From NCBI GenBank assembly GCA_002011125.2, contig MTMF02000009.1, forward strand, positions 1,640,989 through 1,704,988: a stretch of DNA of 64,000 bases, given 5' to 3'. This document shows, in pieces, positions 1 to 64,000 of this stretch. The stretch is from Candidatus Hydrothermarchaeum profundi (lineage in GTDB: Archaea; Hydrothermarchaeota; Hydrothermarchaeia; Hydrothermarchaeales; Hydrothermarchaeaceae). The notes below the pieces were generated by a model, which was not told the origin of the DNA, searched no databases, and saw nothing but the letters and a program-made list of their open reading frames with translations. Position numbers and translations under genes: made by a program. Each line of letters opens with the position of its first letter. Positions within the stretch are counted from its first letter, which is position 1.

Positions 1-255
1 AACTCTGAGATAGAGGTAAAATGGACAGTTACTGAGGATGCATATGCTGAAGAGTTTGGCTCTGCAGTTAGAGAGGGATTTACCCAAGTTAAAACACATC
101 CTCCTACGTATGCTTTTAGGTATAAAGAGGGAGGAATAGTTCTTTCACACTTAGGTGCATACACTTTTGTATTGGGGAGTTATACATTAGAGATTGAAAA
201 GCTTTCTGAGCTTCTGGAGTTTGCAATCAGGGTTTTAAAGCCTAAAATCACTTAA
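1..255 (+). CDS. 3' end of hypothetical protein (partial, starts before window)
   Basis: Frame 1 is open from base 1 to TAA at 253-255 (NSEIEVKW...LKPKIT*); it converges on ccmF. Confidence 0.6.
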   Translation, partial: NSEIEVKWTVTEDAYAEEFGSAVREGFTQVKTHPPTYAFRYKEGGIVLSHLGAYTFVLGSYTLEIEKLSELLEFAIRVLKPKIT

Positions 256-262
256 GAAATAA

Positions 263-2737
263 TTAACTTTCTTCTAAAGCTTTTTCATATTGTTTCTTAA
301 GAGTCTTATACGCTTTCTTGGATATTTTACCCTCTTCGTATGATTTTCTAAGTTCAGCTAACGATTTCTCTAAGTATTCTCTATCTGGGTTAGATACCTG
401 ACCGGCTGAATCCTCTGCGATCATCCTAGAGTAGCGAACTGGTGGTATCTCCAGCCTTGTCTCAATAATTATCAGAGGAAGTATCCCAACAGATAAAAGG
501 ACTATTCCAAGCCAAAGGATGCCTACTCCTGGGATAATTTTTACAGTTAGCGGCACAATCACACTGCCTGGTCTCTGAGTTGCTAATCCCTGAAAGATGA
601 CATAAACATCAGAGAATAACCCTCGATTGATGTAGACGTGGGTCACTTTCCCAAATTTTCTATCATCAATGGACTCTGCAAGGCCACCTCCTATGTACTT
701 ATCGTCTTTATATACGCCTAGTTCTATGGCTGTAGCCCACCATCCATCTTGAGTAAGATAGACTTCGATATCATTTACAGCGATGGCATAACCCATTAGG
801 ATACTTCTTTTAATTCCTTTCTCATCTGGAAAAGTAAAACTCGTAGACATCTCAGCTTCGTATACTGCGCTTATTAAAGTTCCGATGAGAATCAACGCTA
901 ATCCCAGATGAATGAGGTAGATGCTAGCCTGTCGAAGTTTACCTTTCAGTGTTTTAGGAGAAGATATTCCATGAACTATTCTATAAATAGCTCCCATGCC
1001 GCCAAAAAGAGCCAAGGGTCCTAGAGAATTTATGTAGAGATTCGCGGTAGGTTTCACAATAATTGAAACTGCTGTAGCTATAATTACCCCGGCTGCCATC
1101 CTAGTAAGTTTATCTTTATTTATCTTACTGTAGAGAAGGCAAAATCCCATAGCAAGCATCAGCAATGCAGTAAAAGGGAGGCTCCATTTATTAAAAAACT
1201 CTACTCCTACAGAAATTTTAGCTCCAGTTCTAGCCTGTACTAGCATCGGATAAGTTATACCCCAGAAGGATACGAAAGCTAGTACAGATAAGAGTACAAC
1301 TGCTATATAGAACAGGTTTTCACGTGTTAGAAGCTCTATTTTCTCCTCTTCCTCTTTTTCTTCTAGTTGGACATTTGAATTTTTACTTTTTAAATCTTCA
1401 CCTTCATCCCACACCCTCCTTAAGATTAAGAATAATACGAATGTAAGAGCAAATATAAAGATAGCCTGCCTAAATGTAGGCAATGCACTGCCTCCTTTTT
1501 CGAGGAACTTCTTGTAGAGTGCTAATACAAACTGGGAGGAAATGAATGAGCAGATTAAATTTATAGAGTCTTTATTCACCTGTGTTATCTTACCTTCATT
1601 TCTACGGTAGAAATCTATTCCGAGTATTAATGAAACAAAAGCAATATTCACCATAAGAAATGCTAGCCATGGCCCTGTGGTCGTTTGAGCAAAAGCATGA
1701 ACGGATTCCCACAAGCCGCTTCTCGTTATAAACGTAGCGTAGACTACAAGGAGAAAGGTTATTACTGCTAAAAAGGGCGAGAATATCTTAAAGTCCCCTC
1801 GCCTCTTATACTGTACTGAAGCATGCAATAAGCCGGTCAATGTTAACCAAGGTATAAATGAAGATGTTTCAACGGGATCCCATGCCCAGTAACCGCCCCA
1901 GCCGAGTACTTTATATGACCAGAACCCTCCTACCGCTATGCCTAAAGTAAGGAAGAGCCATGCAAACCTATTCCACTGCTTGCTATATGATTCCCAGGTT
2001 GCCTCTCCCGTAGAAAGGTATACCAAAGCTCCAGATAAAGTAATAGTAACTGCAGCGTATGCGATGAATATTACTGGAGGATGCACCGCCATCCAAGGAT
2101 CTCTAAGCAACGGATTCAAGCCGTTTCCTTCTATAGATGCCACTAACTCTGGTGTGACATCAGGGTATATCTCATATAGGGTCTTAAAAGGGGTTACTAG
2201 GATGGTAAGTGTAATGAAAAAGATGCCTATAAGTAGATTTATAATCTGGGATTTTCTAATAAATGTATTCTCTAATCCGCTCTTCTCCTGTATGATCCAC
2301 GTATATACAAAAATTAACCACGCCCAGAGAAGATATGTTCCCTCCTGTCCTGCCCATACTGCGGAGAGTTTATATACCGTTGGCAGAGTCGTGCTACTAA
2401 ACTGCCATACATAGTTTATAGAGAAATCCGACTTAAGGAAGTAATATGTCAGAAGAATAACTGAAAATGTAAGAAACCCTGTGGTACATCTAATCGCCCA
2501 AGGAATAAGCTTTAGTGCTTTTTTATATCCTTTTATTTCATAAGCTAATAGCATTATTATCGAAGTAGCTGCGAGGAGCCAACTTAAGGCGAGTAAAACA
2601 TTTCCTTCTGATAGTCCTCCAAGACTATAAAGGCCAAAAGGTAATGATGAGAGATTGCTTCTAAATGGCAACAGTAAGAGAATCACAGAGGCAATGACGA
2701 TTAGTAGTGGAAGAATTGGCTTCTTATCTCCTTCCAT
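263..2737 (-). CDS. ccmF: Cytochrome c biogenesis heme lyase CcmF, with C-terminal SHOCT/CcmI-like tail
   Basis: WAGQEGT, GLNPLL, HPP, WGGYWAWDPVE (WWD domain) and TRSG..SVHAFA motifs; polytopic; last gene of ccm operon. Confidence 0.95.
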   Translation of the reverse strand: MEGDKKPILPLLIVIASVILLLLPFRSNLSSLPFGLYSLGGLSEGNVLLALSWLLAATSIIMLLAYEIKGYKKALKLIPWAIRCTTGFLTFSVILLTYYFLKSDFSINYVWQFSSTTLPTVYKLSAVWAGQEGTYLLWAWLIFVYTWIIQEKSGLENTFIRKSQIINLLIGIFFITLTILVTPFKTLYEIYPDVTPELVASIEGNGLNPLLRDPWMAVHPPVIFIAYAAVTITLSGALVYLSTGEATWESYSKQWNRFAWLFLTLGIAVGGFWSYKVLGWGGYWAWDPVETSSFIPWLTLTGLLHASVQYKRRGDFKIFSPFLAVITFLLVVYATFITRSGLWESVHAFAQTTTGPWLAFLMVNIAFVSLILGIDFYRRNEGKITQVNKDSINLICSFISSQFVLALYKKFLEKGGSALPTFRQAIFIFALTFVLFLILRRVWDEGEDLKSKNSNVQLEEKEEEEKIELLTRENLFYIAVVLLSVLAFVSFWGITYPMLVQARTGAKISVGVEFFNKWSLPFTALLMLAMGFCLLYSKINKDKLTRMAAGVIIATAVSIIVKPTANLYINSLGPLALFGGMGAIYRIVHGISSPKTLKGKLRQASIYLIHLGLALILIGTLISAVYEAEMSTSFTFPDEKGIKRSILMGYAIAVNDIEVYLTQDGWWATAIELGVYKDDKYIGGGLAESIDDRKFGKVTHVYINRGLFSDVYVIFQGLATQRPGSVIVPLTVKIIPGVGILWLGIVLLSVGILPLIIIETRLEIPPVRYSRMIAEDSAGQVSNPDREYLEKSLAELRKSYEEGKISKKAYKTLKKQYEKALEES

Positions 2738-2739
2738 CC

Positions 2740-3177
2740 TTACACCGTTTCATTTAGCTGAAGTTCATACTTAGAAGGACACTTAACAAGTATCTGTTCT
2801 GCCTTAAATTGGTTTGGTGACACAAGTGAACCTATAACCACAACATCTATTTCTGACTCGCTTCCTAGATCCTTACCTACCGGGAAATTACTAGGTAATA
2901 CGCCTTCATAGGTCACCTGTATTTGTGAAACGTCATCAGTTAATACAAAAGTCAATGTGTTTGGAACCCAGCGTACGGTTTCTTCTACCACCCGCCCTTC
3001 TAACTGTATCTGCCTATTCAGGAACTTATCTGGACTTGATACTACTTCGCTTACCGACTTATAGGGATTAACAAACCCAGATAAAGCACTGAAGCCTATC
3101 GCGACAAAAAGGATGATAATGAGTGCTCCAAAACCGACCTTTAATTTTTTGGCTGTTTTTTTATCCACCAACATCAC
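2740..3177 (-). CDS. ccmE: Heme chaperone CcmE, CxxxY (System I*) type
   Basis: N-terminal TM, OB-fold-like body, C-terminal KCPSKY; likely start is ATG at 3174. Confidence 0.93.
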   Translation of the reverse strand: MMLVDKKTAKKLKVGFGALIIILFVAIGFSALSGFVNPYKSVSEVVSSPDKFLNRQIQLEGRVVEETVRWVPNTLTFVLTDDVSQIQVTYEGVLPSNFPVGKDLGSESEIDVVVIGSLVSPNQFKAEQILVKCPSKYELQLNETV

Positions 3178-3284
3178 CTACTTTTAATCTTCCTAATCCT
3201 CCCATCTATATACACCATGTATAATATCAGTACCGTCCACAAGATGGTTGCAACAATAAATATGCTGGTGTAATTTTCCATCAT
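3174..3284 (-). CDS. ccmD: CcmD-like small membrane protein (36 aa; not in ORF track)
   Basis: MMENYTSIFIVATILWTVLILYMVYIDGRIRKIKSR*; AGGAGG RBS; one TM plus basic tail; lies between ccmC and ccmE; stop overlaps the ccmE ATG (TGATG). Confidence 0.8.
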   Translation of the reverse strand: MMENYTSIFIVATILWTVLILYMVYIDGRIRKIKSR

Positions 3285-3294
3285 ATTCCTCCTA

Positions 3295-3963
3295 TCAAAT
3301 TGCCTTTGTTGTTGTATCCTCTAACTCCTGAAGTTTTACTTCAAGCCAAAGGAGATATCCGTATAGTAAAAGGACACCGACAATCATAATAATTAAAACA
3401 GGCCTCATTTGGGGTGAGAGGCTAAACTCCTTCAATCTTGGATGAAGAGAAAACCACATCGTAGTGGATATATATGTTAGAGGGATGCCTGCATACCCAA
3501 ACACCCCTAAGATAGCTGAGAGTCTTGCCTTAGATTCTTTATTTACGATAGATGATCTTAAAGCAAAATAGGAAGCAAATATGAACCATAAAATAAGTGT
3601 AGTTGTTTCCCTTGGATCCCAATTCCAATAACTTCCCCAAGCAGGTTTTGCCCAGACCATTCCGGTAAATAAAGTTAATGAACAAAAAATTATCCCCAAC
3701 TTTGCAGAACTCGACGCGACTCTATCCCATTTAAGGTCTCTCGTCTTGAGATACATTAAGCTAAAGACTAATGTCACAGTAAATGCGGTATACGTAGTAG
3801 CATTTATGGGTATATGGAAGAACACATTCCTATAAAGTTCTTCCATGGGTTTTGTTCTAGACTCTATGGGTCCAAAAACCACTAATGCATTATACATGCC
3901 AAAAAGAACCATTATATATACTGTGCCAAGAAGCGCTAGTGCATAGCCTCTTTTAAATTCCAT
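3295..3963 (-). CDS. ccmC: Heme exporter CcmC
   Basis: FFHIP, WAKPAWGSYWNWDPRET WWD motif, SLHP. Confidence 0.95.
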   Translation of the reverse strand: MEFKRGYALALLGTVYIMVLFGMYNALVVFGPIESRTKPMEELYRNVFFHIPINATTYTAFTVTLVFSLMYLKTRDLKWDRVASSSAKLGIIFCSLTLFTGMVWAKPAWGSYWNWDPRETTTLILWFIFASYFALRSSIVNKESKARLSAILGVFGYAGIPLTYISTTMWFSLHPRLKEFSLSPQMRPVLIIMIVGVLLLYGYLLWLEVKLQELEDTTTKAI

Positions 3964-3969
3964 TTAAAG

Positions 3970-4638
3970 TCACTCCTCAAGGGCATAGTCAAAAGTCAAA
4001 AGAGATATAACGGCCATGATAACAGTATACGCTATTATTATTTTAAACTCGCCCATCGTATTTAAAAACGTTTCTCCTTCTACTAAAACTTTCTTTAAAG
4101 CTGATATGGAGGATATTATAATAGGGAACAACACTGGAAAAAGGATAACAGGTAACAGCAGTTCTCTAGCTCGAGCATTAAGTATTAATACTGACATAGC
4201 AGAGCCTACAACTGCAAAACCGAGGTTTCCCAAGGTGAGGTAAAAAAAAGATAAGGCTATACTTCCCGCTACAGGGAAATTAAAGAAGAGTAGGAATATT
4301 GGAAACGATATAACCTCAATTAATACAAGCAAAGAAAAATTGTAAGCGACTTTACCCAGCAAGATGTCTGTTCCACTAACCGGAGAGAGTTTTAACCCCT
4401 CGAGAGTTCCTAGATCTTTTTCTCTAGTAAAGGCCCTTGACAGGCCCAGCATGCCTGAAAAAATTAAAATAAGCCATAAAAGACCTGGCCCGATGTCTGG
4501 GACAGCTGCGATAAAAGCGCCTACAATATAGCTAAACATTAAAATTGAAAGAAGAGCAAAAAGAAGCATGAAATTTATAGTATGCTTTGTTCTAAACTCT
4601 ATTAAGAGGTCCTTCTTAGCTATTTTTAGCGCCTTCAT
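3970..4638 (-). CDS. ccmB: Heme exporter permease CcmB
   Basis: KKDLLIEFR, F.REKDLGTLEGL and LLPVILFP motifs; about 6 TM. Confidence 0.93.
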   Translation of the reverse strand: MKALKIAKKDLLIEFRTKHTINFMLLFALLSILMFSYIVGAFIAAVPDIGPGLLWLILIFSGMLGLSRAFTREKDLGTLEGLKLSPVSGTDILLGKVAYNFSLLVLIEVISFPIFLLFFNFPVAGSIALSFFYLTLGNLGFAVVGSAMSVLILNARARELLLPVILFPVLFPIIISSISALKKVLVEGETFLNTMGEFKIIIAYTVIMAVISLLTFDYALEE

Positions 4639-5348
4639 TACTCTACTCCCTTCTCGGTAAGTCTTATGAAAGTCTCTTCCAAAGTCTCAACTCCTTTAAT
4701 TTCTTCGAGTGTGCCACATGCTTTGACCTCCCCTCCGTCAAGGATGCAAGCTTTATCACAAAGTTTTTCAGCTTCATCGAGATAATGAGTCGTAAGCAGG
4801 ATCGTAGTATCCTGTAGGCTAAGCTCTTTTATCCACTTGTAGAAAATGTGCTTACCTTGAATATCCAATCCAGCGGTTGGTTCATCTAACAATAGTATTT
4901 TCGGGGCGTGTATTAAGGCCCTAGCAATAGCCAACCTTTGTTTCATTCCTCTCGAGAAGGTGCCGACAAGTTCGTTTCCTCTATCCTCTAAATTTACCAT
5001 TTTTAGTAATGCTTCCGCATTGTTCCTATTAACTTCAAAAAGATCAGCATAGAAGTGAAGATTTTCCCTAGCTGTAAGCTCATCATATAAAAAGGGATTA
5101 TGCGAGACTACCCCGATAAGTTTCTTTACTTCCTCCGGTTCTTCCTGTAAATCTAGGCCGCTTATTATTATTTCTCCGGATGTGGGTTTAAGTAAGGTAC
5201 TTAATATCTTTATCAAAGTAGTTTTTCCAGCACCATTTGGCCCAAGAAGAGCAAAAGATTCTCCTTCAGCCACAGAAAAACTTACCCGATTAATGGCTAA
5301 GTGGCCACCGAACTCTTTGCACACCTCTTTTAGCTCTATAATAGCCAA
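4638..5348 (-). CDS. ccmA: ABC ATPase CcmA
   Basis: GPNGAGKTT, FSRGMKQR, LLLDEP; TTG start at 5348 has a GGTGA RBS (track extends ORF to 5381). Confidence 0.9.
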   Translation of the reverse strand: MAIIELKEVCKEFGGHLAINRVSFSVAEGESFALLGPNGAGKTTLIKILSTLLKPTSGEIIISGLDLQEEPEEVKKLIGVVSHNPFLYDELTARENLHFYADLFEVNRNNAEALLKMVNLEDRGNELVGTFSRGMKQRLAIARALIHAPKILLLDEPTAGLDIQGKHIFYKWIKELSLQDTTILLTTHYLDEAEKLCDKACILDGGEVKACGTLEEIKGVETLEETFIRLTEKGVE

Positions 5349-5394
5349 TCTATCACCGTCGGTTATTTTATTTGATGTCAATATATTACTTTCT

Positions 5395-7092
<1,698 letters not shown>

Positions 7093-7146
7093 TATCCCCC
7101 CTGTTTTTAAAAATCTTCTTATGATGGATACCTACAACTAGAAGCT

Positions 7147-8172
7147 CTAGAACTCTCTTCTAAGATGTTTTGCCACAGTTTCTGGAATCGTTTCAACTAT
7201 CCTCACTCTATGAAGAATTTCCATAAACCCCGCATCAGATGTATAGTACGTTTGAGGGGTGGGCCTTGAAATTATCTTAACACTGAGCCAAAAATTTTTT
7301 TCTCTCTCTCCAATAGCAGAGGAATATGAGGTCAGATTAAAACTCCGCACACCCATTTTATAATAGCCCTTGAGTATTTTTTGCAGACCTTCTACAAAAG
7401 ATGTAATCTCATCATCGGTGAGATCCGATATGCATCCTCTGTCTTGGAATACGGCGTTAACTTCATTATTTCCTATAGGTGCAAAACTTGTAAACCAAGA
7501 TATACTGCCTATCTGTGCTATGAATCTCTCACTATCTTTCTCGTGCTTTATTAGCTCCTCCCAGTAATTTCTTCTCTTTTTCTTCCAGAAATTTTTGCTA
7601 ACTTCTAGAAATAAGTTCGTGAGATAACTTGGCCGGTTATCGACTAATAATTGTACATGAGGATGTACAATGCTTGCTCCTGAAGGTGGGAGGTGATTCC
7701 AATTGAACGAGGGATATTTAGCTTTCCTATCATATTTATTCACTTGACGGAAATAGGTGAGGCTGGCTTTTATCATATCAATTATTTCGGTGGTAGTGAA
7801 CTTGTCTATCTCTTTGAAATGCTCTCTGGTAACTGTGGCTACCGCATGATGTTGGGCGAATGGAAAAAGATTTGGGAACACATAAGTGTCTCCGTAGGTT
7901 ATGCGGTCATCGCTTGATATTTCTGGTGGAAACCGTGGAGTAGTTTCCTTGATTCTCTCTTGGCAGAAGAAGCATTTTTCTTTTGATTTTGCAATTAGCT
8001 CTGGGTATGACGAGCTTTTTTCTCCCTGCTTTACTCTTTCGCTACGCTTGAGGTTAATACGGCATTCAATACCGGTGAGACTGTCTCTCCTATACTCTAT
8101 CGGCTGTTTTTCTCTTTGAAAATCCTTTAAAGGACTTAAAAATTCGGAGTAATATACTTTTTTTTCAAACAT
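7147..8172 (-). CDS. Galactose-1-phosphate uridylyltransferase (GalT/HIT family)
   Basis: CFFC, PNLFP, GASIVHPHVQ motif. Confidence 0.85.
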   Translation of the reverse strand: MFEKKVYYSEFLSPLKDFQREKQPIEYRRDSLTGIECRINLKRSERVKQGEKSSSYPELIAKSKEKCFFCQERIKETTPRFPPEISSDDRITYGDTYVFPNLFPFAQHHAVATVTREHFKEIDKFTTTEIIDMIKASLTYFRQVNKYDRKAKYPSFNWNHLPPSGASIVHPHVQLLVDNRPSYLTNLFLEVSKNFWKKKRRNYWEELIKHEKDSERFIAQIGSISWFTSFAPIGNNEVNAVFQDRGCISDLTDDEITSFVEGLQKILKGYYKMGVRSFNLTSYSSAIGEREKNFWLSVKIISRPTPQTYYTSDAGFMEILHRVRIVETIPETVAKHLRREF

Positions 8173-8263
8173 AGATTCTTCATAAATGTTATGATTCTAA
8201 TAAGTTATCTCTTTAGTAGTTACTCCAAAGTAATTTAAAATCGACTATAAGATAATAGATACT

Positions 8264-9226
8264 ATGTTTCCTCACAGAACTCTAGGAGATAGGGCGAAAA
8301 AAGCCATGATAGAGGCTATATCGAAACTTGGTGAAGACAAAACGGCTTATAGCAAAAACGTAGAAAAGGCCGCTGAAGCTATATCAAAGATCACAGGCCA
8401 CCGCTTTATAAGGTTTCTCTCAAGCGGCAACTGCGCTATATTCACTATAGTAAATGCCTTAGAAGGGAAAATAATGATCCCTGACCAAGGAGGATGGAAA
8501 GGATTTAAGAAGTATCCTAAGCTATTAGGTAAGAAAATATGCACTGTGCAAACAGACCTCGGTCTAATCGACCCTGAGACTCTGGAGTCTCACATAAAAA
8601 AACAGCAGCCCCAAGCACTATTTATAACCTCCTTTGCAGGGTATATCGCAGAGCAAAATATTAGAGCTATATCTGAAATATGCAAGGAAAATAATGTGCT
8701 TCTTGTTGAAGATGCTAGCGGGGCAATCGGAGACCATGAATTAGCTAGAGGAGACTCAGATGTCATAGTGTGCTCGACTGGCTCGCCTAAAATCTTAAAT
8801 TTAATGTCAGGCGGTTTCATATCTACCAATAAGGAAGAGCTTCTGGAAAAGTCTAGGGAGATAATAAAAGCATGCAAGATTGACCCTGTTATCTGCGCAG
8901 GTATTATAGAAGAGCTAAAGGATTCAAGCGAGAGGATCAGGCTTCTGAATGAGTACTCTAACCGCCTGAAAGAATATCTGCCTAAAGTTGTTCACAGACA
9001 TAAGAGAGGGATATGTGTAGGATTCGAAGTAGATGACCCGAAAAAGGTAGCCGCTGAAGCTATTAAGAGAGGGTTAATCACAGATCTTAGCAGAGGATTT
9101 CTAACCGTCTGCCCAATATACGAAAGGTTTCTCAAGAGAGGCATAGTAGTGGAACTTAAAAATCTGGATGTATTCAGATTAAGCGAAGAAGATATATCTA
9201 AGATTGGAGAAATTCTTAATTTATAA
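8264..9226 (+). CDS. PLP-dependent enzyme, DegT/DnrJ-like archaeal family
   Basis: SSGN.AI, VEDASGA and STGSPK (probable PLP lysine) of fold-type I; substrate unknown. Confidence 0.7.
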   Translation: MFPHRTLGDRAKKAMIEAISKLGEDKTAYSKNVEKAAEAISKITGHRFIRFLSSGNCAIFTIVNALEGKIMIPDQGGWKGFKKYPKLLGKKICTVQTDLGLIDPETLESHIKKQQPQALFITSFAGYIAEQNIRAISEICKENNVLLVEDASGAIGDHELARGDSDVIVCSTGSPKILNLMSGGFISTNKEELLEKSREIIKACKIDPVICAGIIEELKDSSERIRLLNEYSNRLKEYLPKVVHRHKRGICVGFEVDDPKKVAAEAIKRGLITDLSRGFLTVCPIYERFLKRGIVVELKNLDVFRLSEEDISKIGEILNL

Positions 9227-9238
9227 AGGAGAAATACC

Positions 9239-10222
9239 ATGGAATTCGCATCTGTAGTTGCAAAAAAAGCATTAGAAATCGCTGAAGCTATAGAAGCAAA
9301 CGCAATTATAGTATTAACCGAAACAGGAGAAGCTTTCGAGCTTATAGCTAAGAAGAAGCCAAAAATCACAATAATTGCTGCTACAGCCAATGATGAGACC
9401 TATCAGAGTCTTTTAAAAGAATCAATGATTACAAGCTTAAAGAGCATTGTATTCGTGGATATGGAAGAAGATGAGGATATTGCACGAAGAGAAAAGGGAG
9501 GGGTATATGCGATTCGGCTTTTAACAAGATCAACTTCAATAGCTGCTCAAATTGAAGACACTGTGATCGTAGGGTTGCATAAAGGGATTTTAAATGAGGA
9601 TGATGTGGTAGTAGTTATAGGCTCCGATCTTACCTCAGAGGCTAACATGATAATCATCTACGAGATTAAAAAAGAAAAGCTAGGATTTACTCTTTATGAC
9701 CTCATAAGAGAGAGCAATGTTAAACATGAAGTTTTTGAGTCAACCCTTAATATCGCGTTAGAGATTGGTCGAGAAGGTAGAGGTGGAAAACAGATTGGAA
9801 CTGCCTTCTTATTAGGGGATAGCCAGAGGGTTTTAGAAAAATCTAAGCAACTTATATTGAATCCGTTTGCTGGCCACTTAATCGGTGAAAGGATGATTAC
9901 TGATCCCGCGATAGCTGAAACCGTTAAAGAACTCGCTCAGTTAGATGGAGTTTTCGTTATTTCTGAGGATGGAGTTATTGAAGCCGCTGGCAGATATCTC
10001 ACTGTGGATACATCTGAGGTGGATATACCTCGGGGTCTCGGTACTAGACATGCGGCTGTTGCAGCCATGACGGCAGCTACTGATGCTATAGGGATAACCG
10101 TTTCAGAAAGCGGTGGAGTTGTTAGAATATTCAAGAAAGGAGAGATCGTACTGACAATAGAACCTCAGCGGAGGATTTCGCTGATAAGTGAAAGCTTAAG
10201 ACATGTGATTAAAGCCAGATAG
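9239..10222 (+). CDS. dacZ: Diadenylate cyclase DacZ (pyruvate-kinase-C-like domain + DAC domain)
   Basis: N-terminal AIIVLTETG; EGR.G..IGTAF, KELAQLDGVF, GLGTRHAA, VSESGG. Confidence 0.88.
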   Translation: MEFASVVAKKALEIAEAIEANAIIVLTETGEAFELIAKKKPKITIIAATANDETYQSLLKESMITSLKSIVFVDMEEDEDIARREKGGVYAIRLLTRSTSIAAQIEDTVIVGLHKGILNEDDVVVVIGSDLTSEANMIIIYEIKKEKLGFTLYDLIRESNVKHEVFESTLNIALEIGREGRGGKQIGTAFLLGDSQRVLEKSKQLILNPFAGHLIGERMITDPAIAETVKELAQLDGVFVISEDGVIEAAGRYLTVDTSEVDIPRGLGTRHAAVAAMTAATDAIGITVSESGGVVRIFKKGEIVLTIEPQRRISLISESLRHVIKAR

Positions 10223-10256
10223 ATTTAAATAATAATATTACATGTGAGGCATAAAT

Positions 10257-11459
10257 ATGAGTAGGAACATAATTGTAGAACAGATCCATCAGACCCCTGT
10301 AGAATCTCAGAAGATTGAATTGGTGGAGAGGAAGGGTGTTGGGCATCCGGACAGTTTAGCGGATGGAATCGCTGACTCTATTTCTAGAGCACTGTGCGTA
10401 GAGTATCTTAAAAGATTTGGCGTCCTTATGCATCATAACACTGATCAGGTTGAGATCGTCGGAGGCAAAGCCGAGCCTAAATTTGGGGGAGGGCAAATAA
10501 TATCGCCTATATATATTCTTCTTTCTGGCAGAGCAACCACTATAGTAGACGACGAGCTAGTGCCGGTTCATAAGATAGCAATTCATGCTGCCAAGGAGTA
10601 TCTTGATAGAACTCTGCGGAATCTCGATGTAGAAAATGACGTAGTTATTGACTCGAGGATAAGTCAGGGGTCTACTGACCTAATGGATGTTTTTAAGAGA
10701 GCTCATGTGATACCTCTCGCTAATGATACTTCGTTCGGAGTTGGATTTGCACCGTTTACTGACGTTGAAAGGCTCGCTCTTGAAACCGAGAAAGAGATAA
10801 ATTCGGATCGTTTTAAAGATAGATTTCCTGAGAGCGGGGAGGATGTAAAAGTAATGGGTTTGAGGGAAGGAGATAAGATAACACTTACTATAGCAAATGC
10901 CATGGTAGCTAAATACATACCTGACTTAGATCATTATAGGAGTGTAAAAGAGGAGATGACTTACACTATTGAGGATCTTGCTTCAAGTATTACTGACAGA
11001 GAAGTTGAGGTAAATATAAACACAGGCGATGATTATGATAGGGGCTCTGTGTATCTTACTGTGACAGGCACATCTGCAGAAATGGGGGATGACGGCTCAG
11101 TGGGTAGAGGAAACCGGGCGAACGGTCTTATAACCCCCAATAGGTTGATGTCTCTTGAAGCTGCTGCAGGTAAGAATCCTGTAAATCATACCGGGAAAAT
11201 GTATAATTTAATTTCTAATCAAATCGCTCATTCTATAGTTACTGCAGTTGAGGGTGTAAGAGAAGTCTACGTTAAAATATTAAGCCAGATAGGGCGGCCT
11301 ATAGACCATCCAAAGGTTGCTAGTGTTCAACTCATTTTAGATGATTCTGTTAGCATAGAATCCATTAAACCTAAGGTCGAGAGTATTGTGGACCTTCACC
11401 TATCTGATATAAAGAAAGTAACGGATATGGTGATAAAAGGAGAGCTGACCACTTTTTAG
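10257..11459 (+). CDS. mat: Archaeal S-adenosylmethionine synthetase
   Basis: [39 protein letters not shown]. Confidence 0.97.
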
Positions 11460-11842
11460 AGAGAATCGTAAAGAGCCCTCAGTATTCTCCCATGAACTAT
11501 CATTCCTAGGAGTTTCCCATTCTCTACTACAGGTACTCTCTCTATGTGGTGCTTTATCATGATTTTTAGTATCTCTTTAAGTTTGGCTTCAGGGCCTACG
11601 GTAATAGGAGGCTTTGACATAAGGTCGCCTGCACATAGTCCTCCTATTTCATAATTTCTGGCGAGCATTATATCTCGCTGGGTTATTATTCCTACCAGCT
11701 TATCGTCCTCTATCACGGGCAGACTACCTATGCTATTCCTCGTCATTATAAGATCAGCTAACGCTATTTTCTCCTTAGGACCTATAGTAATAAGGTCCTT
11801 CAACATTAGATCTTTTGCTTTAAGATTCTCCATAAAACTCAC
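11456..11842 (-). CDS. Stand-alone CBS pair protein
   Basis: Two CBS repeats (IGSLPVI..LVGIIT.RD; IERVPVV..LLGMI). Confidence 0.9.
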   Translation of the reverse strand: MSFMENLKAKDLMLKDLITIGPKEKIALADLIMTRNSIGSLPVIEDDKLVGIITQRDIMLARNYEIGGLCAGDLMSKPPITVGPEAKLKEILKIMIKHHIERVPVVENGKLLGMIVHGRILRALYDSL

Positions 11843-11845
11843 CCC

Positions 11846-12310
11846 TCACATCATGTTTTGGCCTTCACTACTCTTAATTACCAGCACGGGGCGATCTGAC
11901 CTATGAACTACCTCCCGTGAGACGCTTCCTAACATAAATTTCGAGATGCCCGCGCCATACGAAGCAACTACGATAAGATTGTAGTTCCCTTCTTTAGCTT
12001 CTTTGAGAATCTCCTCTGCAGCATTCCCTTTTCTAGTTTTTAACTCAGCTTGAATCTCATATTTTGATAATATTTCTCTTCCCTTTTCTAGGGAAAGCTT
12101 CACAGATTTAGGAATACCAAGCTTTTTTAGTTTATGTATTTCCTCCCGAAAAACTCTATGGTATTCATCGTATTCCTTATATTCTTCCTCGATATTAGGG
12201 ATAACTCTTAAGACTGTGACTTCGGGATTTATGGTTCTCAACAGGTAGCCCGTGGTCTCTATGGCTTCCTCGGAGAAACGTGACCCATCTGTACACACAA
12301 GTACCCTCAT
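11846..12310 (-). CDS. Universal stress protein
   Basis: VLVCTDGS, LIVVASYG, LGSVSREVV. Confidence 0.92.
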   Translation of the reverse strand: MRVLVCTDGSRFSEEAIETTGYLLRTINPEVTVLRVIPNIEEEYKEYDEYHRVFREEIHKLKKLGIPKSVKLSLEKGREILSKYEIQAELKTRKGNAAEEILKEAKEGNYNLIVVASYGAGISKFMLGSVSREVVHRSDRPVLVIKSSEGQNMM

Positions 12311-12636
12311 TTTCCTTCCTGGAGGAGCATTATGGCTTCTGCTAAGTCTCCGTTAGTCTTAGCGAGAGCCTCTCTAGCCTCATCCTCGCTTACTCCTGCC
12401 TGCTCGGCTACCATTTTCACGTCTTCCTCAGGAATAAGGATCCTTTCACTTTCACTACCCATGATCTGATAGGTCTTCTGACCCATAGCTGTGACCACGT
12501 TAACAGTAGGATTCTCAATGACAATCTCCCTGTCGGAGAGCCTAATTATGACCTCTTGGGCATCTAACTCCTCCATTTCCATGCCCATCTTCTTCATCAT
12601 CTTTTTCATTTTCTTCGGATTCAAATTAGGAATCAT
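12307..12636 (-). CDS. nac: Nascent polypeptide-associated complex protein
   Basis: NPKKMKKMMKKMG, C-terminal UBA (GDLAEAIM); ATG 12636 with AGGTG RBS. Confidence 0.95.
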   Translation of the reverse strand: MIPNLNPKKMKKMMKKMGMEMEELDAQEVIIRLSDREIVIENPTVNVVTAMGQKTYQIMGSESERILIPEEDVKMVAEQAGVSEDEAREALAKTNGDLAEAIMLLQEGK

Positions 12637-13012
12637 TGCTTCCACCTTAGCAATAATTTACTGCGCAGAAAATAAAAAGCTATCGAGAGGATAACCAACC
12701 TGCTGGGCAGGATTTTAACATTATATTATATTCTAACCCTTTACGCCCTATACCTATCTCCCTTATCATCAAGCTTTCACGAAAATCTTCAGAAGACATT
12801 CAAGTAACTATGCCGCTGAATAGACCGCTGAAATCCTTTCACCGCCGTGTCGTGCTCCTTGCAAATTGGACATTGGTATCCGTGGTTCTAACACCCGACG
12901 TTCCCCGTGACTGTTTACTATACTTATGCAGACTGATAATCAGGGACTAACAAGGATAAATACTTTACGCCCATTAGCTCCGATCTCAGATAACTACATG
13001 AGTATAAAGAAA

Positions 13013-13354
13013 TTAAAGCTTAATAATTTTCTTTCTTGACTTATCAGCGGCTTGTAAGATGAGTTGCTTTTCTATCTCCATGAGACTCTTAACTAGTTCG
13101 CTCTCAGTGTTCAACCTGTAAAGCCTCGTCTTTCCAAACTTCCTCTCACTCTTAACGATTCCGAGACTCTCTATTTCCCCCCACACCTTGTAAAAAGTTG
13201 TTTTGCTCATTCCCAGCTCCTCTATGATCTCTTTCTTCGAAAAATCAAAGAGCTTGTTATCCATGAGAAAATCAACTATCCTGAGCTGAGGAGACCTTCC
13301 CAAAGCCTTCAACAATAACGACTCCCTAACTTCTCTCTTCATTCTTTCCTTCAT
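13013..13354 (-). CDS. Winged-helix DNA-binding protein
   Basis: FSKKEIIEELGMSKTTFY HTH; wing RKFGKTRLYRLN. Confidence 0.8.
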   Translation of the reverse strand: MKERMKREVRESLLLKALGRSPQLRIVDFLMDNKLFDFSKKEIIEELGMSKTTFYKVWGEIESLGIVKSERKFGKTRLYRLNTESELVKSLMEIEKQLILQAADKSRKKIIKL

Positions 13355-13437
13355 TCCTTCGACTTTAACTTAGATTTAAACAGATGTATAGACCAGATTC
13401 AAAGGCAAAGGTTTATAAACCTTACCGTTGAACGGTA

Positions 13438-13728
13438 TTGTTAGTGTACCAATATGAAGAGGAAGCGCCTACTACCCGGGACATTGAGGCAACGATATTT
13501 CATAAACTAGCAAGGAGAGGGGCATGGGGAGAAGCCTATATGCCTAGGGACACCCTAACAAGATGGCTCTCAAAGAAGATAAAGAAAAACGGCAAGCGAA
13601 TTAGAAAAATCATAGATTCATTAATCCGAGAAGGATACCTCCTCCCCCACAAAGGAGGCAAGACTATTTCCTTAAACCCCTCCCGCAGAGGAGAAATACT
13701 CAGAGTTATAGAAGACTTCCTCCAATAA
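13438..13728 (+). CDS. Small basic hypothetical protein, probable winged helix
   Basis: 96-aa ORF divergent from the wHTH gene; IRKIIDSLIREGYL..ISLNP pattern. Confidence 0.6.
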   Translation: MLVYQYEEEAPTTRDIEATIFHKLARRGAWGEAYMPRDTLTRWLSKKIKKNGKRIRKIIDSLIREGYLLPHKGGKTISLNPSRRGEILRVIEDFLQ

Positions 13729-13814
13729 TGCATAAAAAAGCGCTGTCCTGGGATATATCTCCGTCCTCTCATGCTCCAGCCTCCACCGGAGAATAATCCT
13801 TTGAGCATTCCTAG

Positions 13815-14101
13815 CCTCGCTGAAGACCTTCCGGATCTTCTCATCAAAAGAGGTTACATGCTCAGTAGTCACGATGGAACCATTAAAAGCCCATACAAAC
13901 TTTGTTCTGAACAGCCTAAAGTCTCAAAAGTTAAAGTATGGGTAAGCAATTCGAAAGCAGGGAAAGTAATCCTACACCCTTTTCATGCTTAATTACTCTA
14001 GAAATAAGGCGAGGTGACGATTTCATTCTCTTCTACAAATCTTCTTGCTCAATTTATTTTAGCTGTGCTTAATCCATTCCTCAGAAAATATTTTTATCCA
14101 T
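13815..14101 (-). pseudogene. Decayed PIN/VapC-like toxin gene
   Basis: Across frameshifts and stops: MDKNIF, ARRFVEENEIVTSP, YGLL, NGSIVTT, VTSFDEKIRKV; the order matches the archaeal VapC pattern (DTNxF...TS...YxLLPNDA...TFDxDFxRV). Confidence 0.4.
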
Positions 14102-14227
14102 GGCGGCGAATGGAATCAGGGAAGCCTTTCCTTATAAAAAGAATGTGGTGAGGACTTTTCCAGCACGATAAAAATCTGAGAAACCATGCAAGAGCGGAAA
14201 CAAGGCTCACCATCCGAGTAGGAGTAG

Positions 14228-14302
14228 TGGGCCCGGAGGGATTCGGACCCTCGACCTTTCGGTTATCAGCCGAACGCGCTAACCAAGCTACGCCACGGGC
14301 CC
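14228..14302 (-). tRNA. tRNA-Ile(GAT), atypical T-loop (UCCGAAU)
   Basis: GGGCCCG/CGGGCCC acceptor stem; anticodon arm TTCGG-CTGATAA-CCGAA; T arm GAGGG-TCCGAAT-CCCTC; no encoded CCA. Confidence 0.93.
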
Positions 14303-14328
14303 AGTAAAAATCAAAAGAGATACAGAAA

Positions 14329-14336
14329 TATATAAA
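14329..14336 (-). promoter_or_regulatory. TATA box of tRNA-Ile
   Basis: TTTATATA about 27-34 nt upstream of the tRNA 5' end, preceded by purine-rich BRE-like GAAAGA. Confidence 0.6.
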
Positions 14337-14396
14337 TCTTTCACTCTAGCACTGCAGGATAGTTTTAGTAGAGGCTCATATATTCCACACGTATTT

Positions 14397-14403
14397 TTTA
14401 TAT
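14397..14403 (+). promoter_or_regulatory. TATA box of tRNA-Ala
   Basis: TTTATAT about 24-30 nt upstream of the tRNA start. Confidence 0.5.
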
Positions 14404-14426
14404 GTTAACGTTTAAATTAGGTTGGA

Positions 14427-14500
14427 GGGCCCGTAGCTCAATTTGGTAGAGCGTCGCCCTCGCACGGCGGAGGCTCCGGGTTCAAATCCCGGCGGGTCCA
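14427..14500 (+). tRNA. tRNA-Ala(CGC)
   Basis: Full cloverleaf; G3:U70 alanine identity pair; anticodon loop CTCGCAC; TTCAAAT T-loop. Confidence 0.97.
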
Positions 14501-14676
14501 CTTCCTATTAAATTGGATAAAAAAATATTGGTGAAGCGTGCATTTTCTTGAATGATCGATTTCAAGATAATCTTCTTGAGTAATGAGCTATTTTAATTTA
14601 CCCTATCTCATAGAATTCTATACTCAGTAAGCTCACTACAAAATAAGAGGATAACTCAAGTATGAGTGAATGATAC

Positions 14677-15135
14677 TCACTCTTCTCGCTTAGGCACCAC
14701 TAGCACAGGCACCTGCAAAAGTCTACCTAGCTCGCTTAACAATCCTTCAGTAGTGCTACCTAGAAAGAGCTTAAAGAAGTGTCCCTTACCCGTGGGAGCG
14801 ATGATTATAAGATCTATGTCACCACGATTATTGATATACTTTATAATCTCATCTGATGGCCTGCCTTTTCCCTTTATTATAACGCTTTCTACCTCAACTC
14901 CTTCCTCCTCTCCAAGCTTTTTCACTCTGTCAACGATCTCGTAAGCATCGCGTTCTGTTTGCATCTTTCTGATGAGTTCTCTCTTCAACTTAACCTTCCA
15001 AGTTTCAACCGATATTTCAGGGTCATAGACATGAAGAGTAACAATCTTACCCCCACACCTCTTGCATAGCTCTACAGCATACTTCTCAGCGGCAAAAGCT
15101 GCCCAAGAGCCATCTGTTGGCACAAGTATTTTCAT
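14677..15135 (-). CDS. Universal stress protein
   Basis: KILVPTDGS, LIIIAPTG, FLGSTTE. Confidence 0.9.
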   Translation of the reverse strand: MKILVPTDGSWAAFAAEKYAVELCKRCGGKIVTLHVYDPEISVETWKVKLKRELIRKMQTERDAYEIVDRVKKLGEEEGVEVESVIIKGKGRPSDEIIKYINNRGDIDLIIIAPTGKGHFFKLFLGSTTEGLLSELGRLLQVPVLVVPKREE

Positions 15136-15425
15136 CTTTTTTCTCCTCCCGTTATTTTCTTATAAATTTCTAAAAACTCATCCCAATGTTGGAGCATATT
15201 GTCGGTGAGAAAATACATAACGATGTAGGTGTTCTCAGAGGTTTCTACTATTCCGTGCTTTAAAAGTACATCAATATGATATCTTATAGTAGTATAATCC
15301 ATCTTCAACCTACGTGCTATCTGGTTAGCATTACTTGGCCGCTCATGGAGCAGTTTTACTATCTTAGCTCTTATTACTCCGCCCTTCGTAACTCCGAAGA
15401 TCCACCAGAGAAGCTTTTTATTCAT
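15132..15425 (-). CDS. ArsR-family winged-helix regulator
   Basis: LLWWIFGVTKGG..RAKI, PSNANQIA..L.MDY.TIRYH; ATG 15425 with AGGTG RBS. Confidence 0.88.
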   Translation of the reverse strand: MNKKLLWWIFGVTKGGVIRAKIVKLLHERPSNANQIARRLKMDYTTIRYHIDVLLKHGIVETSENTYIVMYFLTDNMLQHWDEFLEIYKKITGGEKR

Positions 15426-15485
15426 TATTAACACCTATACAATAAGGCTTATATATTAATCCTCAACATCTTTTCTCTGAGTGGT

Positions 15486-15779
15486 ATGGGCGATGTAATT
15501 CTAACTGCGAGACTGGTGTTTAGTCTAATAAACCTCGCCATCCTAAGCGTATTGGTCTACATTTTTTTTAAGCGTTACCTAGAGCTTAAATCACCTTTTA
15601 CTCTGGGATTTTTACTCTTTTCCCTAGCCCTCTTTTTCAGGACTTTTTTCTCTGCGCCTATTATAAATATCCTTGTCTCGGGAGTAGGTACTTCTAACGT
15701 ACTTGACAATTTCAGGCTTATCGCTGATATTTTTGAAACTTTCGCGCTTTCGATCCTAGTATACCTCAGCACAAGATGA
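15486..15779 (+). CDS. Small 3-TM membrane protein divergent from ArsR
   Basis: Three hydrophobic segments; KSPFTLGFLLF. Confidence 0.75.
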   Translation: MGDVILTARLVFSLINLAILSVLVYIFFKRYLELKSPFTLGFLLFSLALFFRTFFSAPIINILVSGVGTSNVLDNFRLIADIFETFALSILVYLSTR

Positions 15780-15780
15780 G

Positions 15781-15844
15781 TTTGTAAAAAGTTTGGAAAA
15801 TTTTTGTATAAAAATAGGATTATTTCTATATAATATTTGGAAAA
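15781..15844 (+). promoter_or_regulatory. 11-bp-phased TTTG(G/T)A direct repeats upstream of USP-TauE operon
   Basis: Copies at 15781, 15792, 15803 and 15836, degenerate at 15814 and 15825. Confidence 0.45.
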
Positions 15845-15902
15845 TAAATAAATATGCGCTTCTTTTTTAGTATAATTTAGTTAATTTTGGAGGATTTTTA
15901 AA

Positions 15903-17012
15903 ATGACAGATAAAAATATTTTAATTGCGATAACTGATATTGATATCTTTACTAAAACTCTACCAGATATAATAAAATGGCTGAAAAGTCTTAATGGTAA
16001 CCTAAATGCCACTTTATTATACATAGCTGATGCCACAGATATGGAATCAGCAATCCCTATCCTCGAAGATATAAGCACTAAAAATAAACAGCTTATCAAA
16101 ATTGCAGAAGAGTTAAACCGACAAAACATACCTACTAAGCTACAACTGAGAACGGGAGTACCCCACAGAGAGATAATCACGGAAGCAAAAAGGAAAGGTG
16201 CGTTTACGATATTGATGAGTACAGATAGTAGGGGTATTATTCCAAGAGCATTCTCAAGGAATATTGTAAAAAAAGTGATGGAACAGGCTCCCTGCCCCGT
16301 AGTTGTTTTTAAACCACAATTACTGAGGTTTACGGATAAAGTAGCATGTAAAGAATCCCACTCGAAAAAAAGAGTAGTTGTTTCAACAGATACTCAGGAA
16401 TATAAAGCTTTGATTAAAGAAAAAAAGGTTATCATCGTAGTAAATACGGCCCTCGATACAAAGAATCCGCTTCTTCCATTAGACTTCGCTGAATTTAGTG
16501 CAGAGTGGATGACGAGACATCTAAAAGATCTGAATGCATATAAAGCCATTCTACTCTACCAAGCAGACAATATAAATGAAATCGATAATGCAAAAAAACT
16601 TTTAGGAACCCTTATACCTGCTTTCGAAAAACGCGGCATAAAAGCTACGGTTATTGTTAATTTATCTGAGGAACAAGTAACAGCGGAAATAGATAAGCTT
16701 CAACCGGAAATAGTGTTTGTAACTGGATCTAAACTTGCAAAACATATCGAAAAGCATGTGCGGTGTAAGAGTATAACATACCCCAATCCGAAACAAAAAG
16801 AGCTAAAGACCTCTATAGAATATGGAGTTATCGCATTAATTTTGTATACATTCATATTAATAGACTTTGGGTTTATCCAAGAACTTGTTACTAAAAAAAG
16901 CTTAATATCCGTTCTAGTAGTTCTCATCACAGTGATTCTAGTGGCATATGCCTATGGAAATACGATTACCCATACACTCAGATACTTAGGCATCAAGCCA
17001 AAGGCTCATTAA
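15903..17012 (+). CDS. USP-domain protein (USP + degenerate USP + C-terminal 2 TM)
   Basis: GVPHREII..AK..ILMS..KVMEQAPCPVVVFK; hydrophobic C-terminus. Confidence 0.75.
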   Translation: MTDKNILIAITDIDIFTKTLPDIIKWLKSLNGNLNATLLYIADATDMESAIPILEDISTKNKQLIKIAEELNRQNIPTKLQLRTGVPHREIITEAKRKGAFTILMSTDSRGIIPRAFSRNIVKKVMEQAPCPVVVFKPQLLRFTDKVACKESHSKKRVVVSTDTQEYKALIKEKKVIIVVNTALDTKNPLLPLDFAEFSAEWMTRHLKDLNAYKAILLYQADNINEIDNAKKLLGTLIPAFEKRGIKATVIVNLSEEQVTAEIDKLQPEIVFVTGSKLAKHIEKHVRCKSITYPNPKQKELKTSIEYGVIALILYTFILIDFGFIQELVTKKSLISVLVVLITVILVAYAYGNTITHTLRYLGIKPKAH

Positions 17013-17027
17013 AGGGGGAAGTGGCAG

Positions 17028-18104
17028 ATGGAAGGTCTAACATCTAATCTTGGAAGCGGACTTGATGCGGTGTTTATTAACATAACTCTAATAAAAGCAC
17101 TTGCTATAATATTTCTAGGATTCATCGGAGGAACCTTAAGTGGCTTTCTGGGTAGCGGTGGAGCATTCATAATGACTCCCGGTATGATGAACTTAGGGGT
17201 GCCCGGAATAATAGCTGTAGGAACCAACATAACCCACAAATTCGGGAAAGCCTTAGTAGGTTCCCGTAGTCACGGAGAACTTGGCCACGTAGACAAAAAA
17301 CTAGCTCTAATGATGTTAATAGGATTATTAGCTGGAGTAAGAGCTGCTGTAAAGATTAACTCTAGGATATTCGAATCACTAGGAAAGGCTGCCTCTAATC
17401 TCTATATTAGTATTATCTTCATAATTGTGCTCACTTCCATCACTATAATTATTATTAGAGATATCAAGAACAGCCGGAAAAGTGATCACATCATAGACAA
17501 TGACTTAGCGGATAAAATTCAAAAAATAAATCTCCCGCCAGTTATTCAATTTGAAGTTGCTAGAATAAGAGTATCTCTCTGGTTCCCCCTTATTATAGCG
17601 TTTGCTACAGGATACCTCGCAGGTACGATAGGTGTAGGGGGATTTATAGGTGTTCCAGCAATGATATATATGCTAGGTATAAACACAAGAGTTGCTGCTG
17701 GTACGGAGCTTTTTTTGGCAATATTTTCAGGGGCGTGGGGAGCTATTGAATACGCCCAGCGAGGTTATGTTGACCTACGACTTGTTGTAATCCTATACCT
17801 TGGATCTCTAATAGGAGTGCAATTAGGTGCGATAGCAACTGAAATAGTCGATCAAAGCATTGCTAAACTTGTTTTAGTAATTGTAATTGCCAGCTCAGAT
17901 CTAGGCAGAGTAGTAATGATACCTGAGTACTTGAGAACGTTAGGGTATATTGATATAACTAGTAATACAGGTAATATCCTAAGTATGGTAAGCACAGGCT
18001 TGCTCTTTGGGGGAGCTATTCTAGGGATGGGGGTTATTTTAAAAAATGTAAAAGAAGTAGCGTTGTCCGAGAAAAAGATTAAAATCTTGAGTCACGCAAA
18101 GTGA
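17028..18104 (+). CDS. TauE/SafE sulfite exporter family protein
   Basis: SGFLGSGGAFIMTP and GTIGVGGFIGVPAM repeats; AAGTEL; G.VD. Confidence 0.92.
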   Translation: MEGLTSNLGSGLDAVFINITLIKALAIIFLGFIGGTLSGFLGSGGAFIMTPGMMNLGVPGIIAVGTNITHKFGKALVGSRSHGELGHVDKKLALMMLIGLLAGVRAAVKINSRIFESLGKAASNLYISIIFIIVLTSITIIIIRDIKNSRKSDHIIDNDLADKIQKINLPPVIQFEVARIRVSLWFPLIIAFATGYLAGTIGVGGFIGVPAMIYMLGINTRVAAGTELFLAIFSGAWGAIEYAQRGYVDLRLVVILYLGSLIGVQLGAIATEIVDQSIAKLVLVIVIASSDLGRVVMIPEYLRTLGYIDITSNTGNILSMVSTGLLFGGAILGMGVILKNVKEVALSEKKIKILSHAK

Positions 18105-18108
18105 TATT

Positions 18109-18567
18109 ATGAATATTTATTCCCATATTCTCGTTGCAACGGATGGTTCAAAGTACAGCGAACCGGCCGTATGCTACGCTATGCGTTTAGCAAAAGAGAG
18201 TAACGCTAAGCTTACAATCTTACATGTTGCCAATGTGCATGGATATGTTGAGGTACTGTGGCATGATATGAAGAAGAAGTATAAGAATGAAGGGGAAAGG
18301 GTCCTTGAAGAAATTAGAGAACACTGCGAAAATTCAGATGTAAAGGCTGAAACTCTTCTAGAAGAAGGAGTACCCTACTTAAAAATAGTAGAGGCTGCAA
18401 AAAAACTTCACTGCGACCTTATTGTAATGGGCAGCCATGGACATTCTGGATTAGAAAAAATCCTGCTAGGAAGCGTTGCAGAGCGTGTTATAGGAATCTC
18501 GCCTGTACCCGTCGTAATAGTTCCACCAGATGTTGGGAAGCATCTACTTGAAAGCAAAGAGAAATAA
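18109..18567 (+). CDS. Universal stress protein
   Basis: ILVATDGS, LIVMGSHG, LLGSVAERV. Confidence 0.95.
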   Translation: MNIYSHILVATDGSKYSEPAVCYAMRLAKESNAKLTILHVANVHGYVEVLWHDMKKKYKNEGERVLEEIREHCENSDVKAETLLEEGVPYLKIVEAAKKLHCDLIVMGSHGHSGLEKILLGSVAERVIGISPVPVVIVPPDVGKHLLESKEK

Positions 18568-18587
18568 AATATCTCTCTGAGTAATAT

Positions 18588-19391
18588 TTATTCCTTCCCC
18601 ATCATCTTTAACTCGTTTCCAAACCAGAGAGTGCGCTGGGGGAATGGGATTTCAATACCGTTTTTCTCTAATGTCTTTTTGATCCTCCAAAGCAATTCTA
18701 TTTTAACACCGTACCACTCTGTTGATGGAGCCCAAACTCTTACCCTTACAAGGACACTATTATCTCCTAGCTCATCTACAAAAGCTTGAGGTTCCGGATT
18801 TTTTAATGCAAGCGGGTGTTCATCGATCAGGTTCTTTATGATCTCCACTGCCTTATCCGCATCATCAGAGTATCTTATACCAATATTATACTCGAACCGT
18901 CTCACTGGATTCGCTACGAAGTTCGTTATACTACTAGTAAAAACCTGCTCGTTTGGAACTCGCACATACAACCCGTCAAAGGTTCTTATAATCGTGGAAA
19001 TGATGCTAATGTCCTCAACAACTCCAGCTATATTGCCAATATTAACGGAGTCCCCAATTCGTATAGGTCTTTCAATCATCATGAAAACTCCAGATATTAA
19101 ATTGCTTACGATCCTCTGGCTAGCAAAACCGACCACAATTCCCGCTATTCCTCCAGCCAATAGTAATCCTGAGGGGTTTATTCCAAGCATTGGTAGTACA
19201 GAAAGCAGAGCAATCCCAATAATAGTATAATAGGTTACCTTTACTATGAGTTCGATGTGATCTTTCTTCATTCTGTCCTTGAGGCTTCTCCTCAAGTGTA
19301 TCGAGATAGCCTTTGAAATAATAAAGGCAAAACTGAGGATTATGGCGGCTTTTAAAAGTGTAAAAGGCTGTATATTTTGGATAATACTCAT
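18588..19391 (-). CDS. mscS: Small-conductance mechanosensitive channel
   Basis: GIAGIVVGFASQ..VSNLISG, RPIRIGD, VPN, IEIPFPQR. Confidence 0.93.
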   Translation of the reverse strand: MSIIQNIQPFTLLKAAIILSFAFIISKAISIHLRRSLKDRMKKDHIELIVKVTYYTIIGIALLSVLPMLGINPSGLLLAGGIAGIVVGFASQRIVSNLISGVFMMIERPIRIGDSVNIGNIAGVVEDISIISTIIRTFDGLYVRVPNEQVFTSSITNFVANPVRRFEYNIGIRYSDDADKAVEIIKNLIDEHPLALKNPEPQAFVDELGDNSVLVRVRVWAPSTEWYGVKIELLWRIKKTLEKNGIEIPFPQRTLWFGNELKMMGKE

Positions 19392-20104
19392 ACCCCCGCC
19401 TCCATTACAAATTTAGCTGTTGAAAGGGTAATCTTTCTCGACGTATAAATCTCCACGCTTTTATCCATACCCTTTATCAATGGAGCATCAGAAAACCCTG
19501 TCTCAGCAATGCTTGAGTTTAATATCTTCATTTTAGCTATCATTGATACGAGCTTGTCATTATAATAAATTTTCATTCCAAAAGAATTAAACACCGCTTT
19601 TTTAACTTCAACCCACTCTGAAGAGTCATTCTCAATTCTCAGTTCAATAACGCCTTCCTTGAGAATATCAGTCTTAGGTATACTGGTATTCACATCACTT
19701 TTATAGTATTTGCATACTACGCCTCTCCTTACATCACCATAGAGCGTATATTTCGGTTTAGTGAAAGTAAAGATATCGAAATTATCATAATCACCTTTAA
19801 TCTTAAAGAAAGCACCAATTTCTATTGGAAACCTAATATATACCTTATTCTTAGTTTTTGGTTCTACTAACAAAGGCTTTTGCAGTTCAATAAGCAAAAA
19901 AGGTGTTATCGTCTTTGTAAGATTTACAGGCTCCACTGGGCAGAGGTAAATTTCATTTCTTTTTGTAAACAGAAGTTTCTCAACCTTTTCATCATGAGTC
20001 TCTCTTATGTAAATGTATCCACTATCTTTACTTCTGACAGAGATAGTTATATTCTTTTCTTTTAATTCGAAGGGGAGAGTGTGAAGCCCGTATATAGATT
20101 CCAT
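19388..20104 (-). CDS. DUF432-like protein
   Basis: PVEP, FPIEI, KYTLYG...GVVCKY, MKIYY; co-located with mscS. Confidence 0.8.
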   Translation of the reverse strand: MESIYGLHTLPFELKEKNITISVRSKDSGYIYIRETHDEKVEKLLFTKRNEIYLCPVEPVNLTKTITPFLLIELQKPLLVEPKTKNKVYIRFPIEIGAFFKIKGDYDNFDIFTFTKPKYTLYGDVRRGVVCKYYKSDVNTSIPKTDILKEGVIELRIENDSSEWVEVKKAVFNSFGMKIYYNDKLVSMIAKMKILNSSIAETGFSDAPLIKGMDKSVEIYTSRKITLSTAKFVMEAGV

Positions 20105-20196
20105 AGGATTAAATCATCTAATTAGCTTATATTCTTTTGGCTAAGATAGTTTCTTTTCAAGAAAAAGTGAGATAAATCTCTCTGATAAATTAGAGA

Positions 20197-20535
20197 TCAA
20201 TCCAAATTACGGAGTACTGAATCTATTTTGGATTTCAAATGATCTTTTGGTACCGCCCCTACAATTCTCTCTACGGGTCTTCCCTTATGGAAAATACTCA
20301 ATGTAGGTATGCTCATAACACCATATTTTACTGCTATAGTTTGATTTTTATCTGTGTCTAATTTCGCAAATTTTAATTTTCCTTTGTATTCTTTTGACAG
20401 CTCTTCAAAGACAGGCGCTATCATCCTACAAGGTGGACACCACTCTGCCCAGAAATCCACTATAACCGGTATATCCGATTCTAATACTTCCTCCCTCCAA
20501 TTTTTCTCATTCACTTCGAAAAGATTCTCATGCAT
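20197..20535 (-). CDS. trxA: Thioredoxin
   Basis: VDFWAEWCPPC, SIPTL; ATG 20535 with GAGGTG RBS. Confidence 0.93.
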   Translation of the reverse strand: MHENLFEVNEKNWREEVLESDIPVIVDFWAEWCPPCRMIAPVFEELSKEYKGKLKFAKLDTDKNQTIAVKYGVMSIPTLSIFHKGRPVERIVGAVPKDHLKSKIDSVLRNLD

Positions 20536-20549
20536 ATCCAGCACCTCTT

Positions 20550-20732
20550 TCAACTTGGTGTAATCGCTCCCTTTGGACATGCAGCAACACATGCGAAGCA
20601 ACCTAAACACCTTTGTTCATCCACTATAACCTTGCCAATTTTATAATTGTACTTCATTGCTCCACTTAAGCATGCCTTTGCTGCACCACACCAGGGGTTA
20701 TTGTCACACAAGCTCTCTTTTATTGTTACCAT
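20550..20732 (-). CDS. Small 4Fe-4S ferredoxin
   Basis: CLGCFACVAACP plus an irregular first Cys set (CDNNPWC..C); ATG 20732 with GAGGT RBS. Confidence 0.85.
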   Translation of the reverse strand: MVTIKESLCDNNPWCGAAKACLSGAMKYNYKIGKVIVDEQRCLGCFACVAACPKGAITPS

Positions 20733-20860
20733 TATTAGACCTCTTTTTTGGAGATTCGAAAATAACAACCGCAATAATATTTATTCTAATTTGTTCACCA
20801 AAAATGAACAATAATAATAAATATCCTGCACCTGTAAAAAGATAAAAGGAGGGAAATCAA

Positions 20861-21604
20861 ATGGATATCGAAATAGTAGAAACAACTCCAATAAAAATGA
20901 ACGAACCCCTTATCCTAAGTGGCCTTCCAGAAGTAGGATTAGTAGGATCGATAGCAGCAATGCATGTGGTTGAGGAACTCAATATTAGAGAGGTTGGTTT
21001 TATAGAATCAGAATATATGCCGCCTGTTAGTGTGGTGCATAATAAAAAACTATTAAGCCCATTAAGGATGTATGCTGACTCCTCGTTAATACTAGTGCTC
21101 TCAGAGATTCCCGTACCACCTAGCATGTATTATCCTCTATCCAAAAAGTTAGCGATGTGGTATAAGAAAAAGAATCCTAGGATGGTAGTATTATTAGGGG
21201 GGATAGCTGTTCCTAACCGCGAGGAAATAGAAAAACCAAAAGTAGTTGGAGTAGCTTCCGACGAAGAGGCCCTCAGATTTCTAGAAAAAAACAATGTCGA
21301 AATTTTAGAAGAAGGATTCCTAGTAGGAATCCATAGTCTCATACTTAAAGAGTGTTCAAAGGGGGGCATACCCGCAGTTTACTTAATGGCAGAATCACAT
21401 TATGGAATACCAGATCCTGGGGCAGCGGCAAAAGTCCTTGAAACTCTAAACGAGGGATTTGGTTTGAATTTAGATGTAAAAAAACTAATAGAAAAAGATG
21501 AAGAGATCAGAGTCATGGCAAGAGACCTAATGAGGAGAACCACAGAATCAATGCGTGTGATGAGCAAACCACAGGAAGAGGATCTACCTGTGATGTATAG
21601 GTGA
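20861..21604 (+). CDS. Proteasome assembly chaperone (PAC2/Pba family)
   Basis: GLPEVGLVG, PLRMY, PDPGAAA; C-terminal HbYX motif (MYR). Confidence 0.9.
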   Translation: MDIEIVETTPIKMNEPLILSGLPEVGLVGSIAAMHVVEELNIREVGFIESEYMPPVSVVHNKKLLSPLRMYADSSLILVLSEIPVPPSMYYPLSKKLAMWYKKKNPRMVVLLGGIAVPNREEIEKPKVVGVASDEEALRFLEKNNVEILEEGFLVGIHSLILKECSKGGIPAVYLMAESHYGIPDPGAAAKVLETLNEGFGLNLDVKKLIEKDEEIRVMARDLMRRTTESMRVMSKPQEEDLPVMYR

Positions 21605-21605
21605 G

Positions 21606-22004
21606 GTGGGAGAGATGGAGAGAAAGGATTTTCTTAGTATTTTTAATCTAATAGAAGAAAGCTCAAGCTGGGATATCCACCGGAAATGCATGGAGCCTTT
21701 GATTTATATAAGCGAAACAAGTGATGAGATAATTATAACAGTGGACCTTCCCTGCGTCACAAAAGAGAATATAACGGTGAGAGCAACTGAAGACTCTATT
21801 GAGATAGAAGCCAAAGTAAGAACTCCACTGAAATTTGAAAGATGGGGCGTCAGACAGAGAGAAACGTTTTTCAGCTCTTTCAAGAAAGTTGTAAAATTAA
21901 GCTCAAAGATAGATACGGAAAAAGTGAAAGCAAAGTTTAGGAAAGGTATCCTCAAAATTGTAGCTCCTAAGATAATAAAAAAGAGAGAAATTAAAGTCGA
22001 ATAA
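21606..22004 (+). CDS. Small heat shock protein Hsp20
   Basis: EPL..I.E, VDLP.V.KENI, AKFRKGILKI. Confidence 0.9.
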   Translation: MGEMERKDFLSIFNLIEESSSWDIHRKCMEPLIYISETSDEIIITVDLPCVTKENITVRATEDSIEIEAKVRTPLKFERWGVRQRETFFSSFKKVVKLSSKIDTEKVKAKFRKGILKIVAPKIIKKREIKVE

Positions 22005-22073
22005 AATTTCCCTTACTGCAATTAACCTAAAAACCGCAACGGTATTATATGAGGGAATAGTAGAAAGTGAGAT

Positions 22074-22469
22074 ATGAAAGCCGCCACACTACTAGCAGTC
22101 CTTTTAATCGCAGGATGCCTAGGTAGTAGCCAGAGCATAAAGCTTAACATAGAAGTTGAGCCAAACAAAGTTGCTCTAGAGGAACCGGAACCTATAAGTA
22201 TTAAAGTAAATGCTATCAATATTGGACCATCCAGAGAAACCATATCCGCAGGAGTGACAGAGACCCAAGGCCTAAAAGTAATAGAGCCTAATAAAACAGT
22301 ATTTACATTAAAAAACGGCGAGAGTAGAACAATAGTCTTTACAGCATTGCTTACTACAGATGCAGTGCCTGGAGATTATATAATTGATGTACAAGTGAAA
22401 ACAGAAAGCGGAGAGATCGTACAAGACAGAGCAAAGATCACAGTGGTCCAAAAGAAAGGCCTATTATGA
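22074..22469 (+). CDS. Secreted lipoprotein with Ig-like domain
   Basis: Lipobox LIAGC; beta-rich with L..GES and AVPGDY. Confidence 0.75.
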   Translation: MKAATLLAVLLIAGCLGSSQSIKLNIEVEPNKVALEEPEPISIKVNAINIGPSRETISAGVTETQGLKVIEPNKTVFTLKNGESRTIVFTALLTTDAVPGDYIIDVQVKTESGEIVQDRAKITVVQKKGLL

Positions 22470-22470
22470 T

Positions 22471-22545
<75 letters not shown>

Positions 22546-22617
22546 TTCTTTTTGTTCAAATATTTTTAATTACGCAATGGCTTTCAGATCTGTTAACATC
22601 ACTTAGGTACATAATCA

Positions 22618-22779
22618 CTACTTTTGATTAACTTCATTTATAAAACCGAGTTCTTCAATATAGTGATGTATAGCTATTTCACAGAACTGTGCCCTTGACT
22701 TATAAAGACCTATGTTTACCTTATCATCTATCAATTTTACTAAACCTTCCGCTAACCTTAAATTCACGCTTACACTCAT
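22618..22779 (-). CDS. Ribbon-helix-helix (CopG/Arc) protein
   Basis: VSVNLRL..L...IDD.V..G.YKSRAQF..AI; ATG 22779 with GGAGGT RBS. Confidence 0.8.
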   Translation of the reverse strand: MSVSVNLRLAEGLVKLIDDKVNIGLYKSRAQFCEIAIHHYIEELGFINEVNQK

Positions 22780-22926
22780 ATTTATACCTCCTTTAATGTA
22801 ATAGTGCTTTCTCACGTAAATTTCTTTGTTTAAACATGCGGTAACCCATTAAAATTATATACAAAAAATTTCCAAGTAAATTTTTAACTTTATTTTATCA
22901 AAAGAATTCTACCGTATATTGAAATT

Positions 22927-23808
22927 CTACACAAGCTCCCCATTAGCTACTAAGAGAACCCTTCCCCCAACAAGTATCTCTATTTTGTTATCCCTAAGTT
23001 CCGCCTTTAGATAAATCAGAGAGGGTCTGCCAACCTCATACCCTTGTTCTACTTTAATGTCAATCCTCTCCTTACCAAAATAGCGATACTTAACAAGATA
23101 CCCTGCCAGAGCACCATTAGCACTTCCCGTAGCAGGGTCTTCAGGTATTCCATAGTACTCTGCAAAAACCCTTGCACTTATATCATTACTGCTATCCCGA
23201 GTTTCGGGACAAAATGCTAAAATAGCTTTAGATTGAGTACATTTTATTAACCGATAGTATCTATCCTTATTGACTTCTATCCTTTTCAATGCTCCTAGAC
23301 TCTTAAGCGGGACTATTATGAAAGAAAGTCCAGTAGAAGCTTCTTGAATAGGATAGCGTTCATCTATATCGCTCTTATCTATACCTAACACTCTAGAGAT
23401 AGACTTCGAATCCAAAATTTGACCAAAAGAGGGGTTAAATTGTTTCATCCATAGGGTGCTAACCTCTTTTCTACGATATTTCAATAGCACAGGTATTCTA
23501 CCAGACTTTAAGTCTAAGTTTATTGTAGGTGTTTGGCGCTTTAGAATTTCTTTTTGTATCACATAAGCAGACCCCAGTACTGGATGCCCCGCAAAATGTA
23601 TTTCTCTTTTTGGTGTAAAAATCCTAGTAGGATAACCTCCATTTTTTCTTTTAATAGAAACAAATGTTGTTTCAGAGTAATTCATTTCCATCGCGATTTT
23701 CTGCATTTCGTCAGATGAAAAAGCTTGGGTACCTAAAAATACCGCCAAAGGATTTCCAGTAAATCTTCTCTTAGCAAAAACATCCACTATGAAAAATTTA
23801 GATTTCAT
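22927..23808 (-). CDS. PhzF-family isomerase
   Basis: VDVF..GNPLAV, SETTF, FAGHP, EDPATGSA, EQG. Confidence 0.95.
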   Translation of the reverse strand: MKSKFFIVDVFAKRRFTGNPLAVFLGTQAFSSDEMQKIAMEMNYSETTFVSIKRKNGGYPTRIFTPKREIHFAGHPVLGSAYVIQKEILKRQTPTINLDLKSGRIPVLLKYRRKEVSTLWMKQFNPSFGQILDSKSISRVLGIDKSDIDERYPIQEASTGLSFIIVPLKSLGALKRIEVNKDRYYRLIKCTQSKAILAFCPETRDSSNDISARVFAEYYGIPEDPATGSANGALAGYLVKYRYFGKERIDIKVEQGYEVGRPSLIYLKAELRDNKIEILVGGRVLLVANGELV

Positions 23809-23811
23809 CCC

Positions 23812-24462
23812 TTATAGAATTCTAATCCCGCCAATTATAAATCCTACGCCAAACCAACATAAAAGCAATCCACAAGCACTAAAGACGATAGCATGTACTT
23901 TTCTTGTCCAAAGCTTCCTTGACTTAAAAACCGAAAAGGAAACAAACCAATCCCAAGCAAGGTCACAAAGCCAATGTACGACAGCGAACACTGCAAAACC
24001 AATAAACCCAAAGGTAGCAGCACGTGAGATTAATGTTAAGCCAACTGTAGCCCACCAGAGAATAAAATAAGGGTTTGACCCTGTTGCGAGTATCCCTCCT
24101 AATACGGGCCCATAACTAACATCTCTCTCACTATACTCGGGGTTTCCTCTAACTTTTATTAGACTTATCCCCATATATACTAAGAGTAAACCTCCAATTA
24201 TCCCTATAGCTCTAAGAAATAAAGTAGATGTAAGATAATTAGAAAAACCGAGATATATTAGAAGTATTAGAGGAATCTCCACTATACCGTGTCCGGCAGC
24301 AACCCATGCTCCAGCATTTTTGTCCTTATGCCCTTTTGCAATAGTTACAGTTAACACCGGCCCCGGTGCTAAAACACCCGATAAGGATACTACGACAGTT
24401 ATCGCTAGAAAACCTAATAGGCCAACATTATTGACCATCAAAAGCAATGATTCAATTCCCAT
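23812..24462 (-). CDS. LysE-family exporter
   Basis: SGVLAPGP, GHGIVE, SNPYFILWW. Confidence 0.9.
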   Translation of the reverse strand: MGIESLLLMVNNVGLLGFLAITVVVSLSGVLAPGPVLTVTIAKGHKDKNAGAWVAAGHGIVEIPLILLIYLGFSNYLTSTLFLRAIGIIGGLLLVYMGISLIKVRGNPEYSERDVSYGPVLGGILATGSNPYFILWWATVGLTLISRAATFGFIGFAVFAVVHWLCDLAWDWFVSFSVFKSRKLWTRKVHAIVFSACGLLLCWFGVGFIIGGIRIL

Positions 24463-24535
24463 GACTATTCCTCTTTGCTAGATCAAACCTTTGTGAAAAA
24501 ATTTTATAGATGAGTTATTTAAAGGATAACGTAGG

Positions 24536-24718
24536 ATGTCCAATATGGAGCACTGGAAGTGCACAATTGCGGATAGGAATACCATGGCCCATGGCTTACG
24601 AAACTTGCCTTACTGTGATAATAAGCACACTTTTATCGGCTTAACGGCTGATTGCAGGACTAATCCTACCCAAAGGGGTAAAAACTGTGATTTGTTCCCA
24701 ATTGGTAAGGTCTTATGA
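24536..24718 (+). CDS. Small Cys/His-rich hypothetical protein (60 aa)
   Basis: Fills the intergenic gap; ATGA overlap with the macrodomain gene; 4 Cys. Confidence 0.5.
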   Translation: MSNMEHWKCTIADRNTMAHGLRNLPYCDNKHTFIGLTADCRTNPTQRGKNCDLFPIGKVL

Positions 24719-25245
24719 TTATAAAGAAGATAAAAGATTCAGAAATCGTTTTAAAAAAAAGGGACATAACAGACGAAGAAACCGATGCAATAGTAAACGC
24801 TGCTAATGAGAGACTTATCCACGGAGGAGGAGTCGCTGGAGCAATAGTGAGAAAGGGAGGTAGAATTATTCAAGAGGAGTCTAATAAGATAGGAAGAGTA
24901 CGAGTGGGAGATGTTGCTGTTACTGGGGCAGGTGCACTAAAAGCGAAATATGTTATCCACGCCGTTGGACCTAGAATGGGGGAAGGAGAAGAGGATAAGA
25001 AATTAAAAAACGCGACTATAAACAGCCTTAAGAAAGCTGAAGAATTAAATTTAAAGAGTATAGCTTTCCCAGCAATAAGTACTGGCATCTTTGGTTTCCC
25101 CAAAGATAGATGTGCGCGCATAATGCTTAATAGCATCAAGGAATATCTAGAGAGGGATACATCAATCCAAAGAGTAGTATTCTGCTTATTCTCGGATAAT
25201 GATTATAAGATATTCGAAGAAACCCTCAACGAAATTTTAGGGTAG
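24715..25245 (+). CDS. Macro domain protein (MacroD-like)
   Basis: DIT, AIVNAAN..L.HGGGVAGAI, VIHAVGP, AISTGIFGFP. Confidence 0.95.
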   Translation: MIIKKIKDSEIVLKKRDITDEETDAIVNAANERLIHGGGVAGAIVRKGGRIIQEESNKIGRVRVGDVAVTGAGALKAKYVIHAVGPRMGEGEEDKKLKNATINSLKKAEELNLKSIAFPAISTGIFGFPKDRCARIMLNSIKEYLERDTSIQRVVFCLFSDNDYKIFEETLNEILG

Positions 25246-25884
25246 TTTGGAAGCGAATTCCCTTAAATCTCTGACCACATGATCGCCATTTATCCTCCCA
25301 GTTCTATCAATCAAAAAAGAGTTGATGCCCACCTCTCGTGGAACTTCAAAGTCGAACCTTTCGTGATCACCTATATGAGCTATCTCACTCGGCCTCACTT
25401 GGAGAATATCGCAAATTTGCCAGTAAAATTTATGAGACTTTCTTACGAGACCAAAATCTGAAGTAGAGGAAAAGATATAATCTAAGTAATCTTCTAACTC
25501 TACCAACGAGACCTCTAAGAATTCTCGAGAGGCATTAGAAGTCACAATTAATTCGTATCTACCAGACAAGTCTTTCAGTACCTCTTTTACCTCTGGGAAA
25601 ATCTTAACTTTATCTTTGTATTGCCTTATCAAATTCGCTGGATTACCTTCTAGACCGAGTTCTCTAAACCAATAATCCGGGAGATACCACCTTAAATCTT
25701 CATCACCTATTTCATCGTATTTTTTTCGCAAAATTTCTTTAGCTGCCTGAAAATCTATACTATATTTCATAGCGTACAGCCTAGGCATACCCTCATTCCA
25801 CACCAGATCTACAAATCCATGCTCGACGAGAGTTCCATCAACATCAAAAGACACTATCTTAATCATTTCTACCACAAAGCCCAT
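25237..25884 (-). CDS. HAD-superfamily hydrolase
   Basis: FDVDGTL, TSN, HIGD...D. Confidence 0.92.
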   Translation of the reverse strand: MGFVVEMIKIVSFDVDGTLVEHGFVDLVWNEGMPRLYAMKYSIDFQAAKEILRKKYDEIGDEDLRWYLPDYWFRELGLEGNPANLIRQYKDKVKIFPEVKEVLKDLSGRYELIVTSNASREFLEVSLVELEDYLDYIFSSTSDFGLVRKSHKFYWQICDILQVRPSEIAHIGDHERFDFEVPREVGINSFLIDRTGRINGDHVVRDLREFASKLP

Positions 25885-25981
25885 TTAGTTATCTTAACAT
25901 CTTTTAAAAAGGCTCTAATGAAGTTTTCTTCTAGATTAATAATCGCTGGATTTTTATAATAAGAATACGGGACTAGTATCT

Positions 25982-26401
25982 ATGAAAGTCGAAACAAAAT
26001 ATCTGTCGATTGACGTAAAAGCAGATGTAGATATAAAAGATATCACAAATGATGTTCAGAACGCTGTGCGAGAATCTGGAGTAAAAAATGGGATTGTAAC
26101 TATTTTCGTGCCTGGATCAACAGGCTCAGTAAGCACGATGGAATACGAGCCAGGCCTTTTAAAAGATATACCCCGAGCTTTGGAAACTATTGCACCTAGT
26201 AACATAGACTACGAGCATCATAAAACATGGCATGACGATAACGGTAAGAGCCATGTAAGAGCAACAATAATGGGCCCTAGCATTGTAGTGCCCATAGTAG
26301 ATGGTAGAGTAATACATGGCACCTGGCAACAAATAGTCTTTCTAAACTTTGATACTCGCCCAAGGAGAAGACAGGTTGTATTGCAGATTATGGGCCTTTA
26401 G
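25982..26401 (+). CDS. YjbQ/UPF0047 family protein
   Basis: GST, EYEPGL, DNG.SH, GTWQQI, D.RPR.R. Confidence 0.92.
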   Translation: MKVETKYLSIDVKADVDIKDITNDVQNAVRESGVKNGIVTIFVPGSTGSVSTMEYEPGLLKDIPRALETIAPSNIDYEHHKTWHDDNGKSHVRATIMGPSIVVPIVDGRVIHGTWQQIVFLNFDTRPRRRQVVLQIMGL

Positions 26402-27317
26402 ATAAAAAGTGCTCTACCTCTTTTAAGGTAGGGTAACTGCTCCAACCATACCCAGTAACGCTCAACGCTGCTGCTGCATTCGCAAACTTTAAACATCTTT
26501 CTAAGCTTTTTCCTTTTAAATAGTAGACTACAAAACCTGCACAAAATACGTCACCAGCCCCCGTAGTATCTACCTCATCTACCCTGAAAGCAGGCGCCTT
26601 AATCATATCATTTCCATCCGTTGCAAGACACCCTCCTTTACCCATCTTGATAACTACTAAAGGTACCCCCAGCTCAATATATCTACCGGCTAACTTTTCA
26701 ATTTCCTTTTCTTGAAGTACTCCTTTAATCCCTAAAATCCTTTTGGCCTCAGCTAAATTAGGAAAGAAAAGATCGACCTCAGGCAAAATCTTCTTCAGCG
26801 TATTAACCTTTTCTCTACTCCACCCGCCAGGGTCCCATCCGGTATCAAAGCTCTTCAAGGCATCAATACTCTCTATTAAATCTAGATAATGGCTTTGCAT
26901 TTTTTCTAACAAGAAAAAGGAGGGCAAGTGAACTAGGTCTGCTTTTATATCCTCTACGCAAATATCTTCAAGTGACAATTCGGAATTGCTTCCTCTATAT
27001 GTTATAAAAGACCTCTCATCTTTCTGTACGAGGGAGATAGTTACTCCGGTCTTACCGGAAGTTCTAACGCCACTCAAATTAACTCCGGATTTTTTCAAAA
27101 TATCAAGAACAAAGTTTGCAAATATATCATTTCCGAGTTTACCGAAGAGTTTGACTTTCATCCCCAACTTTGAACAAGCATAAGCAAAGTTTGCAGCACA
27201 TCCGCCGCCATGGATCTGTAAGTCATCAACCAATACCTGACGGCCTCTATAAGGCATCTTCTTTAAAGGAACTATCAAATCGACATTGATATCCCCAATC
27301 GAAGCTATATCGCTCAT
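26388..27317 (-). CDS. PfkB-family carbohydrate kinase
   Basis: GGCAAN, PNLAEA, DTTGAGD, ANAAAAL. Confidence 0.93.
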   Translation of the reverse strand: MSDIASIGDINVDLIVPLKKMPYRGRQVLVDDLQIHGGGCAANFAYACSKLGMKVKLFGKLGNDIFANFVLDILKKSGVNLSGVRTSGKTGVTISLVQKDERSFITYRGSNSELSLEDICVEDIKADLVHLPSFFLLEKMQSHYLDLIESIDALKSFDTGWDPGGWSREKVNTLKKILPEVDLFFPNLAEAKRILGIKGVLQEKEIEKLAGRYIELGVPLVVIKMGKGGCLATDGNDMIKAPAFRVDEVDTTGAGDVFCAGFVVYYLKGKSLERCLKFANAAAALSVTGYGWSSYPTLKEVEHFLSKGP

Positions 27318-29011
27318 GATGTTAGAATCTGGTAATACTTTTTAACAGGCTCAATCCAGTCCATATCTATAGCTAGGTGAAGAGCCTCGCCACAGATCAT
27401 CCTATACTTACTTCTATCCCTAAGATAATTTTTTGTCATACTTTCTAGTCCCATAGCATAATCCACTAAAGTCTCGAGATAGGGAGCCTCAACATTGTCA
27501 ACTACAATTACGCCCCCCATCAACCCTTCTCTCAGCCTCCATTCTCTAACTGCATCGCTAAAACCGCAGACCCTACTAATCACGACGGGCGTCCCCTCCT
27601 TTGCAGCTTCTAACCCAGTAAGCAAAAAAGGGTCATATTTAGAGGGGAATATACCTACAATACAAGCGGAAGCAACTTCATCAACCGTCATATTTAAACC
27701 TCCGTCGTCTTTTCCAACCCAAGTAGGATAAAGAACAGTAGATATCACCCTCCTTCCTGAGATCATGTCCTTAACATGCAATTTATGCTCATAAACCATA
27801 TTTTTTAGTCTTATCTCCTCGCCAACTAAGAGTTCATCTGGAAGATATACTGGAAAGCCTTTGGGAAGCTTACTTTTATCCTTCGGTCCATGGGCAGTTA
27901 TTAAGAAGCAAACTACACGGGAATCCTCATCTATCTTACCTTCTGCCATATGATGCTGTATAATCCTATCAAGTAAAGTAAGAGCCTTTAAAAGATCGGG
28001 GTACCCCTTATTTTTAAGTTCAATTCGTGAAATAGTGAAAATAGGAAGAATTTTTTCAGGGATTATCTCTTTACCATCATAGTATTCATAAATGTTATTT
28101 GAAAGAAACTCCTGAATCCTTTTGAGATTTCTTTCTTTTTTACTCCAATCTATCTCCGTATTTCTAACTCTTATCCCATTTCTAACCATCAGGCCATCGA
28201 TACCGTAAAAAAGCTTAGCTTCGCGCCTAGTAGAATCTCCAACAAAAGTTGCGTGATCAGCGTACTTAGCCAATGCTTCAAGATTCGCAAGCCCTACTGG
28301 AGTAAATGGAGGCCATGTCGGATCATTTGATGCAATTTTTTCTAATACTTTAGCCCCCCATCCCCTACCAGGTATGGTTGCATGCAATGTAGCGACATTG
28401 ATAACCCCAGAGCCAAGCCTCTTTAAACGTGCTCCAGCATAAAAAACACCGAACTCATGGCAATGAAGAGATACTTTCTCCGATAAAGAGAGTTCATTAG
28501 CAAAAGTTGAGATAAAATAAGATAACGCTAGATAATGCTCATATTCCTTTCCATAAGATTCTTTCTCGTATATTAGTGAGTCAAGTCCTACGAGTTCATA
28601 TGCCTCCTTTTTTATCTCATTTAATAGTGAATACTCTCGAGACTCGCTAGATCTCCCAGCGCAAGAAGAAGTATCGAAGAGAATATATCCTACATTAACT
28701 CCTTCCATCTTCGCAGAAGCCAATTTAATATCGCATTTTTCTCCAAGTTTTTCAATAGATTTTTTAACAGAACCGTCAATCTCTGATGACGCCAGTCCAT
28801 TAAGGTTTGTTATTCTACTTTTATCGGTATTCCAGTCTGAACCATGAGTTCTATAATACGGTCCTAGCATTATAATGTTGCATTCTTCTATTTCACCTTT
28901 TTTAATAAGATAGGCAAGAGTTTCCGCCTCTGCATTAATAACCTCCCATATTCCCCCTAATTTATTTGATATGGGACCGGCTTCTTCTCCAGATATTAAA
29001 ATGTATCTCAC
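27314..29011 (-). CDS. Glycogen synthase-like glycosyltransferase (GT3-like)
   Basis: NKLGGI, HCHEF, TLHAT..GR, SRIELKNKG.., GIFPSKYDPF..T.LEA; follows the GT3 motif order. Confidence 0.72.
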   Translation of the reverse strand: MRYILISGEEAGPISNKLGGIWEVINAEAETLAYLIKKGEIEECNIIMLGPYYRTHGSDWNTDKSRITNLNGLASSEIDGSVKKSIEKLGEKCDIKLASAKMEGVNVGYILFDTSSCAGRSSESREYSLLNEIKKEAYELVGLDSLIYEKESYGKEYEHYLALSYFISTFANELSLSEKVSLHCHEFGVFYAGARLKRLGSGVINVATLHATIPGRGWGAKVLEKIASNDPTWPPFTPVGLANLEALAKYADHATFVGDSTRREAKLFYGIDGLMVRNGIRVRNTEIDWSKKERNLKRIQEFLSNNIYEYYDGKEIIPEKILPIFTISRIELKNKGYPDLLKALTLLDRIIQHHMAEGKIDEDSRVVCFLITAHGPKDKSKLPKGFPVYLPDELLVGEEIRLKNMVYEHKLHVKDMISGRRVISTVLYPTWVGKDDGGLNMTVDEVASACIVGIFPSKYDPFLLTGLEAAKEGTPVVISRVCGFSDAVREWRLREGLMGGVIVVDNVEAPYLETLVDYAMGLESMTKNYLRDRSKYRMICGEALHLAIDMDWIEPVKKYYQILTS

Positions 29012-29069
29012 AGTTTTCTACTCCCAAAATCCTTGTTTTATAAAAGATTAGTATTAGCTAAAGCTTTTT

Positions 29070-29558
29070 TTAAATATCTTTTAAAATCCTTTCATAGTTT
29101 TTAACTTCTATAGCTTTAGGAGTTATATTTAAAACATCACGCGCTGTTATAACTCCTACCAGGATATCCCCATCTACCACCGGGAGCCTCCTAATCCTCC
29201 TTTCTATCATTAGTCTCGTTGCTACGCCAATATCTGTGGTCTTATCCACGGTTATAACCGGTGCACTCATTATGTTTTCAATTGCAACGTCAAAATTCAT
29301 TCGCTGCGCTATTACTTTTCGCACAAAATCTTTCTCAGTTACTATGCCGATTGGCCTACTCCCTTCAACCACGATCACAAAACTAGCATCCCTCTCCTTC
29401 ATCAAGTTTGCAACTTGGAAGAGAGTATATTTTTTTTCAACTGTCACAGGGTCAGTCTTCATAATCAGGCCTACTCCCCCTGCACGAGTCTCAGCCATCA
29501 TCCTCCGCAGTTTACCCATTCTAGCTCTAAGAAATTCTAGTTCCTCATCCTCTACCAT
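29070..29558 (-). CDS. CBS pair protein
   Basis: GIVTEKD; IRRLPVV..GVITARD. Confidence 0.9.
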   Translation of the reverse strand: MVEDEELEFLRARMGKLRRMMAETRAGGVGLIMKTDPVTVEKKYTLFQVANLMKERDASFVIVVEGSRPIGIVTEKDFVRKVIAQRMNFDVAIENIMSAPVITVDKTTDIGVATRLMIERRIRRLPVVDGDILVGVITARDVLNITPKAIEVKNYERILKDI

Positions 29559-29738
29559 CGCCCTTCAACAACCGCAACTTAAGTTAAAAGTAGTTCGTAT
29601 ACCGCCCTATTTAATCCTTACCCTATGTTAGAGAAGCATTGAATTTATTATTTTAAAAAAAATAAGCATAATTCCAATTTATCCAGTTTTAAATAGTTTA
29701 TTATACACTTTTTTTAGATTTCTGAGTGGGGTGATAGA

Positions 29739-30164
29739 ATGAAAAATTTTTTGCAAGATGAAAAAGGGCAATTAGTTGGAACTCCACTTAAACTTGTTAT
29801 ATCTGTAGTTATCGGAGTCGCAGTACTAGGCATTCTTTTACAAATGATGAATCTAGTCGGAGTAATGAATCCGCATTCATTTCTAGTAGAAGACGACTAC
29901 ATAATCGAAAACGGGATCACACCAAACACGAGAAGCATTACCTTAACAGTTAAAGATGAGAACGATGGGAGGCTTGTTAGAGGAGCAATAGTTGAGATAA
30001 AGGGCGCTGGTGCAAGTGATGCTGCAGTAACCAATAATGAGGGTAAAGCCACCTTAAAAGTCAGTTTCGACATTGCTGGAGCACCCTACGCAAAAACTAC
30101 AATAACCGTTTCAAAAGAAGGATACTCCAGGTGGACTAAAACTTACCTAGTAAAACAAAAATAA
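29739..30164 (+). CDS. Type IV pilin-like protein (probable major pilin)
   Basis: Class III signal peptide DEKG|QLVG.PLKLVISVVIGV; beta-sandwich C-terminus; GGGGTGA RBS. Confidence 0.7.
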   Translation: MKNFLQDEKGQLVGTPLKLVISVVIGVAVLGILLQMMNLVGVMNPHSFLVEDDYIIENGITPNTRSITLTVKDENDGRLVRGAIVEIKGAGASDAAVTNNEGKATLKVSFDIAGAPYAKTTITVSKEGYSRWTKTYLVKQK

Positions 30165-30172
30165 GTGTTAAA

Positions 30173-30592
30173 ATGGAAGAAATGCCTATACAACTTCTAC
30201 TTACCGTTATTTTATTTGGATTTACATTATCTGTAGGATTTAACGCATGGGATTATGCGAGATTAAATGAAGAAAAATTAGCCTGTTATGATTCTATTAA
30301 TACCTTTTTGATAAAATCCCAACTCGTTATTTCAGAGGCGCCAATGTCGCGTGAGAAATTAGACCTAATAGTTAAAGGGAAATCTGAGTTATATTTGCTA
30401 AACGAAGAAATAAACAATAGCCAAGTAGGTTTAATTAAGGCAGAATTCGCAGACGGCTCTCACTATCTTCAGGTGCTACCAGTTCCTTTTGTCGAAGAAC
30501 GGATTTTTAAATCTGGGGAATATTCACTATCGCTAATTCATATAAAAAATTCTCACGGAGATTTCTTGGGCGTGACCATAGATGCTGGTTGA
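30173..30592 (+). CDS. Pilin-like protein
   Basis: N-terminal EMPIQLLLTVILFG hydrophobic helix resembling a mature pilin N-terminus. Confidence 0.55.
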   Translation: MEEMPIQLLLTVILFGFTLSVGFNAWDYARLNEEKLACYDSINTFLIKSQLVISEAPMSREKLDLIVKGKSELYLLNEEINNSQVGLIKAEFADGSHYLQVLPVPFVEERIFKSGEYSLSLIHIKNSHGDFLGVTIDAG

Positions 30593-31076
30593 CTGGATGA
30601 TTCAAAAGACCGGAACGGTATTAACATTTTTTATAATTTCATGGACGCTATACAAGGTATATCTAATTAATGAAGAATATAATATCAATAATGAAATTGA
30701 AGAAACCTTAGAGGATCTCACTGAACAGATTGAAGTAGTATCAAATTCTGCTAAAGAATATTCGGTGGGAAAAAGTTTTTCAAAAATAATTGAACTCCCA
30801 GAGGATATTAGCGGGTTTCCATACATAATTACTATCGATCCAAAGGGAAGCATTGAGATAAATCTACTTAACAAGGAGATATCTAAGTTCACATTACTCC
30901 CGAAATCCGCTATAATCAACGCGAAGGGAGAAACTTGTTTAATTATCTCAGGATTCAATGAAAAAGGTAAAGTCTCTGTTGGAATACCTCTAAATGGTAT
31001 GAATAGAACTAGGAGCCTCAAAGTTACAAAAGGCAAGGACACTAATGTTTGCATTGAAATTTTAGCGATGAGTTAA
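30582..31076 (+). CDS. Minor pilin-like single-TM protein
   Basis: N-terminal TM, amphipathic helix, LPEDISGFPY.I motif. Confidence 0.55.
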   Translation: MLVDWMIQKTGTVLTFFIISWTLYKVYLINEEYNINNEIEETLEDLTEQIEVVSNSAKEYSVGKSFSKIIELPEDISGFPYIITIDPKGSIEINLLNKEISKFTLLPKSAIINAKGETCLIISGFNEKGKVSVGIPLNGMNRTRSLKVTKGKDTNVCIEILAMS

Positions 31077-31532
31077 ATGGAAGAGATAAGTATCCTCACC
31101 AAAGTCTTCTTATTTCTATTATTCTGTAGCTTTATAGCATATTCTTATTATCAATTTGAAGAAAGACGCGAACCAATTAAGAGGTTCTCGGCAGCACTAG
31201 ACTTCTCAGACACTTTGAAAAATAATCTGCTCTGCGTTAGAACTAGCGGAACACCTAATCCCGGCCTGCTAGATATTGAGACTCTGCAGAAAGTAAATTA
31301 CAAAATCCTAGAAAAATTCTGGAACAAGCCTTACCAGTGGGAAGTTGTTATACGAGATTCCAATGGCGCCATTGTATATGAAGAAGGCGATCTTAAAAAA
31401 GAAGGTAAGGACCACATATATCTCGCTAACTTAGGTAAGGAGTACACTGTTGTCCAAAACATTATAGCTATTAAAAGTCTCGATAGATCCGTGCATTTTG
31501 GGAAATTAGAGGTGTGGGTATGGGATACATAA
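31077..31532 (+). CDS. Minor pilin-like single-TM protein
   Basis: N-terminal TM; C-terminal GKLEVWVW strand; translationally coupled in operon. Confidence 0.55.
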   Translation: MEEISILTKVFLFLLFCSFIAYSYYQFEERREPIKRFSAALDFSDTLKNNLLCVRTSGTPNPGLLDIETLQKVNYKILEKFWNKPYQWEVVIRDSNGAIVYEEGDLKKEGKDHIYLANLGKEYTVVQNIIAIKSLDRSVHFGKLEVWVWDT

Positions 31533-32326
31533 CCGAGAATAAGGGGCAGAGCGAAGCAGCTGATGTCATCATTTTAGCTATGCTGGTTTCTTTTTCGTTA
31601 TATCTAATATCTAACTATGGGATAGGAGCATATGAAGATGATTATTATTTAAAGAGTCTCAATTCACGATATCTCGAGGATTTGTCACAGAGTTTTGTTC
31701 TAACTGTGAGATACTTGTCAAATTGTAATGATAAGCTAACCTATACTGTAGGCATTGACTCTAAAGTCCTTGGTAACTCAGATACTCTAAGAAACATTCT
31801 AGAAGCTAATCCGCTGGAGAGGCATTTAAGAATAAATCTTGTAGACCTCATTATTGAAGACTTGTTTCTGGGACTTAAATTTCAGTATAACAATTCTAAT
31901 TTATACTCCACCGACATTTTAGCAGGTGATTTTCACCAGAGTGTAGAACGAAAGGTTTTCGAAGATATGTCCTTTGTATTGAGCAGACAATTCAACTACC
32001 GGATTGAAGGATATTATCACCCCTATAAAGGCACGCTCCTAGATAATTTTCTTTACAGTGAAGTGGTTTATACAAATGCACCATTCCCCCAAAGTAGTAG
32101 TGTATACATTGGGAAAGCATCAGTAACTGTACCCATTAATGTAAGTATCTTAGAAAATATTTTCTTATTTGAACACTCGGAAAGTAAAATGCTCTTATCA
32201 AATTTTTTTAGTCTCCAACTTAACAGCTCCGTCAATCCCACGTTTTTTGAGATGATAAGAGCTACACACCCTAAAAACAATGCGGCCGAAATAAGAATTA
32301 TGCTGTGGAACTCAGGGACGGCTTAA
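31514..32326 (+). CDS. Minor pilin-like protein
   Basis: Class III-like signal NKG|QSEAADVIILAMLVS; C-terminal IRIMLW. Confidence 0.6.
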   Translation: MGMGYITENKGQSEAADVIILAMLVSFSLYLISNYGIGAYEDDYYLKSLNSRYLEDLSQSFVLTVRYLSNCNDKLTYTVGIDSKVLGNSDTLRNILEANPLERHLRINLVDLIIEDLFLGLKFQYNNSNLYSTDILAGDFHQSVERKVFEDMSFVLSRQFNYRIEGYYHPYKGTLLDNFLYSEVVYTNAPFPQSSSVYIGKASVTVPINVSILENIFLFEHSESKMLLSNFFSLQLNSSVNPTFFEMIRATHPKNNAAEIRIMLWNSGTA

Positions 32327-32328
32327 GA

Positions 32329-35300
32329 ATGAGTTTTTTGAAAAAAGAGGATGGAATGATTCCATTTTCATCTCTTGGAATAATTATGCTTCTCATCACA
32401 GGTATAGCGATCTATCACTTTAGTAAGGTAGATCTTCAGCGAGCGCGCTCTATGAATAAGCATACTGCTGACATGGAAACATTTTATTTAACAACCTCAA
32501 TAAACTTAGACCTTCAGCAAATAACTCGAGGGGCTATTAAACAGGCTATTCTTAATCATTCAATTAGCACTTATGGGTCTCCTATTAATATCGATGAAGA
32601 GTGGAAAAATCGAAAGGCATACGAACAATGGCGAAAAAACTTAGAAAAAGATATCGAACAATCAATTATAGATTCTATCTACTACTCATATTACCAAGGT
32701 AATATAAGCAAGCTAAATGAAAGATATGACGATCACCTAACAAACTTCGATTTCTCTAGGTTTTTAAGCTCAAAGAAAGATCTAAAAGTTAAAATAAATC
32801 CTGATTTTTATGATAGAGATAAAAAAGTGCAACATAGCCTTGAAACCGAGGTTAACTTTTATAGAAATGGCATTATCGGTGCCCATAATAAGTATACATT
32901 TCATGAAATGTCCTTGAAGTTAGGTACTTCTGTGACATCCGGACTACGGCCTTTCACAATGGCGGATAAAGCGTATGCTTTTACAGGCATTTTTAAAAAA
33001 AGAGCACCTAACCCCTTGAATCCCCTAGAATGTATTGAACCAAAAAAGGCGGGATATAATACGGTAGACGAATTAGCATGGTACTTATGGGGCATACAGG
33101 AAGTCCTCGGTTTTTTTGAGGCTAATGTTAATCATAACATCAAATTCGCTACGGATGATAGAGCATCATATTCCCTAATTCAGTTAATTATAGCGTATAA
33201 AGAACTTGAGCAGTTTGGTACATTTGATTATATTCATGCTACTTCTGAGTTTATACGCCCATGGTTAGGAAGCGAGAATGAAGGGGAAGAGTTTGTTAGA
33301 GTTCTTGAAAAGGGATTGAACGAAAAAGTAGCTAAAGAAGCTGCAGATATGATGGAGTCTTCAACCTTTATTAAAAATCTTTTCAGCAGAATTAACGAGA
33401 TTGGAGATCTATTGATACTATCAGCATCACATTTGGATAGTGCTACCGTGAATATGGATAAAGGAGGCGGATTCCCCCCAGCCATCGCCTCTAATCTAAA
33501 TTTAGCCTCAGAAGGAGTAACCCAGCATTTAAGACAAGCCAGCGACATGTCTCGTCTAATGGAAGTCTACGATACATTATCCCTGATAAAAGAAGAAGTT
33601 GAAGAGAATAAAGAGAATGTAGAAAGTTCTGAAATAGAAAATTGGGGAGATAAAATTGAAGCTCAGATCTCAACTGTTGCACAAGAATGGAATGATGTCA
33701 AAGAAGAGTGGAAAGAAGGGAAATATGACCTCGAAACTTCTAAAAATAATCTAATATTAGCCAAAAAAGACCTTATTGGCCTCAAATTCTGGTTAGAAGA
33801 TGAAAAATGCAAAAATAATGTAGCTACTTCTTTATGGTTTGGAAATGAGAATCAAAACTATAAAGGTATGTACGAGATACTGCCCGCGAAGTTAGAAGAA
33901 ACTAATAGACTTATAGACTCGCTTAGTGACTTAGAAGGAAGATATAATGCTTTAAGATATGATGAAAACTCAGACGATTATTACATTAACTACTATTACC
34001 ACGAAACAATTAGAAATTTGAAGGAAGCGAAAAGCCTTCTTTCTCAAGCAGAATCGGCTAGGGAGACATATCTTGCTCAGAAATATAAGTATGATAACTG
34101 CAGACTCCAAATAGACTATAAAGATCCAAAAATGGGCGGTTGCTTAAGTTCTGGCTATCGATGTAGAGCATATAAATGCAGTCCCTATCCCTGTGATTGC
34201 ACAACTGAAGAAGGTGTTACAACCTGTGAGACATGCTACAGAACTTGCTACCATTCATGTTATGATTGTATATGTGATAAGGGCATCTTAGAAATTAACT
34301 TCAGAGAAGCTCAATCTAAATACGAAGAATATATGAAAAAAGCATTAAAGCCGCTCTCTCGTGCAATAGAAGATGTTCTCTTAATGAGAAACTCTGGAGA
34401 AACCTTTTACGATGAAAAAGGGGCACAGGAAATATTAGAAGAAATTGAGAAAATTCATGGAGTATATACAACTCCCACTTACCTTCCATCTCAAGAAACA
34501 TACTACTCCATAACTGATATCTATTATGCTCACTGGAACTTCTCCCATAGTAAGAATGACATTCCTCATTACATACTAGCTTTAGATATCAATACCCCAC
34601 TGACGTATAATTTAGAAAACAAAAAATTTGATGATTATGGCATCTTCCACATTCAACGAACAGTTAAAGCCATGGAAAGAGCTATCGAAGACCCTTCTCT
34701 TGATGTAGACGCCCTTCAAAGAGGAGAGCAAGCGCTTGAAAAGATGATAAACCAACGCTATTTTGAGAATCTTTCAGGGATATTAGAACTTATCGGTATA
34801 TTTATAGAATCTTCTGAGAATATGAGAACCGCTCTACTAAACATAAGAACATTAGAAACACATTTTCCTAATGCAGTAGATCACGCTTATACAACTTTCC
34901 TTCTACCCCCTATAAATTCATCGCGTTTAGGCTATCAATATCAGGGGCTATCGGTTATACATGATATTCGGCTTAGAGTAGATACACGTCCTGGTAAAAT
35001 TAAGCTCCCGATTATAGGCGAAGTAGGCTTAGGCAGAGATAACTCAGTTAATCCTTCCTTCCCGCTACCTTATACTCCTGTTAATTTTTATATATGGGGC
35101 TTTGAGATTACTCCAAGTTTTAATGAAGAAATACCAGAAATGTCGACACTCTGGCTCATTGACTCCGATACGAATGTACTTACCTCTCTACTAGAAATGA
35201 AGATTAATGATAAAACTATTCCTATCCCCTTGATTCTTCATAAGCCAATTATGTATAAATTCGAATTTACTCCTTTAGAAATTATCTCCAAAAGCATTGG

Positions 35301-36063
35301 AAAAAATTATCTACCTCCCGTAGTTGTTTTCTCTGTGGGACCTTTTACCACCAGATTTAGAGATCGCGTTGAGCCTCCGGATAAAGACATCACAGTACCA
35401 ATTCTTGTAGATTTATCTTATTCAGATAAACGTGTGTACCTGAATACTTCGAATTCCGCTGGGCGGGAAGTATATGTGTTTACTTCGGCATTCGAAAGGG
35501 TGAACAGTTTAAGTTATCCTCTAAAAACTTCTTTAGGAACTTTAAAATTAAACGGCAAAACTTTTTTCTCATCGAATTCAAAAGCCCCCAAGTGGGCACA
35601 ATTAAATGGATTAAAATTATTAGACGAATATGGATGGTCCGAAATTATCATAGACGCTTATGCTACTCATGATCCTATGAGCCCGATTTTCAGCAACAAG
35701 TCTAAACGTATTGAAAAGACTTCCCATGTAAAAGGAAGCGATCATATTCGGATTCTATTACAAGAAGATATCGGAAAAATAAGTATCTCCGGGTCTAAAT
35801 ACGGAGATCATTTGCGAGTAAGTAATAAGGGAAATAAGAGAGTTGATATCTCGATAAGTGGGGAAACATGCACATTTTTTAAGCCTATGACCCCTAGGTC
35901 TACTATTACTAAAGAAATGTGGTTTGGTACGATAGATCCTAAGAGAAGTATAGAATTAATTGTCTTTTACAAAGAAAAAACCAATGTTTCTGTTGAAATA
36001 GAAATGCCGAGGGTATTAAAGGAAGATCTAGATATTCCAAGTATCAAGATAGAGTATCCATAA
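32329..36063 (+). CDS. Very large pilin-like/adhesin protein with helical stalk and Cys-rich insert
   Basis: KKEDG|MIPFSSLGIIMLLI class III-like signal; long heptad-like helical region; 12 Cys in about 60 aa; beta-rich C-terminus; track start 32305. Confidence 0.65.
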   Translation: MSFLKKEDGMIPFSSLGIIMLLITGIAIYHFSKVDLQRARSMNKHTADMETFYLTTSINLDLQQITRGAIKQAILNHSISTYGSPINIDEEWKNRKAYEQWRKNLEKDIEQSIIDSIYYSYYQGNISKLNERYDDHLTNFDFSRFLSSKKDLKVKINPDFYDRDKKVQHSLETEVNFYRNGIIGAHNKYTFHEMSLKLGTSVTSGLRPFTMADKAYAFTGIFKKRAPNPLNPLECIEPKKAGYNTVDELAWYLWGIQEVLGFFEANVNHNIKFATDDRASYSLIQLIIAYKELEQFGTFDYIHATSEFIRPWLGSENEGEEFVRVLEKGLNEKVAKEAADMMESSTFIKNLFSRINEIGDLLILSASHLDSATVNMDKGGGFPPAIASNLNLASEGVTQHLRQASDMSRLMEVYDTLSLIKEEVEENKENVESSEIENWGDKIEAQISTVAQEWNDVKEEWKEGKYDLETSKNNLILAKKDLIGLKFWLEDEKCKNNVATSLWFGNENQNYKGMYEILPAKLEETNRLIDSLSDLEGRYNALRYDENSDDYYINYYYHETIRNLKEAKSLLSQAESARETYLAQKYKYDNCRLQIDYKDPKMGGCLSSGYRCRAYKCSPYPCDCTTEEGVTTCETCYRTCYHSCYDCICDKGILEINFREAQSKYEEYMKKALKPLSRAIEDVLLMRNSGETFYDEKGAQEILEEIEKIHGVYTTPTYLPSQETYYSITDIYYAHWNFSHSKNDIPHYILALDINTPLTYNLENKKFDDYGIFHIQRTVKAMERAIEDPSLDVDALQRGEQALEKMINQRYFENLSGILELIGIFIESSENMRTALLNIRTLETHFPNAVDHAYTTFLLPPINSSRLGYQYQGLSVIHDIRLRVDTRPGKIKLPIIGEVGLGRDNSVNPSFPLPYTPVNFYIWGFEITPSFNEEIPEMSTLWLIDSDTNVLTSLLEMKINDKTIPIPLILHKPIMYKFEFTPLEIISKSIGKNYLPPVVVFSVGPFTTRFRDRVEPPDKDITVPILVDLSYSDKRVYLNTSNSAGREVYVFTSAFERVNSLSYPLKTSLGTLKLNGKTFFSSNSKAPKWAQLNGLKLLDEYGWSEIIIDAYATHDPMSPIFSNKSKRIEKTSHVKGSDHIRILLQEDIGKISISGSKYGDHLRVSNKGNKRVDISISGETCTFFKPMTPRSTITKEMWFGTIDPKRSIELIVFYKEKTNVSVEIEMPRVLKEDLDIPSIKIEYP

Positions 36064-36109
36064 CATGTATTCGATAAAAATAGTTTGTACCTATTAAATT
36101 AATAAAGAA

Positions 36110-37120
36110 TTATTTCCAAACCCCTTCTATTAGAGTTTTACATTTTGGGCATCTACCCTTCTCTATTTTATTCTCTTCAATAGTAAATCCCCACCTTTTT
36201 ATTAAGATTTCACTACAGTTCGGGCAATAGGTATTCTCGTTTCCATACCCAGGAACATTGCCTTCGTAGACATATTTAAGGCCCACCTCTAACCCAATTT
36301 TTCTTGCCTTTCTTAAACTCTTTAATGGTGTTATAGGAAGGCTCATCAGCTTATATTCGGGATGAAACTGCGTCACATGCCATGGGATATTTTCATCGAC
36401 AGAGACTAAGAATTCTGCTATTCCTCTAATGTGTTCTTCAGAATCATTTAGGGTAGGGATTATCAATGTAGTAACTTCTACCCAGATACCTAACTCCTTA
36501 TAAAGCCTCACATTATTGAGGACCGGCTCAAGTCTAGCACCGCAGATTTCTTTATAGAATTTTTCAGTAAAACCTTTAACATCTATATTAGCAGCGTCAA
36601 GGTAAGGCTTAATTTCCCTAAGTGCATCTTCTCCCGTATAGCCATTCGTAACAAACACATTTTTGATGCCCTCTTTATGTGCGAGTTTTGCAGTATCGTA
36701 GGCATACTCATAAAAAATAGTTGGCTCGGTATAGGTGTAGGCTATACTTTTACAGTTAAATTTTTTTGCTTCTAAAACTATTTCCTCTGGGGATAGAGCT
36801 CTACCATCTATTCTTCGCTCATCTCTAGGCATTTGAGAGATCGAATAGTTCTGGCAATGCATACATCGGAAATTGCACCCTACTGTCGCAAAAGAATATA
36901 TATCAGTTCCTGGGAGAAAATGAAAAAGCGGTTTTTTTTCTATGGGGTCTATATTAGCTGAAATAGCTTTTCCGTATACTAACGAGTAGAGAGTTCCTCC
37001 TATGTTTTCTCGAACAGTACATATTCCCCTCTTACCATCTGCAATGGTACATTTATGATGGCATAAGTAGCATCTAACCCTGCCCTCTGATAACCTCTCG
37101 TAGAACATCGCTTCTTTCAT
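36110..37120 (-). CDS. amrS: AmmeMemoRadiSam system radical SAM enzyme
   Basis: DPIEKKPLFHF.PG, GCNFRCMHCQN, AYTYTEP, C-terminal CPNC/CPKC. Confidence 0.93.
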   Translation of the reverse strand: MKEAMFYERLSEGRVRCYLCHHKCTIADGKRGICTVRENIGGTLYSLVYGKAISANIDPIEKKPLFHFLPGTDIYSFATVGCNFRCMHCQNYSISQMPRDERRIDGRALSPEEIVLEAKKFNCKSIAYTYTEPTIFYEYAYDTAKLAHKEGIKNVFVTNGYTGEDALREIKPYLDAANIDVKGFTEKFYKEICGARLEPVLNNVRLYKELGIWVEVTTLIIPTLNDSEEHIRGIAEFLVSVDENIPWHVTQFHPEYKLMSLPITPLKSLRKARKIGLEVGLKYVYEGNVPGYGNENTYCPNCSEILIKRWGFTIEENKIEKGRCPKCKTLIEGVWK

Positions 37121-37173
37121 AGCTCATCTATTTTCTGTGTCTTCAACTAGTAAAATTTTTGGGTGTGGACTTT

Positions 37174-38082
37174 TTAAAAGAAGTTGATACTATAAAGAAC
37201 GCCTAGTATAACTAATAGCAGAGCCGCTTCTACCGCTATTTTTAGAGCTATTATTTTGAGAGCTAGTTTCTTTGTGAAAAGAGCTGTTACAGTAGGGAAA
37301 GTGTGCTGAAGGTAAATTCTTGGTAGAGATATGGTGAGTCCTAGTATCAGGGTTACGAGTGCAATATTCTCAGAGAGTACACCGTTAGATACCAATTCTC
37401 CGCATACAGCGAACCCCGCTATTACATTTGCAAATTGCGTAACCATCACAATTGCGCTTTCACCAGGTAATCCTATCGCGCCAGTAATAGGACCGGCTGC
37501 CAGAGAAATTTTATCTAAAACTCCAAAGTATCTTAAAAGCTTAATAACAGATACAGCAACAAGAAAAGTTGGAATTACTCTTTTCAGGATATCCATACTC
37601 TTCAGCAATGCAGTCTTGTAATCGCCTTTTTCCTCGCTCTCGAAGATAGGTTCTATTTGCTGTGGGGGAAACTTCAGCTTCGAGTATATTATCGCTAAAA
37701 AGCTCTGGAAGAAAGAAGAAGTCAATTTTATCAAGAGATATTTGAGTCCCAGTGAAGCCCCCAATAATCCAACTACTAGCGGAATGTAATAGTAAGGTAA
37801 TCTTAAGAATTCGTAGGGAAAAGTTGTCACAAAAGTAGTCACTATCACCTCTTTATCAGAAACCTTTCCTCTACGATAAAACTCGGCCAGTGTCGAGTAT
37901 CCAACCGTAGGGCTTAAAAGCCTCATTAGCGATGAAGTAATAACCTCCTTAGATAGATGGGAAAATTTTATCAGAGGATTGAGAAATCTTACTAAAAGGC
38001 GAGTTAACCCATATTCTGCTATCAAATTAGCTATTATTACTGCCATAGTAAGAGTTGCTACCGTTTTTATGAGATAATTCAT
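37174..38082 (-). CDS. Nucleoside recognition (Gate) domain membrane protein
   Basis: Polytopic with two repeats (PLIKFSHL / PITGAIGLPG); likely ATG 38082 (track to 38139). Confidence 0.7.
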   Translation of the reverse strand: MNYLIKTVATLTMAVIIANLIAEYGLTRLLVRFLNPLIKFSHLSKEVITSSLMRLLSPTVGYSTLAEFYRRGKVSDKEVIVTTFVTTFPYEFLRLPYYYIPLVVGLLGASLGLKYLLIKLTSSFFQSFLAIIYSKLKFPPQQIEPIFESEEKGDYKTALLKSMDILKRVIPTFLVAVSVIKLLRYFGVLDKISLAAGPITGAIGLPGESAIVMVTQFANVIAGFAVCGELVSNGVLSENIALVTLILGLTISLPRIYLQHTFPTVTALFTKKLALKIIALKIAVEAALLLVILGVLYSINFF

Positions 38083-38176
38083 TAAAAATTTCTCCGATTT
38101 ATGTTTATTAGAAAAGTTCCTTTTAGGAATTAAACTCAATTAAATATTTAACCTAACATCCATATTCCTAATTCTT

Positions 38177-39157
38177 ATGCAGTTGTCTCTAGGAGTTGTA
38201 AGTAGCAACCCTATTCAGAGTTCTATAAAATATGCACAATTGGCGGAAAATAAGGGTTTCAAGAGAATATGGGTAGGAGAGGACATAAGATCGAGAGAGA
38301 TTTTTTCTTATATTTCTATCATCGCTTTAAGAACGAACTTTATAGGGATTGCATCTGGAATCACTAGCCCTTATGTGAGACGTATTGCAGCACTTGCTTC
38401 CTCTGTAGCAGCGGTACAACATCTAAGTCATGGCAGATTTACATTAGGTATCGGTCCAGGGGGAAGGCCTGAAGTCAAGAAGATGCTTGGAAAAGACCAA
38501 GAAAATGTTATTGAAGTCATGAAAGAAACCACAATGCTGATAAGGAGGATTTTGAAGGGAGAAAGCATTTCATATAAGGGCGTACTAGCCTGTCTTTCAG
38601 ATTATCGTTTACAACATCCAGATCTTGGACCGGTCGACATCTATTTCGGGGTGAGAGGTCCTAAGCTGCTTACACTTGCAGGCGAAATAGCTGATGGAGT
38701 GATTTTTTCTGGGCCTTTAAGCTACATGCGCAATAGCATAAGGATAGTTGAAGATTCTGCACGGAAAAAGGGTAGAGAGTTAAATAAAATTGTGAAAGTA
38801 TTGTGGAACGCGTTTTTAATTACACACAATAAGGTGGAATTAAAATCTGCTAAGCCTATTGTCGCCACGATGATTGCGAGTATGCCCCAGGAGATTATAG
38901 AATCTGTAGGAATCGATAAAGAAACTGCTAGTAAAATCCAAAACTTTTTTGAAAAGTCTAGATATGGGGATGCTTACAGCCTAGTAGGTGAGGATATGAT
39001 TAGGGAGTTTATGATTGCAGGAAGTAAATCCGAGGTGGAGGAACAAATCGAAAAATTAAGGCAGATGGGGTTCGAAGAAATAATTTTAGGCCCCCCATAT
39101 GGCGAAGAGCCGCTGAAAATTATCGAATACTTAGGCGATATTTTTGGTGAAAAATAA
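38177..39157 (+). CDS. LLM-class (Mer-like, probably F420-dependent) oxidoreductase
   Basis: AE..GF..IWVGE, GITSPY.R, GRFTLGIG.G, GPKLL.LAGEIADG. Confidence 0.85.
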   Translation: MQLSLGVVSSNPIQSSIKYAQLAENKGFKRIWVGEDIRSREIFSYISIIALRTNFIGIASGITSPYVRRIAALASSVAAVQHLSHGRFTLGIGPGGRPEVKKMLGKDQENVIEVMKETTMLIRRILKGESISYKGVLACLSDYRLQHPDLGPVDIYFGVRGPKLLTLAGEIADGVIFSGPLSYMRNSIRIVEDSARKKGRELNKIVKVLWNAFLITHNKVELKSAKPIVATMIASMPQEIIESVGIDKETASKIQNFFEKSRYGDAYSLVGEDMIREFMIAGSKSEVEEQIEKLRQMGFEEIILGPPYGEEPLKIIEYLGDIFGEK

Positions 39158-40023
39158 TGGAGTATGGGATAAATTTTAACGGAGATGTGATTATAGACAA
39201 GATAACAAAAGCAGCTATTTTGTCAGAAGAAGCAGGCTTCTCACACATATGGGTAGGAGAAACTACCGGATTCTTACATCCCTTCCCACTAATGGCGGCC
39301 TGCTTGGAAAACACCGGGAAAATTGTTGTCGGAGCAGGTATCATCAGCCCATTGAGAAACCGGCCTCATCACATATTGAAAGCTGCATTAACATTTGAAG
39401 AAGTATATGGACCGAGAGTTTCTATTGGGCTAGCCCCTGGAGATCACGAAGGACTTAAAAGAGAGTGCACTACAACTAAAAAAGTTTTAGGAGTCTTAAG
39501 CGACGCGTCTACATACCTTAAAGGAAATTCAGATCTCAAGGTATATATTGGAGCTTCTGGTCCAAAACTCATAAAACTTGCTGGAGAAAAATCCGACGGT
39601 GTATTGCTAAATTATGTTTATCCGGAGTATGTAAAATGGGCTTTGAAATTTTTAAAAAAAGATGTTTACAAGGCAGTCTACGGTCCTTCTCTCCTTCTTC
39701 CCAATTCTAAACTACTAAGTCACTTAAGAGGAGCTGCTGCTGTTGTACTCGCGGGAGGAAACCGAGATTTCTTAGAATCCATGGGGCTCACTGAGTTATC
39801 GGGAGAACTACGGGAGCTTGTGAGAAAAGAGAAATGGAGCGAACTCAAAAAATATGATAAAATACTGTTTGAGCGTTTTACGATCTCTGGAGATGTTTAT
39901 GATTTTCAAGATCGCTTAGAGGAATATAAAAAACTCGGAATAGACCAAGTCATCTTAGCAACTCCCTTTGGAAGAGACATCAAAGGCATACGAGAGATGA
40001 CAAAAGTCATTTCAAGTACTTAA
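39157..40023 (+). CDS. Second LLM-class (Mer-like) oxidoreductase
   Basis: GFSHIWVGE, YIGASGPKLIKLAGE.SDGVLLN; 1-nt overlap (TAATG) with previous gene. Confidence 0.82.
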   Translation: MEYGINFNGDVIIDKITKAAILSEEAGFSHIWVGETTGFLHPFPLMAACLENTGKIVVGAGIISPLRNRPHHILKAALTFEEVYGPRVSIGLAPGDHEGLKRECTTTKKVLGVLSDASTYLKGNSDLKVYIGASGPKLIKLAGEKSDGVLLNYVYPEYVKWALKFLKKDVYKAVYGPSLLLPNSKLLSHLRGAAAVVLAGGNRDFLESMGLTELSGELRELVRKEKWSELKKYDKILFERFTISGDVYDFQDRLEEYKKLGIDQVILATPFGRDIKGIREMTKVISST

Positions 40024-40027
40024 TGAC

Positions 40028-41296
40028 TCAAATTTTCTCCGCGAAATATATGTTTTTGTTGTCCATTCCAAGTTCAACAAACATCCCGGTTTTAAGAACT
40101 TTATGAGAATTTTCTATAGGAGCAACCCGCTTTCCAGGTCCGATAATTGAATCTTTTAGAATCGTGACCCCCCCACCGATAACAGGCACTCTTTCAGAAG
40201 GTTTTCCTACAATTTCAACCTCTAGGTCTGCGTCTATTACTGTTCCATCTTCTATTGTGGCAAATCTCCCTATCACGCTTTTGTTTATTTTTACATTTTT
40301 TCCTATATTCGTGAAACTCATTACTACAGAATCCCTAATGACACTACCATCTCCAATTTGGCATGTATGGCCAACGCAAGAGTTCTCTATTTTCACATCT
40401 TTCCCTATCCAACAATGCCGCCCCACCATAGTGTTATCCCCAATGTAAACATCTCTGAGTTGATTATTTCTTTCTACAGTTGACGGATGTATCCATTGTT
40501 TATCCCTATATCGATGAAGGAGAGATATTTGTTTTACCTCGCCCCTTAATATATCAAGAGATGTTTCCAAGAAGCTTCCGGGAGTTCCAACATCGGCCCA
40601 ATATCCGTCCATTAGGTATCCACAGGTGACATAACCATTTTCTACGAGGTAAGGTATGACATCATGCCCTATATCTTTTACCTTGCTCCCCATTTCTCTA
40701 AAGACCTTCCGTATTCTTGGAGAAAAAACATACAGGCCTGTATTTATTAGCTTAGAGGGCTCTGTATCTGGAGATGGTTTTTCTATAAATCTTTTTATCA
40801 TGTTCCCCTCTAGTTCAGCGACCCCAAAGTGACTTACATCTCCTTCTATTCTCTTTAAACCTATCGTTAAAACTGCTTCCGTTTCTCTATGCTGTTTCAT
40901 GATATTCTCTAGGTCTATCTCCATTATGTTATCACCGCCTATCACCAGAACATCTTTTTCTATATCATAGTACTCCATACAGTATCTCACTGCATCACCA
41001 CTGCCTCTATCCTGGTAGTTAGGCTGGTACCTGATTTCCTCTCTAGGCTCTACGCCGAGTTCTTTAAAAAAGCCTATGCCCTCCTTAAAGTATTTATTTA
41101 GCTGCTCAGAATTCTCATACCCTTTACTAGCGATCACAATTTCTCTACAGCCTTGGGTAATAAGAGGTGCTAATGCTCTCGCTAGCGTCGCTTTATTACA
41201 CATATCAAGTATAGCTTTTGCTATATTAAGGGTCAGAGGATATAATCTAGTACCTTTCCCCCCAACGGTTGCTATAACTACAGGAAATTCTCTCAA
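40028..41296 (-). CDS. Sugar-phosphate nucleotidyltransferase with left-handed beta-helix
   Basis: GGKGTRLYPLT..K, GD, FIEKP, YWADVGTP, hexapeptide repeats. Confidence 0.9.
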   Translation of the reverse strand: MREFPVVIATVGGKGTRLYPLTLNIAKAILDMCNKATLARALAPLITQGCREIVIASKGYENSEQLNKYFKEGIGFFKELGVEPREEIRYQPNYQDRGSGDAVRYCMEYYDIEKDVLVIGGDNIMEIDLENIMKQHRETEAVLTIGLKRIEGDVSHFGVAELEGNMIKRFIEKPSPDTEPSKLINTGLYVFSPRIRKVFREMGSKVKDIGHDVIPYLVENGYVTCGYLMDGYWADVGTPGSFLETSLDILRGEVKQISLLHRYRDKQWIHPSTVERNNQLRDVYIGDNTMVGRHCWIGKDVKIENSCVGHTCQIGDGSVIRDSVVMSFTNIGKNVKINKSVIGRFATIEDGTVIDADLEVEIVGKPSERVPVIGGGVTILKDSIIGPGKRVAPIENSHKVLKTGMFVELGMDNKNIYFAEKI

Positions 41297-41317
41297 TCCA
41301 GTTTCTCCTAGGAAATT

Positions 41318-42004
41318 TTATCTGCCTATATTTTTCCTATAGTATTCTACTATATCCCTCCCCTCTAAAAAAGTAATTCCTCTTTCCTGTGCATAACGTA
41401 AAGCTTCTTTATAATCTAACGAATTACCATCGTCTCCCATCATCTCACATATAGTAGCTACAGGCGTAAGCCCAGCCATTTGCATGAGGGCTACACTGAG
41501 TTCTGTATGGCCTCTCCTGTCTTCTAATAAGCCTTCTGATGCCCTTAATAAGGTAACATGCCCAGGAGACCTAAAATTCTTTCCAAACTCGTCTTCTTTA
41601 TATCCGTTAAGCAGTTTATCTGCAAGATTTGCTAACTCGCGTATAGTTAAAGCTCTATCGTTATCTGTGATGCCTGTAAAGGTCCTTCTATGGTTAACCG
41701 TGATTGAAAAAGACGATTTCTCGTCGTAAGGTATATCGTTAGCTTCGAGATATTTAAATACCCTATATTTCCTACTAGCATATTTCCAAACATCTACTAT
41801 GAAAGGAATACCAAGTTTATCTGCTATAAGAGGATGCAAAGCTACGCAGATCAATCCTCCACCATCCTTTCTCATAATTCTAATATGTTCTGGCCTAATA
41901 AACCGACTTGCTATCACGAAGTCTGTTTCTTCTTCCCGTCCATCTCCATCGTAAACCAGTATTAGCCTACCAGCCTTTAGCTCTCTGAGAGCCTTTTCTA
42001 TCAT
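41318..42004 (-). CDS. ribB: 3,4-dihydroxy-2-butanone-4-phosphate synthase
   Basis: [35 protein letters not shown]. Confidence 0.96.
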
Positions 42005-42669
42005 ACTTCCACCTTCACGCTTACTATATCTCCATCTTTAAGATTAAGGGCTTCTCTAATCTTCTTTGGAGAGATAATCTCAAGTTTATCGAAACCGTGA
42101 TGCGTCCGGTCAGGTATTACTATTGCAGCTTCTAATTCATCTACCCTAGCCCGAAAGCACTTAACCGGACCAAAAGTCCTATCTCCTTGCTTAAACCCCT
42201 GAATCCTGATTCCCCCAAGTTTCTGTAAAGTCTGCCTAATTCTCCTGTCATCTTCGGTTTTAAGCTTGATATTTAGAGTTCCAGGAAAAGGCTCAAAACC
42301 AAGTTTACTTTTAAATTGATCTACATATCCCTTAATTTTCATATAATAACTTCCTTCCCCAAGTCCCGAAACCACCTCCCCGTTTATTATATAAGTGCAA
42401 GGCTCATGCTCTTGTAAAATCTTATCTAACTCTTGGTGCACAGTTCTTAGTACCTCTATCCCTCGAGAAGTTAACTTAATCCTTTGTCCTCTAGGCAGTA
42501 CTTCCCGGACTATATATTCCTCCCTCTCTAGATCCCTAATTTTTCGTGATGCTGTTTGCTGTGAAGAACCAAGGGCATCCGCTAATCTACTCGAGGATAT
42601 CTCAGTCATTTTACTAGCGCATCCCATCCTCGCCAATGCTATGAGATCTAGAATATTCAATATAATCAA
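42001..42669 (-). CDS. ribK: CTP-dependent riboflavin kinase with N-terminal HTH (RbkR-type)
   Basis: [11 protein letters not shown]; SGLGEG.YY, PFPGTLN, P.RTHH. Confidence 0.95.
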
Positions 42670-42701
42670 CTCATTTTTGGGTTGCTAATCAATTTTGAGA
42701 A
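42667..42701. promoter_or_regulatory. Candidate autoregulatory operator of ribK-ribB
   Basis: Near-palindrome CAACTCA-TTTT-TGGGTTG plus adjacent TCA-N4-TGA copy over the ribK start region. Confidence 0.5.
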
Positions 42702-42769
42702 AGAGTATATTAACCTTATGTATAAAATTTGTACTTTGAATCAATCAAAAGGCACAATACATCTCTTTC

Positions 42770-43387
42770 TTATAGTTTCTTGTTTGCTAAGAGATGAGCT
42801 AGTCTTATTGGCTCTGGAAGTTTATAATCCCGAATGCAACTTATAGTTAATTTAAGAGCTGAATCAAGTGAAATTTTGTGGCCGGGACTAATATAAATTG
42901 GCCTAACTCCTTTTTTTGGTTTAAATGCATAGCCAACTTTGTTTTTTTGATAAATTATTGGAATAGGCTTCCTTACCTTTATTTCTCCTAGGACTTCCCC
43001 ACACAATAGTTTCTTAGCTACGCCTATAGTAGGAACATTCATCTCGACTCCAACATGAGAGGCAATTCCCATCCCTCTTGGATGAGCTATTCCATGACCG
43101 TCCACCATAAGAATATCGAAATCAATATCCGATAATGCTTCTATAATAGGATATGCTTCTCGGAAGGCAAGAAAAGTTGGGATATAAGGGAATCTTATAT
43201 CTACCTCAGTTACCTTCTTTTCAACTATTTTCAATGAACTAAATTCCAGTACGACAACACCGCATAATGCGGTTCTCCCCCTATATGCTAGATCAGCTCC
43301 TGCAATTAGTTCTTTGTTAAACTCATCTTTTAAAATTACTCTTTTAGCGAGAGCTTGTTGAATTGAGATAAGTCTTTTTTTATCCAT
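42770..43387 (-). CDS. nfi: Endonuclease V
   Basis: FPYIPTFLAFRE, DGHGIAHPR..GIASH, GVAK, YISPGH, LPEP. Confidence 0.95.
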   Translation of the reverse strand: MDKKRLISIQQALAKRVILKDEFNKELIAGADLAYRGRTALCGVVVLEFSSLKIVEKKVTEVDIRFPYIPTFLAFREAYPIIEALSDIDFDILMVDGHGIAHPRGMGIASHVGVEMNVPTIGVAKKLLCGEVLGEIKVRKPIPIIYQKNKVGYAFKPKKGVRPIYISPGHKISLDSALKLTISCIRDYKLPEPIRLAHLLANKKL

Positions 43388-43438
43388 TATAAAATAAAGT
43401 TTAAGAGGTATTTATTTGAGAAACTATTTTTACTAAAA

Positions 43439-43702
43439 TCAAGATTTTTTAGGAGGCTCATAGATGAGGTCTCTTAAAAGAACGATATCTCCTATAGACT
43501 TTATTGCCTTATAGGGTACTATTACTCCTTTTTTCCCTTCGGCACCTATCTTCTTGGAGAAATCGCTATCAAGCTTTGATAATATGATGCCCAGAACTTT
43601 TCCCGTTTCCGGATCTATAGAAACATCTTCCAATACGCCTACATGTTTGCCTCCTTCCGTGAATACTTCCAATCCGCTCATCTTGGTAAGTCGAGAAACC
43701 AT
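43439..43702 (-). CDS. PRC-barrel domain protein
   Basis: G.EVFT..G..VG.LEDV.ID...GKV; VPY..I..IGDIVL. Confidence 0.88.
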   Translation of the reverse strand: MVSRLTKMSGLEVFTEGGKHVGVLEDVSIDPETGKVLGIILSKLDSDFSKKIGAEGKKGVIVPYKAIKSIGDIVLLRDLIYEPPKKS

Positions 43703-43859
43703 ATAATCACCTTTTGATTATAATTGAACTCCTCATTATAAAGGTTTTGTTATTAAAGCGATATTTTGATTGGGAGTACAGAAACAACTTTAAATATATT
43801 TCTCACCATTTCAAAAGACTACAGGAAATTTTAAAGTATTAATTAACAAATTTTAGAAT

Positions 43860-44525
43860 ATGACCACAAAAAAAGAAATAAGCCATATTAAAAACATTTC
43901 ACCCAGATTAAACGATAGGAAGGCTATCACGCTAATTAGCCTTATGAAAAATGGGAGAATTTCGGACACGGAACTAATGGTGCACCTCGGATTAAAAAGT
44001 GCAAATTCGGCTTCGTACTATAGGAAAGATTTAGAAAAACAGGGAATAATTGAGGGATATACTACCTCAGTAAATTGGACAAAGATAGGATACCCTACGG
44101 ACTTTGTTATTTTAATAGAAGGGGGAAGTATGGAAGCGAATTTCAATATAGAGAAGGAGATAATAACATCTCTAGAAGATTACGCCAAGAAAAAAGGAGA
44201 TATTCTTATCTTGCCGAGCGGCAATGGTAGAGTCCTGATCAAAAATATAACTACCTGTTTCGGAGAAAGACCCATGACAATAATTCAGGGCCATGCCTCA
44301 TCAGAGCACGATGCCCTAATATACTTCAGATATTATGTTGCGGAGAAATTCCAAAATGCAAAAACAACTTTCTTGCTGGTGAAGGGTAAAAGTATAGATA
44401 ACCATTTTATCAAAAAGGATTACATAAATTTCATGAAAGGCTCCTTTACTGAAGAGGATACCCTAGAATTGCCCGAGGAGTTCAAAAAACATTTTCCATC
44501 ATTAGCAGCAAAACCAAAGAAATAG
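43860..44525 (+). CDS. Lrp/AsnC-like transcriptional regulator with extended C-terminus
   Basis: L..NGRISDTEL...LG, LEKQGIIEGYT..VNW.KIG. Confidence 0.8.
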   Translation: MTTKKEISHIKNISPRLNDRKAITLISLMKNGRISDTELMVHLGLKSANSASYYRKDLEKQGIIEGYTTSVNWTKIGYPTDFVILIEGGSMEANFNIEKEIITSLEDYAKKKGDILILPSGNGRVLIKNITTCFGERPMTIIQGHASSEHDALIYFRYYVAEKFQNAKTTFLLVKGKSIDNHFIKKDYINFMKGSFTEEDTLELPEEFKKHFPSLAAKPKK

Positions 44526-45242
44526 TTACTCCAACTCTAATTCTTCTCTTCCAAAAACCCTAAATCTTCCATTTGAATACAAAATAGGGAAATATTGCGT
44601 ATCATGATTTGTGCTCCTCATTTTCACTATACCGATATATCTTTCAAGAGCACTAAGCACATCCCCTCTCTTTTGGAAATCTAAATGTATTATTCCATCA
44701 GCTAGGAAATCCTCCACTCCATACTGGCTATATACCGGTCTCTCTGGAGACATTTCAGATATCAAAAAACAGGTTATCCCTGTGGTTTTCAAATCCTTAA
44801 AAAGGTAGTAGAGTTCCCTTCTTGGATCTCTAATAGTTGTTAAAGAGTAAAGAGCGTTAAGGGAATCTATAACCAATAAGTCATATTCCTGTCCTTTTTT
44901 AGCTTCCTCAATATATCCCCTAATCAACCGTATCCAATTGTCCCCGTATTTCTTTTCCATAGCTGCTTGAACCTTCCTAAAATCTACTAGCAGGATATTT
45001 CTGTGATCAGACATTCCGAGTCTCCTCATCTGTTGCATAAGACTCTCTATCTCCTGTTCTAGGGTTATATAGACGGACTTTAGATCTTCATTAACTGCAT
45101 TATTGTAAAGGATACTATATGCAAGAGAAGATTTCATAGTGCCTGCAGTGCCGCAGATTAACGTAATACTCCCCTTTGGAATTCCTCCTTCGATATGTCT
45201 GTCTAAACCTTCAACATAAGTTCTTATTCTAGGCACATCCAT
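44526..45242 (-). CDS. KaiC/RAD55-like ATPase (single domain)
   Basis: GLD..I.GGIP.GS, Walker A GTAGTMKS, YITLE, Walker B LVIDS, FLADGII, KMR; likely ATG 45242. Confidence 0.92.
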   Translation of the reverse strand: MDVPRIRTYVEGLDRHIEGGIPKGSITLICGTAGTMKSSLAYSILYNNAVNEDLKSVYITLEQEIESLMQQMRRLGMSDHRNILLVDFRKVQAAMEKKYGDNWIRLIRGYIEEAKKGQEYDLLVIDSLNALYSLTTIRDPRRELYYLFKDLKTTGITCFLISEMSPERPVYSQYGVEDFLADGIIHLDFQKRGDVLSALERYIGIVKMRSTNHDTQYFPILYSNGRFRVFGREELELE

Positions 45243-45409
45243 ATTATCACGTAAGATTTTTTTTACTTGAAGAATTAAATAGTTTTCCACAAGTAAAAAC
45301 GGTTTGGCACCGATGTTAATATCAAACAGCTACCAAAAGACTACTTCCGTATACCTAATACAACAAGAAATGACTCAAGAAATAATTAAATATTCAATAG
45401 GTTTAGTGA

Positions 45410-46867
45410 ATGGAAAGGATTAGTAAATATCGTAGAGGTAAAAGTTTGACTAATATTCAAAAGGAATTAATAAAAATTGTAGGACCAAAAAATGTCTTTT
45501 CTGAAAAAATTCAGAGATTTTGCTATCGTTTCGGGAATGTGATTGAGTATCGGTTTGATACTCCCTCCTTTTTACCAGATTTTGTGGTAAGACCTGTTTC
45601 AACACAGCAAGTAGCATCTATCCTGAAACTTGCAAACAAGCATCAAATCCCTGTCGTAGTATGGGGAGGTGGTACCGATTTTAGCGGAGCCAATAGTCCG
45701 ATTAAAAACGGGATTGTAATAGATATGAAAGAGTTTAATGAAATACAAGTTGATGTGAAGAGACGGTGTGTTACAGCCGGAAGCGGAGCTATTTTGAAGA
45801 AGATAGGGGAGGAGTGTGAAAATAAAGGATTTTTATTCGAGCATGAACTAACAAGCCAGCCAGGAGCAACTCTAGGAGGTGCGATTGCCACAAACTCATT
45901 TGGCTATAGGTCCGGAAAATATGGGTCCATTAGGAACCTTATACTAGGGATTGAAGTCGTCTTGCCTACAGGGGAGATAATAAAAACTAAGCCCTTGTTC
46001 AAAACATCCATGGGGTATGACCTCGTATCGCTCTTAGTTGGCAGTGAAGGAACATTAGGAGTGATAACTCAGGCTACATTGAAGCTTAGTCCTTTGCCAG
46101 AAAAAAGGGAACTCTATACCTTTGTATTCAGCAGGATAAATCATGCAATAGAAGCTGCTGAAAAAGTATACAACACTATCCCCCCAGATTTATTTGAAAT
46201 TTTTGAAATGAGTTTTTTGGGATATGTAGAGAATACTCAAGAATTTATAGAAGAGCATATTGGTATTCCAAAAAACCTGCTGGACTTAAGTGATGGATTC
46301 CCGGCTATCTTGACTGTAGGATATGAAGGTAAAAAAGAAGTAGTAAATAGTAAGATAAATATTTTGAAAGACTTAATAACCGATGGATTAAGTATTCAAA
46401 ACGAAGGTTACTATGAGAACAGGTTTATTAGGTATCATAAAGAGTTCAGAAAAATCCTCAATCTTCTGCCAAACATTTCATTAAAAGATTACAGCTATGC
46501 TACCTTTGACTTCAGCATCCCTGAAACAAAGTTATTGGAATTTAATGATACTCTTCACGCAATATCTAAAGAATATTCAAATACATATCTATTGGATGTA
46601 AACCTCTATTCAGCGCTTTCTGTCGTGGGTATAGATTTCTTTGTGCCAAATAATAAAGAAGTTTACAAGAATTTGGCTGAGGAAATATTTAGAGTAGTAT
46701 TAGAGCTAGGCGGATCTTTATCTTCTGTCCATGGAATAGGAACTCGGTTAATACCTCACCTTAGAAAAGATTTAGGTGATCCATACGTAGACTTAATGAA
46801 TAGAATAAAGAAAGCCTTTGATCCTTTGAATATCTTAAACCCTGGTAAGCTGGGTAACGTGATGTAA
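45410..46867 (+). CDS. FAD-binding oxidoreductase (GlcD/alkyl-DHAP synthase superfamily)
   Basis: P..VVRP, GGGT, ATLGG, KYG, GYDL..L.VGSEGTLGVIT, HGIG, DP.NILNPGK. Confidence 0.9.
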   Translation: MERISKYRRGKSLTNIQKELIKIVGPKNVFSEKIQRFCYRFGNVIEYRFDTPSFLPDFVVRPVSTQQVASILKLANKHQIPVVVWGGGTDFSGANSPIKNGIVIDMKEFNEIQVDVKRRCVTAGSGAILKKIGEECENKGFLFEHELTSQPGATLGGAIATNSFGYRSGKYGSIRNLILGIEVVLPTGEIIKTKPLFKTSMGYDLVSLLVGSEGTLGVITQATLKLSPLPEKRELYTFVFSRINHAIEAAEKVYNTIPPDLFEIFEMSFLGYVENTQEFIEEHIGIPKNLLDLSDGFPAILTVGYEGKKEVVNSKINILKDLITDGLSIQNEGYYENRFIRYHKEFRKILNLLPNISLKDYSYATFDFSIPETKLLEFNDTLHAISKEYSNTYLLDVNLYSALSVVGIDFFVPNNKEVYKNLAEEIFRVVLELGGSLSSVHGIGTRLIPHLRKDLGDPYVDLMNRIKKAFDPLNILNPGKLGNVM

Positions 46868-46868
46868 A

Positions 46869-47216
46869 ATGGAGGAAAACACCGAACTCATACAACTCTG
46901 TTTGAATACCCGATGCAATTACTGTAGATCTGCGTGTAGAGATTTTAAGAGAAGAAGAATGGAGTTCGGATCTCCAAGAGAAAAAATAGAGATAGTTTAC
47001 GAAGCTCTTAATGGTAGATTGAACCCTAAGGAAGCCTCCGATAATCTTTTCCATTGTATTTCTTGTAAAAAATGCTCATCTGCTTGCCCTTACAACATTG
47101 ATACTTCAAAAATTTTATGGGATAATAGAAGATTATTTGAAAATTGTCCTAGAAAGTATTTCTTCATACTAGCCTATGTCTTCTCCAAGCTCTTCAGAAT
47201 AAGCTACCGGGGCTAA
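46869..47216 (+). CDS. 4Fe-4S dicluster protein (GlcF N-terminal-like, no CCG domains)
   Basis: CLNTRCNYCRSAC, SPR and CISCKKCSSACP. Confidence 0.75.
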   Translation: MEENTELIQLCLNTRCNYCRSACRDFKRRRMEFGSPREKIEIVYEALNGRLNPKEASDNLFHCISCKKCSSACPYNIDTSKILWDNRRLFENCPRKYFFILAYVFSKLFRISYRG

Positions 47217-48329
47217 TATACACCTCGCAGGCAAGTGCCAAGGCTTCTCGCCGTCTAATTTTATATCATTGTCTAAAGATTTGGCCAAAAGTACACCTTT
47301 ATCGAATGTCGGCTCCATGAAACCTAGTTTAGAAAACGCGTTTCTTCTCCATTTAATTCTTCTATCAAAGACACTAGCCACAAAACTATAATTAGGCTTA
47401 GAATCTATGATGTATAAGAGCATATTAGCAGGCACCGTAGAATTTTGAAACTCTCCTACAACCGCAAACTCATCAGGGGTATATCCGTAAAATATTTGCC
47501 AATTATCACTATAAACCGGTTTTCCAAACATCCAGCCGCTCCATGCAGAGATAATGTAGGTTAGTACCCCAATAATCTCGCTGTCTTTCTCAGCTACAAT
47601 ACCTTGGATATTATTATTTTTAATTATTTTACCAAATTTACTTAAAGTATAATTTGCGGCAATTTCGAAATCTTTATTAGTGTTCTCGAGGAGTCTAACA
47701 ATATCCGAGTAATCTGATTTTTCCATAGACCTTAAATGTATATTTTCAGGGAGCCTTCCGACAAACAAACTTTTAGCCTTATTGTAGCCTCTAAGTAACT
47801 TGAAAATTAATCTCCAATACAAATTCGCTTCAGCTCGCCAAAAATAAGGGATCGTTCCTTTTAAGTTAATCCCACTAGAAAACCAATTTACTCCCTTTAT
47901 CCACTTAAATCCAAGCCGCTTGAATAGTTCTTGATTTCTCAAAAAATTCTCCTCAAACTCCCAGCCACATAAGATGCTTACATCTTGGCATCTTAATTCT
48001 GCACTTATATCCGAAAATAAAAGTTCAAATATCCTATTATAATTTTTTCTATAATGTGGGTGAATACAATTGTCTACAAAAGAAGCTATTCTAACGCTCT
48101 CTCCTTTAACTAAAGCATCCAGTAGTATAACCCCTAATGAAGCTATAATTTTATCATCTCTTTCTATTCCTCGTACTACATAGTCGCCAGACATCTTGTA
48201 TCTAAGGATCCACTCATTAGGCACCCTCACATAATCAAATTCCTTTTTATCATAGAATATAGACTCATAAAATAGTTTCAAGAATTCGGCATCTCTTTCT
48301 CGAGAATACTCCACAATTTTGAAACCCAT
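47169..48329 (-). CDS. Tandem GNAT-family acyltransferase
   Basis: CIHPHYRK and LFKRLGF in the first half; LRSMEKSD, VAEKD..IIG and AFSKLGF in the second half. Confidence 0.7.
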   Translation of the reverse strand: MGFKIVEYSRERDAEFLKLFYESIFYDKKEFDYVRVPNEWILRYKMSGDYVVRGIERDDKIIASLGVILLDALVKGESVRIASFVDNCIHPHYRKNYNRIFELLFSDISAELRCQDVSILCGWEFEENFLRNQELFKRLGFKWIKGVNWFSSGINLKGTIPYFWRAEANLYWRLIFKLLRGYNKAKSLFVGRLPENIHLRSMEKSDYSDIVRLLENTNKDFEIAANYTLSKFGKIIKNNNIQGIVAEKDSEIIGVLTYIISAWSGWMFGKPVYSDNWQIFYGYTPDEFAVVGEFQNSTVPANMLLYIIDSKPNYSFVASVFDRRIKWRRNAFSKLGFMEPTFDKGVLLAKSLDNDIKLDGEKPWHLPARCILAPVAYSEELGEDIG

Positions 48330-48409
48330 GTTTAAAAAGCAGACAAAACTTAAATATTAAAGTTCCTTCGAAAAGTTAATTTAGCCCGTCTTCGGGAGTA
48401 GCAGAAAAT

Positions 48410-51388
48410 ATGAAACTCGAAAACTTCCTTATAACTCCTTTAACAATTCTTTTTTTAATTCATAGTGTAACTGCCTACTCATCTTATTATTCAGACATAC
48501 CTTTTTTTATAAAGTTCTATGTGTTAGTTTTGGGTTTGCACCATGCCTCAATGATAGCTTTCCTGTGGGAAATAAAAGGAGTTTCTAAATCGAAAGTGTG
48601 GGATAATATATTCAACGCAAATATATGCGGCATTTTTATTACATTCTCTTTAGCTTTGCTTTTGTATAACCTTTACTTAAATTCTATAAACTGGCGGCAT
48701 CTATTAGTCATCTGTGCGGGATTAGATATAGTAGCTCACATTTTTGCCGATATTACTCTATATTATCTTGTAAAGCCTATTATTAAGGAGAAGCTTAATT
48801 TATTTAAATACAGGTATTTAGCCCTTTACGCAGGAATCACAGGGTCTTTATTCTTCTTGATCATATATAATTTAAAAATAAAATTTCCTACCGTCTCTAC
48901 TGATCTACCTTTTAGCATTCTAGGTTTACTTTTTGCTTTTACAGTTTTTTACTTTGTATATTCCCCTATTATAATTTCTGAGGCATATAGAGAAATAGGT
49001 TTTGTTAGGAAACCATTCTCCCTTGCTGGAATAGGAGCTTTAACATTTGTTATCTCTTCTATATTAGTTTTATATGTGACCTTCTACCATATTGAAACTA
49101 CTATTAGACATCAGCTTTTCTACAATATAGCGATTTATGTTCTGGCATCAATTTTCTCATTGATATTCTATACTAAGTTTATAGTAGAGTATCCATCACT
49201 TCTAGAGAGAAAATGGAAAGCATTAATGCCTTTTGATTTTATTAAAATCGCTACAACTTTAGCTCTATTTTTCTTGGCTGTGTCTCTTTATTTTTCAGCT
49301 GAAAAATATTTGGAATTGCCCTTTAGGCTAGAAATATTATTGCCGGTTCTTTTAGGTTTACTAGCGATTTTTATAACCGTAATTTATATTCTTTCATACA
49401 CAAATAGCATTTATAATAAAAGCAAGCTTGTTTATTGGATATATCTAAAAGCTGGTTTATTTATTCATGTAGCATCTACTCTATATGTGCTAGCACTAAT
49501 TATTCTTTTATGGAAGACCCTGAACAATATAGGTAAATACCTATCATCCTTCTTTATTGTTCTTGTATTTTCATTTTACATTTCTTATGCAATGGATCTG
49601 CGCACAATTTTGAAAAATCTGGGGATAAGAACTCGTCTTACTAAAGCTGAAATCACAGGTAATGCTGTGTTGCTCTATGCTATATTTTTAATAATTTTCT
49701 TCTTTATCCTTTTAACCTATGGGAAAACTTCACTAATTTTATATGATATCCAGATAGAATCCTACCCCTTTCTATTATTTTCAATAGCCGTTTTCTTGGT
49801 TGCATATATAAGTTACCTAAGCGTCACGCACAAGGGATTTGAAGAAATGATGAAAAAAAACATTTGGAGCGAACTAACCTATATATCCGGATTTTTAACT
49901 TTTATTACAGTCTATTTATTATATACCTCAGAAAAAAATGTCCAACTTTTCCTATTTCACGATTTCTTTTTTATAAGCTATTTCGTGATGCTTTTAATCG
50001 AAATTGCGTCAATAAGAACGTTAGGATATCATCCGATACATAAAAAAGGTGAAAAAAGCCTGATGTATCTTTTCTACCATCATACGAGCGCATATTTCAG
50101 GGTAGATTACCTTGAGAAAAAATGGAAAAAAATTGTAGACACATACAAGCATCTAGACAGTAAACTATCTACGATCAAGTACAATCCTGCCAAGAGGTCT
50201 TTTGACCTATCAGAACTAAATGAAAAAGCTAGGACTGTTGTTGCCGTTGCAATGTTGCTTGAAATGTACCAGGATAGGAAGGATTTAGGTAAAGTTACAC
50301 CCCTCGGAGAACGCGATATAAAGAGAGAAATAAAAGAAACCTTGAAAGAAAAGGTACTACTCCTCCCCGCAGATTTAAGATCTAAATTTGATGAAGACGA
50401 ATACTATCCTCTTCTCTATGAGTATGCGATTAATACTATAATCGAAAAAATCAAGCCATTTGTCCCTGTTGAAGAACATCAAGAAATTTTTAACAAACTA
50501 AAAAGGGTAGATGATTTCTTCGAATCATTAGAACTCCGGGATTCCAAAATCAATTTTAAGACTGAAAAAAGAATTTCCAGAAGAAACTTTATAAGATATT
50601 TAAAAATGTATTTGCGTTCCATAGAGGAGAGGTTCCCTTTTGAAGATAAGTTACTGTATGAATCTGTAAAAGAGTTAGTGAATAGAGACCTCTCTAATTA
50701 CGGTTTTTCTGTAGTAGATTTGTTAGACATAGTGCCTTCAGGTATCAATCCTGTAGACCGGATTAGTGGCGGACTAAAAAAAGGTACTATGACCCTTCTA
50801 ATATCTGAAGAAAATAAGTATAAGAACGAATTTCTAGAATCCTTCATACGTCAAGGATTAAAAGACGGTGATTGTAATATTTATGCAACATCAAAACTAC
50901 CCTCACAAGAGATATATAATAATCTTTTAATGGATTTTGAAATTAAAAAAACCACTCTAATAGACCTCTATCAGTCGATATATACAACATCACCAGTATC
51001 TAGCATCAGAGAGGAACCTCATAAAATAATTATACCCCCCACAATCATCTCATGGAAAATTAGCTTAACAAAAGCGGTTAAAAAATATTCAAAAGAAGAA
51101 CATAAAAGAATAGTCATAGACGTATTTAATGATCTCCTGAGGTACTATAACCAAGATGAGATAACCAAAGTTTTATATCGACAGCTTGAGGGACTTCGAA
51201 AGTGGAATTGTACTGTAATAATAGTTCTTTATCCTAAAACATTTCAAGAAAATAAATATGAAGAAATTAAAAAATGGTTTGATAACGTTCTCATTTTAGT
51301 AGGGCGAGAAAAAACTTACTTAAATTTTGATAAACTTCATGGAGGATTGCCAAAAAAGAGGTCAATACCTCTTGAGGAACAGTGGTGA
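48410..51388 (+). CDS. Polytopic membrane protein fused to a degenerate KaiC/RAD55-like domain
   Basis: About 540 aa of successive TM segments; helical linker; C-terminal VPSGI..VD..SGGL..GT with decayed Walker A (ISEENKYK), RIVID and FDNVL. Confidence 0.8.
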   Translation: MKLENFLITPLTILFLIHSVTAYSSYYSDIPFFIKFYVLVLGLHHASMIAFLWEIKGVSKSKVWDNIFNANICGIFITFSLALLLYNLYLNSINWRHLLVICAGLDIVAHIFADITLYYLVKPIIKEKLNLFKYRYLALYAGITGSLFFLIIYNLKIKFPTVSTDLPFSILGLLFAFTVFYFVYSPIIISEAYREIGFVRKPFSLAGIGALTFVISSILVLYVTFYHIETTIRHQLFYNIAIYVLASIFSLIFYTKFIVEYPSLLERKWKALMPFDFIKIATTLALFFLAVSLYFSAEKYLELPFRLEILLPVLLGLLAIFITVIYILSYTNSIYNKSKLVYWIYLKAGLFIHVASTLYVLALIILLWKTLNNIGKYLSSFFIVLVFSFYISYAMDLRTILKNLGIRTRLTKAEITGNAVLLYAIFLIIFFFILLTYGKTSLILYDIQIESYPFLLFSIAVFLVAYISYLSVTHKGFEEMMKKNIWSELTYISGFLTFITVYLLYTSEKNVQLFLFHDFFFISYFVMLLIEIASIRTLGYHPIHKKGEKSLMYLFYHHTSAYFRVDYLEKKWKKIVDTYKHLDSKLSTIKYNPAKRSFDLSELNEKARTVVAVAMLLEMYQDRKDLGKVTPLGERDIKREIKETLKEKVLLLPADLRSKFDEDEYYPLLYEYAINTIIEKIKPFVPVEEHQEIFNKLKRVDDFFESLELRDSKINFKTEKRISRRNFIRYLKMYLRSIEERFPFEDKLLYESVKELVNRDLSNYGFSVVDLLDIVPSGINPVDRISGGLKKGTMTLLISEENKYKNEFLESFIRQGLKDGDCNIYATSKLPSQEIYNNLLMDFEIKKTTLIDLYQSIYTTSPVSSIREEPHKIIIPPTIISWKISLTKAVKKYSKEEHKRIVIDVFNDLLRYYNQDEITKVLYRQLEGLRKWNCTVIIVLYPKTFQENKYEEIKKWFDNVLILVGREKTYLNFDKLHGGLPKKRSIPLEEQW

Positions 51389-51454
51389 CCACAAAAAATA
51401 TTTATTTTAGAAAATAAAGTTAGATAAGTCCCTAGGTTAGATGGAAGTATATCT

Positions 51455-52120
51455 ATGAACCATTTCATTTCAATAGCGAGTACTATTCTAGCTTTTGGAA
51501 TAATAGGTGGTGGTCTAAAGTTTATTGACGATGCCTTCGATGAAGGAATATTTAATAAAAAGCTAGCTAGTATTACTGCAGTAATACTAGTAATATTGTG
51601 GATTTTTTTATCTCTGAAAGATCCTTACTCCGGGACAATATTATTTTCAATTTTAGCAGGGGTTCTTTTCTCTGGAAAAATAGATAATACAGTATTTATT
51701 GCAAGTACTCTTGCACTCGCTTTGACTACGCTGATTATGGGAGCTACGATATTTTGGATACCGCTGATTATTTTAACTATCTTCGGAGTTATTGATGAAC
51801 TAGGCAATGACTATACGGACATCCACAAAACTCGGCGGCTGATAAAATTTTTTTTTGAACACAGATGCACACTAAAACTGGGTATTCTTGCGATTTGTTT
51901 AACTACATTTTTTCCTATAGAATATTTTCTAATTTTCTTAGCTTTTGATATCTCATATGACTTTGTAGGAATGTATAGTAAAAGAATTAGCAATATAGCA
52001 GAGCCTAAAGTTACAATATTCCTGTGTAATGAACTTCCTTTCCAAATACCTGTAGAACGTGTATGTTTTATGAAATCTGGATTACGCCTTGAGGATAAAA
52101 GCATAAGAATTATTGTATAA
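51455..52120 (+). CDS. Hypothetical membrane protein with Asp-rich loops
   Basis: About 6 TM; KFIDDAFDE, GKIDN, DELGND, EHR, FD..YD. Confidence 0.7.
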   Translation: MNHFISIASTILAFGIIGGGLKFIDDAFDEGIFNKKLASITAVILVILWIFLSLKDPYSGTILFSILAGVLFSGKIDNTVFIASTLALALTTLIMGATIFWIPLIILTIFGVIDELGNDYTDIHKTRRLIKFFFEHRCTLKLGILAICLTTFFPIEYFLIFLAFDISYDFVGMYSKRISNIAEPKVTIFLCNELPFQIPVERVCFMKSGLRLEDKSIRIIV

Positions 52121-52626
52121 ATAATATACTTCATTAGGGAAAAAATTTTTTAATAAAAAAAAGAATTTTAAACCATAATAGATAAATTTTTTAGAATTTT
52201 TATTTGTTAATTAAATTAAAAATTTACTTTATTATAAATTTATAATATTATTAAAAAATTTTATTTCTTTAATTATTTTATTAATAATTTAATGATAAAA
52301 TAAAAAATTAAATTTATTTCTATGTTTTATAAATCCTATATCCTAAAAGTGAGAAACAGTTCACATTAAAGAGGTTTATATCCCGAGCTAAATTACTCTT
52401 TAGTCCTTCAAAGATCGTAACTTTGAAAAGATAGTTAATAGCAGAATAGATTGGCCATATATTAAAAAAAATATTATTATTTTATTTTTTAAGGTTAATA
52501 TAAGTCTATTTTTGTTTTGATTTTTTATAGAATATTTATCTATTTTTTTCAAAAAATATTATAGAAATAGTATAGTAAATATTATTTTCTATAAATTTTC
52601 TTTTTTAATTTAACAATATTTCATTA
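52121..52626. other. Long, extremely AT-rich intergenic region
   Basis: About 500 bp of poly-A/T tracts; central perfect inverted repeat TTCAAAG-N7-CTTTGAA at 52407-52427. Confidence 0.8.
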
Positions 52627-52639
52627 GGAGGTGAAGTAA

Positions 52640-52765
52640 ATGGAGCAAGTATCCCCTCTACAAAGCGATGTTAAACGCCTTTACGAACTATTAGGGGTGG
52701 GGAAAAGAGGGGAAATAAAACACGCAAAGTCCGGTGGGGGAAGAGATGAAAAAAAGTATTTCTAA
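52640..52765 (+). CDS. Microprotein 1 (41 aa; not in ORF track)
   Basis: MEQVSPLQSDVKRLYELLGVGKRGEIKHAKSGGGRDEKKYF*; ideal RBS GGAGGTGA 5 nt upstream. Confidence 0.65.
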   Translation: MEQVSPLQSDVKRLYELLGVGKRGEIKHAKSGGGRDEKKYF

Positions 52766-52892
52766 AAAAAGCTCAAGTCATATTATCCTCTGCCCAGATG
52801 AAACAAAAAAGAGAGTAAATAACTACGTCATCGTAGAAATAGAGGGAACCGGTTTTGTAGTAATAAAACAAAAAATAGACGCGGAGCTATGA
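52746..52892 (+). CDS. Microprotein 2 (48 aa; not in ORF track)
   Basis: MKKSISKKSSSHIILCPDETKKRVNNYVIVEIEGTGFVVIKQKIDAEL*; G-rich RBS; overlaps microprotein 1. Confidence 0.55.
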   Translation: MKKSISKKSSSHIILCPDETKKRVNNYVIVEIEGTGFVVIKQKIDAEL

Positions 52893-52893
52893 T

Positions 52894-53070
52894 ATGGAGG
52901 AGATTATTGAAAGAAAAAAACTTCTAGAGAAATATAGGATAAAAGAACCTGACGAAACACAGATATACTTAATACTCAGAGACTTTGTTTCAGACCCTCT
53001 TCTAGACACCGAATTCAAGAGAAAATTTCCCTCATTAACATCTATCCTGAAGCAGAGAAATAAAGGATAA
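52894..53070 (+). CDS. Microprotein 3 (58 aa; not in ORF track)
   Basis: MEEIIERKKLLEKYRIKEPDETQIYLILRDFVSDPLLDTEFKRKFPSLTSILKQRNKG*; GGAG RBS; starts 1 nt after the previous stop. Confidence 0.7.
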   Translation: MEEIIERKKLLEKYRIKEPDETQIYLILRDFVSDPLLDTEFKRKFPSLTSILKQRNKG

Positions 53071-53084
53071 AATCTATAAAATTC

Positions 53085-55076
53085 TCATTTTTCTATAGGT
53101 ATTCTGCCATCAATTAGCGATTTTATTATCGTAGGATCAGCGAGGGTAGACGTATCGCCTAGATTTTCGTAATCACCTTCTGCTATCTTTTTGAGTATTC
53201 TTCGCATAATCTTACCGCTTCTAGTTTTAGGAAGCCCATTTGCAAATTGTATGTAGTGAGGGGTTGCAATAGGGCTTATCTCTTTTCTTACATGTTGAAT
53301 TAGCTCTTTTTTTAGTTCGTCCCTCTTTTCTACATCTTTTTTCAAAACTACAAAACAATATATCGCCTGACCTTTTATAGGGTGAGGCACACCTACCACG
53401 CCCGCTTCAACTACAGCATCATGAGAAACTAGTGCATTTTCTATCTCAGCAGTTCCTAAACGGTGCCCAGATACATTTATAACGTCGTCAATACGGCCCA
53501 TAATCCAAAAATATCCATCCTCATCAACCTTAGCGGCATCCCCCGTCATATATTTCCCCTTGAACTTGCTAAAGTAAATCTCTTTAAATCTCCTATTACC
53601 TTTATCACCAAATATCCCTCTCAGCATACCAGGCCATGGTTTTTTAATAACTAGGTACCCGCCTTCATTTGCTTCCGCAGGAGTACCATCTTCTTTTAAA
53701 ACTTCAGGAAATATTCCAGGAAAAGGTAATGTAGCCGAGCCGGGTTTGAGAGGGGTTGCCCCGGGTAAAGGGGTAATTAATATGCCGCCAGATTCGGTTT
53801 GCCACCAAGTATCCACTATAGGACATCGCTCTTTTCCTATTACCTTATAAAACCAAAGCCATGCCTCCGGATTAATGGGCTCTCCTACTGTCCCCAAAAG
53901 CCGTAGGCTTGATAAGTCATGCTTATTAGGCCATTCCTCACCAAACTTCATAAGGGTTCTAATCGCAGTAGGAGCAGTATAAAATATAGAAACTTTGTGT
54001 CTCTCTATTATACTCCAATATCTATCCGGATTAGGATAAGTTGGAGTACCCTCAAACATTAGCACAGTCGCTCCAGCAGATAATGGACCATAGACCATAT
54101 ATGTATGGCCTGTTATCCACCCGACATCAGCCGTACACCAGAAGATATCAGTATCCTTTATATCAAAAATATACCTAAAAGTCATATTGGCATAGACCAT
54201 ATACCCTCCAGTAGTATGTATTATTCCTTTAGGTTTCCCTGTAGAACCACTTGTATATAATATAAATAAGGGGTCTTCTGCATCCATAGGTTCCGGGGGA
54301 CATTCATCTTTGATATCGCTTGAGTGTGTTTCTTCTTCCCACCAGTAGTCGCGACCCTCCTCCATATTTACCTCGGCATTTCCTATATTTCTAACAATAA
54401 CTGACTGAATAGAATCACAGTCAGGGAGGATCTCATCAGCCTTTTCCTTTAGATGTATAACTTTTCCCGCATGATAAGCTATATCTGTAGTTATCAACAT
54501 CTTAGATTGAGCGTCTTGTATTCGGTTTTTAAGGGCTTCCGGAGAAAATGCACTAAATACAACACTATGTACCGCGCCAATTCTCGCACAAGCCAGCATT
54601 GCAATAGTCAATCTAGGTACCATTGGCATGAATATTGTAACCCGGTCCCCTTTTTTTACTCCATGTTTTTTGAGTACGTTTGCAAATCTACAAACTTCTC
54701 TATGCAACTGTAGATATGTGAACACTTTACGTTGAAGATGGCTTTCTCCCTGCCATATGAGTGCTGCCTTATTTCTCCGGTGCCCACTTAAGTGTCTATC
54801 AATACAATTATAAGACGCATTCAGCTTTCCCCCTTCATAGAACCTCACGTATGGAACAGTAAAATCATAACTTACAACTCTATCCCATTTTTTAAACCAG
54901 TCAATACATTCTGCCTGTGCAGCCCAGAAGCCTTCAAAATCTTCTTCCGCTTCTCTTTGAAGAGCACGGTATTCTTCAAGGCTTTTTATAATGGCGGTTT
55001 CCCTAAATTCTTTTGAAGGATAAAAAACTCTTTCTTCTTTTGATAAGCTCATTATGGTTTCTGGGTCTTCTTTCAT
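53085..55076 (-). CDS. acs: Acetyl-CoA synthetase (AMP-forming)
   Basis: YTSGSTGKPKG, VGEPINPEAW, DTWWQTE, LPKTRSGKIMRR, LGDTSTL. Confidence 0.96.
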   Translation of the reverse strand: MKEDPETIMSLSKEERVFYPSKEFRETAIIKSLEEYRALQREAEEDFEGFWAAQAECIDWFKKWDRVVSYDFTVPYVRFYEGGKLNASYNCIDRHLSGHRRNKAALIWQGESHLQRKVFTYLQLHREVCRFANVLKKHGVKKGDRVTIFMPMVPRLTIAMLACARIGAVHSVVFSAFSPEALKNRIQDAQSKMLITTDIAYHAGKVIHLKEKADEILPDCDSIQSVIVRNIGNAEVNMEEGRDYWWEEETHSSDIKDECPPEPMDAEDPLFILYTSGSTGKPKGIIHTTGGYMVYANMTFRYIFDIKDTDIFWCTADVGWITGHTYMVYGPLSAGATVLMFEGTPTYPNPDRYWSIIERHKVSIFYTAPTAIRTLMKFGEEWPNKHDLSSLRLLGTVGEPINPEAWLWFYKVIGKERCPIVDTWWQTESGGILITPLPGATPLKPGSATLPFPGIFPEVLKEDGTPAEANEGGYLVIKKPWPGMLRGIFGDKGNRRFKEIYFSKFKGKYMTGDAAKVDEDGYFWIMGRIDDVINVSGHRLGTAEIENALVSHDAVVEAGVVGVPHPIKGQAIYCFVVLKKDVEKRDELKKELIQHVRKEISPIATPHYIQFANGLPKTRSGKIMRRILKKIAEGDYENLGDTSTLADPTIIKSLIDGRIPIEK

Positions 55077-55196
55077 AAAATCACTCCTTTCACCGAGAAT
55101 ATATTCTTCCTTGAATTTTATTTTCTGGTTATTTAAGGTTTCACTTACAAGCCTAATATAGCAAAATTTTTAATTGTCAACCAACCTCGATTAGAT

Positions 55197-56273
55197 ATGA
55201 AAGAATCTGTAAAAATAGGAACACTTTTTGGAATTCCAATCGAACTTCACATATTATTCATTCTTCTTATGGTCTTTGTCTTCGCTATTAGTTTAATTTC
55301 TGGAAGATTAGATATTTTTGTCTACCTCTCACTCCTTTTTTTTACGGTGGTCTTACATGAATTTTCTCATTCACTCGTTGCTATGTCTAGGAATATAAAA
55401 ATAGAGAAGATAACATTATTCCCTATCGGGGGGGTTTCAGCAATGGAAAAGATGCCGGAGGATCCAAAGGAAGAATTTATGATTTCTATTGCGGGTCCTG
55501 GCCTCAATTTTTTATTCGCAGCATTGACTTACCTTATAATCGCACTAATACCTGGCGGTTCCTCAAGGATATTTCCATTCTTTGATTTTAGATTATTTAG
55601 TTTCCTCGACTTGTTAGTATTATTTTTCAAGGTAAATGTGCTCTTAGGAGCATTTAATTTATTCATCCCCGCATTACCGATGGACGGAGGGAGGGTATTA
55701 AGAGCTCTATTGGCCATGAAAATAGGCTTTAACGCCGCCACAGATATCGCAGCAGGGTTAGCTAAGTTAATTGCGATAATGATGTTCCTCTTCGGCATGT
55801 TTTTTAATTGGTGGCTGCTTGTAATATCATTTTTTGTATACGTCGGAGCATCCCAAGAACTGGAATCTATGGAGATTTCCGCTCTTTTAAAGGGGATTAA
55901 AGTAAAAGATGTTATGAGTAGTAAGGTAATATACGTCTCTGAAGATATGAGCCTAGAAGAGTTCTCCGATATAATACTGGAGCACCGACATATGGGTTAC
56001 CCTGTGATTAAAGATGGCTCGTTAATCGGTATTATAACGTTCACAGACTTAGCAAGAATACCTAAAACAAAGTGGCGAGAAATTAAAGTGGGAGATGTAA
56101 TGTCAAAGGATGTAGTTACCGTATCGCCAGAGGATAATACTATCGATGTGCTCACCAAAATGATGAAGCTCGGTATTGGAAGAGTACCCGTGGTAAAAGA
56201 TGGTCAGGTTGTAGGGATAGTATCAAGGACTGATATAGTTAGGACAGCTCAAGTTCTAAAACTCCGGAGATGA
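55197..56273 (+). CDS. Site-2 protease (M50) with CBS pair
   Basis: HEFSH, AGP..N, FNL..PALPMDGGR, two CBS domains. Confidence 0.93.
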   Translation: MKESVKIGTLFGIPIELHILFILLMVFVFAISLISGRLDIFVYLSLLFFTVVLHEFSHSLVAMSRNIKIEKITLFPIGGVSAMEKMPEDPKEEFMISIAGPGLNFLFAALTYLIIALIPGGSSRIFPFFDFRLFSFLDLLVLFFKVNVLLGAFNLFIPALPMDGGRVLRALLAMKIGFNAATDIAAGLAKLIAIMMFLFGMFFNWWLLVISFFVYVGASQELESMEISALLKGIKVKDVMSSKVIYVSEDMSLEEFSDIILEHRHMGYPVIKDGSLIGIITFTDLARIPKTKWREIKVGDVMSKDVVTVSPEDNTIDVLTKMMKLGIGRVPVVKDGQVVGIVSRTDIVRTAQVLKLRR

Positions 56274-56276
56274 ATT

Positions 56277-57113
56277 ATGAAGGGAGAAGCGGCGGCACTG
56301 CTTGCTGCCCTCTCGTGGGCTATAGCATCTGTTCTCTATAAGAAAGGTCTCTACAAGATTGAGCCTTTTCCTGCTAACATCGTTAGACTTGTAATTGGTA
56401 CCTTTTTTGTTACATTCTCTTATATTCTTGTTAAAGGACTAGATTTCCAAGCATCTTTAGAACCTCTACTTTATGTGGTTGCTGGAGGATTGGTTGGACT
56501 AGGGCTAGGAGACCTACTTTTTTTAAAGAGCTTAAAATATGCTGGAGTTTCAAGAGCTGTTCCTATCTCAAGTACTTACCCCTTATTCACAATCCTCTTT
56601 TCTACCGTATTGCTTAAAGAGAAAGCATATGTTTCAACAGTACTAGGAACATGCCTCATAGTGGCAGGGATATGGCTTCTTCATGAAAAGACAGATAGCG
56701 AAAATCAACAATCCGGGATTTTATTTGCAATTGGTACTGCTATCACTTGGGCATTTTCTATTTATCTTACATCCTTTGGATTAAGGTCAGTGGAACCATT
56801 CCTCGCCACTACTATCAGACTTCCGCTAGTACTGCTTTTCCTCTCTATCATATTTTATTCTACGGGCGGAAGGATCACTCCTGAAAAGATATCCTTCGCA
56901 TATTTAGGGATCGCAAGTGTACTAGCTCTGGGAGTAGGCAGTTTTTTATTTCTATATAGTATTACCCTGATTCAGACTGCAAGAGCCACTTCTTTATCAT
57001 CTGTAATCCCTTTGTTTTCTACAGTATTTGCGATAATTTTTTTAAAAGAGAGGGTTACCTTAAGGATGACCATAGGGATACTATCTATTGTGATCGGGAT
57101 TTGGTTGTTATGA
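56277..57113 (+). CDS. DMT/EamA transporter
   Basis: About 10 TM in two EamA repeats (P.F...L.LKE). Confidence 0.9.
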   Translation: MKGEAAALLAALSWAIASVLYKKGLYKIEPFPANIVRLVIGTFFVTFSYILVKGLDFQASLEPLLYVVAGGLVGLGLGDLLFLKSLKYAGVSRAVPISSTYPLFTILFSTVLLKEKAYVSTVLGTCLIVAGIWLLHEKTDSENQQSGILFAIGTAITWAFSIYLTSFGLRSVEPFLATTIRLPLVLLFLSIIFYSTGGRITPEKISFAYLGIASVLALGVGSFLFLYSITLIQTARATSLSSVIPLFSTVFAIIFLKERVTLRMTIGILSIVIGIWLL

Positions 57114-57760
57114 GGCCTTATGTTATTTTAAATGCAGGAATGACCCTTGATGGAAAAATTGCATCAAAGTCCAGAAACTCTGAGATATCTGGATCCGAAG
57201 ACTTAATGCGCGTGCACGAGCTTCGAAAGAAAGTTGACGCCATTATGGTAGGGATAAATACTGTCATAGTAGATAATCCCCGCCTTACAGTACACAAAAT
57301 CCCCGGTAAAAAAAAGGATAATCCCATACGGATAGTTGTAGACAGCAAAGGAAGGACTCCCTTATCCTCAAGAGTACTAAGCGGGGAAGCCGAAACAATA
57401 ATAGCGGTCTCTAAAAAGGCAGATAAAAAGAGAGTTACTCAATTGAAGAAGAAAGCTAAGGTTATAATATGCGGAAAAGATAAAGTAGATTTAAAATGCC
57501 TAATGGAGAAACTTTACGAGATGTCTATAAAAACCATCTTACTAGAGGGAGGCGGAACTCTTAATTGGAGCATGTTAAGTGGAGGATTAGTTGATGAAGT
57601 TAGAGTTGCCATCGCACCTGTGATAGTTGGCGGAGAAAAAGCTGTAACATTAGTTGAAGGCGAAGGATTTAATCTAATAAAAGAAGGTGTAAAACTCGGC
57701 CTTAAGAGAAATTATCCACTTGGTGAAGACTTTATTCTTGAATATGAGGTTTTAAAATGA
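57110..57760 (+). CDS. arfC: 2,5-diamino-6-(ribosylamino)-4(3H)-pyrimidinone 5'-phosphate reductase
   Basis: RPYV..N.GMTLDGKI, AIMVGINTV..DNP.L, LLEGGGTLNW. Confidence 0.9.
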   Translation: MRPYVILNAGMTLDGKIASKSRNSEISGSEDLMRVHELRKKVDAIMVGINTVIVDNPRLTVHKIPGKKKDNPIRIVVDSKGRTPLSSRVLSGEAETIIAVSKKADKKRVTQLKKKAKVIICGKDKVDLKCLMEKLYEMSIKTILLEGGGTLNWSMLSGGLVDEVRVAIAPVIVGGEKAVTLVEGEGFNLIKEGVKLGLKRNYPLGEDFILEYEVLK

Positions 57761-58890
57761 TTACTATAATTCCTACAGCACATATCTCAAAGGAAAGCGT
57801 AGAAGAGGTAAGGGATAAGATACTTGAATTAAAGCCAGATGTAGTAGCTGTAGAGCTTTGTCCGGTGAGGTATAAGGGATTAACCGAAGGTAGAGAAATA
57901 CCTATAATCGATCTAATAAAAAGCAAGAAGTCTTCCTTTGTAATTGCAAACATTTTACTTTCTTTTCTACAAAGACGGCTTGGAGAAGAAGTGGGGGTAA
58001 AGCCTGGCAAAGAGATGCTTATAGCAATTGATACTGCAAAAGAATTAGGAGTAGAGTACGCATTGATAGATAGAGATATTAAAATTACTCTAAATAGGGC
58101 CTTTTCCAAGATGACACTATTAGAAAAACTCAGGGCGATAAAAGAGATGATATATGTTTTCTCGCTTTCTGCAACAGATGTCGAAAAAGAAATAGAGAAT
58201 GTAAAGAAAGAGGAGAATTTAGAGGAAATATTGAATGTTTTTAAAAAAATATCACCAAATTTGTTTGAAACCTTAGTTACTGAAAGAGACGCATATATGG
58301 CCTCAAAGCTACTGGAACTCCAAGCAAAATATGAAAATATTTTGGTAGTAGTCGGAGCTGGTCATAAGCGTGGAATAGAGGACTATTTATCTAATCCTAA
58401 CAAGATCCCTCCCACTTCCAAGCTAGTAGAGATACCCAAAAAAAGAGTGAGTATAGGAAAATCCTTGAAATATGGAGTCCCTGCCTTCGTAATGAGCATA
58501 TTTATACTGGCACTATATCATGGAATTTCTCTTGAACAACCTATTATGAGTTGGATTCTGCTTCATTCTATTCCTACCTTCTTAATGGTACTGTTGGTAG
58601 GAGGAAGCTTTATATCAGCAATCGTAGGCATGTTAGCTGCACCTTTTACCTCTCTAAACCCTATGCTAGCGGCTGGATGGTTTGCAGGGCTAGCTGAAAT
58701 TAAAGTTAAAAAAGTAACTGTGCGAGATGTCTCGGATATCTTTAAAACAACTAGCTTTAGAGAATTGCTGAGAAATAAGGCTTTCAAAGTGCTTTTAGTT
58801 ACGGCCTTCGCAAATTTAGGTAGCTCCTTAGGAACTCTAGTATCTTTTCAAAAAATAATGCTGCCATTAATAAAAAACTTATTAGGGTGA
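57757..58890 (+). CDS. TraB/GumN family protein
   Basis: TAHIS, VAVELC..R, PG.EM, IDRDI..TL, ERD.YM, VVGAGH. Confidence 0.93.
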   Translation: MITIIPTAHISKESVEEVRDKILELKPDVVAVELCPVRYKGLTEGREIPIIDLIKSKKSSFVIANILLSFLQRRLGEEVGVKPGKEMLIAIDTAKELGVEYALIDRDIKITLNRAFSKMTLLEKLRAIKEMIYVFSLSATDVEKEIENVKKEENLEEILNVFKKISPNLFETLVTERDAYMASKLLELQAKYENILVVVGAGHKRGIEDYLSNPNKIPPTSKLVEIPKKRVSIGKSLKYGVPAFVMSIFILALYHGISLEQPIMSWILLHSIPTFLMVLLVGGSFISAIVGMLAAPFTSLNPMLAAGWFAGLAEIKVKKVTVRDVSDIFKTTSFRELLRNKAFKVLLVTAFANLGSSLGTLVSFQKIMLPLIKNLLG

Positions 58891-59300
58891 GAAATATGAG
58901 AATCACAAGCTTTTTTAAATTTTATATTTTGCTTATATCTTGTTTACTGATAGTTTTCGCTGCCTTTCCTAATTTAGCTTCACTTAAAAGTGAGATCTTT
59001 CTATTTATTGCAGTAAGCCTACTCTCCCCATATATCTTTAAGGAAGCCCTTAAGGTCAGGGGAGTAAAAAAAGGGGATATTGTTCTGATCTCCATGAAAG
59101 ACGAGAGCCCTTTTGGATTTTTTATGAAGAAAACTTTCGCAAAAGCAATTTCTCATGGCAAGGTTGGAGATGTTATCGATATAGAATTTAATTCTAGAAG
59201 AGGTAAAGGCGAGATTGTCAATTACGGGGGAATATTCTTCCCGCCTGAAGTGAATCTTCTTTATTATGAGGAAAACTTTGTACAAAGGGAAGTACTATGA
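58887..59300 (+). CDS. Hypothetical membrane protein (2 TM + small beta domain)
   Basis: Coupled (GTGA/ATGA overlaps) between traB and the M50 gene. Confidence 0.7.
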   Translation: MRNMRITSFFKFYILLISCLLIVFAAFPNLASLKSEIFLFIAVSLLSPYIFKEALKVRGVKKGDIVLISMKDESPFGFFMKKTFAKAISHGKVGDVIDIEFNSRRGKGEIVNYGGIFFPPEVNLLYYEENFVQREVL

Positions 59301-59842
59301 AGTTTACATTTTCTGCACGAGAAATCAAAGAATTGGCTATCTCAGCAGTAGTTTTGGCTTTCGTCTTTGCATGGTATATGCATGGGGGCGTACCCCTGCC
59401 TAGTACCGTAGCAGTATCTCTAGTAGGAGTCAGCCTTGCCTTTATCTGTCATGAGTTGTCCCATAAGATAGTTGCACAGAAATATGGATGTTACGCAGAG
59501 TATAGGATGTGGGAGAGCGGGTTGATTTTATCTTTTTTTCTTGTAATAGCACTGGGGATAATATTTGCTGCTCCAGGAGCGGTATACATAATGCCGGGAT
59601 ACTATAGTATAAGTAGGAGGGAGAATGGGGTAATATCGGCTGCCGGTGCCTCAGCAAATCTTGGACTAGCTGTGATTTTTTATATTATAGGATTTAGATT
59701 GGGTGTTATCATAAACGCATGGTTAGCTCTTTTTAACATGCTGCCTTTTCCCCCGCTCGATGGATCAAAAGTTATTGCCTGGAGTAAGCCCATCTGGCTA
59801 ACTATTTGTATAGTTGCTTTTTTTATGATGAGTATTGTCTAA
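59297..59842 (+). CDS. Site-2 protease (M50)
   Basis: HELSHK, AAPGAV, FNMLPFPPLDG.K. Confidence 0.93.
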   Translation: MKFTFSAREIKELAISAVVLAFVFAWYMHGGVPLPSTVAVSLVGVSLAFICHELSHKIVAQKYGCYAEYRMWESGLILSFFLVIALGIIFAAPGAVYIMPGYYSISRRENGVISAAGASANLGLAVIFYIIGFRLGVIINAWLALFNMLPFPPLDGSKVIAWSKPIWLTICIVAFFMMSIV

Positions 59843-61505
59843 TAATATTGAAGATTAAGTCAACGTTAAGCTCAAAAGCAACTAGCGGCTTCTCTAGCCC
59901 CCAATTGTTTAATACAATAGGATGAATCTCCCCAACTACGCCCGCATGTTCTTTATTAATCTTGACTTCTGCCACGCGGTTAAGAATAAAACTATTGTGT
60001 TTTACTTTCTTGAGTTTATAGCTTATACCCAAGTTTCTCAATAAAGAATCAACTACAGATGAAATATCTTCATAACTTACTTTTGCATCAGTAATTACGC
60101 AGGCAAGTTTTTTAACAGTCCTAGTTGAAGTCTCCTCTTGTTCATCTATTTCTACAATATCACCCACCTCAAAAATTCTCTGCGGAAACTCTACGTGAAG
60201 ATTATAGGTTAAAAATTCTAGGAGGCTAGGAAGTAGCCAATTTCTTAATGCCGTCCAATTAGCACTAACGGGATTCTCTATTTCACAAACTCTTTCTTCC
60301 ACCAGATTCATCTTTTTGAAGAGGAAATCCTTGTTTGTTAGCGAGAATGTCAATATCTCTTGAAAACCTAGCCCTACCATAGCTTCTCTTATGGAGTCGC
60401 ATAATTCCTCTTTTTCATCTTCTTTACCTATCGTGCTGATTTTAGGAGGCTCTGGCTGAATAGAGTTTATACCATAAGCTATTGCGACATCCTCCATAAC
60501 ATCTCGCTGATGCATAATGTCATCTCTATAAGGGGGATATTTCACTACTATACTCCCGTCTTTGAAGGTAGCTTCATACCTAGCCTTAGCAAGGAGACTT
60601 ATAATATCCTCTTTAGATATTTCTAGACCCAATATTTTTTTACATTCTCGAAAATCCATTTTGAACTCCTTTAGAGTTAAATCAGGCGTTACAATCGTAT
60701 GATTAGGATATTGCACTTCAACGCTCTGAATTTCGCCTCCTCGGTCATGAAGTGCCGCTACGATTACATTTAACGCAACATTCAGCCTCTCTAGTCTCCA
60801 TCCAGTTAGCTCTATAAAGACGTTTTTTGTTTCTGGTGTTACTTTACCGGTATAGACCGAATTTATGATCGGAGGCATAGAGAGTACGTTATCCTTAGAA
60901 TCTATCATAAGGGGATATTCAGAATATTCGCTTATTATATGGCCATATTCTCTACCTTTAGGATGCAATCGGAGTATTTCAGCAGGCGTTAACTCTTCAT
61001 CAAAATCAAGGGGCACGAATTTTATTCCATCCGGCAGAACTGTTGTATATCTTATAGGAGGCACTATCTTATCGTAATCATATACGCCTATAGCGACTAG
61101 CTCTCTGTTTTTCCCATAAGTTTGATGTATTTTTTCCTGTAACTGTATTGTTTGCTTTATAGAATCATCATCAAACTCAAGGCCCTTAACAACTGCGCCA
61201 ACTGTCTTTGGCCTGATTTTTTCTACTTTTTTATCGACTAGCATTTTGATTTCTGATGTCTTAACCTCATATTTCGGTGGGCCCTCCTCAATACCATAAT
61301 GCCCTCTAAGTTCTCGAGCTATACCTTCTACACTCCACAAATCAGGTCTATTTGTATCTTTTACGTCTATCTTTACCTGCTCATCATAAAATGACTCTAT
61401 CTCCCCCTTAGCGAAAAGGATGCCTTTGTCTTCTAATTCTTCATAGGTAATGTTAAAACCAAGCAATTTACGTAGGTCCTCTAATGAAAACTCAACGGTT
61501 GGCAT
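59823..61505 (-). CDS. pheT: Phenylalanine-tRNA ligase beta subunit
   Basis: NRPDLWS.EG, QEK.H, PPIINS, YR.DIMH..D..ED.AI, GEIHP. Confidence 0.97.
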   Translation of the reverse strand: MPTVEFSLEDLRKLLGFNITYEELEDKGILFAKGEIESFYDEQVKIDVKDTNRPDLWSVEGIARELRGHYGIEEGPPKYEVKTSEIKMLVDKKVEKIRPKTVGAVVKGLEFDDDSIKQTIQLQEKIHQTYGKNRELVAIGVYDYDKIVPPIRYTTVLPDGIKFVPLDFDEELTPAEILRLHPKGREYGHIISEYSEYPLMIDSKDNVLSMPPIINSVYTGKVTPETKNVFIELTGWRLERLNVALNVIVAALHDRGGEIQSVEVQYPNHTIVTPDLTLKEFKMDFRECKKILGLEISKEDIISLLAKARYEATFKDGSIVVKYPPYRDDIMHQRDVMEDVAIAYGINSIQPEPPKISTIGKEDEKEELCDSIREAMVGLGFQEILTFSLTNKDFLFKKMNLVEERVCEIENPVSANWTALRNWLLPSLLEFLTYNLHVEFPQRIFEVGDIVEIDEQEETSTRTVKKLACVITDAKVSYEDISSVVDSLLRNLGISYKLKKVKHNSFILNRVAEVKINKEHAGVVGEIHPIVLNNWGLEKPLVAFELNVDLIFNIIRQYSS

Positions 61506-61507
61506 TT

Positions 61508-62755
61508 TTATAACACCATCTTAGTTTCTCTTAGCCATCTTAGATCATGAGAGAAGAGATATCTTATATCGTCAACGCCTAGCTTAAACATCGCCAGCCT
61601 ATCAATACCTATCCCCCATGCTATCACAGGCACATCTATACCCAAGGGCTTAGTTAGCTCCTCTCTAAATATCCCTGAGCCTCCAAACTCGATCCATCCC
61701 ATCTCAGGGTGATATGCCGAAAGTTGAACAGATGGCTCTGTGAAGGGATAATAATCTGGGAAAAACTTAACTTTTTCTGCTCCGGCTATCTCTTTCGCAA
61801 ATATTTCCAGGATGCCTAACAGATTTTTGAGGTTTAGGGATTCATCTATAACTATACCCTCCGCTTGATTGAATTCTATTAAATGAGTAGCGTCTAAGAC
61901 ATCAGGCCTATAGCACCTAGCGATAGCAAAATATTTTCCAGGTATTTCAGGATTAGAAGCTAGAGTTCTTGCTGATAGGCATGTTCCATGAGCTCGGGGC
62001 AAAAGCCGCATAGCCTTACGGGGGTCCCATTTATACCGCCATCCCTTAGATCCAGTAATCCAGCCATCTTCGTGGCATGCTTTGACCTGTTCCACTATTT
62101 CCTCCCTCGGCAGTTTTCCTATTTTAGGATACTTCAACTGATATGTGCTAGTCCAATCTCGCGCTGGATGGTCCTGAGGCTGGTAGAGTGCATCAAAATT
62201 CCAGAATTCAGTTTCTATGAGAGGTCCAACCATCTCCTTAAATCCCAATTCAACAAGTTTTCTCTTTATTTTTGCTACGAATTGTAGATAAGGCTGTCTT
62301 TTACCGGGATAGATTTTTTTACCCGGAACCTCGACATTATATGGTTTAAAGCTTACTTCTCTCCATAAACCGGTTTTTATTAGTTCCTCAGTTAGGTGGG
62401 TTACTTCCTTGCCCGAAAGCTTCTTAGCCTTCTTGTATATATCCTCCCTTACCTTCCTTACCAGTTTCCTAGATAAAAGAAGAGATAGTATATCGCTACT
62501 AACCTCCTCCCCTTGGGATATTTTTTTAAGAGCCTCTTCTTCAGGTATAGTCTCCGGTTTTTTAAGAGGGGTTATCTTGCCATCTTTTATTGTGATCCAC
62601 CCTTTTTTCTTAGCCCATTGGAGCGCTACTGCAAGATTTTCTATTTTACCTTGAGCTTCTCTAATAGGCAAGGGAGCCTCCAAGGTTTCAATAAGATTTT
62701 TTTCAGGTAAACCCTCCCTCAAATACTTCCAGCCTTCCTCGGTTAGCTCGTACAT
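61508..62755 (-). CDS. pheS: Phenylalanine-tRNA ligase alpha subunit
   Basis: [42 protein letters not shown]. Confidence 0.97.
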
Positions 62756-62765
62756 TATATCAACA

Positions 62766-63074
62766 TCACTTCTTTTTCCGTTTTTTAGCCTTCTTTTTTT
62801 GAGCTTTCTTCACCGGTTTCTCTTTGCTTTCTACTGCGCTCTCCTCTTGATCGAAGTATATTATTGCGATTAGAATGAAAAGTACAGCGAAGGTTATATA
62901 GTAGTCATAAGAAGGGATGTCTTTCGCTACTGTGTAAACGGAAGCTAGGCCAAAAAGAACCCCTAAGCCAGAATAGAGCCAAAATATTTGCTCTTTTTTC
63001 ATCTCCCTCTCCAGGTAATACATGGTAACTATGACAATAGCCATTGCGATTATAAATGTGGTTTTTACGTCCAT
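62766..63074 (-). CDS. Hypothetical membrane protein with Lys-rich tail
   Basis: 3 TM; in operon between the methyltransferase and pheS. Confidence 0.7.
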
Positions 63075-64000
63075 TCTTGGGTTCCTCTTCTACCTATTAT
63101 TGTTATCTCATTTCTTGTATTGTATTTTAGCTTTATTGTATCTAATACCTCTATTTCGCCTTTAGCTAACTCTTGTTTAACTTCCCTTAATACCAAATTT
63201 AAAGCTTGTGCCATAGGTGTCTTCTCCGCCGTCTTAACTGTGTGTATCAAAAAACCGCCCTCTTTTAAATACATTTTAGATAGTCTAGCGCTTAACTCCG
63301 CAGAGAGCCTAGGGTTTATGTTAGTGTCATTGGTAAGGATATCTACAGATTCATCCAAACATATATCCTCCGCTTTTGATTTAATGAAAAAAATGTTCTC
63401 TATACTTTTTACCTCATCAGCTAGCTCTGCATTATCGATTGATATAACTTTTCCAACTTTTTCAGAGAGAGCCCTACTCCATCCTCCCGGAGCAGCTCCT
63501 AAATCTAGTGCAGTGAAATTGCGGTTAAAAATCTCAGGAAACCTCGATATTACTTCCCTCATCTTAAGCTCGCTTCTGGAGATAGGCCGCTTACCTTTGG
63601 CCCATCTCTTTTTGACTTTAGGGGTTTTTCTCAGTATCTCACTAGGATTCAAAACACTTAGGCAGCTGTAGTCTTGTATTATATTGACAATAAACAAAAC
63701 TTCAGGATCCGATAGATTCACCTTCCCACCGAGATTTCGTATAAAGCTACCGACCTCTCTTTCGACATCTATAGACGTAAAGCTATGATGGCCTCTCCTA
63801 CTGCACTTGACTGCAAATTTCGCGTTAAAACGTTTTATTTTAAAAGATTCTTTGATTTCTTCTATCGCAGCACCAGTAATATAATCTACTGGTATAAGCT
63901 TGTGGATATACGTAGTATCTAACGTTCTAAAGAGGTTAAGAAATTCTTCTTTACTCAAATAGGTTTTGCCTAACAACAATCCCTTAAAATATGTAGTTCT
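63065..64000 (-). CDS. THUMP + FtsJ/RrmJ-like RNA methyltransferase (5' end beyond window)
   Basis: THUMP (FAVKC.RRG.H.F.S...ER..G, VNL.DP); SR...K and ALDLGAAPGGW; frame open to base 64000. Confidence 0.85.
   Translation of the reverse strand, partial: RTTYFKGLLLGKTYLSKEEFLNLFRTLDTTYIHKLIPVDYITGAAIEEIKESFKIKRFNAKFAVKCSRRGHHSFTSIDVEREVGSFIRNLGGKVNLSDPEVLFIVNIIQDYSCLSVLNPSEILRKTPKVKKRWAKGKRPISRSELKMREVISRFPEIFNRNFTALDLGAAPGGWSRALSEKVGKVISIDNAELADEVKSIENIFFIKSKAEDICLDESVDILTNDTNINPRLSAELSARLSKMYLKEGGFLIHTVKTAEKTPMAQALNLVLREVKQELAKGEIEVLDTIKLKYNTRNEITIIGRRGTQEWT

Follow-up and report, generated by a model that had tools for sequence, protein, structure and literature searches.

The stretch at 43860-55076 of the window (the whole 64,000 nucleotides of Candidatus Hydrothermarchaeum profundi DNA analysed here) raises the question of whether its genes form one system and, if so, what that system does. 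An original prediction had read the whole stretch as a signalling locus, in which a membrane receptor ending in a degenerate KaiC domain signals to a stand-alone KaiC and an Lrp-like regulator, and in which neighbouring enzymes may make or modify the molecule that it senses. All of the ORFs that it named are present where it had placed them. The features are as follows, with the parts of Mem992 given below the gene.

43860-52120: conserved archaeal module, most complete contiguous copy found
43860-44525, + strand: Lrp221, 221 aa, winged HTH N terminus of the Lrp/AsnC type
44526-45290, - strand: KaiC254, 254 aa, single-domain KaiC (PF06745, E = 2.7e-42)
45410-46867, + strand: FAD485, 485 aa, first cassette gene, FAD_binding_4 and FAD-oxidase_C domains
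46869-47216, + strand: FeS115, 115 aa, 4Fe-4S dicluster protein (Fer4_17 and related models)
47169-48329, - strand: GNAT386, 386 aa, tandem GNAT-type acyltransferase, divergent from Mem992
48410-51388, + strand: Mem992, 992 aa, membrane protein with a KaiC domain at residues 775-968 (E = 2.9e-9)
48410-49190, + strand: Mem992 variable head, residues 1 to ~260, signal-like helix and seven membrane helices
49191-51388, + strand: Mem992 conserved body, eight membrane helices, helical linker (551-770) and KaiC/RecA domain (775-987)
51455-52120, + strand: Mem221, 221 aa, small polytopic Asp-rich membrane protein downstream of Mem992
52121-52639, no strand: AT-rich spacer, 15-19% GC
52640-53070, + strand: micro-ORFs mp41, mp52 and mp58, three predicted ORFs in tandem
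53085-55076, - strand: Acs, acetate-CoA ligase (NF001208, 1025.7 bits against a cut-off of 657)

Conservation and linkage of the genes

Gene comparisons show that most of these genes make up a conserved archaeal membrane module. The set retained as recurring comprises Mem992, Mem221, the FAD enzyme, the Fe-S protein, the tandem GNAT, KaiC254 and Lrp221, which are found as linked pairs or blocks in Hydrothermarchaeales, in ANME-1 and related MAGs, and on metagenome contigs. We found no description of the module in the literature covered, which includes the 2017 KaiC-hub paper only as cited elsewhere.

Mem992 and Mem221 are adjacent, in either orientation, in 7 of 13 loci in one set and 8 of 13 in another, the two sets having three loci in common; the adjacent pairs include ANME-1, Methanospirareceae and Methanosarcinales MAGs. 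Of the 19 KaiC254-orthologue loci, 7 have Lrp221 directly against the KaiC254 orthologue, stop-to-stop, and KaiC254 and Mem992 form a divergent pair in the window and in three other loci (L047, L048 and L037). In 15 loci, and also in L081 and L082, which belong to other orders, genes for geranylgeranyl-reductase (GGR)-like proteins adjoin Mem992, the KaiC254 orthologue or both.

The genes are also co-distributed. Among 40 relatives, Mem992 and KaiC254 are both present in 16, Mem992 only in 1, KaiC254 only in 4 and neither in 19 (by genus: 9, 0, 2 and 12); for Mem221 and KaiC254 the corresponding numbers of relatives are 17, 2, 3 and 18, and all of these tables overstate the association because related genomes are not independent. 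KaiC254 is present in 9/9 relatives with an Lrp221 orthologue, and exactly one KaiC254 orthologue occurs in four of the five Mem992-bearing genomes outside the order. Modules are often split: KaiC254 lies 185 kb from Mem992 in one genome (G026), in family f8 there is no linkage between Mem221 and Mem992, and only 9 of the 20 KaiC254-bearing relatives have an Lrp221 orthologue. Synteny and co-distribution support grouping the pseudo-KaiC membrane protein with the stand-alone KaiC and with the Lrp-like regulator, as had been proposed. The claim for the locus as a whole was too wide: the core genes are linked in several orders and phyla, but Acs, the AT-rich spacer, mp41 and mp58 were not found beside the module in any other locus compared.

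The cytoplasmic pair, KaiC254 and Lrp221

KaiC254, whose true start is likely the ATG at 45242, had been called an intact KaiC. It is a single-domain KaiC, but its Walker A motif is deviant (GTAGTMKS), with Met at a P-loop Gly position. This P-loop, G[TS]xG[TSC]MKSS, is invariant in 11/11 aligned orthologues; the 13 other RecA/KaiC-type paralogues listed for the genome, Mem992 not counted, keep G-K-[S/T/H/R], and among them KaiC254 alone bears the Met. Orthologues were found in 20 of the 40 relatives, at 52-69% identity. With the P-loop Met and an E-Q catalytic pair, KaiC254 may hydrolyse ATP poorly.

The neighbouring regulator does carry a winged HTH, but it is Lrp-like in its N-terminal 90 residues only. 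HTH_24 and Lrp-type models cover residues 17-90, a PDB profile search matches residues 18-105 to AsnC/Lrp chains, and the 130-aa C-terminal domain is without an assigned family. Lrp221 orthologues (9/40 relatives, 62-70% identity) end in a tail, LPEEFKK[RH]FPSL, that is invariant in 8/8 of them.

The membrane proteins, Mem992 and Mem221

Mem992 has 15 membrane helices in total, with conserved loop motifs such as THKGFEE; in the AF2 model (mean pLDDT 82.2) the head helices span residues 32-263. Its C-terminal domain is predicted to adopt a KaiC fold, with sso2452, PH0284 and KaiC as the top Foldseek matches. In 37 homologous sequences the P-loop reads SEE(N/T)xxK, with K805 invariant and E800/E801 nearly so. 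The domain is degenerate, as originally proposed: its P-loop is lost, and it is classed as an inactivated pseudo-ATPase. The expectation that no histidine kinase is involved also held, in that a domain search of Mem992 found no histidine-kinase domain.

Family and structure searches with the membrane part of Mem992 matched no known sensor family, and none of 29 representatives of the seven-helix head (E ≤ 0.001) is fused to a kinase or other output domain. Because the head is found only on Mem992-type proteins, its role as a sensor rests on analogy. Mem221 is the conserved partner of Mem992. It carries the invariant acidic motifs KxxDxAxD, GKxD and DExGN, and its homologues form 87 clusters, all unnamed; no consistent Pfam family was assigned, and comparison of its predicted fold (AF2 mean pLDDT 86.9) gave no clear match.

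The enzyme cassette

FAD485 is a GlcD-like FAD-linked oxidoreductase, scoring 245.6 bits with the glcD model, below the cut-off of 567.9. FeS115 is similar to GlcF at the N-terminal end of the latter (positions 17-102 in a model of 409), and its homologues measure 96-118 aa in Mem992-linked loci and 353-354 aa in L086, L087 and L090. GNAT386, described as a tandem GNAT, has a weak Acetyltransf_9 match (27.9 bits against a cut-off of 25), and this model matches 15/17 family members; the second GNAT half is weakly supported, by NMT_C in 3/17 members and a PDB profile match to N-myristoyltransferase (E = 0.003). GNAT386 was found in 0/40 relatives. In metagenomes, 7 of 11 GNAT-family loci have the FAD and Fe-S genes next to each other, one further locus has the Fe-S gene alone at a contig end, and in 5 of the 11 the GNAT gene and Mem992 form a divergent pair. 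Across loci the conserved cassette is coupled to Mem992, which agrees with the proposed tie between these enzymes and the membrane protein.

Relatives carry alternative cassettes: GGR-like flavoproteins, alone or with ferredoxins, an amine oxidase or a B12 radical-SAM enzyme. No GGR-like gene occurs in the window cassette; the nearest counterpart in the genome, at 24-31% identity, is located elsewhere.

Joint exchange of the cassette and the Mem992 head

In three comparisons between congeners, the enzyme block is replaced jointly with roughly the first 240-440 codons of Mem992, while the flanks and the remainder of Mem992 are 80-98% identical. L084 is a congener of L016 and L015, with flank proteins 91-98% identical to one or the other. 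Its DNA matches that of L016 at 93.6% and 89.5% on either side of a 3.9-kb block without similarity, which consists of the FAD, Fe-S and GNAT genes and Mem992 codons 1 to about 240; the counterpart block in L016 holds two GGR-like genes and a different Mem992 head. Identities of head and body were as follows.

L084 and L016: head 43%, body 96%
L015 and L016: head 38%, body 83%
L013 and L014: head 37%, body 80%
L092 and L018: head 30%, body 84%
window and L084: head 63%, body 40%

Head identity gives way to body identity between residues 260 and 320 for three of the pairs and around residue 440 for the fourth. The head tree groups the window with L084 (100/99), and the body tree groups L084 with L016 (99/97), L013 with L014 (100/100) and L092 with L018 (100/99). 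The head in the window resembles those of the two other distinct loci that have its close cassette type, not those of its closer kin. Head similarity cannot be read off fully from cassette type, for which the labels were assigned by hand from neighbouring genes: L092 and L093 have GNAT-FAD cassettes too, yet their heads are 32% identical to that of the window, and the GNAT-type entries do not form one clade in a head tree that holds three of the four.

From these comparisons, the constant parts of the module are the Mem992 body, Mem221 and the cytoplasmic pair; the seven N-terminal membrane helices of Mem992 are exchangeable, along with the upstream enzyme genes. Joint exchange of cassette and N-terminal helices is the pattern of a specificity locus, and by this analogy the synthase-receptor-like arrangement of the original prediction is supported.

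Comparison with known systems

Archaeal KaiC-like ATPases have been proposed as signalling hubs, with inactivated KaiC (iKaiC) domains on sensors (Makarova, Galperin and Koonin 2017, as cited in the available part of PMC5847659). As in the hubs outlined there, the module has a stand-alone KaiC-like ATPase with a DNA-binding protein next to it, an iKaiC domain joined to what may be an input module, and a chain without a histidine kinase. It differs from them in the family-wide P-loop Met of its ATPase, in its input, where a 15-helix membrane domain belongs to no known family and has a head that is exchanged, and in including enzyme cassettes and a second membrane protein.

The head exchange with neighbouring enzymes resembles the specificity-locus pattern of agr and comQXP. 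In the accessible text of PMC10482373, the agr hypervariable region covers agrB, agrD and agrC; in that of PMC4008528, ComP is variable in its N-terminal membrane domain and conserved in its cytoplasmic part, with ComQ given as an isoprenyl transferase. As far as those texts go, the hypervariable block joins signal-making genes there, and the cassette here, to an N-terminal membrane domain, and the cytoplasmic part is conserved. Unlike agr and ComQXPA, the module is archaeal, has no peptide precursor that we could see, uses flavoproteins, Fe-S proteins and a GNAT, and has a Mem992 that ends in a pseudo-ATPase rather than a histidine kinase.

The alternative cassettes, with GGR_cat and small 2x[4Fe-4S] proteins, are like the archaeal GGR paralogues with ferredoxins in the available portion of a review (PMC10821996), a portion in which KaiC has 0 occurrences; the window's own cassette differs in having no GGR-like gene. 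That cassette has a resemblance to GlcD/GlcF of glycolate oxidase or D-lactate dehydrogenase: FAD485 has both GlcD domains and FeS115 corresponds to the dicluster part of GlcF. Both proteins score below the equivalog cut-offs, however, FeS115, at 115 aa, has nothing to match the remainder of GlcF (a model of 409 positions), and both proteins are linked with a tandem GNAT and Mem992.

Spacer, micro-ORFs and Acs

The AT-rich region is real and extreme in composition: of 21,797 400-bp windows in the genome, five fall below 20% GC, and four of these lie in it. It has no Rfam match at E up to 1, and neither it nor mp41 or mp58 was found beside the module in any other compared locus. All three micro-ORFs are open, each with a predicted Shine-Dalgarno-like sequence in front. 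Of the three microproteins placed in the locus, mp52 retains its place through a homologue just downstream of Mem221 in L043 (E = 6.75e-9), the only such case, but mp41 and mp58 have no homologue beside the module; mp41 had no match anywhere, and mp58 had no orthologue among the 40 relatives, its residues 6-44 matching DUF2226 (E = 6.5e-5).

Two internal links had been claimed. The shared peptide motif (EFKKHFPSL in Lrp221, EFKRKFPSL in mp58) is beyond chance, F[KR]xxFP[ST]L occurring only at these two sites in six frames of the 2.19-Mb genome. The shared 11-bp promoter word, CAAAAGACTAC, exists at 43812 and 45334, but is indistinguishable from chance: the genome holds 6 copies against 1.5 expected, 6 of 100 window shuffles do equally well with one mismatch allowed, and it was not seen upstream of the orthologues compared. 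Acs scores as an ordinary acetate-CoA ligase and lies outside the module; no Acs homologue adjoins Mem992, KaiC254 or GNAT386 homologues in the loci compared, so its proposed membership was dropped.

Possible functions of the module

That all of 43860-55076 is one system, with Acs feeding the GNAT and microproteins partnering KaiC, we consider improbable. The tail motif of Lrp221 recurs in the genome on mp58 alone, mp52 has its homologue in L043, the three micro-ORFs stand in tandem behind Shine-Dalgarno-like sequences, and 52590-53047 is 97% identical in a related strain of a third study (13 differences in 458 bases); against this, Acs looks ordinary and is missing from all compared loci, the N-terminal half of mp58, which lacks orthologues, looks like a piece of a DUF2226 protein, and mp41 matches nothing. 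At the other extreme, chance juxtaposition of unrelated neighbours is very improbable. A first 13-locus comparison of relatives did show only Mem221 beside Mem992, and GNAT386 is absent from the 40 relatives, but linkage in several orders and phyla, co-distribution over those relatives and joint replacement of cassette and head contradict it for the core genes, leaving it to apply only to Acs, the spacer, mp41 and mp58. Just as doubtful is a defence or conflict system with a variable cassette in a hot spot and the KaiC-like ATPase as sensor or effector. Cassettes turn over rapidly between congeners, and PMC13700489 reportedly links KaiC-like ATPases with Asgard defence; yet PADLOC models matched none of nine proteins except for a weak hit to the KaiC254 P-loop (mad8, E = 5.4e-6), and the cassettes encode redox and acyl-transfer enzymes, not nucleases or the usual effectors.

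The main rival to a sensor, unlikely but with a real share of the probability, is a biosynthesis or transport machine. Here a membrane complex of Mem992 and Mem221 would synthesise, flip or export an isoprenoid or lipid-linked compound that the cassette enzymes tailor, with substrate specificity set by the variable head. KaiC254 would dock on the pseudo-KaiC domain and serve as a motor or assembly factor, and Lrp221 would do no more than regulate the genes. Turnover of cassettes would then stem from selection that favours diversity in membrane or surface chemistry. It would suit cassettes that act on hydrophobic substrates (GGR_cat flavoproteins, amine oxidase, B12 radical-SAM enzymes, ferredoxins), acidic motifs invariant in the membrane helices of Mem221, as in metal-dependent membrane enzymes, the 15 helices and conserved loops of Mem992, and a head found on no other output domain among the 29 representatives. 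Uncharacterised archaeal GGR paralogues, moreover, may saturate quinones, polyprenols or carotenoids, according to the accessible part of PMC10821996. On the other side, no transporter or glycosyltransferase family matches Mem992 or Mem221, and KaiC254 is tightly paired with a DNA-binding protein, as would fit signalling. Surface-polysaccharide loci undergo whole-gene replacement, unlike the within-gene joint of Mem992; a recombination joint of this kind, in a gene whose cytoplasmic RecA-like end is conserved, corresponds to the layout of a receptor specificity locus.

We therefore tentatively favor, at somewhat short of an even chance, a membrane sensor with an exchangeable head that is matched to a hydrophobic cassette product, and with output via KaiC and Lrp. 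We infer its binding steps and chemistry, and sensing rather than making or moving a compound, from the pattern of the genes. In such a sensor, the cassette enzymes would make or modify a hydrophobic compound, probably isoprenoid or lipid-derived, in or at the membrane, and the matched seven-helix head of Mem992 would bind it. The resulting change would pass to the pseudo-KaiC domain, which would join or regulate a KaiC254 ring; KaiC254 would in turn control Lrp221, perhaps via the invariant C-terminal tail, and Lrp221 would alter transcription.

Results

Gene content and conservation of the module

ORF and domain scans recovered every gene named in the original prediction, and its domain calls held. 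The features are as follows (window coordinates, strand in parentheses):

43860-44525 (+), Lrp221, Lrp-like regulator
44526-45290 (-), KaiC254, single-domain KaiC-like protein
45410-46867 (+), FAD485, GlcD-like FAD enzyme
46869-47216 (+), FeS115, short 4Fe-4S protein of 115 aa
47169-48329 (-), GNAT386, GNAT protein
48410-51388 (+), Mem992, membrane protein ending in a degenerate KaiC domain
51455-52120 (+), Mem221, membrane protein
52121-52639, AT-rich spacer
52640-53070 (+), three micro-ORFs, mp41, mp52 and mp58
53085-55076 (-), Acs663, acetate-CoA ligase

We refer to the exchangeable N-terminal membrane helices of Mem992 as the head, to the rest of the protein as the body, and to the enzyme genes upstream of Mem992 as the cassette.

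Orthologues of Mem992 were found in 17 of 40 relatives; an eighteenth listed genome (G014) was excluded, its sole match being a 184-aa KaiC-like ORF (E = 1.1e-4). Beside these orthologues, Mem221 was the only one of 20 window proteins to be found, at 7 of 13 loci, and GNAT386 was detected in none of the 40 relatives. The first impression from these 13 loci and from the missing GNAT386, later overturned, was that a two-gene core had chance neighbours. The nearest homologues of GNAT386 were on contigs equal in length to those carrying the closest Mem992 homologues, and metagenome contigs were therefore scanned with a GNAT386 alignment. Among 11 GNAT-family loci (L083 and L084 counting as one organism, since all five shared genes match identically and the Mem992 proteins are identical), 7 had homologues of both FAD485 and FeS115 next to the GNAT gene, and an eighth had just the Fe-S gene, at the end of a contig. 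Mem992 was divergent from the GNAT gene in 5 of the 11, with a Mem221 homologue near in 4 and a gene resembling geranylgeranyl reductase (GGR) near in 3. This conservation of the trio overturned the idea that the FAD, Fe-S and GNAT genes are unrelated insertions and supports their coupling to Mem992.

KaiC254 has one clear orthologue, at 52 to 69% identity, in 20 of the 40 relatives. Of the 40 genomes, 16 had both Mem992 and KaiC254, 1 only Mem992, 4 only KaiC254 and 19 neither protein (9, 0, 2 and 12 when counted by genus); these tables overstate the association because kin are not independent. Within one family (f2), two genera had both proteins and one had neither. Mem992 was also present in five genomes outside the order, namely ANME-1, Alkanophaga, Methanospirareceae, a Methanosarcinales MAG and a Halobacteria-labelled MAG, and four of these five carried exactly one KaiC254 orthologue (50 to 54% identity). 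The gene for KaiC254 is divergent from that for Mem992 in the window and at loci L047 and L048, and directly so at the ANME-1 locus L037. An Lrp221 orthologue (63 to 70% identity) lay stop-to-stop with the KaiC254 orthologue at 7 of 19 loci, and KaiC254 was present in all 9 relatives with Lrp221.

A multi-gene module is thus conserved across at least two archaeal phyla-level groups, and its membrane and cytoplasmic halves are co-distributed. Chance juxtaposition had been named as the outcome that would count against the locus; the core genes are linked and co-distributed across genomes, but Acs663, the spacer, mp41 and mp58 are not and lie outside the conserved module. What is left of the wider locus claim is two leads, mp52, which has a homologue after Mem221 at locus L043, and the tail motif of mp58.

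Mem992 ends in a pseudo-KaiC domain

The AF2 model of Mem992 (mean pLDDT 82.2, 37 sequences) begins with a signal-like helix, followed by 15 membrane helices that extend to residue 538; a helical linker then leads to a RecA-like domain (residues 775-987). The first seven membrane helices (residues 32-263) form the exchangeable head. With Foldseek, residues 775-987 matched sso2452, PH0284 and KaiC (E = 4e-7 to 1e-5; target TM 0.63-0.72 for single-domain chains), and a profile search of the PDB matched the C-terminal domain to KaiC at 3.1e-14. The P-loop position reads SEENKYK; across 37 sequences, K805 never varies and E800 and E801 hardly ever do. Because the P-loop is replaced across the family, we regard the domain as a long-standing pseudo-ATPase; the RecA/KaiC fold and the family-wide loss of the nucleotide-binding motif agree with the degenerate KaiC domain originally predicted. 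The predicted lack of a histidine kinase also held, in that the domain scan detected neither HisKA nor HATPase_c in Mem992; separate kinase genes neighbour some loci.

The membrane part of Mem992 had no match among PDB sequences, and the Foldseek list was filled by matches to the KaiC domain. Residues 1-560 matched nothing in the Atlas at 0.9 or above, and hhalign found no internal repeat in the membrane part (best E = 0.022). Searched against 1.84 billion representatives, the head gave 29 matches, all to Mem992-type proteins, the short ones carrying no other domain.

Mem221 was modeled with eight helices (AF2, pLDDT 86.9) and has ten residues that are invariant in 43 sequences (K22, D25, D29, D77, D114, E115, N118, R137, K141 and D165). 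It belongs to no Pfam family, gave nothing below E = 0.6 with Foldseek against the PDB, and matched only unnamed archaeal clusters in the Atlas. A wide VIA-align search gave a best Z of 6.4 (BtuM, rmsd 4.8, 128 aligned), in a range that is uninformative for helical models. In a Pyrohabitans-like genus (L015, L016, L017, L021, L024 and L084), a histidine kinase gene follows Mem992 and Mem221 on the same strand and, in most of these loci, is itself followed by cobalamin-pathway genes (aminotransferase, CobQ, CbiB). Two further hints of cobalamin were noted: BtuM, the best nonsignificant fold match of Mem221, is a cobalamin transporter, and one cassette encodes a B12-binding radical-SAM enzyme. 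The association is possibly coincidental.

The cassettes encode varied redox and transfer enzymes

Both FAD485 and FeS115 fell below the equivalog cut-offs of the glycolate oxidase subunits GlcD and GlcF, the former scoring 245.6 versus 567.9 for glcD and the latter 35 versus 333 for GlcF, over positions 17-102 of 409. The short Fe-S protein is 96-118 aa long in Mem992-linked loci and 353-354 aa elsewhere. The recurrence of the short form means that FeS115 is not a remnant, and a truncated GlcF was ruled out. The N-terminal half of GNAT386 exceeded the Acetyltransf_9 cut-off, a domain matched in 15 of 17 family members, and its C-terminal half matched NMT_C weakly (13.6 bits versus 27.9; 3 of 17 members). 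The family profile also weakly matched a eukaryotic N-myristoyltransferase in the PDB, at the junction of two lobes (E = 0.003). The GNAT386 family (window 47169-48329; P0127, P0129, P0136) includes Hodarchaeales and Promethearchaeota (Asgard) members. The stretch directly upstream of the GNAT386 homologue at locus L088 (7359-10000) holds a FIST-domain gene (8705-10000) and, beside it, another ORF of 431 aa; the contig also carries a Mem221-like gene and a KaiC paralogue.

Flavoproteins with a GGR catalytic domain formed one cluster of 20 proteins from 15 loci, their genes lying directly upstream of Mem992, divergent from the KaiC254 orthologue, or between both. The divergent pairing with KaiC254 was also seen in one Methanospirareceae and one Methanosarcinales locus, where the GGR-like proteins are 47 to 64% identical to those of Hydrothermarchaeales. 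No close copy exists in the genome of the window; the nearest match, 24 to 31% identical, lies elsewhere (G000:C9:1139494-1141435), where it directly adjoins a different, canonical KaiC paralogue, so that pairing of GGR with KaiC may extend beyond this module. Some loci add small 2x[4Fe-4S] ferredoxins and larger Fe-S proteins, an amine-oxidase-type flavoprotein, or the B12-binding radical-SAM enzyme.

Genes for riboflavin metabolism (DHBP synthase, a CTP-dependent riboflavin kinase with a MarR-type HTH, and RibD_C) flank the module at 41318-42669 and 57101-57760. Homologues of the DHBP synthase and the riboflavin kinase lie near KaiC and Mem992 at the ANME-1 locus L037, and the Alkanophaga locus L031 has homologues of RibD_C and of a PRC-barrel protein. 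This proximity may reflect old synteny or a link to the flavoenzymes.

Cassette and head are exchanged together

We compared congeners in three groups, giving four pairs. L084 is a congener of L016 and L015, and its flanking proteins are up to 91-98% identical to those of one or the other. At the DNA level, L084 and L016 are 93.6% identical over 9.1 kb on one side and 89.5% identical over 1.7 kb on the other, and the intervening 3.9 kb, which is without similarity, holds the FAD, Fe-S and GNAT genes together with the first ~240 codons of Mem992. In L016 this place is taken by two GGR-like genes and another Mem992 start; L015 shows a third version, in which an amine oxidase gene accompanies two GGR-like genes.

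Table. Identity of Mem992 heads and bodies between pairs of loci (head, window residues 30-300; body, residue 340 to the end)
Pair; head; body
L084 and L016; 43%; 96%
L015 and L016; 38%; 83%
L013 and L014; 37%; 80%
L092 and L018; 30%; 84%
Window and L084 (same cassette type); 63%; 40%

Over 272 residues, the head of L085, which has the window's cassette type, shares 58% identity with that of the window. The switch between head and body falls at residues 260-320, in a conserved segment (EYPSLLxPKWKALMPFD), in three pairs and near residue 440 in L092 and L018. Maximum-likelihood trees showed the same pattern: the body tree paired L084 with L016 (99/97), L013 with L014 (100/100) and L092 with L018 (100/99), and the head tree separated the body pairs and joined the window with L084 (100/99). 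Median end-branch length was 1.22 for the head versus 0.28 for the body. L092 was omitted from the head tree because its head is on a separate 137-aa ORF. There, the Mem992 homologue is in two parts, the head piece at 4292-4705 and an 857-aa remainder at 1688-4261; a frameshift, a fault of the assembly or a genuine split could each explain this. Counter to a simple rule, the head tree does not group L093 with the window, although L093 also has a GNAT-type cassette; L092 and L093 share just 32% head identity with the window, and their GNAT proteins are 41-42% identical to GNAT386. The cassette is thus replaced together with the receptor-like head between near-identical genomes, in keeping with the synthase-receptor-like arrangement that had been suggested.

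KaiC254 and Lrp221

KaiC254 matched PF06745 (KaiC/RAD55 RecA-like ATPases) at 145.1 bits against a cut-off of 26.6. The single-domain KaiC had been described as intact; it is present, but its P-loop deviates from the canonical Walker A, GxxGxGK[ST], reading GTAGTMKS with Met in the place of a P-loop Gly. This Met is invariant in 11 of 11 aligned orthologues, a family trait, with the Lys and Ser kept. The other KaiC paralogues examined in the genome retain the Gly before the Lys, and none has the Met variant. D142 and E78, which we take to be the Walker B Asp and the catalytic Glu, are invariant, and the second acidic residue is Gln (E-Q). Elsewhere in the genome, a 921-aa KaiC-domain protein (G000:C9:421486-424251) has a layout different from that of Mem992: a zinc-ribbon-like Cys motif and TPR-like repeats (by eye), a KaiC-type ATPase domain, one membrane helix (hydropathy scan) and a large C-terminal part. 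It adjoins a stand-alone KaiC at 424290-425027.

The Lrp-like assignment of Lrp221 stood for its N-terminal part, a winged HTH in which residues 18-105 matched AsnC/Lrp chains in a profile search of the PDB (best E = 5.5e-8), but not for the remainder, as residues 106-221 (the last ~115) had no convincing match to any solved chain. No C-terminal RAM (ligand-binding) domain was found, and NCBIfam Lrp models scored 24-28 bits against cut-offs of 190-250, over residues 17-87 only. The C-terminal tail, LPEEFKKHFPSL, is invariant in 8 of 8 orthologues. Since mp58 ends in EFKRKFPSL followed by basic residues, we searched for F[KR]xxFP[ST]L and found it at two sites only, in Lrp221 and mp58, across all six reading frames of the 2.19-Mb genome; the retrieved loci, 681,563 bases in total, had it in the seven Lrp221 orthologues and nowhere else. 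The shared peptide motif is therefore real. A second Lrp221-like subfamily (36 to 40% identity) has neither the tail nor the neighbours. Complex prediction for KaiC254 with Lrp221 gave a score of 0.00 and no verdict, which is evidence neither way.

The second proposed internal link, an 11-bp promoter word (CAAAAGACTAC), lies 48 nt before the Lrp221 start and again in the KaiC254/FAD485 spacer. The genome holds 6 copies versus 1.5 expected, the count with one mismatch allowed was equalled in 6 of 100 window shuffles, and the word was not seen upstream of the Lrp221 and KaiC254 orthologues examined. The word exists, but a regulatory meaning is not supported. A 13-base AT-rich word upstream of Lrp221 (43839-43851) recurs inverted in the AT-rich spacer (52202-52214), likely by chance in AT-rich DNA.

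Surroundings and occurrence

The genome has only five 400-bp windows with a GC content under 20%, four of them in the AT-rich spacer (519 bp, 15-19% GC), which has a 130-bp island of normal composition near its middle (~52320-52450). Rfam gave no match in window 40000-58000 at E up to 1, and the region has no tRNA. No mp58 orthologue was found in the 40 relatives; its N-terminal half resembles a piece of a DUF2226 protein. Acs663 is an ordinary acetate-CoA ligase (NF001208, 1025.7 versus 657; TIGR02188, 985.3 versus 724.95). Against PADLOC defence models, 8 of the 9 proteins had no match and KaiC254 matched mad8 weakly (E = 5.4e-6), and a defence-system reading was not supported.

The same sequence was found in a second study and a 95-98% identical strain in a third, whose pieces span Lrp221, the cassette, the GNAT/Mem992 and Mem992/Mem221 junctions and the micro-ORFs; all occurrence data are from DNA contigs. 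Weak joints in these contig runs (49713>52223 and 52299>52862), whose sides are short at 21 letters, were given no interpretation.

Discussion

The exchange pattern of cassette and head is that reported for the agr hypervariable region (PMC10482373), and ComP of the ComQXPA system likewise varies in its N-terminal membrane domain and not in its cytoplasmic part (PMC4008528). In these systems the variable block covers the genes that make the signal and the N-terminal membrane domain of the receptor; in the module it comprises the cassette enzymes and the N-terminal membrane domain of Mem992, with the cytoplasmic part conserved. Unlike these systems, Mem992 has no histidine-kinase output and response regulator. 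KaiC-like ATPases were proposed in 2017 as native signalling hubs of archaea (cited in PMC5847659), and the literature examined gave no defined input for membrane-linked members. KaiC does not occur in the text examined of a review on GGR paralogues in archaea (PMC10821996). A literature search with supplements outside its scope returned no description of the module; the 2017 KaiC-hub paper and its supplements also lay outside it, and the Mem992 family may therefore be listed there. The module is new as a variant of a parent kind, the KaiC hubs, that is known but still hypothetical.

Because the exchange of cassette and head resembles that in agr and ComQXPA, we tentatively favour a reading of Mem992 as a sensor in which the head fits a hydrophobic compound made by the cassette, and output runs through the pseudo-KaiC domain, KaiC254 and Lrp221. 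The product would bind its matched head, and the pseudo-KaiC domain would then act on KaiC254, KaiC254 on Lrp221 and Lrp221 on transcription, each step presupposing a binding event. The main rival is a machine for synthesis or transport in which the head sets substrate specificity. We rate it less likely, and yet the cassette enzymes and the acidic motifs of Mem221 suit it equally, as does the finding that the head is not fused to other outputs. More speculative, and in our estimate improbable, is an extension of the sensor reading to archaeal pheromone-like specificity groups. Each cassette would make its own lipid-soluble signal (isoprenoid-derived or acylated), recognised only by the matched seven-helix head and passed through pseudo-KaiC and KaiC to the Lrp-type regulator, so that closely related strains carrying different cassettes would fall into separate groups for communication or kin recognition, and no histidine kinase would be involved.

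The module offers a testable case: its domain boundary is clear, nearly identical genomes provide natural swaps of head and cassette, and it has its own regulator with a conserved tail. Should the head prove to be a receptor for the cassette product, this would be evidence of strain-specific chemical signalling in archaea with parts unlike those of bacterial systems. If it is instead part of a machine, the module would point to an unknown and rapidly diversifying branch of isoprenoid or lipid chemistry among archaea of the Hydrothermarchaeales and of lineages related to ANME-1.

Follow-up and report, generated by a model that had tools for sequence, protein, structure and literature searches.

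A stand-alone archaeal microprotein very probably shares a helical module with the C-terminal tail of an Lrp/AsnC-like regulator

MicroProteins (miPs) are small proteins with a single domain, related in sequence to part of larger, multi-domain proteins, and the known examples in the portions of the accounts cited here come from plants and animals (PMC7584889, PMC4807768). In archaea, a role as signalling hubs has been suggested for KaiC-family ATPases (Makarova et al. 2017, as cited in PMC5847659), and for the CsmR-CirA pair of Haloferax volcanii it has been proposed that a regulator of the Lrp/AsnC class is tuned by a KaiC-like protein (PMC13286277). In the portions of that work drawn on here, the mechanism put forward is post-translational modification and involves neither a docking tail nor a microprotein (PMC13286277). 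DUF2226, catalogued in Pfam as PF09987, is an uncharacterised protein conserved in archaea; we found no mention of it in the literature that we searched and no solved structure.

The locus described here lies within the window, by which we mean the whole 64,000-nucleotide stretch of Candidatus Hydrothermarchaeum profundi DNA that was analysed. A microprotein ORF, sORF3 (52894-53070, + strand), encodes 58 aa (MEEIIERKKLLEKYRIKEPDETQIYLILRDFVSDPLLDTEFKRKFPSLTSILKQRNKG) that consist of a helical module only; the protein reads ...SDPLLDTEFKRKFPSLTSILKQRNKG, and the second half of the module holds the reported motif LDTEFKRKFPSL at residues L37-L48 (53002-53037, + strand). The Lrp/AsnC-like regulator (43860-44525, + strand) is atypical; in its 221 aa a winged helix-turn-helix is followed by a domain predicted to be RAM-like and then by ~45 aa of C-terminal extension, and the protein ends in ...LELPEEFKKHFPSLAAKPKK. 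The regulator motif LPEEFKKHFPSL (44469-44504, + strand) sits inside its tail, which has a basic end (residues 186-221; 44415-44522, + strand). The original prediction had paired the two motifs, and the pairing holds exactly in sequence and in position, with 8 of 12 residues identical. Since four of the eight identical residues use different codons (ttg/cta, gag/gaa, aaa/aag and cca/ccc) and the motif DNA agrees at 23 of 36 nt, the resemblance is not that of a recent DNA copy, as had been proposed when it was attributed to conservation at the protein level.

The motif is one part of a larger unit. We found that sORF3 matches DUF2226 by a small margin (23.0 bits against a gathering cut-off of 22, E 6.5e-5; 22.5 bits in a six-frame search of the genome), with its residues 6-44 aligned to positions 150-185, that is, 36 of the 252 positions of the profile. 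It does not have the full-length DUF2226 architecture of an N-terminal domain, central helices and a C-terminal part, and is fragment-sized and stand-alone. When 1.84 billion cluster representatives were searched with phmmer, four proteins were returned at E<=0.001, the query included, so that very large libraries hold only three foreign homologues of sORF3. Two of these stand alone and share start and stop positions with sORF3: P0002 (50 aa, 53% identity; MDRKRLLEKYRIREPEKELIDRIVGNFFSNRGLHEEFKRRFPSLAKRVRS) and P0004 (56 aa, 48% identity). The third, P0003, is a protein of 191 aa in which a Robl_LC7 domain is followed by ...REELLKRYKIREPDEDLINSIVDDFLSHSNKLPEEFKKRFPSLAAV... and the module forms the C-terminus. 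P0002, P0004 and the P0003 tail all score above the 22-bit cut-off of DUF2226, at profile positions of ~150-191. The four module sequences have sixteen invariant columns, and the module can be written as LLEKYxIKEP...I..IV..F...EFKRKFPSL, roughly 50 aa and helical.

The two halves of the module differ in how widely they occur. The first half, KKLLEKYRIKEPDE in sORF3 (residues 8-21; 52915-52956, + strand), recurs widely in the order, in proteins of the DUF2226 type and in others, and the consensus (R)EELLKKYxIKEPxEEEI was found in 16 distinct frames; its carriers are DUF2226-type proteins, proteins of 627-639 aa and one tandem pair, and in several of them it lies at the extreme C-terminus. The genome itself has an intact DUF2226 gene of 240 aa that carries the same REEILRKYRLKEPTEE element, along with a 39-aa ORF that has the first half only, and word-indexed protein searches added just one sequence, a first-half-only form of 37 aa (P0005). 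EFK+KFPSL and the basic end after it, which make up the second half, occur solely in the stand-alone proteins, in P0003 and in the regulator tails, and the regulator shares only the last ~36 residues of the module. The microprotein had been described as a copy of the Lrp tail. As worded, that description is not supported, since what sORF3 contains, as a protein by itself, is a larger module that P0003 carries at its C-terminus and of which the regulator has only the second half. Because one portable module has supplied parts to sORF3 and to the regulator alike, sORF3 did not copy the regulator.

The regulator is of the AsnC type by its N-terminal winged helix-turn-helix. Its family profile matched LrpA (PDB 1i1g) with E 1.5e-9 over residues 16-104, one of 21 chains at E<=0.01, and the NCBIfam Lrp models gave a partial match with E 2e-6; HTH_24 scored 20.1 bits, just under its cut-off of 21.9, and PF01037 (AsnC_trans_reg) had no sequence match in the regulator. 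The AF2 model (pLDDT 77) consists of the winged helix-turn-helix, a beta-alpha-beta-beta-alpha-beta domain and then the tail. When this model was searched with Foldseek, all 36 listed matches with E <0.001 were Lrp/AsnC family chains of 140-158 residues, aligned over 163-181 columns, and structural alignments in the Atlas to PF01037-bearing clusters covered regulator residues 13-191, ending at 180-191. At 221 aa the regulator exceeds the compact Lrp size of ~140-170 aa, and residues ~185-221 lie outside every structural alignment, which makes it an Lrp-like protein with an extra tail. The original prediction had also held that canonical Lrp/AsnC proteins have no such tail, and the solved chains, at 140-171 aa, bear this out.

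The tail is conserved in the regulator's close orthologues, of which there are nine in 40 relatives, at 62-70% identity. All nine carry LP[EA]EF[KR]K[HR]FPSL and then end in a K/R-rich stretch, which bears out the original prediction on the regulator's side. In four paralogues (30-39% identity) the tail has diverged to F-R..F. Separately, an 11-mer, CAAAAGACTAC, is common to the region upstream of the regulator (at 43812) and the intergenic region on the KaiC side (at 45334); since it has six copies in the genome and occurs in 0 of the 9 orthologue loci within one mismatch, we treat it as a lead only.

On balance, we favour a reading in which sORF3 is a genuine, stand-alone and portable module that is homologous to the regulator tail, and in which the module is a docking piece whose interaction sORF3 tunes. 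The first part of the module would be a helix, a KYxIKEP turn and a second helix, and the second part an amphipathic helix, EFK+KFPSL, followed by the basic end. L, F, F and L, at i, i+4, i+8 and i+11, would make up the hydrophobic face of that helix, with charged residues around it. The regulator would be held to a partner by the part of the module in its tail, and free sORF3, a docking piece that has no effector domain, would bind at the same site and tune the interaction by competing or by bridging. In the AF2 model, regulator tail residues 181-220 have a pLDDT of 53-64, and these low values, together with the position of the tail outside the Lrp fold, are as expected of a piece that folds on a partner. 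Since the hydrophobic residues fall on one face, the tail lies outside the Lrp fold and the motif is exactly conserved across unrelated contexts, a docking helix for a shared partner fits better than a mere linker. The shared helical module is probably a portable binding piece, and we regard the chances that its function is docking as evenly poised.

For a KaiC-family protein as the candidate partner, the links are circumstantial and genomic. The gene next to the regulator encodes a KaiC-like single-domain ATPase (44526-45242, - strand), convergent with the regulator so that the two stop codons abut. Its product contains a KaiC/RecA-like ATPase domain (PF06745: 145.1 bits against a cut-off of 26.6, E 2.7e-42), with a Walker-type GTxGxMKSS that is invariant in 8 of 8 aligned sequences. 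A second, divergent KaiC domain occurs in the cluster of two membrane-protein genes that lies 5' of sORF3 and of two further small ORFs, sORF1 and sORF2 (48410-52120, + strand). The first gene of this cluster (48410-51388, + strand) encodes 992 aa with the divergent domain at the C-terminus (PF06745, E 2.9e-9, residues 775-968), and the second (51455-52120, + strand) encodes a membrane protein of 221 aa.

The original prediction had the motif dock on the neighbouring KaiC ATPase, among other options, with the microprotein as a decoy. In its fullest form this explanation holds that the EFKxxFPSL helix docks on KaiC-family ATPases, the regulator on the neighbouring KaiC-like protein and sORF3 on the pseudo-KaiC membrane protein, and that sORF3 is a competing decoy. 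In 7 of the 9 orthologue loci the KaiC-like gene abuts the regulator gene in convergent orientation, and a KaiC orthologue is present in all nine regulator-bearing relatives; on the other hand, the two genes are on different contigs in two genomes (G009 and G017), convergent genes are not co-transcribed, and the KaiC orthologue, found in 20 of the 40 relatives overall, also occurs in 11 that have no regulator orthologue. It counts in favour of this explanation that the KaiC orthologues end in an acidic REELELE while the motif-bearing tails end basic, and that for Haloferax volcanii, in the portions cited here, an Lrp/AsnC-type regulator and a KaiC-like protein have been proposed to form a functional axis (PMC13286277).

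For sORF3 itself, the argument depends on the upstream cluster. In one relative (G006) the same order is found, with an iKaiC protein followed by a membrane protein and then a homologue of sORF2. In the window, the cluster and sORF1 are separated by a spacer of 477 nt that is AT-rich (7-25% GC) and flanked by a 13-nt direct repeat, and this spacer may be an insertion into one operon. Against this, it is only in this genome that sORF3 is linked with the pseudo-KaiC cluster, the KaiC-like gene lies 8.5 kb away from sORF3, and P0003, the one fused form that we found, joins the module to Roadblock/LC7 and not to KaiC. We therefore consider it improbable that the shared helix docks on KaiC-family ATPases with sORF3 as its decoy, and likewise doubtful, on gene order and sequence, that a KaiC-family protein is the docking partner.

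The same helix could also act without a protein partner. MinD-type membrane-targeting tails are the model for such an explanation, in which the EFKKRFPSL helix and its basic end would be an amphipathic helix that binds membrane or nucleic acid and so localises the regulator, the Roadblock protein and sORF3. The placement of L, F, F and L on one helical face between K/R flanks, the K/R-rich end of every tail and the position of sORF3 beside the genes of two membrane proteins would all agree with this. However, membrane-targeting helices usually keep their amphipathicity and not their exact sequence, whereas here E, F, K, F, P, S and L do not vary across unrelated protein contexts; in addition, there is a proline inside the motif, and the conserved first half with KYxIKEP has no amphipathic character. 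We judge a purely localising helix to be rather unlikely and keep to the module as a candidate docking piece.

Any function for sORF3 presupposes that it is a gene. Its in-frame codon score is 0.206 per codon, compared with 0.22 +/- 0.07 for 58-codon chunks of genes and -0.92 for off-frame chunks; a GGAG stands 7 nt 5' of the ATG, and the stop codon of sORF2 ends 1 nt before it. A 458-nt contig from another study's run (97% identical, depth 3.1), which covers 52590-53047, differs within sORF3 by two changes in total, both of them synonymous and neither inside the motif. An AF2 model made from four sequences (mean pLDDT 77, pTM 0.45) has four short helices at residues 2-13, 21-32, 35-44 and 46-56, with the motif spanning helix 3 and a proline-initiated helix 4. 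No Foldseek match to this model was found at E<=0.001, and an ESM Atlas search with sORF3 returned no usable match. We found no orthologue of sORF3 with tblastn in the 40 relatives or when 38 genomes from the phylum were searched with a profile. In a search of 51000-54000 against Rfam, no family came close to its gathering score.

The two ORFs upstream of sORF3 are of different standing. The nearer one, sORF2 (52746-52892, + strand; 48 aa, with an alternative GTG start at 52734), encodes a conserved small protein with homologues in 22 of the 40 relatives; its codon score is 0.231, and in the contig from the other study it shows six synonymous changes and one conservative change. Among the loci of five relatives that we examined, the sORF2 homologue follows ftsZ in four and a membrane-protein gene in one. 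No Pfam family was found for sORF2 (only Fibrinogen_C, E 0.098), and neither sORF2 nor sORF3 has an NCBIfam or PADLOC family. We also considered sORF2 and sORF3 as a type II toxin-antitoxin pair and rejected this, as neither has toxin or antitoxin domains (sORF3 has only DUF2226) and the sORF2 homologues follow no toxin gene in the five loci. The coding status of sORF1 (52640-52765, + strand; 41 aa, with GGAGGTGA upstream at 52627-52634) is uncertain: its codon score is 0.116, a search of the 40 relatives gave one weak match (E 0.07), and all three of its changed codons in the other study's contig are non-synonymous.

From these features one could also read sORF3 as a decaying remnant, without a function of its own, left either by a DUF2226-type gene that was once longer or by a single gene that has fallen apart into sORF1, sORF2 and sORF3. 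The three ORFs do lie in three different frames within 430 nt, sORF3 matches merely the middle of the DUF2226 profile and is missing from the relatives searched, and the changes in sORF1 alter its protein each time. However, a remnant would not be expected to have P0002 and P0004 as homologues with the same boundaries at such identities, sORF2 is an independent conserved family, the frame upstream of sORF3 carries seven stops, and an intact DUF2226 gene is kept elsewhere in the genome. The codon usage, the GGAG and the synonymous-only changes fit a live gene. Decay is thus an unlikely account of sORF3, which we consider likely to be a real, translated gene and which, as judged from its homologues, is a member of a rare but real microprotein family.

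The relationship between sORF3 and the regulator can be evaluated apart from both function and expression. The original prediction would have fallen had the motif been frequent in the proteome. In a six-frame translation of all 19 contigs of the 2.19-Mb genome, both L..EFK..FPSL and the looser EF[KR]..FPSL matched twice only, in sORF3 and in the regulator. Among 11,799 open frames of at least 50 aa, sORF3 holds the only further window that agrees with the regulator 12-mer at 8 or more of its 12 residues. Shuffled 12-mers (n=200) gave a mean of 0.09 matches at this level, and 8.5% of the shuffles had at least one, so that raw identity alone is merely suggestive.

Profiles carry the comparison further. 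We used leave-out HMMs that avoid circularity, since they were built solely from sequences of other genomes, and ranked 30,391 frames with them. The HMM of nine foreign orthologue tails placed sORF3 second (E 0.0079; next match 0.3), and the HMM of three foreign module sequences placed the regulator second (E 1e-5; next match 0.45); the alignment of sORF3 to the regulator-only HMM covered just 14 residues. When the module family was aligned with the regulator family by hhalign, the probability was 93.2% with E 3e-7 over 36 columns, and module columns 21-56 were paired with regulator residues 186-221. A tblastn search with sORF3 as the query also matched the tails of regulator orthologues in two relatives (G023 and G025), and the C-terminal end of P0003, KLPEEFKKRFPSLAA, agrees with the regulator consensus ELPEEFKKRFPSL.

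That the similarity is a chance match of a short peptide, as the success rate of shuffled 12-mers and the chance occurrence of TEFKRKFPS in transketolase-like proteins of unrelated organisms might suggest, is very hard to credit given the hhalign result across 36 columns, the reciprocal retrieval of each family by the leave-out HMMs, P0003 as a bridging sequence and the tblastn matches to regulator tails in other genomes. Together, these findings indicate that sORF3 and the regulator tail very probably share a homologous module and that, on the sequences compared, their likeness arose neither by chance nor through recent copying.

We also looked for the module in further material. A scan of genome contigs gave 159 pattern matches with one confirmed (L043), viral contigs gave 195 with none confirmed, and metagenome contigs gave 302 with two confirmed (L080 and L081). 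All three confirmed cases are the same match, at 43% identity over query residues 9-47. In L043 it lies inside a transketolase-like protein of 630 aa (TEFKRKFPS), and we rejected this locus as a chance match; L080 and L081 were taken for the same chance match from the identical match alone. DUF2095 proteins begin EEFKKRFPNLAKE in one genus and DFKKMFPHLAKEL in this genome; the protein of this genome gave E values of 5.7 and 1.9 in the leave-out HMM tests and is therefore not counted as a relative. Sequence searches of the PDB with the module, a DUF2226 member and DUF2095 returned nothing significant. Neither Robl_LC7 nor MCR alpha was found in this genome.

Small proteins of archaea have been little explored, as have archaeal regulators whose tails are non-canonical, and one short conserved helix on a transcription factor, a Roadblock/LC7 protein and a free microprotein provides a concrete pairing between them, while the uncharacterised DUF2226 gains a defined and separable sub-module. 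If a common partner exists, a portable docking piece and its stand-alone competitor would wire signalling to transcription in archaea. If there is none, the locus would still be a clean example of module shuffling that yields a real microprotein family. If the partner were indeed a KaiC-family hub, KaiC signalling would be wired to transcription by peptide competition, and Roadblock/LC7 and DUF2226 proteins would be connected to that hub as additional clients through their own copies of the module.

How does this locus compare with the described systems? Like the Lrp/AsnC family, the regulator has a winged helix-turn-helix, and its model adds a beta-alpha-beta-beta-alpha-beta domain that may be RAM-like by fold, but its effector domain is longer and it has a conserved C-terminal extension of ~45 aa. 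Like CsmR-CirA, the locus combines an Lrp/AsnC-type and a KaiC-like protein, a likeness of protein classes that is drawn from the portions of the description cited above and not from sequence; unlike in Haloferax volcanii, the lineage is another, uncultured one. As far as the cited accounts of miPs extend, sORF3 resembles them in size and in kinship, since its 58 aa are related to the regulator tail, the P0003 C-terminus and the DUF2226 centre, and one of these belongs to a transcription factor. It differs in that the related piece is a C-terminal tail and not a dimerisation domain, and the likeness here comes from sequence alone. By analogy, sORF3 might be an archaeal microProtein that competes with the tail-tethered Lrp-like regulator for a KaiC-family hub through an EFKxxFPSL docking peptide, although we hold this complete parallel to be a long shot. 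Compared with full-length DUF2226, sORF3 has the central 36-42 of 252 positions without both flanking domains, and it ends in EFKRKFPSL and a basic tail, which are absent from the full-length members that we examined. What is new relative to all of these is that DUF2226 has a separable central module, that this module exists by itself as a microprotein, and that it is found as an Lrp-like regulator's tail.

The middle of three consecutive small ORFs is sORF2 (52746-52892, + strand; sequence ...HIILCPDETKKRVNNYVIVEIEGTGFVVIKQKIDAEL). We found homologues in 22 of the 40 relatives, as frames of 52-89 aa, and these define a conserved small-protein family to which no Pfam family was assigned. A second copy lies near C9:1480246-1480356 in the organism's own genome. 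When five relatives' loci were examined (L083-L087), ftsZ was directly 5' of the sORF2 homologue in four (L084-L087); all four of these encoded a small (76-86 aa) wHTH-like protein on the 3' side, and three also had a 131-160-aa protein there. In G006, G010, G014 and G023, an orthologue of the membrane protein encoded at 51455-52120 is followed by an sORF2 copy.

Further upstream, a 992-aa protein (48410-51388, + strand) has many predicted membrane helices and, in its C-terminal part (residues 775-968), a divergent KaiC domain (PF06745, E 2.9e-9). Of 24 loci examined in relatives, 8 have a match to this protein next to the gene for the 221-aa membrane protein. Between the stop of the 51455-52120 gene and GGAGGTGA of sORF1 lie 477 nt at 7-25% GC, enclosed by a 13-nt direct repeat (copies ATACTTCATTAGG and ATATTTCATTAGG; 52126-52628 with the repeats). 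This stretch resembles an insertion that duplicated its target site. If the insertion were absent, the sORF1 start would be ~27 nt past the upstream gene.

Partial or look-alike copies of the module, the helical piece that forms sORF3, were found elsewhere. A 39-aa ORF outside the window (MVSNKISFQKYRKKLLEKYHIREPTELEVEQFLTRLWAQ; C9:1082680-1082742, - strand) has the module's first half only, and a 37-aa protein from the public collection (P0005) resembles it as a stand-alone form. The N-terminus of DUF2095 proteins in genus g18 (L073-L075) reads MIEYNEEFK(R/K)(K/R)(Y/F)PNLA(K/R)EIEE, and the own-genome copy (C9:906911-907198, L079) starts ...SDFKKMFPHLAKEL. This start resembles the motif, yet the leave-out HMM tests, with profiles built from foreign sequences only, were non-significant (E 1.9-5.7), and we did not treat it as a relative. 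Three collection scans for the module returned one type of confirmed match, at three loci. At L043, whose ORF was the one read, LTEFKRKFPSKYIECGISEQ sits within a 630-aa transketolase-like protein (3029-4921); L080 and L081, known by match statistics alone, gave values identical to it (43% identity, query residues 9-47). The core motif in the L043 protein is an unrelated chance occurrence.

Around the regulator, the 11-mer CAAAAGACTAC occurs on the + strand at 43812-43822, 48 nt 5' of the regulator ATG, and again at 45334-45344, between the KaiC-like gene and the gene at 45410-46867. It is a possible operator, which we offer as a lead only; the whole genome holds six copies, and none of nine regulator orthologue loci has it at ≤1 mismatch.

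The window's KaiC-like protein (44526-45242, - strand) ends in an acidic ...REELELE, as do four of the seven orthologues compared (L024-L032), while the remaining three have the close variants REDLELE, REDLLLE and REELVLE. Every motif-bearing tail, on the other hand, has a K/R-rich end, and the two kinds of terminus may be electrostatic complements.
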